NCBI GenBank assembly: GCA_019359715.1
Contig: JAHHGS010000012.1
Span: 1 to 19,597, forward strand
Origin: Aphanocapsa sp. GSE-SYN-MK-11-07L
GTDB taxonomy: Bacteria > Cyanobacteriota > Cyanobacteriia > Thermosynechococcales > Thermosynechococcaceae
Reading direction: 5' to 3'
Length of the DNA stretch: 19,597 bases
Every line of letters begins with the position of its first letter. Within the stretch, counting starts at the first letter, position 1. The position numbers and the translations under genes are program-made. The notes under the pieces are model-generated. The model had not been told where the DNA came from and made no database searches. It worked only from the letters and a program-made list of their open reading frames with translations. Shown here one piece after another: positions 1-19,597 of the stretch.

Positions 1-129
1 TTGAGTAACGATTTGACAATGGTGGGAAAGGACGATATCATCAGATATTATTTTTGTATTTCTTGGGGACAGAATACTACATTCTGCCCCCATTTTTTCT
101 GCGTTAAGCTATCTTTCAACACTTCTGTG

Positions 130-157
130 GCGGCGGGTGAACGGGGTCGTTAGGTTT
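130..157. repeat. 28-bp repeat copy A (gcggcgggtgaacggggtcgttaggttt); it overlaps the stop codon of the ADH gene and is the perfect reverse complement of 1195-1222
   Basis: The reverse complement of 130-157 equals 1195-1222 exactly (28/28). Confidence 0.8.
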
Positions 158-1130
158 TGTTGTTGTGTTCCACAACGATGACTACACTTCCTTTTTTGTG
201 CCCTTGCTCGACATAACTATGAGCCTCGGCAGTTTGTTCCAACAGATAACGCTTATCTATGACCGATTTCATTTTTCCTGCTTCAATTAGCTCTTTGAGG
301 AAAATTAGATCTTCCTTACGCTCGATCGCTACCCCACCGATCACTTTCTTGTTGCTTGTCATCGAAGTCCATAGCCCTTGAAGTATCGGGGATAGATTTA
401 TATGGACAGCTCTGAGATAGATCCCGTTTTGCTTTAGTGATCTTAGACAACCTGAAAATGGACTTTTGCCTATCGTGTCAAAAACAATATCATAGGTCTT
501 ACCGCTTTTGGTAAAGTCCTCTTTGGTGTAATCAATAACCTTGTCAGATCCCAAAGATTTCACTAATTCCAAATTTGCCGTACTACATACCCCAGTAACT
601 TCTGCCCCAAAAGATTTGGCAAGCTGCACGGCAGCCGTACCTAATGCTCCAGAAGCCCCATAGATCAAGATTTTTTGTCCATTCTGAATATTTCCCTTGT
701 CTCTCAGGAAAAGTAATGAGGTTGTTGCTCCAAAAGGAATGGCGGCGGCTTCCTCATAGGTCATATTGATAGGTTTGATTGCAACTGCTGCTGCTTCGGG
801 TAGACAGATGTACTCAGCGTTAGCACCAAGACTAGTTCCTGCTCCCGCAAAGACCTGATCACCCTCTTTGAATTGTTTTACATTTTTGCCTATTGCTTCA
901 ATTTCTCCAGCTAGCTCAGACCCTAGTATTGTGTTTTTCTTAGGTCTTTTGAAACCATAGAAAAACCTTACGGGGAATGGGTCAGACTTTCGTATGCGTA
1001 CATCTGCTGATGTTACTGTGGTCGCATATATTCTTATCAGTACTTCGTTTTCCCCAGGAGTAGGTTTTTCTACCTCCTTCAGCTGCATAACATCAGGTAA
1101 GCCGTACTCTGTGCAGATAATTGCTTTCAT
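150..1130 (-). CDS. Zinc-type alcohol dehydrogenase / NADPH:quinone oxidoreductase family (medium-chain dehydrogenase/reductase superfamily)
   Basis: 326-aa ORF. The N-terminus '[34 protein letters not shown]' is typical of the GroES-like domain of quinone-oxidoreductase-type MDRs. A glycine-rich dinucleotide-binding stretch '[19 protein letters not shown]' is present. Co-directional with the upstream small membrane protein and divergent from an HxlR regulator, a common arrangement for these redox genes. Confidence 0.85.
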
Positions 1131-1194
1131 GAATGCTCCTCAAAGATAGCTTTAGTGTAGTTCACCACACAATCTTCTATCCAATGAGTTTGCG

Positions 1195-1222
1195 AAACCT
1201 AACGACCCCGTTCACCCGCCGC
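1195..1222. repeat. 28-bp repeat copy B (aaacctaacgaccccgttcacccgccgc), in the DoxX-like/ADH intergenic region
   Basis: Perfect inverted copy of 130-157, lying about 65 nt upstream of the ADH start codon on the mRNA strand. Confidence 0.8.
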
Positions 1223-1263
1223 TAGTGAACCTTCGGCATCAGCGACCATCATTATACGGTCGG

Positions 1264-1288
1264 CGTGCAACGGGATTGTTAGGCTTTG
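1264..1288. repeat. Degenerate third copy of the same repeat (cgtgcaacgggattgttaggctttg), same orientation as copy A, abutting the stop of the DoxX-like gene
   Basis: About 85% identity to 136-159 (aacgggGtCgttaggTtttg vs aacgggAtTgttaggCtttg). Together with copy B it forms an imperfect inverted repeat with a ~42-nt spacer. Confidence 0.55.
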
Positions 1289-1738
1289 CTATGCAACAGT
1301 TTCTGGGCTTTTTACCTGCTTCTTTTCAGTGTTAATCCGATCGTCTGTTTTGCGAATAGTAAGTAAAACTAACGCCATGAGTTCTGGAACCAGTGCAGCA
1401 ATTGCTGTAAGTTTTAATGACCAAGTTTCAGATGCATTAAACAATCCCGCCACACTACTCAAGTGTGCAGACATGATATCGGTAGCGTCAATAGCAACAC
1501 ACGCTAACAAAAGCGTTTGCACGGTACTTCTATTGGCAAAAGCCACAATCACGGCAAGCACAATGTCTCTAATTGCCCAAACACGAATGATGTAAGGCAT
1601 TTGGATATTTGAATCGATTGGGATGCTAAGTTGTTCCATCAACCACAGCGGGTCAGCATATCCAACAGCACTTAGGCTAAACCGAATTAGGCACATTAGC
1701 CCTATGAGTAAAGCGATATACCAACGTTGATCTCTCAT
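1289..1738 (-). CDS. Small polytopic membrane protein, DoxX-like (putative)
   Basis: 149-aa ORF with 3-4 hydrophobic helices (LLIGLMCLIRFSLSAV; IVLAVIVAFA; LLLACVAIDATDI; LTAIAALVPELMALVLL). It sits immediately upstream of, and co-directional with, the ADH/quinone-reductase gene and divergent from HxlR, the typical DoxX context. The family assignment rests on size, topology and context only. Confidence 0.5.
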   Translation of the reverse strand: MRDQRWYIALLIGLMCLIRFSLSAVGYADPLWLMEQLSIPIDSNIQMPYIIRVWAIRDIVLAVIVAFANRSTVQTLLLACVAIDATDIMSAHLSSVAGLFNASETWSLKLTAIAALVPELMALVLLTIRKTDDRINTEKKQVKSPETVA

Positions 1739-1790
1739 GTTTACTCCTGCCGATAAATTTTCTAGAAATCTATGTAGACATTAAACCCAT

Positions 1791-1826
1791 TAGTTACTAA
1801 AGTAAAGTAGTTACCATTTAGTAACT
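1791..1826. promoter_or_regulatory. Candidate operator: three copies of TAGT(T/A)AC (1791, 1808 direct; 1820 inverted), including the inverted repeat AGTTAC-N6-GTAACT at 1809-1826
   Basis: Seen in the 117-bp divergent region between the DoxX-like/ADH operon and the HxlR gene. HxlR/MarR-type regulators bind inverted repeats in such divergent promoters. Confidence 0.3.
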
Positions 1827-1855
1827 CTATAACCTCTGAGAAACTAACAGCATCT

Positions 1856-2182
1856 ATGGCAGAATCGGAATGCACTCCCCTTGAAAAACTGCTTAACCAA
1901 ATTTCGGGGCAGTGGACGATGTACATTTTGTGGATCTTAGACACTAATGGAACCATGCGCTTCGGCGAATTAAAACGCAAGATTGATAGCATCTCACCTA
2001 AAGTCTTGACACAACGATTGCGGATGCTAGAAGAAATCGGAATTGTCTATCGTAGCTACGAATCCACGATTCCACCGCAAGTTTCTTACGAATTGACTGA
2101 ACGCGGTAAGGAACTATCTAAGCCGCTTTATGATCTCTGCGATCTTGCTTCACGCTGGTATGATGGCGAGGCTAATACGTAA
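1856..2182 (+). CDS. HxlR-family winged-helix transcriptional regulator
   Basis: 108 aa. 'CTPLEKLLNQISGQWTMYILWILDTNGTMRFGELKRKIDSISPKVLTQRLRMLEEIGIVYRSYESTIPPQVSYELTERGKEL' matches the HxlR (DUF24) pattern: a Cys near the N-terminus, a 'G.W...IL..L..G..RF.EL...I..IS.K.L...L..LE..G...R......P..V.Y.LT..G' signature, and a short size. Confidence 0.8.
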   Translation: MAESECTPLEKLLNQISGQWTMYILWILDTNGTMRFGELKRKIDSISPKVLTQRLRMLEEIGIVYRSYESTIPPQVSYELTERGKELSKPLYDLCDLASRWYDGEANT

Positions 2183-2243
2183 ACACTCACCGATCAATTC
2201 CCAAAACTATCCTCACCAGCGACTTAAGAAGCCTAACTACTAC

Positions 2244-2528
2244 TTAGACGGAATATTTCCATATAATCACCCCAACAGGAGACTTAGGCGGAAACTCATC
2301 CACCTAAATCAACTATTTAAGCAATTAGGTGGACAATTTCCTATCTAACCAACCCATTGAGGTGCTTAGATGGACTCTATCCGCCTAAGCGGCCGAGTCA
2401 GGGACTGAGATGGAATTTTGTCCGCTTTTCTGCTCAATCAGGGCGATTAGGCGGAATTAATTCCTAATAATATCCCTTTTGAGGTATTTAGACTGTAAAT
2501 TGGAGCATTGAATAATCCTTGCAATACT
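2244..2528. repeat. Degenerate tandem repeat, 7 units with period 40-42 bp. Each unit begins with the head TTAGRYGGA-N5-6-TCC (unit starts 2244, 2284, 2325, 2366, 2406, 2447, 2488)
   Basis: Heads read TTAGACGGAATATTTCC, TTAGGCGGAAACTCATCC, TTAGGTGGACAATTTCC, TTAGATGGACTCTATCC, TGAGATGGAATTTTGTCC, TTAGGCGGAATTAATTCC and TTAGACTGTAAATTGGAGC. Tails also show pairwise similarity (ttgaggt in units 2 and 5; tcaggg in units 3 and 4). Confidence 0.6.
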
Positions 2529-2651
2529 TTTTTTGGAAATCGATTAGCTTTGATTGGCAATCTCTAAAATGATTGAAGTAGTTTATGGCTGTGGTTTGAA
2601 GCTCTAAGTTTCGATCTGGTCTTAGGTTGCCAGTATTCTCCGGTTTTGATT

Positions 2652-3518
2652 ATGGTTAACTCTACTCAGCCTTGGCGATTGAGAGGGCGTGATTTTAGCT
2701 GGGGCGATCGCACCTATTTGATGGGGATTCTGAATCTGACTCCCGACAGCTTCAGCGATGGCGGGCAGTTTAATGCTCTGGCGGCGGCGGTTCCGCAGGC
2801 TAAAGCGCTGGCGGCGGCAGGGATGGATATTTTAGATCTGGGTGGACAATCGACTCGCCCCCAAGCGGTGGAAGTCTCACTTGAAACCGAGCTAGAGCGC
2901 GTCATTCCGGTGATTGAAGCAGTGCGATCCCAGGGGCTAGATGTGCCGATTTCAATTGACACCACTCGCGCTGAGGTGGCCGCACGGGCGATCGCGGCCG
3001 GAGCAGATCTGGTCAACGATGTGTCTGGGGCGATGGCTGACCCTGAAATGTTGCCAATCGTTGCCCGCTTAGGAGTGCCGATTATTCTTATGCATCGGCG
3101 GGGCAACCCGCGCACAATGCAGCAACTCACCGAGTATCAGGACTTAGTCACCGAAGTCTATGATTTTTTGGCTGACCGGGCGCAGGCCGCGATCGCGGCT
3201 GGGGTAAGGGCGATCGCGATTGATCCAGGGATTGGGTTTGCTAAAACGGCGACGCAAAGCCTGCAACTGCTGCAACAGCTCAGCCGCTTTCAAAACTTGG
3301 GCTACCCGATTTTAGTTGGGCCATCCCGCAAGAGCTTTATTGGGCAAATTCTTGATCAACCCGACCCCAAACAGCGGCTGTGGGGCACGGCGGCGGCCTG
3401 TTGCGGGGCGATCGCCGGCGGAGCAGATATCCTGCGCGTTCACGATGGAGCCGAGATGCGAGATGTCTGTCGGGTGGCAGATGCCTTATGGCGTCGGGGC
3501 CCAGTCACAAAGACTTAA
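2652..3518 (+). CDS. folP: Dihydropteroate synthase
   Basis: 'GILNLTPDSFSDGG', 'DILDLGGQSTRP', 'ISIDT', 'NDVSG' and 'GPSRKSFIG' are the conserved DHPS/pterin-binding motifs. The ORF track opens at a TTG at 2646. The first ATG is at 2652. Confidence 0.9.
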   Translation: MVNSTQPWRLRGRDFSWGDRTYLMGILNLTPDSFSDGGQFNALAAAVPQAKALAAAGMDILDLGGQSTRPQAVEVSLETELERVIPVIEAVRSQGLDVPISIDTTRAEVAARAIAAGADLVNDVSGAMADPEMLPIVARLGVPIILMHRRGNPRTMQQLTEYQDLVTEVYDFLADRAQAAIAAGVRAIAIDPGIGFAKTATQSLQLLQQLSRFQNLGYPILVGPSRKSFIGQILDQPDPKQRLWGTAAACCGAIAGGADILRVHDGAEMRDVCRVADALWRRGPVTKT

Positions 3519-3574
3519 ATCGGGGTTGTAGTCTAAGCAAATTAGTTGCTAATATACATAAGCTTGCCAATCGT

Positions 3575-3646
3575 TGGGGCGTCGCCAAGTGGTAAGGCAG
3601 CTGGTTTTGGTCCAGCCATTCAGAGGTTCGAATCCTTTCGCCCCAG
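3575..3646 (+). tRNA. tRNA-Gln (anticodon UUG)
   Basis: Hand-folded cloverleaf. Acceptor TGGGGCG pairs with CGCCCCA. D-stem is GCC/GGC. Anticodon stem GCTGG/CCAGC carries the loop TT-TTG-GT. Variable loop is CATTC. T-arm is AGAGG-TTCGAAT-CCTTT. Discriminator is G, and CCA is not encoded. Length 72 nt. Confidence 0.85.
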
Positions 3647-3656
3647 TTATCTCATC
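3645..3656. repeat. Left copy of the 12-bp direct repeat AGTTATCTCATC (overlaps the last acceptor base and the discriminator of tRNA-Gln)
   Basis: Exact 12/12 match to 5831-5842. Confidence 0.6.
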
Positions 3657-3701
3657 AGCAGCAGATATGAAATTCTTCATCTTGCTGAAGAGTCATTCTT
3701 A

Positions 3702-4037
3702 ATGAACCATCCTAAAGAACAACCAATCTTCGAGCGCGGAAGCGGGAATGTTTTTGCAGATCTTGGTTTAGACGATGCGGATGAATTGTTCGCGCGCTCA
3801 CAGATTGGCTTTCAAGTTTGGAAAATTCTCAAAAGCATGAATCTTAAACAACGGGAAATCGCCCACCTCTTAGACATCAAACAACCGGAAGTGTCTCATC
3901 TGATGAATGGAGAGTTTAGCCGTTTCAGTGAAGGGAAGCTGCTGAATTTTCTAAAGCGGCTCGATCGCGAGGTCATTATTCAAATCTATGCTGTCAGCGA
4001 AGGTCAACGCCAGCCCGAAGCAACGCTGACCTTATAA
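3702..4037 (+). CDS. XRE-family helix-turn-helix DNA-binding protein (repressor/antitoxin-like)
   Basis: 'IGFQVWKILKSMNLKQREIAHLLDIKQPEVSHLMNGEFSRFSEGKLLNFLKRLDREVIIQI' is a canonical XRE/HTH_37-type HTH with a 'LG.DV.I' tail. The tracked ORF (3546) overlaps the tRNA, so the start was reset to the ATG at 3702. Confidence 0.6.
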   Translation: MNHPKEQPIFERGSGNVFADLGLDDADELFARSQIGFQVWKILKSMNLKQREIAHLLDIKQPEVSHLMNGEFSRFSEGKLLNFLKRLDREVIIQIYAVSEGQRQPEATLTL

Positions 4038-4097
4038 GTCGTAATTTGTCAGCAGAGACAAAATCGCCTTTCCAACAAAATACGAGCACATGTGGCT

Positions 4098-4145
4098 GAG
4101 ATGATCATGTAAACGAGATCATGATCTTGTTGATCGAAATCAAGC
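4098..4145. promoter_or_regulatory. Cluster of GATC-containing palindromes: ATGATCAT (4101-4108), GATCATGATC (4117-4126) and TTGAT-cgaa-ATCAA (4130-4143), with GATCATG repeated directly
   Basis: Read directly from the intergenic region between the XRE gene and the J-domain/HNH operon. It is positioned like an operator/promoter for the downstream pair. Confidence 0.3.
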
Positions 4146-4245
4146 AAAACACATTAGCTTTTTCGGAAAAAATTATATTTGCTGCTGCGAAATTTCTGAC
4201 GTTTGTGGGAACTATAAGAAAACCCAACGGTAGAAGTTAATCGCA

Positions 4246-4785
4246 ATGGATAAACTCAACACACTGATTACTGAAGAAATCGCCAGAGTAGCCGCCTTAT
4301 CCAAAATTGACCCAACCACGCTGGAAAGTTTTGCCTTATTCGTGATTGAAAATCACGGAAAGAAGGTACTGAAACCTAAACCGCTAACTTTAGCGCAAAT
4401 TAAGGCAGCAGTTTTTAAGCACTTTGGCGTCGCCGATACCAAGCAACTTAAGAAGTCTGCAACCTTCGTGATGGCAACGAATGGGATGAGCGTCAGCCTT
4501 AGTAAGAAAGAAGGCTGGGAAGCTCTTTATCGCAAGTTCTTGGGGATTTTACCAGGCGAAGATGGTGAAAAAGGACACGGCTGTATTAATGGCATCAGCA
4601 TTTTTAAGTACACTTTGCCCTGGCGTGCTTTTGGCCTAGATTCCGAGAGTGCCAGCACCGAAGACATCAAGACTGCTTACCGAGATTTAAGTAAGATTTA
4701 CCATCCTGATGTGAGACCAACAGGAGATGCCCAGGTTTTTGAGCGACTTACAGTGTTCTACAAAAGTTTGACGGAGCAATTCTGA
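4246..4785 (+). CDS. Protein with a C-terminal J-domain (DnaJ-like, HPD motif) and an uncharacterised N-terminal domain
   Basis: 179 aa. The C-terminal region 'AFGLDSESASTEDIKTAYRDLSKIYHPDVRPTGDAQVFERLTVFYKSL' matches the J-domain pattern (helix II 'A.AS..EIK.AYR.L...YHPD', then helix III 'A...F..I..AY..L'). Its stop TGA overlaps the ATG of the next gene (ATGA). Confidence 0.7.
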   Translation: MDKLNTLITEEIARVAALSKIDPTTLESFALFVIENHGKKVLKPKPLTLAQIKAAVFKHFGVADTKQLKKSATFVMATNGMSVSLSKKEGWEALYRKFLGILPGEDGEKGHGCINGISIFKYTLPWRAFGLDSESASTEDIKTAYRDLSKIYHPDVRPTGDAQVFERLTVFYKSLTEQF

Positions 4786-5825
4786 TGCCAGAAGTTTACA
4801 TTACCTCGAAAAAGCTGATTGAGACTCTAAACATTAACAGTCGAGAATTGCTCAATTTGGAAGAATTTATTGATGCTGACCCAGATGATGAATGGGAGCT
4901 GAACGAAGGGAAAGATTACAAAGTGGTCAATGATCTTGGGCTGCGTGAGTACACCGAGACCGGAGCTTTCGCGATCGCCGGATGTTTAGAGCACCAAAGG
5001 TCAGCACAGAAAGGTTGGTTTCAAAAACTGATTCAGAAGCTGATCCAAACGACTAAAGGCGATATCCGTAAAGTCTTTGTGCAACAGAAGATTCTCAATA
5101 ATTCTTCTTCGCTTGTTCAGAATAACGATCTATATTTTCTATCGACGGCAGATGTCGTTGCTATTTTTGAGACTCGTCCCGATTACCTACGAAAAATATC
5201 CGAACTGGCTAAGCGCAGCGATAAGACAATTCTGGTCAAAAATGAAGATTACCTAGATTTAATGGACAAGGGAATTTATTACTCGCTTTCAGGACTAGTA
5301 AAGCTGGCTAAAGTGTTTGCTCAAGAACTGACTCAGAAAAATCGCCGCATTTGGTGTGGGGATGTAGGAGAGAACATCAATATTTATGTGAAAGACATTC
5401 TGAAACAAATTGAGTCAAGGAATGATGCAATTGAAAATGCAATCAAGCAAGCTAAAACCAAGGCAGGTAGGAAGTGCCAGGTTACAGGGGTTAAGGGAGA
5501 TAAGATTCAGAAAGTTCCTATGGCTGGTCATCACCTTTACTCCAAGGCAGAATATCCTCACTTGGCGGCTTGTGTAGACAACATTATTTGCATTGCCAAT
5601 GATCTCCACAACGATTTTCATCAGTATATGGGTGGTTTTGATAAGCCCTGCACACTGGATGACTTTGTGACTTTTATCAAGTGTTACTATCCAGAGCAAA
5701 CAGCCGTACTCACTTGGTTACAGGCAAAGAAACTGATCTTAGGCACTCCTCAACAAGATATTACCAAGCATGTGCTTCAGTTGTCCTGGCCAATTCCGCA
5801 GCTAGCACTCCCGCCTGCCCAGTAA
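4785..5825 (+). CDS. Protein with a C-terminal HNH-like nuclease motif (zinc-finger cysteines partly lost) and an unknown N-terminal region
   Basis: 346 aa. 'RKCQVTGVKGDKIQKVPMAGHHLYSKAEYPHLAACVDNIICIANDLHNDFH' fits the HNH consensus C..(C/T)G...HH..P.....N.I.(L)C...H..FH. The N-terminal roughly 60 aa ('YITSKKLIETLNINSRELLNLEEF') may be a small HTH-like domain. Translationally coupled to the J-domain gene. Confidence 0.6.
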   Translation: MPEVYITSKKLIETLNINSRELLNLEEFIDADPDDEWELNEGKDYKVVNDLGLREYTETGAFAIAGCLEHQRSAQKGWFQKLIQKLIQTTKGDIRKVFVQQKILNNSSSLVQNNDLYFLSTADVVAIFETRPDYLRKISELAKRSDKTILVKNEDYLDLMDKGIYYSLSGLVKLAKVFAQELTQKNRRIWCGDVGENINIYVKDILKQIESRNDAIENAIKQAKTKAGRKCQVTGVKGDKIQKVPMAGHHLYSKAEYPHLAACVDNIICIANDLHNDFHQYMGGFDKPCTLDDFVTFIKCYYPEQTAVLTWLQAKKLILGTPQQDITKHVLQLSWPIPQLALPPAQ

Positions 5826-5830
5826 TTCAA

Positions 5831-5842
5831 AGTTATCTCATC
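5831..5842. repeat. Right copy of the 12-bp direct repeat AGTTATCTCATC, 6 nt after the stop of the HNH-like gene
   Basis: Exact match to 3645-3656. Confidence 0.6.
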
Positions 5843-5855
5843 CCTTGAAAACCAC

Positions 5856-6446
5856 TTACGGAGACAAATAGCTGCGCCAGACTCCGACCAGTTGGGCTTG
5901 AATTTGGGGGGTTGAAATAGCGATCGCCGCTAGTTCAGCCGCGATCGGTTGGAGGGTTTGCTGCTTGCCGCTGCGAGTATAGTAGCCCAGCAACGGGCCA
6001 GCATCAGCAATTTGAGCTGTAATCAGGGCGCCGTTGGTCAGCTTGGCGGGGGCAGGCTGCATAATTAGTGCATCACCGTTTTGAATCAGGATAGATTGGA
6101 GCGCATCGCCCTCAACTTTTAAGACAAAGCAATTGGATTGGGCAGACAGGCGATCCAATTGCAGCCATTCTGTTGGGGCGTATTCGCGTACCCAACCTTG
6201 CGCCGCGATCGCTCCTGTGTAGGGAATTCCAGTTGGGTGCAAAATTCGCAGAGTGCGGGCCTGCCCTTGCTGCCAGTTGATGTAGCCCTTGTTTTTGAGG
6301 TGTTCTAGCCGGCTCTGGACGGGGGCAGGCGACTTTAAGCCCATTGCTTGCATCATTTGCCGGATTGACGGGGCATGGCGATGTTGCCCAATGTAGTCGA
6401 CTAGCCAGTCGTAGAGTTGCTTTTGGACAGGGCTGAGAGAAGGCAT
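5856..6446 (-). CDS. lexA: LexA-like transcriptional repressor (winged-helix N-domain plus S24-fold C-domain). The catalytic Ser and Lys are apparently not conserved
   Basis: 196 aa. The N-terminus 'LSPVQKQLYDWLVDYIGQHRHAPSIRQMMQAMGLKSPAPVQSRLEHLKNKGYI' is a LexA DNA-binding domain. The C-terminus 'FVLKVEGDALQSILIQNGDALIM' aligns gap-free with E. coli '[23 protein letters not shown]', which places Ala where Ser119 sits. Confidence 0.7.
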   Translation of the reverse strand: MPSLSPVQKQLYDWLVDYIGQHRHAPSIRQMMQAMGLKSPAPVQSRLEHLKNKGYINWQQGQARTLRILHPTGIPYTGAIAAQGWVREYAPTEWLQLDRLSAQSNCFVLKVEGDALQSILIQNGDALIMQPAPAKLTNGALITAQIADAGPLLGYYTRSGKQQTLQPIAAELAAIAISTPQIQAQLVGVWRSYLSP

Positions 6447-6449
6447 AGC

Positions 6450-7385
6450 TCATCCTAGAATGCTGGCTAACAGAGCTTTCTGGACATGCAGGCGGTTTTC
6501 TGCCTGCTCCCACACCCGCGACTGGGCACCTTCAATCACGCCATCGGTAATTTCCTCGCCGCGATGGGCGGGTAAACAGTGGAGGACAATCGCCCGCGCA
6601 TCGGCCACCGCTAACAGGTCTTCGTTCACTTGGTAAGGCTGAAAAATCGGAATGCGATCGCCCGCTTCGCTCTCTTGCCCCATGCTGGCCCAAACATCGG
6701 TATACAGCACCTGTGCACCTTCAGCAGCGGCTTTCGGGTCAGTTGTAATCGTCACTTCGGTTTGCTCCTTGGCGATTGCCTGAGCCTGTTTAACAATGGC
6801 GGGTAAAGGCGCGTAGTCCGGCGGCGTTGACACCCGCACGTTCACCCCCACCAGCGCACAGCCAATCAGCAGCGAATGGGCAATGTTGTTGCCATCCCCC
6901 AGGTAGGTCAGGGTCAAGCCGGCCAACTCCCCGAACGAAGATTGAGCCGTTAATAAATCAGCCAAGACTTGGCAAGGATGCTCTAGGTCAGTTAGGGCAT
7001 TAATGACTGGGATCCGGGCGTGATCGGCGATCGTTTCCAAATCTGTCTGTTTGAAAGTGCGAATCGCCAGCACATCCAGATATCGATCTAAAACGCGGGC
7101 AGTATCCTCTAGCGGTTCGCCCCGACTGACCTGAGTTGACTCTGGATTTAGGTCAATCACCTGCCCACCCAGTTGATACATGGCAACCGAAAAGCTGACC
7201 CGGGTTCGGGTCGAAGCCTTTTGGAACAGTAGCCCCAGCACTTTTGAGATCCGAGGGCTAGCGTTGCCCAACTTCATGTCATTGGCCAGGTGCAATAGAT
7301 AAATCACCTCTTCCGCGCTCAAATCGGCCAAGCTGAGTAAATCTCGCCCTTTTAGTCTTTCCATGCTGCCTTCCAAGCGGATCAA
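6450..7385 (-). CDS. argF: Ornithine carbamoyltransferase
   Basis: 311 aa with the 'STRTR' carbamoyl-phosphate motif, 'HCLP' and 'DVWASMGQE' motifs. Confidence 0.9.
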   Translation of the reverse strand: MIRLEGSMERLKGRDLLSLADLSAEEVIYLLHLANDMKLGNASPRISKVLGLLFQKASTRTRVSFSVAMYQLGGQVIDLNPESTQVSRGEPLEDTARVLDRYLDVLAIRTFKQTDLETIADHARIPVINALTDLEHPCQVLADLLTAQSSFGELAGLTLTYLGDGNNIAHSLLIGCALVGVNVRVSTPPDYAPLPAIVKQAQAIAKEQTEVTITTDPKAAAEGAQVLYTDVWASMGQESEAGDRIPIFQPYQVNEDLLAVADARAIVLHCLPAHRGEEITDGVIEGAQSRVWEQAENRLHVQKALLASILG

Positions 7386-7395
7386 TGTTGAGCCA

Positions 7396-8379
7396 TTATA
7401 AGCGGAACAAATGACAAAGCTCGATCACTTTGATTTGAAGGCTAGAATTAGCCTCGCTGCCCTGCTTGAGGCTGACTTCCAGCTGGAGCAGCAGCGGCAA
7501 TGCCTGCTGGAGCTGTGGCAAAGAGACGCGCTGCACTTCTTTTTGTAAGAAATAAACCCGCTTCGGGTTGCTAACTTCGGCTGCTTTGGCGATCGCCTGC
7601 AGATCTTGCTCTCCGGCCATCAGCTTGATCCAGAGCCAAGTCCGAAACTGGCGAATCAAGGTGGCTACAATCCTGAGCGGGGCTTCATTTTGCTGGATCA
7701 AATCTGCCACTAGGTTCAAAGCACGGCTGGTATCGGCTTGCCGGATTGCCTCAGCCAGTTGGAGGCTATTCTGAGTTGAGGTTGTCACCAGCAGAGCCAC
7801 TTCCTGAGCGGTCAAACCTGTAGATGGCCCACCGTAAAGGCGGAGCTTTTCCAGTTCATTGTGCAGTTGGCGGGTGTCATTGCCGACGGCGTTCACTAAC
7901 AGCTCGACGGCATCGGGGGTGAGTTTAACTCCGATTTGACGCGCAGCTTGCCGAATTTCTTGACTCAATTCATCGGTTTTCCAAGCCGGAATCTGGCTAA
8001 ATTCTTTCACCTGGGCATATTTTTGCAGCAGCTTAACGGCTTTGCTGCGCCCATCTGGTTTATTAGGGCTAGTTAGCAGCAAATGCCCAGCCTCTGGCAG
8101 GTCGGGTAGGGTACGCTCTAATTCAGTCAAGACTTCTTCTGCGCACCGTTGCCCCAAGCTAGTATTGACCAGCCAAACCAGTCGCCCACCACTGCCAAAG
8201 GGTAAGGTCATGACTTGGTTCAAAGCTTGGACGATCGCGTCGGGCTGCTCTGGGCCAATTTTGTCGAAGTTAAAGCTGAGCCAAGTCGGGTCAAGAATGC
8301 GATCGCGCAGCGCCTGCACCGCTTGAGTCAAGCGATATTCATCTTCTCCCCAGTAAAAATAAGCTGGCATGGCTTGCAT
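7396..8379 (-). CDS. holA: DNA polymerase III delta subunit
   Basis: 327 aa. Begins 'YFYWGEDEYRLTQAVQALRDRI', then 'LSFNFDKI', a later 'GNDTRQLHNELEKLRLY' motif and a C-terminal helical domain typical of HolA. Confidence 0.75.
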   Translation of the reverse strand: MQAMPAYFYWGEDEYRLTQAVQALRDRILDPTWLSFNFDKIGPEQPDAIVQALNQVMTLPFGSGGRLVWLVNTSLGQRCAEEVLTELERTLPDLPEAGHLLLTSPNKPDGRSKAVKLLQKYAQVKEFSQIPAWKTDELSQEIRQAARQIGVKLTPDAVELLVNAVGNDTRQLHNELEKLRLYGGPSTGLTAQEVALLVTTSTQNSLQLAEAIRQADTSRALNLVADLIQQNEAPLRIVATLIRQFRTWLWIKLMAGEQDLQAIAKAAEVSNPKRVYFLQKEVQRVSLPQLQQALPLLLQLEVSLKQGSEANSSLQIKVIELCHLFRL

Positions 8380-8535
8380 CTTAGCTCAGGGCGGGTTGGG
8401 ATGCAGGGGGTACCCGCGATCGCAAACGCATAAAATCGTTACCTGGCAGGCAGTTATCTACGAGGTGATTCGCGCTGAGAGCATGATAGGCTGACAACGC
8501 AGAACATAGAGTGTACGGAAGTTAGGATTGAAATC

Positions 8536-9057
8536 ATGGCCATTTTGGATTCTCAAGGCCGCCTGTTTGGCAAGTTCAGCCTGCTTGATTTGGGAGCTGC
8601 CTTGGTCATTCTGTTGGTGGTGATTGGGCTGCTGTTTGTGCCGGGCAAGTCAGGCACCTCAATTGCTCAAGTCACAACCAATAAGCCGATTGAAGTTGAT
8701 GTGCTGGTCTTAGGGCTAGGCGCAAAAGACTCAAAAGAGCTAGTCAAAGCAGGAGAATCAGCCAATTTTATTATTCGCAACCAACCCTACGGACAGGTCG
8801 ATATTAAGACCGTACAATTTTTGCCCAAAACCGTTACCGTTTCTCAGCCGGATGGCTCTGTCAAAGCCCTCCCCGATCCTCGCCCAGAACTGGTTTACAG
8901 CAGCAATTTTTTGATGACGCTGGTCGGCAAGGGACAGGTGACAGCCAATGGGCCAGTGCTGGGTAACAGCAGCGTCAAAGTTGGCACCCCAGTCGAACTC
9001 GAAGGCAAAAGCTATGGCTTTAAGGCCAGCATCATTGCCGTCCGGGTGGGCGAATAA
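8536..9057 (+). CDS. DUF4330-like protein with an N-terminal TM anchor
   Basis: 'MAILDSQGRLFGKFSLLDLGAALVILLVVIGLLFVPGKSG' matches, from memory, the conserved start of the cyanobacterial DUF4330 family. Not verified by a search. Confidence 0.5.
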   Translation: MAILDSQGRLFGKFSLLDLGAALVILLVVIGLLFVPGKSGTSIAQVTTNKPIEVDVLVLGLGAKDSKELVKAGESANFIIRNQPYGQVDIKTVQFLPKTVTVSQPDGSVKALPDPRPELVYSSNFLMTLVGKGQVTANGPVLGNSSVKVGTPVELEGKSYGFKASIIAVRVGE

Positions 9058-9128
9058 CCACAGCCTCCAATGCTTCGATTGAAGACGGCAAGCGCTATCT
9101 ATGAATCGCAAACCTAGTTTACAAAACA

Positions 9129-9159
9129 CCTAACCCTTGAATTGCAATGATGGGTTAGG
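9129..9159. terminator. Hairpin CCTAACCC-(15 nt)-GGGTTAGG between convergent genes; not followed by a T-run
   Basis: An 8-bp perfect stem read from the sequence. The loop contains the palindrome ATTGCAAT. Weak as an intrinsic terminator. Confidence 0.25.
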
Positions 9160-9170
9160 CTTGACTCTGA

Positions 9171-9443
9171 TTAGCGCTCCTTACGCTTGCGCTCGGACTT
9201 GGGCCAGTATTGGAACTCCTGTTCATGAAAGTCAACGTCGAGTTCCGAGACATGCATTTGCATTCGGGCCTGGACATCGGCTACCGCCTTGTTGTAGATG
9301 CTGGGGCCAACTTCTTCCAGAAAAAAGCTCAGTAGCCCGCTTGCCGCGATGTTTCCGATCTCCTCTTCCCTGTTCTCGCGGAAGTAGCGCACAATGGAGT
9401 CCAAAGCCTGTTTGCGCAAATCTTTCGGCAGCTCGATTGACAT
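9171..9443 (-). CDS. DUF2164-like small protein
   Basis: The start was set to 'MSIELPKDLRKQALDSIVRYFRENREEEIGNIAASGLLSFFLEEVGPSIYNKAVADVQ', which matches the DUF2164 pattern recalled from memory. Confidence 0.5.
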   Translation of the reverse strand: MSIELPKDLRKQALDSIVRYFRENREEEIGNIAASGLLSFFLEEVGPSIYNKAVADVQARMQMHVSELDVDFHEQEFQYWPKSERKRKER

Positions 9444-9559
9444 AGAGATTCTTCTTCTGTGAGCAAGGTTAGCAAGCAACGTGAGCGAGTAAGCTCCAGC
9501 ATTATAAGCTGGAGCAAGCTGAGTCCGAAACCGCTAGGGGGATTAAGTTTCGCTGGTTA

Positions 9560-10288
9560 TTGCCGCTGGTCAGTAGTTGCAGCTTACTGCTGGTGATGCT
9601 GCTCTTTAATACTGCCCAAGTTGCGCTTCAGTTCTGGCGACCCAAACCGGAGTTGGCGGCAATTCAGCAACTCAGTCAGTTTGAACTACCGAAGATCTGG
9701 CAGGATGGCTGGCAGCTTGTCCAAACTCCTTGGCTGCTTGGTCTAGGCTTGGTTCTCGTCGTTGGGTTATTGATCTATCCGCTGCTGGCTACTCGCGCGA
9801 TCGCTGCTTTTCTTAGCCTTGCCCTTGCCCTGACTGGAATCGGGCATTGGACAACCCTGCTTAAATTTTGGGCGGCTACTCCCTTTGGTAAGACCGAACC
9901 GCTATTTGGACAAGATATTGGCTTTTACATCTTTACGCTGCCGTTCTGGCAGCTCTGGCAATTCTGGCTAGTGGCGATGGTGGTTGGCAGTTTTTTGTCG
10001 ATTAGCCTCATTTATTTGCTCTCAGCCGATAGTTTGAGTCAGGGCTATTTTCCTGGCTTTAGCCAACCGCAGCGACGGCATCTGCAAGGGTTGGGAGCGG
10101 CTTTAATGCTGGCGATCGCCCTCAGCTATTGGCTGGGTCGCTATGAGTTACTGTACGCGAATCGCGGCGTTACCTTTGGAGCTGGCTACACCGATGCCAC
10201 CATTACACTGCCACTGTTTAATGCTTTGGCGGCGATCGCCCTGCTGCTTGCAGTTCTGCTCTGCCGTCCCAAAGGGAATCGCGGATGA
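9560..10288 (+). CDS. UPF0182-family membrane protein, N-terminal multi-TM portion (TTG start; the gene appears split)
   Basis: Motifs '[14 protein letters not shown]' and '[20 protein letters not shown]' are characteristic of UPF0182. The ORF ends in a TGA that overlaps the ATG of the next ORF. Confidence 0.7.
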
Positions 10289-12138
10289 CGACCTATCCTG
10301 GCCCAGCTTGGCTTTGGCTTGGCTTGATCGGGTTCAGCTTTGCCGCCACCCTGCTCGGCCCACTGCTGCCGATTGCGATCCAAACTCTGCGGGTTCAACC
10401 CAACGAGCTAGAGCGAGAATTACCCTATCTTCAGCGCACAATTGAGTACACCCGTCAGGCCTACGGTTTAGGGGCAATCCGGGCCAGAGCTTTTAATCCG
10501 CAGCCTGACCTCAACTATGCCAGCATTCAAGCTAACGATCTAACCATTCGCAACATCCGGCTTTGGGATAGCCGCCCTTTGCTAGAAACGAATCGTCAAC
10601 TCCAGCAACTACGCCCTTACTACAGCTTTCCCAACGCTTTTATTGACCGTTACGCCCTGCAAAGCCCGGATGCCCCACCTGAAAAACGGCAGGTGTTTTT
10701 GTCAGCTCGTGAGCTTGATTTTAACACCGTGCCTCAAGCGGCTCAAACCTGGGTCAACAAACGGCTGATCTATACTCACGGTTACGGATTCACGATGAGT
10801 CCAGTCAACACAGTTGGCGAAGGGGGACTGCCCACCTACTTTGTCAAAGATATTGGCACCGGTAAATCGGGGGGAAACTTACTCACCTCCAGCCCTCAAA
10901 TTGCCGCTAGTATCCCGATTGGTGCCCCACGAATTTACTTTGGACAACTGACGGAACCCTATGTGATTGCGCCTTCGCGAGTGCCAGAACTCGATTATCC
11001 GAGCGGAAATGATAATGTTTACAACCACTATAGCGGGCAGGGTGGGGTTGGACTCCAGGCACTCTGGCGGCGGTTAGTCTTTGCCCTCTATCTGCGAGAC
11101 TGGCAACTGCTGCTTACTCCCAATTTGACCCCTGACAGCCAGATTCTGCTGCGGCGGCAAATTGAACAGCGAGTCTGGGTGATCGCTCCTTTTTTATCCC
11201 TCGACCAAGAACCCTATCTGGTGGTGGCGGACACCCACTCTTCCGCCGGAATTCAGCCTGCTGAACCCCAGGAAACCAATCATCTCTACTGGATCATCGA
11301 TGCTTACACAATGAGCAATCACTATCCCTACGCCGATCCAGAAGCAGATGCGTTCAACTACATCCGTAACTCGGTCAAGGTCGTAGTTGATGCCTACACG
11401 GGCACTGTTGATTTCTACGCTGTTGACCCCCAAGACCCGATCTTGCAAACCTGGCAACGAGTTTTTCCAGGCATGTTTCAACCTTTAGCCGCGATGCCAG
11501 CCGAGCTTTACCAGCATACCCGCTACCCAAAAGACCTGTTTCAAGTCCAAGCTCACCGTTTGCTTAAGTACCACATGACTGATCCGGTGGTCTTCTATAA
11601 CCAGGAAGACCAGTGGCAGTTGCCGACTGAAATTTACGATGGTCAACTCCAGCAGGTTGCGTCTTACTACCTGATTATGAAGCTGCTGGAAGGAGCACAG
11701 GAAGAATTTATTCTGCTCTATCCGTTTACTCCCCTCAATCGCCCCAATTTAATTGCCTGGTTGGCCGCCCGCTCTGATGGCGAAAATTATGGCAAGCTAG
11801 TGCTTTATCAATTTCCTAAGCAAGAGCTGATCTTTGGCCCAGAACAGCTTGAAGCCCGAATTAACCAAGACCCGGCGATTTCAGAAAAAATCTCGCTTTG
11901 GAACCGCGACGGTTCGCGTTTGATTCAAGGCAATTTATTGGTAATTCCCCTAGAGCGATCGCTGCTTTACGTTGAGCCGTTTTATTTAAAGGCTGAGCAA
12001 AATAGTCTACCTACCTTGATTCGGGTTGTTGTCATGTATCAAGACAAAATTGTGATGGCAGAAACGCTAAATCTGGCTTTGGAACAGACCTTTCCAGCCC
12101 CGACTCAAAGTAAAACCAAGCCGCTGATTCCTGAGTAG
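10285..12138 (+). CDS. UPF0182-family protein, C-terminal portion
   Basis: '[26 protein letters not shown]' and '[20 protein letters not shown]' are UPF0182 signatures. Confidence 0.75.
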
Positions 12139-12145
12139 GCACCAA

Positions 12146-12784
12146 TCAATTTTCACCAGCATAAAGTCTCGGCAAAAATCCAGCCAGATTCGTCATTTCT
12201 TCGTGGCAATGAACTTCGATCGCTCGACCCAAGGCATGGGTAGCCCCGATTTTTCGAGTGATTGAAAGATTGCCAATCTGATTGACCAACCAGAGGGGAG
12301 AGTCAATATAGCCCAGCCAAAAATTGCTGCGCATCTCGCACCCTCCCTCAACATTTCGCACGGCATGAACAAACCGAGTCGTTTCGATGGGTAGATTTAA
12401 AAAAGTCAGCTTCGCGCACAGCAGAAGACTTTCTGGATCAGTTTCAACTTCATCTTCAAAAAACTGGTCGGGAGGAATGAAATGAATCCGCAGTTTATAG
12501 AGCTTACCGCCAACATATTCATGGACAAGGTGTTTGGCTCCCAAATGAGTTCCTGGTTGCTTGTCTGCCCAATCCATCCACACATGGTCACGGGGATGCC
12601 AAAGTCGATAGTGCTCTGTGGTCTGCATATAATCCCCGAACCACCAGGCAATCATTTCAGCCGTAACATTTGGCATCCGGGTCAAAACCGAAATGTGGAG
12701 TCCGCCATTATTGAGCCTTTCAATCCCACTTTCGCAGCCAAAATTTCTTGGTAAAAACAGTTGCTTGCATTGCTCAAATTTCAT
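12146..12784 (-). CDS. Hypothetical protein (possibly a hydrolase), co-operonic with the cupin gene
   Basis: 212-aa ORF with several His/Glu clusters (HPRDH, HEYVGG, HCHEE). Family not recognised with confidence. Only a 6-bp gap separates it from the upstream cupin gene. Confidence 0.5.
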   Translation of the reverse strand: MKFEQCKQLFLPRNFGCESGIERLNNGGLHISVLTRMPNVTAEMIAWWFGDYMQTTEHYRLWHPRDHVWMDWADKQPGTHLGAKHLVHEYVGGKLYKLRIHFIPPDQFFEDEVETDPESLLLCAKLTFLNLPIETTRFVHAVRNVEGGCEMRSNFWLGYIDSPLWLVNQIGNLSITRKIGATHALGRAIEVHCHEEMTNLAGFLPRLYAGEN

Positions 12785-12790
12785 CGCTGA

Positions 12791-13489
12791 TCATCTGTTT
12801 AGATTAGTTTGAATGTGAGGTAGTTTAGCAGCACTCACACCCTCGACTAGCGTGCGATTGAGCATCGGATGATCTTGATGGGTGAACCCGGCATCACTAT
12901 CAGGGTGAAACATGACGACGGTGAGGTTGTGCTCAAGGGTGCGAAACTTGTGCAAGCTGTGAGCTGGAATCACGACAATCACTCCTGGTTCCAGAGGAAT
13001 GGCAGTTTGGGGCATTTCTAATTGACCGCTGCCTGCAACAACAATCCCGATCCGATCGCTAGGGTGAGTGTGCAATGTTTGGTCAACTTTCGGGGGAAAG
13101 TAAAGGGCATTCAGGCAAGGATCGCCGCGGATCACGGGTGGAACTAATAAACTACTGCTGCCACCATCAATGTAAGCCAGCCGACCGCTAGACTCCATCG
13201 GGCCACCTAGGCTAAACATGCCCCGGTAATTCATATGGGTAATCACAATACCGGATGATTCTGCCTCAATTTTGCCTACCCCCGGCAGACAAAAGTACAT
13301 GCCAGCCCGCAGCGGATAAGCATTGTCTTGCCGAACTAAGTCAGCTTGCCCCTGATAAACATAACCAAAATGGGTTCCATCGGCGGGCAGTTCCAGAGCA
13401 TTTCCCTGCCAAATCCGCAGCAGAATTGGAAAATTGCCCTGGCTCAGATCAATGGTTTGCGGCTGGAGTTTGTAGATGGTCAGTGTCAT
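12791..13489 (-). CDS. Cupin-domain protein (bicupin-like)
   Basis: Cupin motifs 'HTHPSDRIGIVVAGSG' and 'GVIVVIPAHSLHKF'. The start was reset to the ATG at 13489, preceded by GAGGAGG with a 6-nt spacer. Confidence 0.65.
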   Translation of the reverse strand: MTLTIYKLQPQTIDLSQGNFPILLRIWQGNALELPADGTHFGYVYQGQADLVRQDNAYPLRAGMYFCLPGVGKIEAESSGIVITHMNYRGMFSLGGPMESSGRLAYIDGGSSSLLVPPVIRGDPCLNALYFPPKVDQTLHTHPSDRIGIVVAGSGQLEMPQTAIPLEPGVIVVIPAHSLHKFRTLEHNLTVVMFHPDSDAGFTHQDHPMLNRTLVEGVSAAKLPHIQTNLNR

Positions 13490-13542
13490 AGTCATCCTCC
13501 TCAACTGGCATCGATCCACGTTACCTGATCTGTTGTACTCGA

Positions 13543-15867
13543 TCAGCGACTTGCCGCAGGTAACAGCAGCGTTGCTTCGATTTGCTGGCGAATTTCAGGG
13601 TTGATCATGCAACCATCGCTCTGCAAGCAGTCCACCAAGAGACGAGTAGCATTGTAATACTGTTTGAGCAGGTGTTGCTCTTGGGAACTAAATTGCCACT
13701 GCTGACCAATATGATGACGGGTCTTGGCCACTTGTCTAGCCTGATCGGCAACTTGCTTCACTTTTTCATCGTTGGCTGACTCTCCTTTCAGACGCTGTAA
13801 AAGTGTTTTCAAGGTCTGTTGCTGATCGGTTTCTAGTTTCTGGGAGTCAAGGGCAATTTTGATCGCAATCAGCATCACGGCATTGGCAGAGGCAGCCGCA
13901 ACAATTTTTGCCATTGGGTCAGTCAGGTTTGCATCATAGTCTTGGGCGATCGCGATCGCATCTCTTAAACTCACTCCCTCCAGCATCCGGGTCAGGAAAC
14001 TCGCACAGACCAAGAGATTGACCGTTCGATCCAAACTCAACGCCACCGCCCGATTTTCGTCAATATCAAAATCAATATCAAAATAAAAGGCCCGCACCGC
14101 AGCCGGCTTAAAGCAGGCGAATTCTGGGGCAGCGGCCCGATCGCGCACAAAAGCCAGGAACTGTTGCAGGCGATCAGAGGCAGCCAAGAGCTGATCAATC
14201 ACCTGCTGCATTGGCAACAGCAGCAACGCAGCATCTCGCAGCATTTCCGTCGTCAGCAAGAAGACTTCTCGCCAGCGTTTTTCAGTCGAATAAGCGACGA
14301 GTTCTTCCAAAGTTGCGGCTAAGGCAGGGCGATTAAAAACGATATCTCTGGCCGCAAAGTACTCATGAAAGGTGAGATGAGAAAACGAGTAAATTCCCTT
14401 CGCCCGCTCGATCAACAGCCCATGCTGGGCCTCAATTGAGTGCAGGATGGCTTCGCTATCGAGCTGTAAGGCATCATCATCAAGGTTGGTTTGAGCAAAA
14501 TTGCGAATGTAGTCGATAATGTACGCTTCCACAACCGTCTGCTTAAAAAAATAGTCTTTTTGTTGGAAGGTAATGAAGGCAATATAACTAAGCAAATCCT
14601 TTTTACGCTGATGGGATAGTTTTTGATAAACCTGATCGCGGTGAATGCCGCGTTTGGCATCCCACTTTTTGAGCAGGGCATCAATCCCTTCCTGATATAG
14701 CTCAGAGCGGTTGCTGGGACAATCGCCTGACTCTTCAAAGGCCAAACAGACGAGGGTGAGCAGCAGGGGGCTAATCGTGAGCTGTTTAATCCGGGGATTT
14801 TGATCCAGGTGCTTGAGAAACGTGTCTGCCCGGATTGGCTGATGTTGAAACCACTTGGTCGCAAAAACAGCAATTTGATCTTGGTTGAAATCGGCAACCT
14901 CCACCTCAGTAAACTTTTCAAAGGTATAGTCCCAGGCGGCAATCCGACAGGTAATTAGGAACTGATTATTCCAGAATTGCTCTGAGAAATCGCTGATTTC
15001 TTTAATCACCCGCTGATAGTCTTCCGCCCTCACTTCATCTAAACCGTCCAGCAGCACTAAGGCTTTCCCTTGATCAAAAACCTGATAAAACTCAGCCGTC
15101 AACTGTTCTGGAATGAATGCTGCATCCTTGAGCAGGTAGGAGTCGCGATCGCTGATGTATTCCAGCAGGCTGGGTTCAGCTTCCGCTTCAGCAAAGTCTT
15201 TTAAGGTGACAAAGACAGGCAAACGGTCTGGCTCAAACTTGCCTTGATTAGACTGAATCGCCAGGTACTTGAGAAAGGTGGTTTTGCCCGCTCCCGGTTT
15301 GCCCAAAATAATCAGCTTTTTATACTTTTCAACTGCCTCTAAGCCTGAGATCGATTCCTGGACGATTTGCCCCAAGCCAAACCGCTCAAAATTTTCTGAA
15401 TCACAGCTTTGCAGTAACTGAGCAATTCGCTTGTGCCTGCGCCCGGTAATTTGCTCCAGGATATTGACGTGGGTATACAGCTCATTCACCTCAATTGGGT
15501 GAGACATATCCAGGACGCGGATGGTGCCACACCGCTCTCGCAGGCTGGCGTACGCTTGCTGGCGGAGGTTCTGGACGATCGCAGCTAGTCCGGAATCCTG
15601 ACCGGACAAGCTCAGTTTTACGGCCGTTGGTTTTAAAGCGGCGGGGGCAAGCAGGTCAGCAATTTCTTGCCAGTTTAAGCCCAGCCGATCGCAGATCTGG
15701 ATGAACAGGGACTGAGCGATCGCTGCCCCCTTAAAGAAATTGGTGATCGGCTGCCGACTGCACCCGATCAAAGCGCTTAAGTCTTTTTGCGTCCAGCCTG
15801 CCCTAGTTAAAGCTTGTTTGGCAATCTGAACTCCGTCTAATGATGCTTTTAAGGAGGGCTTGGCCAT
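13543..15867 (-). CDS. STAND NTPase: N-terminal XRE-like HTH, central NACHT domain, C-terminal helical region
   Basis: 774 aa. The N-terminus 'GWTQKDLSALIGCSRQPITNFFKG' is an HTH. Walker A is 'ILGKPGAGKTTFLKYLA' and Walker B is 'LVLLDGLDEV'. The NACHT-typical 'RVLDMSHPIEVNELYTHVNI' precedes the P-loop. About 330 aa of helical C-terminus carries no WD40 or TPR repeats. Confidence 0.85.
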   Translation of the reverse strand: MAKPSLKASLDGVQIAKQALTRAGWTQKDLSALIGCSRQPITNFFKGAAIAQSLFIQICDRLGLNWQEIADLLAPAALKPTAVKLSLSGQDSGLAAIVQNLRQQAYASLRERCGTIRVLDMSHPIEVNELYTHVNILEQITGRRHKRIAQLLQSCDSENFERFGLGQIVQESISGLEAVEKYKKLIILGKPGAGKTTFLKYLAIQSNQGKFEPDRLPVFVTLKDFAEAEAEPSLLEYISDRDSYLLKDAAFIPEQLTAEFYQVFDQGKALVLLDGLDEVRAEDYQRVIKEISDFSEQFWNNQFLITCRIAAWDYTFEKFTEVEVADFNQDQIAVFATKWFQHQPIRADTFLKHLDQNPRIKQLTISPLLLTLVCLAFEESGDCPSNRSELYQEGIDALLKKWDAKRGIHRDQVYQKLSHQRKKDLLSYIAFITFQQKDYFFKQTVVEAYIIDYIRNFAQTNLDDDALQLDSEAILHSIEAQHGLLIERAKGIYSFSHLTFHEYFAARDIVFNRPALAATLEELVAYSTEKRWREVFLLTTEMLRDAALLLLPMQQVIDQLLAASDRLQQFLAFVRDRAAAPEFACFKPAAVRAFYFDIDFDIDENRAVALSLDRTVNLLVCASFLTRMLEGVSLRDAIAIAQDYDANLTDPMAKIVAAASANAVMLIAIKIALDSQKLETDQQQTLKTLLQRLKGESANDEKVKQVADQARQVAKTRHHIGQQWQFSSQEQHLLKQYYNATRLLVDCLQSDGCMINPEIRQQIEATLLLPAASR

Positions 15868-16052
15868 CGGAAAGCGCTGAATAATCCTCCTTATATTCTA
15901 CTCAACTTAGGCATCAGTCAGGCATCACCTGAGCTGAAAATGACCTTGAAGTGGCGAGCTACAGATTTTTCTCATCACTTAATCATTTTTTACTTGACTA
16001 TCTATCTTTTTTTAAGTAGTCTTTATTCATGCATTAAAAAGGCACGGTCAAA

Positions 16053-16265
16053 ATGAATCAACTCAATTTGCTACTGCAGTGCTTATGGTTGCTGATTTTG
16101 GGGCTACTCATTAGCAAGATCGTTGTGATCAAACAGACTGAAATCAAACCACCGCTGAAGATTCGCAATCTTTATTGCATCCAGGCAGACGCTTTCAATC
16201 ACGGTTGTGCGATCGCAAAGGCAGAGCTGACGCTTCGCAATGACTCTGCTCAAGTTAGGAATTAG
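16053..16265 (+). CDS. Small putative TM peptide. Its 5' region and N-terminus are a diverged duplicate of the downstream flotillin-like gene
   Basis: MNQLNLLLQCLWLLILG...TEIKPPLK aligns with MTQFNFLQQCFSWAVWLLAP...TKEINPPPP of the 663-aa protein. The upstream DNA is also similar between the two (..agtctttattca..aaagg..caa/acATGa.tca.ttcaatTT.ctaC.gcagtg). Confidence 0.35.
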   Translation: MNQLNLLLQCLWLLILGLLISKIVVIKQTEIKPPLKIRNLYCIQADAFNHGCAIAKAELTLRNDSAQVRN

Positions 16266-16397
16266 TCAGACATTGTCTTCTCAAAATCTGACATCGAAGT
16301 TTTTGTTCAAGATTTATCTCAGCCTTTAATTAGGTTTTACTTAATTTTTCTATTTTACAAGCAGTCTTTATTCACCCCTTACAAAGGTATAGCCAAC

Positions 16398-18389
16398 ATG
16401 ACTCAGTTCAATTTTCTACAGCAGTGTTTTTCGTGGGCTGTCTGGCTGCTAGCACCGGCCCTGATCGTTGGCTCAATTAGTGCCAGCGAACGAACTAAAG
16501 AAATCAACCCACCACCGCCAGCCATTGCCCAGCCTCATCAAGACCAGAATCTCCAGCTAGCCCAATTCCCTAACTTACCGCTGTGGATTTACCCGCTCGG
16601 CGGTGTGGTGTTGATCCTGATCTTTTTACCCAATATCGGCTGGGTGGCAGGATTAATCGTGATTGGAGAACGCGAAGTCGGGGTTGTCACCAAAAAATTC
16701 TCACGCAAAAGCTTGCCCGCCGGCAGATTGCTTGCCCTGAGTGGAGAAGCGGGTTTGCAAGCCGATACCTTGGCCCCCGGTTGGCATTTTGGTTACTTTC
16801 CCTGGCAATACAGCGTTCAGAAAGCCGCCTTAGTCATCATTCCTCAAGATGAAATTGGCTTGATTGTAGCCAACGACGGGGCGGCGATTCCCCCCGATCG
16901 CATCTTAGGCAAAGTGGTCAAATGCGAGAATTACCAAAATGCCCGCCAGTTTCTGACCAACGGAGGTGAAAAAGGACGGCAGTTAGCCGTGCTAACCACA
17001 GGCACCTATCAGATCAACACCGCCCTGTTTACAGTGATTACATCAGGCAATGCCGCCACCAATGGCATGCAGGCAGAACAACTGGGAGTCCACGCAGTCC
17101 AGCCAGATCGAGTTGGGATTGTTACTACCCTGGATGGCATTTCAATTGAAGAAGGCGAAATTGCCGGCCCAGTGATTTCCGGTCACGAGAACTTTCAAAA
17201 CACTCAAATCTTCATCAACGGAGGCGGACGCAGAGGCTTGCAGGAACAAGTGGTTCTCTCAGGCTCTTGGAACCTGAATCCTTGGTTTGTCAAGCTGGAG
17301 CAGGTGCCAATGACGGAGGTAACGATCGGCTATGTTGGGGTCGTGATTTCCTATGTGGGGGCATCCCATCAGGACGTGAGTGGAGCTTCCTTCACCCACG
17401 GCAACCTAGTCAATAAGGGAGACAAGGGGGTCTGGATTGAGCCGCTCCATGCCGGCAAACATCCCCTCAATACCAAAATCATGAAGGTGGAACTGGTTCC
17501 CACCACCAATATCGTGATCAACTTCACGACTCGGTTTAAAGGCGATCATGGCTATGATTCCTCCCTGGTAGCGCTGAAATTGCTCTCGATTGATGGCTTC
17601 AGCTTTGAACTGGAGGTGTTCCAAGTTATTCATGTCGGCGCAATGGATGCCCCGAAGGTGATTTCCCGCTTGGGTTCAATGCAAAATCTGGTCGATCAGG
17701 TACTGCGACCGATTGTGGGCAATTATTTCCGCAATTCAGCCCAGGAGTATACCATTCTCGATTTTCTGATTGCCCGCAGCGAGCGGCAGGCAGAAGCAGC
17801 AGAATACGTTCGCCAGGCGTTGCGGGCTTACGATGTCCAGGCAGTGGATACCCTGATTGGCTTGATTACACCACCGCCGGAGCTGATGCAAACCCTCACC
17901 GATCGCAAAATTGCTGAAGAACAGGAAAAAACCTACGTCACGCAGCGGATTGCCCAAACCCAGCGCCAAGAACTGGTGCGAGAAACCGCCCTAGCTGATA
18001 TTCAGCAGGCAGTGGTGACAGCCGAAGAAGGTGTCAAGATCGCCAAGCTGCAAGCCGCAGCCACGATTGAGCAAGCCAATGGGGAAGCCGAGTCGATTCG
18101 CTTAACCGGCGATGCCAAAGCTGATGCCTATCACGCCGGGGTGAGTGCCTTGGGGTCTCAGGCTTACACCTCCTTGCAATTAATGCAGGTAATTGGCGAT
18201 CGGCAAGTCCGCGTCGTGCCCGATTTTCTAGTTAATGGCAGCAATGGGGCTGGCTTACTCGATGCCATGCTCGGCATGTCGCTGTGGAATCAAGCCCCAA
18301 CCGTTCAGGAACAGAGCCGCCAGGAAAATAACAGCCGCCAATCGGCGCTAGTCAAAAACCAACGGATAGATGAACAGAAACCTGTCTAA
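16398..18389 (+). CDS. SPFH/band-7 family, flotillin-like membrane protein with an extended N-terminus and an inserted Gly-rich middle region
   Basis: Two N-terminal hydrophobic segments. 'GLIVIGEREVGVVTKKF' is an SPFH-type start. The C-terminus is a Glu/Ala/Gln-rich coiled coil ending 'QLMQVIGDRQVRVVPDFLVNGSNGAG', which resembles the FloT/YqiK C-terminus. Confidence 0.6.
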   Translation: MTQFNFLQQCFSWAVWLLAPALIVGSISASERTKEINPPPPAIAQPHQDQNLQLAQFPNLPLWIYPLGGVVLILIFLPNIGWVAGLIVIGEREVGVVTKKFSRKSLPAGRLLALSGEAGLQADTLAPGWHFGYFPWQYSVQKAALVIIPQDEIGLIVANDGAAIPPDRILGKVVKCENYQNARQFLTNGGEKGRQLAVLTTGTYQINTALFTVITSGNAATNGMQAEQLGVHAVQPDRVGIVTTLDGISIEEGEIAGPVISGHENFQNTQIFINGGGRRGLQEQVVLSGSWNLNPWFVKLEQVPMTEVTIGYVGVVISYVGASHQDVSGASFTHGNLVNKGDKGVWIEPLHAGKHPLNTKIMKVELVPTTNIVINFTTRFKGDHGYDSSLVALKLLSIDGFSFELEVFQVIHVGAMDAPKVISRLGSMQNLVDQVLRPIVGNYFRNSAQEYTILDFLIARSERQAEAAEYVRQALRAYDVQAVDTLIGLITPPPELMQTLTDRKIAEEQEKTYVTQRIAQTQRQELVRETALADIQQAVVTAEEGVKIAKLQAAATIEQANGEAESIRLTGDAKADAYHAGVSALGSQAYTSLQLMQVIGDRQVRVVPDFLVNGSNGAGLLDAMLGMSLWNQAPTVQEQSRQENNSRQSALVKNQRIDEQKPV

Positions 18390-18472
18390 ATTTGCCAGCG
18401 CTTGATTGATGAGGCAATTTGATTTTTCCTGATCTTCACTCATATCTACAACCCAATCCCCAGGAGACTTGC

Positions 18473-19480
18473 ATGGATGAATGGATTGATGCATACGATG
18501 GTTTTAAGCAAAGATGGCTGGATGAAATTATCGGCCCGGTTGACCAAACAGCAGTCACCGCCACCCTCTCAGCCCTCTATCAGAAGGCAGGCTATGCTGC
18601 CCCCGAAGTTGTCTTTTTAGATAGTCCCTGGGCAACAGCGATCGCTCCCTGTGCTGTGTTCCAGCAACCGGCCGCCGACCTGGAAACCCAGGTTCGCACC
18701 GCCCTGCTGAATCTGCGGCAGGAGCTGAACAATCAGCTTTTTGGACAACTCTGGCCGCAGTGTGATAACTGCAAGGCTTGCCAGTTCATGCTGCATTTTT
18801 TGTCTTTTGCCTTTATGACAACAGTCGAAAGATATCCAGGCTGGAGAGGGGAAGCAGGCTGGTTAACGGTATTGTCACAATACGAGGAATGGCAGAGCCG
18901 TGCCGATTCCAATTGTTATGCTTTTGCGACTGACGTTCCTGTTGGGCTAGTGGCCTTGGAAGATTTTAGCTATCCCTGGGTCAGTTTTTATCGCTATTAC
19001 GCAGACTGGAATTGGCTAGAGACCCATCCTAGGATTGAACAAATTTACAAGCAGCTTGGCGATCGCCTGTTTGAGCAGTTCTGTTTTCAGATTCATCCCT
19101 ATCATCAGCAAGATATAGAGGTCGTCAAGCCAATCTGGTATGAACCGACGGTCAATGCTGTGTTCTACGAATACGCCGCAGAGTTTGGCATTGAGATTGA
19201 CCCTGAACTGCTTGAGCTTTTCCACTGCTCGCCGCTCTACGATGTTGTATTCAATCCGTTTCCAGACCTTTGTTTTGTCAGCGATCGCCCCCAAATCAAG
19301 CGCGATCACCTAGAAAGACTGCATGCTGAAGCTGAACCAGCGATTCAGTTTGCAGATGGATCAGGTGAATATTTCCATCATGGTAAGCGTTTACCTCCGA
19401 CCTACGGAGCAATACCTCGCAGTCAGTGGCGGGCTGAATGGGTCGTGCAGGAGCCGAATTCTCATCTCAGAGGTGCTTAA
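18473..19480 (+). CDS. Hypothetical protein, 335 aa, with Cys cluster C-x2-C-x2-C; likely co-transcribed with the flotillin-like gene
   Basis: An ATG at 18473 is preceded by AGGAG with a 6-nt spacer (the tracked ORF begins at an upstream TTG). 'WPQCDNCKACQF' is a possible metal-binding motif. No family recognised. Confidence 0.55.
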   Translation: MDEWIDAYDGFKQRWLDEIIGPVDQTAVTATLSALYQKAGYAAPEVVFLDSPWATAIAPCAVFQQPAADLETQVRTALLNLRQELNNQLFGQLWPQCDNCKACQFMLHFLSFAFMTTVERYPGWRGEAGWLTVLSQYEEWQSRADSNCYAFATDVPVGLVALEDFSYPWVSFYRYYADWNWLETHPRIEQIYKQLGDRLFEQFCFQIHPYHQQDIEVVKPIWYEPTVNAVFYEYAAEFGIEIDPELLELFHCSPLYDVVFNPFPDLCFVSDRPQIKRDHLERLHAEAEPAIQFADGSGEYFHHGKRLPPTYGAIPRSQWRAEWVVQEPNSHLRGA

Positions 19481-19597
19481 AGACACTAACCTCGGCAGCC
19501 CAAAGACACTAACTTCGGCGGCCTAAAGACACTAACTTCGGCACCCAAATGACAGCAACCTCGGCGGGTCATTTTTGAGAAACTTCGGCAGGTAATA
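19479..19597. repeat. Tandem repeat with units of 22-24 bp, AAAGACACTAACYTCGGCRSCCY, at least 4-5 units, truncated by the window end
   Basis: The units are aaagacactaacctcggcagccc, aaagacactaacttcggcggcct, aaagacactaacttcggcaccc, aaatgacagcaacctcggcgggtc and atttttgagaaacttcggcaggtaata. The array starts at the stop codon of the preceding gene. Confidence 0.7.

Follow-up and report, generated by a model that had tools for sequence, protein, structure and literature searches.

We believe that positions 130-2470 of the window (the whole stretch of DNA analysed here, 19,597 nt) are very probably what is left of a chromosomal integron in a cyanobacterium, its integrase gene having been lost. Read along the minus strand, this remnant would begin with an attI site (2470-2237), continue with a first cassette ending in its attC site (1284-1197), and close with a cassette carrying an ADH gene (1202-150), the attC of which would have been replaced past its R'' box by an inverted L' arm, through one aberrant joining. 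The attC sites of integrons work as single-stranded DNA, their bottom strand forming an imperfect hairpin with extrahelical bases, and the integron integrase cuts them in the AAC triplet (G|TT on the top strand), so that whole units of ORF plus attC are excised and inserted. Seen against this background, the striking perfect inverted repeat around the ADH gene is explained by ordinary integron anatomy, and no new RNA or transposon mechanism is needed.

The repeat itself is as the initial annotation described it. Positions 130-157 on the plus strand (copy A) are the exact reverse complement of 1195-1222 (copy B), a 28-nt match that appeared in none of 200 shuffles and that extends to 35 nt at 91% identity (123-157 and 1195-1229). 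The ADH stop codon, TAA at 150-152, does fall inside copy A, and the ADH start (1130) lies 64 nt downstream of copy B, in line with the distance of about 65 nt given before. The degenerate third copy, copy C, is genuine as well: its whole arm covers 1259-1284, with 2 mismatches in the 15 nt of its core (1269-1283), and it begins 4 nt beyond the stop codon (TAG at 1289-1291, minus strand) of the upstream 149-aa ORF. The imperfect hairpin claimed for copies B and C exists, the two copies being the arms of a single 88-nt structure (1197-1284) with a DNA folding energy of -20.9/-21.4 kcal/mol and a z-score of about -2.9. The description of the region as AT-rich, HIP1-free acquired DNA agrees with a GC content of 42.3% in 1-2640, against 50.1% in the rest of the window, and with a HIP1 motif (GCGATCGC) that is absent from 1-2703 and occurs 23 times in the remainder. 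The label 'DoxX-like' for the 149-aa ORF, on the other hand, finds no support in Pfam or NCBIfam, where the ORF has no match. A scan for promoters and terminators gave nothing beyond the expectation from shuffles. The window is an entire contig of the metagenome-assembled genome (MAG) of Aphanocapsa sp. GSE-SYN-MK-11-07L.

Table 1. Features of the segment and of its edge; positions are those of the window, and boxes are given on the top strand of the site.
Feature	Position	Strand	Content	Basis
Solo inverted attC half-site	130-149	+	family-consensus L' arm ending in the G of R' (GCGGCGGGTGAACGGGGTCG)	nhmmer, CM
R'' box of the ADH cassette	150-158	-	AAAACCTAA|C (C = 149); contains the ADH stop TAA (152-150)	
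ADH cassette without its own attC	150-1202	-	72-nt leader starting TTAGGTTTCGC, and ORF	blastn homology, Pfam/NCBIfam
Predicted complete attC of cassette 1 (copies C and B)	1197-1284	-	R'' GCCTAAC 1284-1278; L''; variable centre; L' 1222-1204; R' GTTAGGT 1203-1197	CM R1, fold, family alignment
Cassette 1	1203-2236	-	HxlR-family regulator, divergent 149-aa membrane-like ORF and attC	Pfam HxlR match
149-aa membrane-like ORF	1738-1289	-		no Pfam/NCBIfam match
HxlR-family regulator, reversed within cassette 1	1856-2182	+		Pfam
attI-like site	2237-2470	-	about five tandem units of ~40 nt; TTAGRYGGA / TCCRYCTAA inverted motifs	
folP (dihydropteroate synthase), core gene	2646-3518	+		Pfam Pterin_bind, 292 bits

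Judged by its sequence, the hairpin of copies C and B is an integron attC site and a predicted IntI substrate as folded single-stranded DNA; copy B is the L'-R' arm of this site. Its ends fit RYYYAAC (R'') and GTTRRRY (R'), its crossover G|TT falls at 1203|1202, and its bottom (plus) strand gives an imperfect hairpin with a variable terminal structure, in which the arm facing the AAC triplet has three bulges of 1 nt each (T at 1260, C at 1264 and C at 1268). The same three bulges recur in the consensus of the family to which the site belongs, at columns 24, 28 and 32, and the pairing is argued from conservation. Under a covariance model made from 67 units of that family (CM R1), the minus strand of the site reaches 96.6 bits (E 3.7e-31) and the plus strand only 23.6 bits, so that the polarity of the site is clear. 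The likeness is to attC sites (59-base elements) of the type with three extrahelical bases, such as VCR2 and attCoxa2 (PMC5027507), which share the RYYYAAC...GTTRRRY ends, the imperfect palindrome, the variable centre, and three single extrahelical bases with 4-nt spacing on the arm opposite AAC. In VCR2 these bases are G16, T20 and T24, and attCoxa2 has A20 at the second position (PMC5027507). Unlike in the studied attC sites, the first bottom-strand extrahelical base here is C and not G, and, unlike those of VCR2-type sites, the arms of our family form a cyanobacterial subfamily and are unusually invariant; the likeness is one known from sequence. As in integron cassettes, finally, the site lies directly 3' of a co-oriented ORF with its stop codon in or beside R'', in this case the 149-aa ORF, which stops 4 nt before the box.

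Much of the argument comes from the wider family, in which loci are cited here by L numbers. In a degenerate-pattern search that covered one genome per species, the complete unit of ~88 nt, with both arms and a variable centre, was found in Nostoc sp. CHAB 5715, Tolypothrix brevis and two cyanobacterial MAGs, with a shorter relative in a Pirellulaceae MAG; the 21-nt arm pattern has matches in >119 metagenome contigs. On the strand corresponding to the minus strand of the window, the family consensus reads ..CTAAC AAT CCCGTT G CAC A CCG A CCG - variable centre - CGG CGG GTG AACGGG GTC GTTAG.., with ends that fit RYYYAAC and GTTRRRY. In the 67-unit alignment the AAC and GTT triplets are 94-100% conserved per column while adjacent positions vary, and the centre varies in both sequence and length. 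The invariance of the 3' arm is in part a product of the search pattern, although that arm is still intact in 3 of the 4 loci that were found through the other arm. A structure drawn manually on this alignment has 88.9% of its cells paired and no significant covariation; compensatory changes are missing because the arms are almost invariant, and so the pairing is argued from conservation and from analogy with attC. The structure proposed by RNAalifold for the same alignment had a weaker, shifted helix and was set aside in favour of the manual one. Many family matches sit at contig ends. Solitary units also occur between core genes, in Tolypothrix between convergent ORFs (L006) and in a cyanobacterial MAG upstream of dnaK (L005).

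Searches with CM R1 and nhmmer revealed same-strand arrays of up to 8 units (the maximum being in L032) at a spacing of 0.6-2.7 kb (L032, L061, L075, L096, L057 and L037), and the ORFs between the units share their orientation and end at or in R'', the 5' box, a pattern that is the same in L032, L061, L075, L096, L110 and L034. Units on opposite strands are confined, among 44 multi-site loci (43 of them independent), to the window and to Logan contig L001, which is the same DNA; in each of the other 43 loci all units lie on a single strand. Integron integrase genes adjoin the units, with TIGR02249 scores of 467 bits in L110 (1992-2957) and 452 bits in L009 (1253-2230) against a cutoff of 265 bits, further intI matches in L061 and L101, and the 5' end of an intI gene readable at the end of L019. 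The association with both IntI and attI thus belongs to the family, and the window itself has attI only. One unit carries a group II intron in its bottom strand (L082; Rfam RF02001, 130.7 bits, with RF01998 and RF00029), and group IIC-attC introns have been described as inserting in this way (PMC3001079).

The evidence that the attC travels alongside its upstream ORF, with a crossover at G|TT, is comparative. Among pairs of loci with an identical attC centre, 16 share the ORF-side flank alone and none shares the 3' flank alone; 100 distinct sequences come after ...GGGGTCG|TT; and the outer stem pairs show no covariation within the unit, which is what would be expected if the bases 3' of G|TT belonged to the next cassette. 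All three observations point to an exchange at the G|TT of the 3' box, which is where integrons have it. One could suppose instead that the units are an ordinary dispersed family of the REP or MITE type, unrelated to integrons, with the ADH gene merely caught between two insertions. The family is indeed multi-copy, a possibility that had been raised for the 28-mer, it includes the solitary copies between core genes, and its frequent position at contig ends is what assembly-breaking repeats would give. But the copies are not placed at random: they form strictly co-oriented arrays at the 3' ends of ORFs and adjoin TIGR02249 integrases and attI sites, their flanks are exchanged with the 16:0 asymmetry just described, and they end in RYYYAAC and GTTRRRY with no target-site duplications or flanking direct repeats, all of which leaves the dispersed-repeat explanation scarcely tenable. 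The family is a cyanobacterial integron attC subfamily. Integrons, and a taxon-specific attC type, were already known in Cyanobacteria (PMC2426708, PMC4889954, PMC8352920), and a cyanobacterial attC model has been provided by Ghaly et al. (PMC8352920); what is documented here is a large subfamily with its sequence, its structure and the architecture of its attI sites.

In the window, the predicted attI site that matches this subfamily occupies 2237-2470 and contains seven of the TTAGRYGGA / TCCRYCTAA motifs. Similar sequence and architecture are found in L019, L030, L035, L061 and L103, and in L019 and L061 the region directly adjoins the 5' end of a divergent intI gene; it is this likeness to intI-adjoining regions that identifies 2237-2470 as attI. 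The site ends, on the minus strand, in ...TTCCGTCTAAGTAGTAG|TTAGGC. Cassette 1 then starts at G|TTAGGCTTCT (2237|2236), with bases complementary to its own R'' box, and since the bases past the attI crossover, TTAGGCTT, are complementary to R'' at 1284-1278, the bounds of cassette 1 can be set at 2236-1203. In array L034 an analogous cassette has a reversed HxlR gene, 71% identical, with further genes downstream of it. On the far side of attI lies folP, HIP1-rich and at 52-58% GC; it stands in the position expected for intI and thus marks the edge of the acquired segment. Neither intI nor an intI remnant was detected anywhere in the 19.6-kb window with two probes, an IntI1 sequence and the IntI of L110. 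The locus therefore resembles the CALIN and SALIN elements (PMC4889954), in having cassettes and attC with no neighbouring intI or recognisable pseudogene, and differs from them in keeping its attI and in having one complete attC and one inverted half-site. A CALIN is defined by at least two attC within 4 kb and no intI nearby (PMC4889954); with a single complete attC (96.6 bits) and a half-site that scores 7.5 bits as a unit, the locus falls below the two-attC threshold, and the term decayed integron, with attI kept, suits it better than formal CALIN. It adds a well-delimited example of a decayed cyanobacterial chromosomal integron, with attI kept, intI gone and two cassettes.

The ADH gene is a captured integron gene cassette whose own attC has been replaced at this locus. 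Its ORF (1130-150, minus strand) encodes 326 aa of the zinc-type medium-chain dehydrogenase/quinone-reductase family (Pfam, NCBIfam), and its close homologues, at 92-96% protein identity, have neighbourhoods unrelated to one another: inside an array (L129), beside transposase genes (L126), among small ORFs (L127) and beside a GUN4 gene (L130). In blastn comparisons L129 and L126 share 93.5% DNA identity with the window over 1204/1205 to 142 only, with a boundary exactly at the G|TT (1203|1202) of copy B, and in both loci the cassette starts with TTAGGTTTCGCAAACTC. The ORF is closed by AAAACCTAAC in the window, L126, L129 and L130, and by the variant AAAAACCTAGC in L127 and L128. What follows AAAACCTAAC in L126 and L129, and AAAAACCTAGC in L127, is the native attC of the cassette, AACCGC(G/A)CTGCACCGG...GCGTCC...GAGCGCGA(A/C/T)CG|TT, a diverged site of 48-62 bits that survives in L130 only in degenerate form. 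In L129 this native site occupies 5553-5655, and its bulges are different. The window diverges from these native cassettes directly past the AAACCTAAC box. This shows a conserved ADH gene of the quinone-reductase-like kind moving among cyanobacteria in cassette form, and an ADH cassette that lacks its own attC is probably fixed in place, that is, immobile at this locus. The earlier suggestion of a tiny mobile cassette carrying only ADH was right in that the gene is an integron cassette on acquired DNA, and wrong in that the 28-nt repeats are not transposon-like termini.

At the end of the ADH gene, the window continues past AAAACCTAAC with GACCCCGTTCACCCGCCGC, the reverse complement of the family L' arm, and then with unrelated DNA. 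Copy A is accordingly composed of the ADH R'' box (AAACCTAAC) and 20 nt of inverted family-consensus L' arm, whereas native ADH cassettes have a different sequence at the position of the half-site. With nhmmer, 116-154 (plus strand) aligns to model positions 57-95 only (E 3.8e-6), and no partner arm for the half-site was found within the 129 nt left on the contig. A reading of copy A as a 'compressed' complete attC (CM alignment at 107-163, 7.5 bits, E 3.5) was rejected; its 5' arm consists mostly of G-T pairs and mismatches and is absent from the DNA fold. The perfect 28-mer is therefore a composite of two complementarities with separate causes. The first 8-9 nt (TTAGGTTT / AAACCTAA[C]) are the R'/R'' complementarity of the ADH cassette, whose R'' box is complementary to its own first bases TTAGGTTT (1202-1195) wherever the cassette occurs, and the other 19-20 nt are the L' arm, which is nearly invariant in the subfamily. 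Given this composition, the identity of copies A and B requires neither selection nor a very recent duplication, and we infer that the 28-nt inverted repeat is a by-product of integron site architecture together with one aberrant joining exactly at the R'' box.

It is at this point that a role in RNA has to be weighed, the initial annotation having proposed that the 28-nt copies on either side of ADH might pair on the minus-strand transcript as a long-range duplex, an RNase III target or an attenuator; a stabiliser can be added to these. The copies are perfectly complementary, they would lie on one transcript if ADH were read through from upstream, and the B-C hairpin does fold as a single strand. 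The other ADH cassettes (92-96% protein and 91-94% DNA identity), however, have a normal attC and not copy A, and the inverted arrangement proved absent from every other copy. The inverted arm is found in 0 of the 43 other multi-site loci, so that no second contig has this arrangement; an Rfam scan of 1-3000 at E<=10 returned noise only; and integron site architecture already explains each part of the repeat. We consider an RNA-level function very unlikely.

How the half-site came to be joined to the ADH gene is a separate question. The break in the ADH attC would fall inside its R'' box, where the AAC is, and three routes would fit it. In the first, the integrase would have cut the top strand of this attC at R'' and exchanged it with the bottom strand of a consensus-type attC, the remainder being lost afterwards. 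In the second, the replication machinery would have switched template: a nascent strand ending in ...AAACCTAAC, primed by the 9-nt complementarity of R'' and R', could have annealed to GTTAGGTTT, where the cassette starts, and gone on to copy ~20 nt of the neighbouring L' arm. In the third, the inverted attC would be complete, its very long centre extending past the contig end, and the half-site would be one part of it. A simple inversion between attC arms was also considered and, by reasoning only, fails to give pure arm types at both junctions.

The third route amounts to saying that copy A is the 3' arm, on the plus strand, of a whole inverted attC whose long centre and CTAACAATCCCGTTGCAC-type 5' arm would be situated to the left of the first base of the contig, and it would put an entire inverted attC, and perhaps an inverted cassette, after ADH. 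The family does include centres that are longer by roughly 60-100 nt (L035, L048 and L101), and both the contig, which ends 129 nt past copy A, and an independent one from Logan (L001) stop no more than 130 nt away from it. The centre would nonetheless have to exceed 129 nt, more than any in the family here; positions 1-129 show no family similarity and contain a separate hairpin (65-92); and the same abnormal R'' junction would still be required. We regard this arrangement as improbable. Positions 1-135 of the window have no homologue among the about 130 loci that were fetched.

Integrase exchange and template switch, the first two routes, could equally be the origin of the junction. The case for the integrase lies in geometry: the junction falls exactly at the AAC of the ADH R'' box and joins it to an inverted L' arm, as in the top-strand (R'') recombination studied by Nivina et al. 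(2016, PMC5027507), and the product expected from a top-strand by bottom-strand exchange matches the junction in the window. It differs from top-strand products in that 20 nt of the inverted site are left and that ADH is not inverted relative to the array, and an identical junction would come from a template switch over the 9 nt in which R'' and R' are complementary. Moreover, top-strand recombination is known from experiments only, at a rate 10^-3 to 10^-4 times the normal one, and reportedly no natural integron, mobile or chromosomal, has ever shown its products (PMC5027507). That the ADH-AAACCTAA|C-(inverted L' arm) junction is a natural footprint of integrase recombination at R'' on the attC top strand is a reading we hold to be unlikely. 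The inverted half-site fused exactly at R'' is the sole unusual element of the locus and a minor curiosity; were it made by an integrase, it would record, in nature, a rare case of wrong-strand recombination.

In the cyanobacterial integron class to which the remnant in the window belongs, attI is built of roughly five tandem units of about 40 nt, each an inverted pair of TTAGRCGGAAA- and TTTCCGYCTAA-like motifs, the final one terminating in ..TCCGTCTAAGTAGTAG|TTAGGC (the bar marks the crossover point). The same tandem-unit design is present in five of the fetched comparison loci (L019, L030, L035, L061 and L103), and in all of them the units probably represent multiple integrase-binding sites. 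The orientation of the integrase gene varies: intI lies on the same strand as the first cassette in L009, where an attI-like sequence (..GCGGATCCGCCTAAGACCTG|TTAGAC) follows downstream of the gene, whereas it is divergent in L110, L061 and L019. This attC family thus serves integrons of either layout.

Full-length units of the family also occur singly between core genes, flanked by convergent ORFs in L006 (Tolypothrix) and upstream of dnaK in L005 (a cyanobacterial MAG), with neither a neighbouring unit nor intI within 3-4 kb. These are single attC sites, possibly relics of cassette insertion at secondary sites. In another comparison locus, L082, an attC unit has its bottom strand split at ...AACGGGATTGT|GTACGCCC (here the bar is the insertion point) by a group II intron (RF02001, 130.7 bits; also RF01998 and RF00029), an arrangement resembling that of group IIC-attC introns. 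The intron's 5' junction recurs in L081 and L102, where it is followed by a tyrosine-recombinase ORF of 210 aa.

Among the metagenome loci, about one fifth of the distinct cassette starts next to the invariant arm carry a GGTGGGG-like motif, 12-36 nt past the G|TT of many family units and often preceded by TTAKGCCGCT..AGTTATC.

Near the contig start stands a strong, separate hairpin, GGGGACAGAAT-ACTAC-ATTCTGCCCC, with a T-run behind it on the + strand. A simple terminator scan did not return this hairpin, which looks like an intrinsic terminator for a + strand gene located beyond the contig's left end. Elsewhere in the window, the UPF0182 gene is broken into two overlapping ORFs, matching profile positions 96-256 and 269-770, respectively, a sign of a frameshift, a pseudogene or a faulty assembly.

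Coordinates of features in the window and in comparison loci
Feature	Locus	Positions
Hairpin	window	65-92
attI	window	2237-2470
LexA homologue	window	5856-6446
UPF0182 gene	window	9560-12138
UPF0182, first ORF	window	9560-10288
UPF0182, second ORF	window	10285-12138
HTH-NACHT (STAND NTPase) protein, 774 aa	window	13543-15867
Solitary attC unit	L006	4548-4650
Solitary attC unit	L005	4463-4566
intI and first cassette	L009	1030-2230
Group II intron	L082	3245-3938
Intron-type 5' junction	L081	~7150
Intron-type 5' junction	L102	~6960
Tyrosine-recombinase ORF	L081	7601-8233

What the first reader, a model, noticed from the sequence alone, without database searches (positions are those of the whole stretch)
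3575..5842. A ~2.2-kb AT-rich islet inserted at the 3' end of tRNA-Gln, bounded by an exact 12-bp direct repeat, with no integrase
The 12-mer AGTTATCTCATC occurs at 3645-3656, where it begins with the last acceptor base and discriminator of the tRNA. It occurs again at 5831-5842, 6 nt after the last gene of the cluster. A repeat that starts inside the tRNA 3' end and recurs at the far boundary is the classic attL/attR signature of site-specific integration into a tRNA gene. The enclosed DNA (XRE-HTH gene, J-domain gene, HNH-like gene) is visibly AT-richer than folP, argF or holA. It carries only one GCGATCGC (HIP1) octamer, against five in the 0.87-kb folP gene. No integrase or recombinase lies inside, so the islet is either a decayed element or a satellite mobilised in trans. 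A chance 12/12 match within the ~100 bp flanking the boundary has a probability of roughly 1e-5.
Basis: partly seen in the sequence, partly recalled or inferred. Interest (0 to 1): 0.8.

Follow-up and report, generated by a model that had tools for sequence, protein, structure and literature searches.

The report
Decayed tRNA-Gln islet carrying J-domain/HNH pair
A 2.2-kb stretch of foreign-looking DNA beside a cyanobacterial tRNA-Gln gene is most likely the immobile remnant of a small integrating element that lost its integrase; the remnant is ordinary, but its cargo is an undescribed gene pair (a J-domain co-chaperone plus an HNH nuclease) that is the only recognisable cargo of an intact mini-island in another cyanobacterium.

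Summary
The exact 12-mer AGTTATCTCATC sits at 3645-3656, starting on the last two bases of tRNA-Gln, and again at 5831-5842, and nowhere else in the window. The DNA between has GC 0.43 against 0.53-0.58 in the flanks, one HIP1 site and no recombinase. The chance estimate was too optimistic: about 5e-4, not 1e-5.

The islet holds two modules. One is a HigA-type HTH_37 antitoxin whose Gp49 toxin was deleted here but is intact in a relative. The other is a translationally coupled J-domain/HNH-nuclease operon.

The J/HNH pair occurs at many unrelated loci in cyanobacteria, and a J gene lies directly upstream in every locus where enough sequence exists. It is always AT-rich and HIP1-poor. It matches no plasmid, phage or defence-system library. 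In one metagenomic contig it is the only recognisable cargo of a textbook 3.9-kb island: tRNA-Pro, tyrosine integrase, pair, displaced tRNA fragment.

No empty site was found. All four relatives carry the islet or its wreck, and the repeat has drifted to 10/12 in one of them.

Verdict: an old, decayed integrative remnant (about 0.55). An active satellite is unlikely. A chance repeat in a variable hotspot stays a real rival (about 0.3).

The parts
3575..3646 (+). tRNA-Gln(UUG), intact, no encoded CCA; the left anchor of the islet
   Evidence: ARAGORN; Rfam RF00005, 59.1 bits; 99% identical in the relative L004
3645..3656 (+). Left copy of the 12-bp direct repeat AGTTATCTCATC (attL-like); overlaps A72 and G73 of the tRNA
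   Evidence: L004 has AGTTAACTCATC at the same place
3697..3701 (+). Deletion scar (TCTTA). About 391 nt that in L004 hold the promoter and the Gp49/HigB-like toxin gene (120 aa) are missing here
   Evidence: L004 gene table, sequence, alignment; Pfam Gp49 E 1.2e-22 for the L004 toxin
3702..4037 (+). Orphan HigA-type antitoxin (HTH_37, XRE family), 111 aa
   Evidence: Pfam PF13744 E 5e-24; 98% aa identity to L004, dN/dS 0.05; relatives of the toxin-antitoxin pair at 65-69% nt identity on Nostoc and Pseudanabaena plasmids
4111..4130 (.). Palindrome (core AGATCATGATCT) upstream of the J gene. Conserved in L004 and kept as a relic in L011, but not conserved in other lineages; a possible operator
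4202..4245 (+). 44-nt leader of the J/HNH operon. Homology to a 75%-identical cassette at an unrelated locus (L079) starts here
4246..4785 (+). J-domain protein, 179 aa: an N-terminal helical domain with no PDB match plus a C-terminal J domain with an invariant HPD motif
4785..5825 (+). HNH nuclease, 346 aa: two tandem alpha/beta N-terminal domains, a long helix, and a C-terminal beta-beta-alpha-Me domain. Its ATG overlaps the J stop codon (TGATG), which implies translational coupling
5831..5842 (+). Right copy of the 12-bp direct repeat (attR-like), in the 30-nt spacer between the HNH stop and the convergent lexA stop
   Evidence: exact in L012; AGTTATCTTATC in L004; homology of L011 to the window breaks at 5848, 5 nt beyond it
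5856..6446 (-). lexA, the first core gene on the right flank (followed by argF and holA); not part of the islet
   Evidence: Pfam; the synteny lexA-argF-holA is shared by L004 and L011

Best explanation
The 2.2 kb between tRNA-Gln and lexA is an old, now immobile remnant of a small integrative element. That element entered at the 3' flank of tRNA-Gln before the known members of this Aphanocapsa-like lineage diverged.

The two 12-bp copies are most likely the attL/attR core left by a tyrosine-integrase crossover at, or just beyond, the tRNA 3' end. The integrase and any excision functions have since been deleted.

Two conflict-type modules remain:
1. A Gp49(HigB-like)/HTH_37(HigA-like) toxin-antitoxin pair. 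In this genome only the antitoxin survives.
2. A translationally coupled operon for a J-domain protein and an HNH nuclease.

Inferred function of the operon: the J protein recruits host DnaK/Hsp70 through its HPD motif to control the nuclease, and the nuclease is aimed at DNA by its two N-terminal domains.

Since integration the islet has been inherited vertically. It has been reshaped by deletion (the toxin here; most of the islet in L011), by further insertions at its lexA end (L011), and by recombinational replacement of the first 270 or so codons of the HNH gene.

Shown: the anatomy, the composition, the age of the repeat, the decay, the distribution of the cargo, and an intact analogue elsewhere. 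Inferred: that the repeat is an att scar, that an integrase was once present, and the biochemical role of J/HNH.
For: 1. **Position.** The repeat marks both composition and gene-content boundaries and starts on the tRNA's last two bases. The positional chance is P = 4.6e-4.
2. **Age.** Both copies are present in relatives and, by parsimony, were identical in the common ancestor. L004 has one private change in each copy, and L012 is exact at the far end.
3. **Foreign composition.** GC is 0.427 against 0.53-0.58, GC3 is 0.43-0.47 against 0.54-0.60, and HIP1 is 0.46/kb against 1.8-5.7/kb.
4. **Accessory cargo.**
   - Relatives of the toxin-antitoxin module are on cyanobacterial plasmids.
   - The J/HNH pair sits in different neighbourhoods in different lineages.
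   - It is 4-18 GC points below its flanks in 21 of 22 loci and 5.5-fold poorer in HIP1 when pooled over 27 loci.
5. **Intact analogue.** L045 holds tRNA-Pro (10830-10903, minus strand), a 391-aa tyrosine integrase (9498-10673), the HNH and J genes (7389-8963), and a displaced tRNA-Pro 3' fragment at about 6913-6960 in direct orientation (33/36, E 8e-9). GC inside is 0.34-0.43 against 0.52-0.57 outside. The pair is thus the only recognisable cargo of a 3.9-kb tRNA-integrated island.
6. **Dispensable and decaying.** The toxin is deleted in the window. L011 keeps only a 164-182-nt HNH relic and 20 nt of the palindrome.
7. **Breakpoint.** Homology of L011 to the window breaks 5 nt from the right copy, where other conflict genes (a phage-type HNH and ParDE) are inserted.
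Against: - There is no integrase or fragment of one. Only 55 nt (window) or about 90 nt (L004) separate the tRNA from the first gene.
- The repeat is short and holds only 2 nt of the tRNA, so the usual hallmark, a displaced tRNA fragment, is absent.
- No empty site was found in any relative.
- 12-mers repeat 35 times in this window by chance, and flanking 12-mers turn up by chance in about 3 of 24 comparable loci when the search zones are wide.
- In about 40 other loci the pair has no flanking repeat, and in most no tRNA.
- The L045 pair is only 33-50% identical to this one and points the other way relative to its tRNA. It is an analogue, not an orthologue.
Confidence: 0.55

Rival explanations
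1. The 12-mer is a chance repeat. The tRNA-Gln/lexA interval is a recombination-prone variable spot where accessory modules (the toxin-antitoxin pair, J/HNH, and in L011 another HNH plus ParDE) accumulated piecemeal. The routes would be illegitimate recombination, or homologous exchange through conserved flanks. No single site-specific integration took place.
For: - 35 exact repeat pairs of at least 12 nt exist in the window, and the BLAST E for this hit is 0.083 without positional constraints.
- Chance flanking 12-mers were seen in other loci.
- The islet is composite. The toxin-antitoxin module and the J/HNH pair occur separately elsewhere.
- L011 shows independent insertion at the same border.
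- There is clear evidence of homologous mosaic exchange: dS is 0.8-2.4 in HNH codons 1-270 and 2.7 in lexA codons 91-135, against 0.16-0.30 in the neighbours.
- The upstream side of folP is also variable.
Against: - The positional coincidence: the repeat starts on the tRNA's last two bases and recurs in the 30-nt spacer at the far boundary. P is about 5e-4.
- The pair is shown to ride a tRNA-integrating element elsewhere.
Confidence: 0.28
2. Integrase-free Campbell-type insertion. A circular DNA carrying the cargo recombined with the chromosome through a 12-bp microhomology that happened to lie at the tRNA trailer, duplicating the microhomology at both ends.
For: - It explains the direct repeat and the absence of any integrase trace.
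- Only 2 nt of the tRNA are included, so no tRNA-restoring design is evident.
Against: - It gives no reason for the junction to coincide with a tRNA end.
- Twelve bp is very short for recombination in vivo (general knowledge).
- L045 shows that an integrase route exists for this cargo.
Confidence: 0.07
3. The islet is an active integrase-less satellite. It is excised and moved in trans by an integrase encoded elsewhere (a helper phage or island) that recognises the 12-bp core.
For: - Exact 12/12 identity in this genome.
- The islet is small, and one gene could act as a regulator (HTH).
Against: - The two copies have drifted apart to 10/12 in L004, so identity is not maintained.
- The islet decays by deletion.
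- The same HTH_37 + J + HNH combination is never seen at another site or in another lineage.
- Nothing similar exists in IMG/VR, phage or plasmid collections.
- It has no replication or packaging genes.
Confidence: 0.04
4. Nothing was inserted. The three genes are ancestral residents of this lineage, and their odd composition is intrinsic to the genes.
For: - The islet is present in every known relative.
- The HTH_37 and J genes have the same dS as the flanking core genes.
- The J/HNH pair is AT-rich in every genome, so low GC may be a property of the genes themselves.
Against: - The next lineages have argF-lexA followed by unrelated genes.
- The pair's patchy distribution: about 84 representatives among 1.84 billion.
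- HIP1 depletion.
- Location in an integrase-bearing island in L045.
- The mobile character of toxin-antitoxin modules.
Confidence: 0.05

Closest known systems
tRNA-gene-integrated genomic islands as defined for the Islander database (PMC4383910), and their degraded remnants as described for Prochlorococcus tycheposon islands (bioRxiv 10.1101/2020.12.28.424599)
   Same: - An intact tRNA at one end.
- A direct repeat at the other end.
- Foreign composition.
- Accessory or defence-type cargo.
- Decay with loss of the mobility genes.
   Different: - There is no integrase.
- The repeat is 12 bp and includes only 2 nt of the tRNA, not a displaced tRNA fragment.
- At 2.2 kb it is far smaller than typical islands.
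- No empty site is documented.
The 3.9-kb tRNA-Pro mini-island found here (L045, contig ERZ1066117 NODE-95)
   Same: - It carries the same J-domain/HNH operon as cargo.
- It abuts a tRNA 3' end.
- It is AT-rich against its flanks.
   Different: - It has a 391-aa tyrosine integrase and a displaced tRNA fragment of 36-48 nt.
- It has no toxin-antitoxin module.
- The operon points toward the tRNA, not away from it.
- Its proteins are only 33% (HNH) and about 50% (J) identical to those of the window.
HigB/HigA-type type II toxin-antitoxin modules (Gp49/DUF891 toxin with HTH_37 antitoxin)
   Same: - The antitoxin matches HTH_37 over its full length.
- In L004 the toxin gene overlaps the antitoxin start, as in canonical operons.
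   Different: In the window the toxin and its promoter are deleted, leaving an orphan antitoxin.
Modification-dependent HNH restriction enzymes EcoKMcrA and TagI (PDB 6ghc, 6ghs)
   Same: - The overall plan is shared: an N-terminal DNA-reading part plus a C-terminal beta-beta-alpha-Me HNH domain.
   Different: - There is no sequence similarity outside the HNH core.
- The two tandem N-terminal domains have no PDB match.
- The nuclease is always coupled to a J-domain protein, which those enzymes lack.
Virus- and element-encoded J-domain proteins (polyomavirus T antigens; phage RB43 Rki, recalled from memory)
   Same: A minimal J domain with HPD, encoded by a mobile or accessory element, presumably to co-opt host Hsp70.
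   Different: - The N-terminal domain is different.
- The partnership with a nuclease is obligate.
- No family member was found in viral collections.

Membership tests
tDNA-integrated genomic island (Islander criteria, PMC4383910) | Intact tRNA or tmRNA gene at one end | tested here: met
   tRNA-Gln 3575-3646
tDNA-integrated genomic island (Islander criteria, PMC4383910) | Displaced fragment of the same tDNA, in direct orientation, at the other end | tested here: not met
   The only shared stretch is 12 nt, of which 2 nt belong to the tRNA. By contrast, L045 has a 36-48-nt fragment.
tDNA-integrated genomic island (Islander criteria, PMC4383910) | Tyrosine integrase gene inside the island | tested here: not met
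   Pfam, PHROG and NCBIfam scans of all three genes found none, and there is no room for a remnant.
tDNA-integrated genomic island (Islander criteria, PMC4383910) | Empty site in related genomes | tested here: inconclusive
   Only three relatives exist in the collections. All are occupied or carry remnants. More distant lineages lack the synteny.
tDNA-integrated genomic island (Islander criteria, PMC4383910) | Anomalous composition and accessory cargo | tested here: met
   GC, GC3 and HIP1; the nature of the cargo
Phage satellite / PICI-like / tycheposon | Integrase plus replication and/or packaging-hijack genes; recurrent near-identical copies | tested here: not met
   None of these genes is present. 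There are no copies in IMG/VR or phage records.
Type II toxin-antitoxin, HigBA-like (Gp49 + HTH_37) | Adjacent toxin and antitoxin genes | tested here: not met
   The antitoxin is present. The toxin is absent in the window and present in L004.
HNH (beta-beta-alpha-Me) nuclease superfamily | Catalytic His, Asn and His plus Cys/His metal ligands on a beta-beta-alpha fold | tested here: met
   Invariant H249, H250, N266, H275, H279, C231, C289 in 45 sequences; structural matches to HNH domains. Enzyme activity was not tested.
J-domain (Hsp40) proteins | HPD motif between helices II and III of a J fold | tested here: met
Known anti-phage defence systems (PADLOC-DB v2.0.0) | Match to a model of a described or candidate system | tested here: not met
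   No hit for J or HNH346; only weak PDC-M64 hits for the HTH protein

The most novel reading that the evidence does not exclude
The J-domain/HNH operon is an undescribed, cyanobacteria-restricted conflict module. It would be a nuclease gated by the host Hsp70 system through a dedicated J protein, with DNA-targeting N-terminal domains that are swapped between strains by recombination. It could serve as a defence or addiction function, or as the maintenance function of minimal tRNA-integrating elements. L045 would be an intact element of this kind and the window a fossil of one.
Probability: 0.3. Interest if true: 0.65.

Novelty: new member of a known kind. Interest (0 to 1): 0.42.

Why it matters
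As an island remnant the islet is routine. It does show how quickly small integrative elements lose their mobility genes while their conflict cargo persists.

The more useful product is the cargo. It is a strictly coupled J-domain/HNH-nuclease pair of about 84 representative clusters. It matches no model in the defence-system library searched, and no plasmid or phage record. It is always compositionally foreign, and in one case it is the only recognisable cargo of a 3.9-kb integrase-bearing island.

If the J protein really couples DnaK to a nuclease, that would be a new way of controlling a toxic effector. It would also give a handle on mobile DNA in non-marine cyanobacteria, where such elements are poorly charted.

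Tried and rejected
**Searches for an empty site**
- The LexA homologue search showed that only three close relatives exist.
- More distant LexA lineages have no tRNA-Gln/lexA junction.

**Searches for the element elsewhere**
- The attP-like junction and the tRNA-plus-core pattern were searched in IMG/VR. One chance hit (L058) turned up and nothing else.
- HNH346 and the J protein gave no match in PLSDB plasmids or INPHARED phages. IMG/VR gave only generic J-domain matches.

**Other structural readings**
- A transposon-type origin was considered and rejected: there are no terminal inverted repeats inside the 12-mers (reading).
- The resemblance of CCTGCCCAGTAAT (5813-5826) to the tRNA end was considered as a second tRNA relic. 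It is ordinary coding sequence that is conserved in L079, where there is no tRNA.
- Flanking repeats around the pair in 24 other loci were HIP1-related or chance matches only.
- No palindrome or leader upstream of the J gene is conserved across the family.
- The sharp homology limits of the cassette (4202-5822) against L079 and L082 were considered as mobile-element ends. At 75% identity the intergenic DNA would be unalignable anyway, so this was rejected as evidence.

**Evolution and context**
- Positive selection on HNH346 was considered. dS is saturated, so allele replacement explains the divergence better.
- The neighbours of the pair are mostly housekeeping genes, with only scattered defence genes. 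A 'defence island' context is therefore not established.
- Rfam and promoter/terminator scans of 3400-6000 added nothing beyond the tRNA.
- Literature searches found no description of a J-domain/HNH system.
Full report
**Source and layout**

The window is a 19,597-bp contig of the MAG Aphanocapsa sp. GSE-SYN-MK-11-07L. This follows from the names attached to P0001 and P0241. The gene order around the finding is:

- folP, 2646-3518 (+)
- tRNA-Gln(UUG), 3575-3646 (+)
- an HTH_37 gene, 3702-4037 (+)
- a J-domain gene, 4246-4785 (+)
- a 346-aa gene, 4785-5825 (+)
- the convergent core genes lexA (5856-6446), argF and holA

**Check of the observation**

- The 12-mer AGTTATCTCATC occurs at 3645-3656 and 5831-5842 and nowhere else in the window, even with one mismatch allowed.
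- The left copy begins on A72 and G73 of the tRNA.
- The right copy lies in the 30-nt spacer between the stop codon of the 346-aa gene and the stop codon of lexA.
- The enclosed DNA has GC 0.427, against 0.576 for folP and 0.534 for lexA-holA. GC3 is 0.43-0.47 against 0.54-0.60. It has one HIP1 octamer against five in folP.
- None of the three genes matches a recombinase.

The statistical claim needs correcting. The window contains 35 exact direct-repeat pairs of at least 12 nt. A BLAST of the tRNA plus 24 nt against the window gives E = 0.083 for this hit. Only the position makes the repeat notable. With boundary zones of 61 and 91 nt, a Monte Carlo test gives P = 4.6e-4.

**Relatives and the search for an empty site**

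The lineage is poorly sampled. A LexA search found three close relatives (96, 87 and 85% identity), and the next hits drop to 53%.

- **L004** (JGI metagenome; flanks about 93% identical, dS 0.16-0.30) has the same locus with one extra gene. A 120-aa Gp49/HigB-like toxin lies directly upstream of, and overlaps, the HTH_37 gene. The window has lost about 391 nt holding this toxin and its promoter, leaving TCTTA at 3697-3701. The 'XRE gene' is therefore an orphan HigA-type antitoxin.
- **Repeat in L004.** The two copies read AGTTAACTCATC and AGTTATCTTATC.
- **L012** has the exact 12-mer next to lexA.
- **Inference.** By parsimony the two copies were identical in the common ancestor and have drifted since. 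The repeat is old and is not being maintained.
- **L011** (GCA_965190275.1) keeps holA-argF-lexA, but its homology to the window stops at 5848, 5 nt beyond the right copy. There follows 1.9 kb with a phage-type HNH, two unknown ORFs and ParDE. After that come a relic of the 346-aa gene (window 5601/5619-5782) and 20 nt of the palindrome that precedes the J gene, and then unrelated genes. That genome holds a wreck of the islet.
- **More distant lineages.** They have argF-lexA followed by unrelated genes, or no synteny at all.

No empty site could be found.

**The cargo**

The 346-aa protein is an HNH nuclease.

- C231, H249, H250, N266, H275, H279 and C289 are invariant in 45 homologues.
- A confident AlphaFold model (pLDDT 92.6) shows two tandem alpha/beta domains at about residues 5-75 and 110-181. 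These are weakly similar to each other (hhalign E about 1e-3). A long helix and a C-terminal HNH domain follow.
- The HNH domain matches EcoKMcrA, TagI, GVE2 HNH, Cas9 HNH and the retron-IA HNH.
- The N-terminal domains match nothing in the PDB.

The upstream protein has an unmatched helical N-terminal domain and a C-terminal J domain with invariant HPD. The two genes overlap by one base (TGATG).

The pair is strictly linked.

- In 38 of 43 metagenome loci, and in every genome locus examined, a J gene lies immediately upstream of the HNH gene. The five exceptions are contig edges or partial matches.
- The HTH_37 and Gp49 genes accompany the pair only in the window's lineage.

The family is small and, as far as the hits are named, cyanobacterial. 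It has 84 representatives at E <= 1e-30 among 1.84 billion cluster representatives. It matches nothing in PADLOC, PLSDB, INPHARED or IMG/VR.

Its context and composition look foreign.

- Its neighbours differ between lineages.
- It is 4-18 GC points below its flanks in 21 of 22 loci.
- Pooled over 27 loci it has 0.19 HIP1 sites per kb, against 1.05 in the flanks.
- The neighbours are mostly housekeeping genes, with scattered conflict genes: Uma2, PIN, a type IIG restriction-modification enzyme, Shedu, and two integrases.

**An intact analogue**

One of the two integrase-bearing loci is decisive for the kind of element involved. In L045, a 97.8-kb metagenomic contig, the order is:

1. displaced tRNA-Pro 3' fragment, about 6913-6960
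2. J gene, 7389-7973
3. HNH gene, 7974-8963
4. tyrosine integrase, 9498-10673 on the minus strand (Arm-DNA-bind_2 + Phage_integrase)
5. tRNA-Pro, 10830-10903 on the minus strand

The fragment is a direct repeat of the tRNA from the anticodon stem to 2 nt past its 3' end (33/36 by BLAST, E 8e-9). GC is 0.34-0.43 inside and 0.52-0.57 outside.

This is a textbook tRNA-integrated island in the sense used by Islander (PMC4383910). It is only 3.9 kb long, and its only recognisable cargo is the J/HNH pair. Integrase-mediated entry at a tRNA gene is therefore an observed route for this cargo.

**Recombination since integration**

Between the window and L004, dS is 0.16-0.30 for folP, HTH_37, J, argF and holA. 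It is 0.8-2.4 (saturated) for HNH codons 1-270 and returns to 0.24-0.28 for codons 271-346. lexA codons 91-135 show the same pattern.

The divergent part is thus a replaced allele, not a fast-evolving orthologue. The replaced part covers the presumed DNA-targeting domains. Other cassettes at 74-77% identity sit in other contexts (L079, L082), with homology limited to 4202-5822.

**Interpretation**

The best reading is that the islet is the fossil of a small integrative element that entered at the 3' flank of tRNA-Gln before this lineage diversified. It lost its integrase, and now evolves by deletion, further insertion and allele exchange. I put this at about 0.55.

The main rival, at about 0.28, is that the 12-mer is a coincidence in a variable hotspot filled piecemeal. 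It cannot be dismissed for three reasons:

- the repeat holds only 2 nt of the tRNA;
- no integrase trace or empty site exists;
- 12-mers recur by chance at this scale.

An active satellite is unlikely because the two copies drift apart, the islet decays, and no second copy exists anywhere.

The mechanism of J/HNH, a nuclease controlled by Hsp70 through a dedicated J protein, is inferred from domain content only.

**Comparison with known systems, and novelty**

- The islet meets the composition, cargo and tRNA-anchor criteria of a tDNA island. It fails the integrase and displaced-fragment criteria, so it should be called a degenerate remnant, not a member.
- The toxin-antitoxin part is a HigBA-type module that lacks its toxin.
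- The J/HNH pair belongs to the HNH and J-domain superfamilies. As a system it has no described counterpart in the libraries and literature searched.

The finding itself is a new member of a known kind. The cargo is what deserves follow-up.

Noticed in passing
window 1-2650: A second accessory segment lies upstream of folP. GC is 0.42 and there are no HIP1 sites. Its genes are a zinc-type alcohol dehydrogenase (150-1130, minus), a DUF4267-like protein (1289-1738, minus) and an HxlR regulator (1856-2182, plus). The relative L004 has RuvX-DUF1292-YceG-HAD-DMT_6 here instead, and homology between the two starts only at 2667, inside the folP 5' end.
   Followed up: partly
window 3656-3668 and 4175-4187: A 13-nt inverted repeat (CAGCAGCAGATAT / ATATTTGCTGCTG, 12 of 13 complementary) brackets the toxin-antitoxin remnant. 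The left arm abuts the left 12-mer. The right arm lies 15 nt before the point where cassette homology with L079 begins. It could mark the toxin-antitoxin module as a separate insertion, or it could be chance.
   Followed up: no
window 4785-5595 and 6040-6175 (lexA codons 91-135): These are mosaic patches. Synonymous divergence from L004 is saturated (dS 0.8-2.7), while the neighbouring genes have dS 0.16-0.30. This indicates import of divergent alleles by homologous recombination in both the HNH gene and lexA.
   Followed up: partly
L045 6913-10903: An intact 3.9-kb mini-island. In order it holds a displaced tRNA-Pro fragment, the J/HNH pair, a tyrosine integrase and tRNA-Pro. A Uma2 gene lies on one flank and a pentapeptide-repeat gene on the other.
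   Followed up: yes
L056 3591-8210 (Nostoc parmelioides, 12-kb contig): The J/HNH pair lies beside a ResT/TelK-type protelomerase, two HTH_17 genes and a DUF4145 gene. This may be a linear plasmid or prophage-like element.
   Followed up: no
L011 6174-8051: In the relative GCA_965190275.1 the position of the right 12-mer is occupied by a phage-type HNH (114 aa), two unknown ORFs (124 and 137 aa) and a ParD/ParE pair. This is a second, independent load of conflict genes at the lexA border.
   Followed up: partly
window 15963-16084 and 16310-16429: A direct repeat of about 123 bp (75% identical) lies in a low-GC patch (0.38-0.40). It flanks a 70-aa ORF (16053-16265, plus) and sits next to a 774-aa NACHT/nSTAND3 NTPase gene (13543-15867, minus).
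   Followed up: no
window 19479-19565: A tandem repeat of a 23-nt unit (AAAGACACTAACCTCGGCAGCCC), 3.8 copies, lies at the end of the contig.
   Followed up: no
L018 6714-7432 and L046 5205-7420: In two further loci the pair lies close to tRNA genes: 550 nt downstream of tRNA-Tyr/tRNA-Thr in L018, and next to tRNA-Cys and a 192-aa integrase fragment in L046. No displaced tRNA fragment was detected in either.
   Followed up: partly

What the first reader, a model, noticed from the sequence alone, without database searches (positions are those of the whole stretch)
4246..5825. Translationally coupled J-domain protein plus HNH-like nuclease protein: candidate Hsp70-linked defence or toxin module
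Gene 1 (179 aa) ends in an unmistakable J-domain ('DIKTAYRDLSKIYHPDVRPTGDAQVFERLTVFYKSL', with the HPD motif) attached to an unrelated N-terminal domain. Gene 2 (346 aa) starts at the ATGA overlap and carries an HNH-like catalytic core (GHH...DNI...LHNDFH) in which most zinc-finger cysteines are replaced. J-domains exist to recruit and stimulate DnaK/Hsp70. Pairing a dedicated J-protein with a nuclease, inside a tRNA-integrated islet and under an XRE repressor, suggests a chaperone-gated nuclease. Possible roles are abortive infection, phage or plasmid exclusion, or a toxin whose activation or folding depends on host DnaK. I do not recognise this pair as a named defence system.
Basis: partly seen in the sequence, partly recalled or inferred. 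Interest (0 to 1): 0.85.

Follow-up and report, generated by a model that had tools for sequence, protein, structure and literature searches.

The report
Cyanobacterial J-domain protein plus HNH nuclease
A co-chaperone-like J-domain protein and a DNA-binding HNH nuclease form a tightly coupled, horizontally acquired gene pair found in at least 55 cyanobacterial genomes; no function has been described for it, and it may be a nuclease toxin or defence module wired to the host chaperone DnaK.

Summary
Gene 1 (4246-4785) has a novel N-terminal domain and a genuine C-terminal J-domain with an invariant HPD. Gene 2 (4785-5825) has two HTH-like domains, a long helix and an HNH domain with invariant catalytic residues. 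The junction is TGATG (1-nt overlap), not ATGA.

The pair is a strict two-gene cassette. All 8 loci found through the nuclease carry the J gene. About 47 of 55 cyanobacterial loci found through the J gene carry the nuclease 0-6 nt downstream; the rest are contig ends or decayed copies. No third gene is conserved.

The cassette looks accessory. Its GC is lower than the flanks in 46 of 49 loci. Its position varies, some genomes hold several copies, and some copies are pseudogenes. It clusters just downstream of tRNA/tmRNA genes and often lies near toxin-antitoxin genes.

The "XRE repressor" is an orphan HigA-like antitoxin and is not part of the system. The pair is not in defence islands, plasmids or phages, matches no PADLOC model, and I found no paper describing it.

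My best reading (about 0.4) is a DnaK-coupled toxin-antitoxin or abortive-infection-like nuclease module. The function is untested.

The parts
3574..3647 (+). tRNA-Gln(UUG). The low-GC islet starts at its 3' end.
   Evidence: ARAGORN. The relative L088 has the same arrangement.
3645..3656 (.). Left copy of the 12-nt direct repeat AGTTATCTCATC. It overlaps the last 3 nt of the tRNA.
   Evidence: the repeat finder D5. The repeat is 10/12 conserved in L088. Per-locus chance is about 0.01-0.03, so it is weak evidence alone.
3702..4037 (+). It is an independent TA remnant and not part of the J-HNH system.
   Evidence: Pfam HTH_37 at 5e-24. L088 has an intact Gp49 toxin plus this antitoxin. The toxin gene is deleted in the window.
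4038..4245 (+). Upstream non-coding region of the cassette. It holds an imperfect palindrome, AACGAGATCATGATCTTGTT, at 4112-4131. The promoter was not identified.
   Evidence: the repeat finder I2. The palindrome is conserved in L088. There is no consensus sigma-70 hit on the + strand and no shared motif in non-syntenic loci.
4246..4629 (+). Gene 1, N-terminal domain (aa 1-128). It is helical, with a Lys-rich linker and an invariant LPGE..G.GC.NG...F.Y..PW loop. It has no known relatives. I infer it is the client- or partner-binding part.
   Evidence: Alignment A2 invariants. AF2 model. No PDB match by sequence or fold outside the J-domain.
4630..4785 (+). Gene 1, C-terminal J-domain (aa 129-179; HPD at nt 4702-4710) plus the stop codon. 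There is no G/F region and no zinc-finger domain, so it is a class III J-protein.
4785..5009 (+). Gene 2, first HTH-like domain (aa 1-75; topology b-a-a-b-b-a).
5115..5327 (+). Gene 2, second domain of the same topology (aa 111-181). It is probably an internal duplication.
   Evidence: AF2. hhalign of domain 1 against domain 2 aligns them in register with E 0.0037 but low probability.
5337..5465 (+). Gene 2, long single helix (aa 185-227). I infer a coiled-coil or dimerisation element. It is the most divergent stretch against L088.
   Evidence: AF2 helix H185-227. DNA identity is 67% at 5336-5485.
5469..5627 (+). Gene 2, HNH beta-beta-alpha-metal nuclease core (aa 229-281). Invariant residues in this span are C231, H249, H250, N266, H275 and H279; the seventh invariant residue, C289, lies 8 residues beyond it.
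5655..5825 (+). Gene 2, C-terminal helical region and tail (aa 291-346) plus the stop codon. The tail motif HVLxLP is clade-specific.
   Evidence: Alignment A1. AF2 model.
5831..5842 (.). Right copy of the 12-nt direct repeat, 5 nt after the gene 2 stop codon.
   Evidence: The copies are 2186 nt apart. GC is about 43% inside the islet and 50-55% outside.

Best explanation
The locus is a self-contained, horizontally acquired two-gene cassette restricted to cyanobacteria.

Shown:
- Gene 1 is a class III J-domain protein: a novel N-terminal domain plus a C-terminal J-domain.
- Gene 2 is a DNA endonuclease candidate built from two HTH-like domains, a long helix and an HNH catalytic core with all key residues invariant.
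- The two genes are translationally coupled, always occur together, co-evolve and are under purifying selection.

Inferred mechanism:
- The N-terminal domain of the J-protein binds its operon partner, the nuclease, and the J-domain recruits host DnaK-ATP to it. The nuclease is then held inactive or remodelled as long as free DnaK is available.
- When DnaK is titrated away, for example by a flood of phage structural proteins or by proteotoxic stress, or when the J-protein is lost, the nuclease cuts DNA.
- On this reading the pair is a toxin-antitoxin or abortive-infection-like conflict module. The J-domain sits where the chaperone-addiction tail sits in toxin-antitoxin-chaperone (TAC) systems, and the host's general Hsp70 replaces a dedicated chaperone or ATPase.

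The neighbouring XRE gene is an unrelated orphan antitoxin.
For: - The J-domain is real and HPD is invariant.
- The HNH domain is real and its catalytic residues are invariant.
- Pairing is obligatory. All 8 loci anchored on the nuclease carry the J gene. About 47 of 55 loci anchored on the J gene carry the nuclease.
- The stop-to-start distance is 0-6 nt or a short overlap in nearly all loci.
- No third gene is conserved.
- The two proteins co-evolve (Mantel r 0.76, p 0.001).
- Both are under purifying selection (dN/dS 0.25 and 0.13 against L088).
- Accessory or selfish signature: cassette GC is lower than the flanks in 46 of 49 loci (mean -8.3 points, p 9e-14). Insertion sites lie between unrelated housekeeping genes, including ureF|ureG and uvrD|rpmI. 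Prochloron, Spirulina and a Merismopediaceae MAG each carry several divergent copies.
- tRNA/tmRNA genes lie directly upstream in 4-5 independent loci.
- Att-like repeats occur at tRNA-Gln in the window (12 nt) and at the tmRNA gene in L009 (14 nt, above all 200 shuffles).
- Classical TA genes accompany the cassette in several loci.
- Decay pattern expected if the nuclease is the toxin: 5 loci have an intact J gene and a broken nuclease gene. No locus has an intact nuclease without the J gene.
- Precedents for chaperone-coupled defence exist: TAC systems (PMC5105189, PMC6377645, bioRxiv 10.1101/2024.02.24.581848) and the DnaJ-dependent bNACHT25 (PMC12169576).
- The best Foldseek match is the ATPase-regulated HNH of retron I-A.
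Against: - There is no functional data of any kind.
- The immediate neighbours are housekeeping genes, not defence genes.
- Neither protein matches a PADLOC model.
- The pair was not found in plasmids, phages or IMG/VR viral contigs.
- The presumed antitoxin (J, mean pairwise identity about 50%) is more conserved than the presumed toxin (about 39%). This is the reverse of typical type II TA pairs and suggests the J-protein's N-domain may bind a conserved host target.
- Synteny is stable within genera, and no element ends are conserved across non-syntenic loci. The cassette is therefore not a recently mobile unit.
- Several 'broken' nuclease genes are in MAGs or long-read assemblies and could be sequencing errors.
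- The direction of DnaK's effect (inhibition or activation) is a guess.
Confidence: 0.4

Rival explanations
1. The cassette is a selfish, homing-endonuclease-like element. Gene 2 is a site-specific HNH endonuclease or nickase whose DNA-binding modules target an intergenic site. Cleavage of cassette-free chromosome copies or transformed DNA, followed by recombinational repair, copies the cassette in. The J-protein uses DnaK to fold the enzyme or to strip the tightly bound enzyme from its product.
For: - The architecture (modular DNA-binding domains plus HNH) resembles free-standing homing endonucleases.
- The nearest HNH relatives include proteins with NUMOD3 and treble-clef motifs and phage HNH PHROGs.
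- Each lineage has one intergenic site between conserved genes.
- About 15% of copies are decayed, as in the homing cycle.
- Divergence around the nuclease gene and the adjacent lexA 3' half is mosaic (dS 1.06 and 0.56 against 0.16-0.30 in the flanks). This resembles co-conversion or allele-replacement tracts.
Against: - The pair was not found in phages, viral contigs or plasmids.
- It does not lie within introns or inteins.
- No empty-site/occupied-site pair could be found.
- No conserved flanking target sequence exists across loci.
- I know of no precedent for a J-protein partner of a homing endonuclease.
- Both genes are under long-term purifying selection in many lineages.
Confidence: 0.2
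2. The pair is a domesticated cellular factor rather than a conflict system. It would be a lineage-specific DNA repair, recombination or regulatory nuclease whose folding, dimer-monomer switching or release from DNA needs DnaK. A dedicated J-protein would deliver it, in the way HscB delivers IscU to HscA or DnaJ/DnaK activate P1 RepA.
For: - Class III J-proteins typically tether one specific client to Hsp70 (established knowledge).
- The context is housekeeping and synteny is stable within genera.
- Both genes are under strong purifying selection, and the J-protein is highly conserved, including its N-domain.
- Known defence models are neither matched nor enriched nearby.
Against: - Distribution across the phylum is patchy: at least 55 loci, with none found outside cyanobacteria apart from one probably misbinned contig.
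- Some genomes hold several divergent copies, and some copies are pseudogenes.
- GC is systematically lower than the host's.
- The cassette associates with tRNA/tmRNA-linked islets and with TA genes.
- Its position differs between lineages.
Confidence: 0.2
3. One reading: a tRNA-integrated islet in which the XRE protein represses the J-HNH operon as part of one three-gene system.
For: - The XRE gene lies 208 nt upstream on the same strand, inside the same low-GC stretch next to tRNA-Gln.
- An imperfect palindrome lies between the XRE gene and gene 1.
Against: - In L088 the XRE gene is the second gene of an intact Gp49/HTH_37 TA pair. The window copy is an orphan left by a deletion.
- No XRE or HTH_37 gene recurs upstream in the ~55 other loci.
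- The islet contains no integrase.
Confidence: 0.05

Closest known systems
Toxin-antitoxin-chaperone (TAC) systems such as HigBAC and CmdTAC (PMC5105189, PMC6377645, bioRxiv 10.1101/2024.02.24.581848, PMC11618068)
   Same: - A toxic effector is kept in check through a chaperone.
- Chaperone dependence is conferred by a C-terminal extension of the upstream, translationally coupled partner.
- In TAC systems, titration of the chaperone by phage proteins triggers the toxin. This gives a ready-made mechanistic model for the pair.
   Different: - There is no dedicated SecB-like chaperone gene and no third conserved gene.
- The chaperone link is a J-domain that would recruit the host's general Hsp70.
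- The effector is an HNH DNA nuclease, not a ribonuclease or ADP-ribosyltransferase.
- Neither protein is homologous to TAC components.
ATPase-gated HNH effectors: Septu PtuAB and the retron type I-A HNH nuclease (PDB 9n6b, 9n69)
   Same: - They use an HNH nuclease as a defence effector controlled by a partner with ATPase activity.
- The retron I-A HNH chain is the best Foldseek match of the gene 2 model.
   Different: - The match is local and not significant (E about 1; 54 columns).
- The cassette has no PtuA-like ATPase, reverse transcriptase or ncRNA.
- The ATPase would be host DnaK, recruited in trans.
- No PADLOC Septu or retron model is hit.
bNACHT25, an anti-phage NLR-like protein that needs host DnaJ to sense phage coat protein (PMC12169576)
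   Same: It links the Hsp70/J-protein machinery to the activation of a DNA-degrading defence response. This shows that proteostasis can be 'guarded' in bacteria.
   Different: - It uses the housekeeping DnaJ, not a dedicated J-protein.
- Its effector and sensor is a STAND NTPase.
- It has no homology to either gene here.
Dedicated class III J-protein/client pairs: HscB-IscU-HscA, and CbpA-CbpM encoded as an operon (from my own knowledge, not checked here)
   Same: A small J-protein has a non-J domain specific for one client or modulator. In the CbpA-CbpM case the partner is encoded immediately downstream.
   Different: - Those are housekeeping systems with no nuclease.
Predicted conflict systems with their own Hsp70, GrpE or DnaJ-fused components: GAP1-N2 GTPase-centric systems (PMC7159879) and CoCoNuT type III (PMC10542128)
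   Same: Hsp70-family or J-domain modules are embedded in predicted defence operons together with nucleases.
   Different: - Those are multi-gene systems with GTPases or McrBC and dedicated Hsp70-like proteins, mostly in Actinobacteria, Firmicutes and Pseudomonadota.
- Here there are only two genes, no Hsp70 gene nearby, and the distribution is cyanobacteria only.

Membership tests
J-domain (DnaJ, PF00226): gene 1 | Profile match above the curated threshold | tested here: met
   31.1 bits against a gathering score of 27.8, residues 134-176. The family profile hits 50+ J-domain chains in the PDB and essentially nothing else.
J-domain (DnaJ, PF00226): gene 1 | HPD tripeptide in the loop between helices II and III | tested here: met
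   H153-P154-D155 are invariant in 41 homologues, together with Y145, L148, Y152 and F165.
J-domain (DnaJ, PF00226): gene 1 | Helix II/III hairpin fold | tested here: met
J-domain (DnaJ, PF00226): gene 1 | Stimulates the Hsp70/DnaK ATPase | not testable with these tools
   This needs biochemistry or genetics.
Class I/II DnaJ (true DnaJ or CbpA orthologue): gene 1 | N-terminal J-domain followed by a G/F region, with or without a zinc finger, and C-terminal substrate-binding domains | tested here: not met
   The J-domain is C-terminal. NCBIfam DnaJ equivalog scores are 14-25 bits against cut-offs of 300-600. It is therefore a class III J-protein.
HNH (beta-beta-alpha-metal) nuclease superfamily: gene 2 | Profile match to HNH families | tested here: met
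   - The window protein has no Pfam hit.
- It does hit phrog_119 'HNH endonuclease' at 1.7e-4, and homologues hit it down to 3e-8.
- 33 of 49 family members hit HNH_2 weakly.
- The family profile reaches proteins at E 1e-11 to 1e-15 that themselves pass the Pfam HNH or HNH_2 cut-offs.
HNH (beta-beta-alpha-metal) nuclease superfamily: gene 2 | Catalytic His (general base), structural Asn and metal-binding His conserved | tested here: met
   H249, H250, N266, H275 and H279 are invariant. C231 and C289 are also invariant and are possible residual zinc ligands.
HNH (beta-beta-alpha-metal) nuclease superfamily: gene 2 | Beta-beta-alpha fold | tested here: met
   - The AF2 model has strands 246-250 and 267-271 and helix 272-281.
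- Foldseek hits: retron-IA HNH and TagI, probability 0.63-0.72.
- The scores are modest because the query is a multi-domain model.
HNH (beta-beta-alpha-metal) nuclease superfamily: gene 2 | Cleaves nucleic acid | not testable with these tools
   This needs an enzyme assay.
Type II toxin-antitoxin module | Two small adjacent co-oriented genes, translationally coupled, with patchy horizontal distribution | tested here: met
   plus the multi-copy genomes.
Type II toxin-antitoxin module | Homology to a known toxin or antitoxin family | tested here: not met
   Neither gene has a TA family hit in Pfam, NCBIfam or PADLOC.
Type II toxin-antitoxin module | The toxin arrests growth and the cognate antitoxin neutralises it by binding | not testable with these tools
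   There is only an indirect hint. Nuclease genes are broken with the J gene intact in 5 loci, and the reverse is never seen.
Toxin-antitoxin-chaperone (TAC) system | A third gene encoding a dedicated SecB-like chaperone | tested here: not met
   Clustering all neighbours in 59 loci finds no third conserved gene.
Named anti-phage defence systems (PADLOC-DB 2.0) | Match to a system's protein models | tested here: not met
   Both proteins have zero hits at E up to 1.
Defence-island resident | Neighbourhood enriched in defence genes | tested here: not met
   - The 150 nearest neighbours from ~55 loci are mostly housekeeping families.
- The most frequent Pfam families are Uma2 (4) and DDE transposase (4).
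- PADLOC hits are few and generic.
tRNA-integrated genomic islet | Sits at the 3' end of a tRNA or tmRNA gene, with a direct repeat of the gene's 3' end at the far boundary and atypical GC | tested here: met
   - Window: tRNA-Gln, a 12-nt repeat, and 43% GC against 50-55% in the flanks.
- L009: a 14-nt repeat of the tmRNA 3' end bounds a 2.65-kb islet holding J, HNH and HicAB.
- In the fetched loci, 5 of the 9 tRNA/tmRNA genes lie about 620 nt or less upstream of the J gene.
- The window repeat alone is weak (p about 0.01-0.03).
tRNA-integrated genomic islet | Encodes an integrase | tested here: not met
   No integrase ORF lies between the repeats in the window, L088 or L009.
Free-standing homing endonuclease | Presence/absence polymorphism at a fixed site, with cleavage of the empty allele | tested here: inconclusive
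   No empty site was recovered. The metagenome scan with the flanking LexA gave a single distant locus. Cleavage is not testable here.

The most novel reading that the evidence does not exclude
The pair is a new kind of minimal conflict system. A dedicated J-domain adaptor plugs an HNH DNA nuclease directly into the host's general Hsp70 (DnaK). The state of cellular proteostasis, for example DnaK being swamped by phage structural proteins, then acts as the infection signal that releases the nuclease. This would be a two-gene, chaperone-guarding analogue of TAC systems and the first defence or toxin module built around a J-domain.
Probability: 0.3. Interest if true: 0.85.

Novelty: new variant of a known kind. 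Interest (0 to 1): 0.62.

Why it matters
J-domains exist to hand specific clients to Hsp70, yet dedicated bacterial J-proteins with known clients are very few. Here the operon partner, a probably active HNH nuclease, is an obvious candidate client, and the pairing is conserved in at least 55 cyanobacterial genomes.

If the J-protein gates the nuclease through DnaK, chaperone-coupled toxin control would extend beyond SecB-like TAC systems to the universal Hsp70 machine. That would give a concrete, two-gene, genetically tractable test of the idea that bacteria guard proteostasis to detect infection.

It would also add a defence or toxin family for cyanobacteria, whose immune repertoire is poorly charted. 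The HPD and HNH point mutants make the hypothesis directly testable.

If instead the pair is a housekeeping nuclease with its own co-chaperone, it is still a new client/J-protein pair.

Tried and rejected
- XRE as regulator: rejected.
- Long direct repeats flanking the cassette in L034, L035 and L049 as target-site duplications: rejected. Extra copies nearby, and in one case in another genome, show they are dispersed MITE-like repeats. The 300-nt repeat in L022 is unresolved.
- Conserved operator or element ends: no shared palindrome upstream of the J gene. Non-coding flanks are conserved only between syntenic relatives.
- Empty-site search: the metagenome scan with the flanking LexA returned one distant locus.
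- Plasmid, phage and IMG/VR searches for both proteins: no hits.
- Fold search for the N-domain of gene 1: nothing beyond the J-domain.
- Pfam on the isolated N-terminal domains of gene 2: only sub-threshold HTH hints.
- Literature: four searches found no description of a J-domain/HNH pair.
- Extra domains in longer homologues: a sigma-70 fusion in one MAG (L043) that may be an artefact, and nothing informative in the others.
- I decided against a third large protein search with the J-protein N-domain, because the family's own members would fill the hit list.
Full report
**Source and observation.** The window is a contig of the cyanobacterial MAG Aphanocapsa sp. GSE-SYN-MK-11-07L (source name). 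ORFs at 4246-4785 (179 aa) and 4785-5825 (346 aa) lie on the + strand. tRNA-Gln(UUG) is at 3574-3647. The stretch from about 3500 to 5500 has roughly 43% GC, against 50-55% on either side.

**Gene 1.** The C-terminal 50 residues are a genuine J-domain.
- Pfam DnaJ scores 31.1 bits against a gathering score of 27.8.
- A profile of 41 homologues hits only J-domain chains in the PDB.
- HPD and the helix II/III core residues are invariant.
- There is no G/F region or zinc-finger domain, and NCBIfam DnaJ equivalogs score far below their cut-offs. It is therefore a class III J-protein.

The N-terminal 128 residues are helical. They carry a Lys-rich linker of variable length and a strikingly invariant loop, LPGE..G.GC.NG...F.Y..PW. 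This region has no detectable relative by sequence or fold.

**Gene 2.** The window protein has no Pfam, NCBIfam or PADLOC hit and no sequence relative in the PDB. Four lines of evidence still place it in the HNH superfamily.
- It matches PHROG phrog_119 'HNH endonuclease' at 1.7e-4, and homologues match it down to 3e-8.
- 33 of 49 family members weakly hit Pfam HNH_2.
- An exhaustive profile search found 1328 proteins at E of 1e-3 or better. The distant ones align only to profile positions ~200-300 and themselves pass the Pfam HNH or HNH_2 thresholds.
- C231, H249, H250, N266, H275, H279 and C289 are invariant.

The AF2 model is confident (pLDDT 91.9, pTM 0.82). It shows the following parts.
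- Two domains of identical b-a-a-b-b-a topology (aa 1-75 and 111-181). They align in register by hhalign, though weakly (E 0.0037).
- A 43-residue helix.
- The beta-beta-alpha HNH unit.
- A helical tail.

**The pair is the unit.**
- Starting from gene 2, all eight independent contexts have the J gene immediately upstream. These are Synechococcus PCC 6312, Synechococcus sp. C9, PCC 7335, two complete-genome-size contigs (4.4 and 5.3 Mb) of unnamed origin, and three metagenome/MAG contigs, two from JGI metagenomes and one from an NCBI assembly.
- Starting from gene 1, a scan of one genome per GTDB species returned 55 cyanobacterial loci. They span Nostocales, Oscillatoriales, Leptolyngbya-like lineages, Thermostichales, Prochloron, Spirulina and others.
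- In about 47 of these loci the gene 2 homologue follows directly. The stop-to-start distance is 0-6 nt or a short overlap.
- The exceptions are contig ends or decayed copies.
- Clustering all neighbouring ORFs finds no third conserved gene.
- Pairwise distances of the two proteins are correlated (Mantel r 0.76, p 0.001).
- Against the close relative L088 both genes are under purifying selection (dN/dS 0.25 and 0.13).

**The 'XRE'.** L088 has 93-94% DNA identity to the window in flanking housekeeping genes and the same order: folP, tRNA-Gln, J, HNH, lexA, OTCase, holA. In L088 the HTH_37 gene is the second gene of an intact Gp49/HTH_37 (HigBA-like) pair. The window has lost the toxin gene through a deletion of about 385 bp. 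No such gene recurs upstream of the pair elsewhere. It is an orphan antitoxin and not the regulator of the cassette.

**Accessory or core?** Several features point to a horizontally acquired accessory module.
- The cassette is AT-richer than its flanks in 46 of 49 loci (mean -8.3 GC points, Wilcoxon p 9e-14).
- Its position differs between lineages and lies between unrelated housekeeping genes, for example ureE-ureF|ureG and uvrD|rpmI-rplT. Synteny is kept only among close relatives.
- Prochloron, a Spirulina MAG and a Merismopediaceae MAG each carry two or three divergent copies.
- About 15% of copies are decayed.
- Of the nine tRNA/tmRNA genes found in about 800 kb of fetched loci, five lie about 620 nt or less upstream of a J gene on the same strand. 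These are tRNA-Gln, tmRNA, tRNA-Tyr plus tRNA-Thr, and tRNA-Val. By my rough binomial estimate this has p of a few in ten thousand.
- In L009 the last 14 nt of the tmRNA gene recur 2.65 kb downstream, scoring above all 200 shuffles. The repeats bound an islet that contains J, HNH and a HicAB pair.
- The window's own 12-nt repeat (3645-3656 and 5831-5842; 10/12 conserved in L088) fits the same picture. It is weak alone: p is about 0.01-0.03 per locus, and about one such match is expected across 50 loci.
- Neither islet has an integrase.
- TA genes accompany the cassette repeatedly: Gp49/HTH_37, HicAB twice, PIN and ParE. TA genes are common in cyanobacteria, so this is only suggestive.

**Evidence against a canonical defence island.**
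- The 150 nearest neighbours are mostly housekeeping genes. The top recurrent Pfam families are Uma2 and DDE transposase, with four members each.
- PADLOC hits among the neighbours are few and generic.
- The pair is absent from the plasmid, phage and IMG/VR collections.
- No conserved non-coding ends or operators were found.
- Long flanking repeats in three loci turned out to be dispersed MITE-like repeats.

**Decay pattern.**
- Five loci keep an intact J gene next to a frameshifted or truncated nuclease gene (L015, L019, L031, L039, L058).
- Three loci have only J fragments, with the nuclease gone (L055, L059, L062).
- No locus has an intact nuclease without the J gene.

This is what a toxin (nuclease) and antidote (J) relationship predicts. 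However, several of these assemblies are MAGs or long-read only, and the J-anchored search biases the sample.

**Mosaic divergence.** Between the window and L088, dS is 1.06 for the nuclease gene and 0.56 for lexA. It is 0.16-0.30 for XRE, J, OTCase, holA and folP. Local DNA identity drops to 67%. This indicates allele replacement by recombination around the nuclease gene. It is compatible with a conflict gene or with homing-like co-conversion.

**Mechanism (inference).** Class III J-proteins tether one client to Hsp70, and the translationally coupled nuclease is the obvious client. I propose that the J-protein's N-domain binds the nuclease and that the J-domain loads DnaK onto it. DnaK would keep the nuclease inactive or control its oligomeric state, so loss of free DnaK or of the J-protein would unleash DNA cleavage.

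This mirrors TAC systems. There, a C-terminal chaperone-addiction element of the antitoxin ties toxin control to a SecB-like chaperone, and phage proteins that compete for the chaperone trigger the toxin (PMC5105189, PMC6377645, bioRxiv 10.1101/2024.02.24.581848). It also echoes the DnaJ-dependent sensing by bNACHT25 (PMC12169576) and ATPase-gated HNH effectors such as Septu and retron I-A.

The main counter-argument is that the J-protein is more conserved than the nuclease (about 50% against about 39% mean identity). That pattern hints at a conserved host target for its N-domain. The sign of DnaK's effect is also unknown.

The two main rivals, each at about 0.2, are a homing-endonuclease-like selfish cassette and a domesticated nuclease with its own co-chaperone.

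**Novelty.** PADLOC has no model for either protein. Four full-text searches found no description of a J-domain/HNH pair. Predicted conflict systems with Hsp70 or J-domain parts exist (PMC7159879, PMC10542128) but are multi-gene systems of different composition. I rate the pair a new variant of chaperone-coupled toxin or defence modules. Its function is unproven, and my interest score is 0.62.

Noticed in passing
window 3650-3702, compared with L088 8400-8850: A deletion of about 385 bp has removed the Gp49-type (HigB-like) toxin gene. It leaves an orphan HTH_37 antitoxin that is 98% identical in protein to the L088 copy.
   Followed up: yes
window 9560-10288 and 10285-12138 (+): A single UPF0182 (PF03699) gene is split into two overlapping ORFs, matching profile positions 96-256 and 269-770. 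This is a frameshift, a pseudogene or an assembly error.
   Followed up: no
window 13543-15867 (-): A 774-aa STAND NTPase with an N-terminal HTH_3, a NACHT domain and a NACHT C-terminal helical domain. It is bNACHT-like and a possible defence gene about 8 kb from the J-HNH pair. One bNACHT is known to depend on host DnaJ, but no link to this pair is shown here.
   Followed up: no
window 4785-6446, compared with L088: Divergence is mosaic. dS is 1.06 for the nuclease gene and 0.56 for lexA, against 0.16-0.30 in the other flanking genes. DNA identity is 67% at 5336-5485 and 74-79% at 5936-6235, but 96% at 5786-5935. This suggests recombination or allele replacement.
   Followed up: partly
window 4112-4131: An imperfect palindrome, AACGAGATCATGATCTTGTT, lies between the orphan antitoxin gene and gene 1. 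It is conserved in L088 but has no counterpart upstream of the J gene in other loci.
   Followed up: partly
L009 7744-7757 and 10397-10410: The 14-nt 3' end of the tmRNA gene is repeated 2.65 kb downstream. The repeats bound an integrase-less islet that contains J, HNH, HicA (9869-10081) and HicB (10078-10287).
   Followed up: yes
L043 8557-10911: The nuclease homologue forms one 784-aa ORF with a complete sigma-70 factor (regions 1.2-4). It is from a MAG and may be a lost stop codon or an assembly artefact.
   Followed up: no
L092 4420-6005 and L093; L090 and L091 4447-5975: In L092/L093 the cassette sits between ureE-ureF and a cobW/UreG-type gene. In L090/L091 it sits between a UvrD-type helicase gene and rpmI-rplT. 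In each case it has the same orientation as its neighbours.
   Followed up: partly
L034 7600-7695 and 9684-9779; L035 7500-7569 and 9625-9694; L049 6526-6591 and 9872-9937; L022 5749-6048 and 8192-8491: Direct repeats of 66-300 nt bracket the cassette, 2.1-2.4 kb apart (3.3 kb for the outer pair quoted for L049, where a third copy at 7604-7669 lies 2.27 kb from the downstream one). Three of them are dispersed MITE-like repeats with extra copies nearby. The 300-nt pair in Nostoc parmelioides (88% identical) has only two copies in the 12-kb locus and is unexplained.
   Followed up: partly
L056 (record labelled 'Chitinophaga pinensis' MAG): This is the only non-cyanobacterial label among the family loci. 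Its flank GC is 61% and its cassette most resembles a Synechococcaceae copy (L041). It is probably a misbinned contig.
   Followed up: no
L036 9702-10340; L055 7453-7854: In L036 a REP-associated tyrosine-transposase-like ORF lies just downstream of the cassette (weak Y1_Tnp hit). In L055 a PIN-domain (VapC-like) gene lies just upstream of a decayed J gene.
   Followed up: no
window 150-1130 (-) and 1856-2182 (+): A zinc-dependent dehydrogenase gene and a divergently oriented HxlR-type regulator gene lie in a second low-GC stretch (42-44%) at the left end of the window.
   Followed up: no
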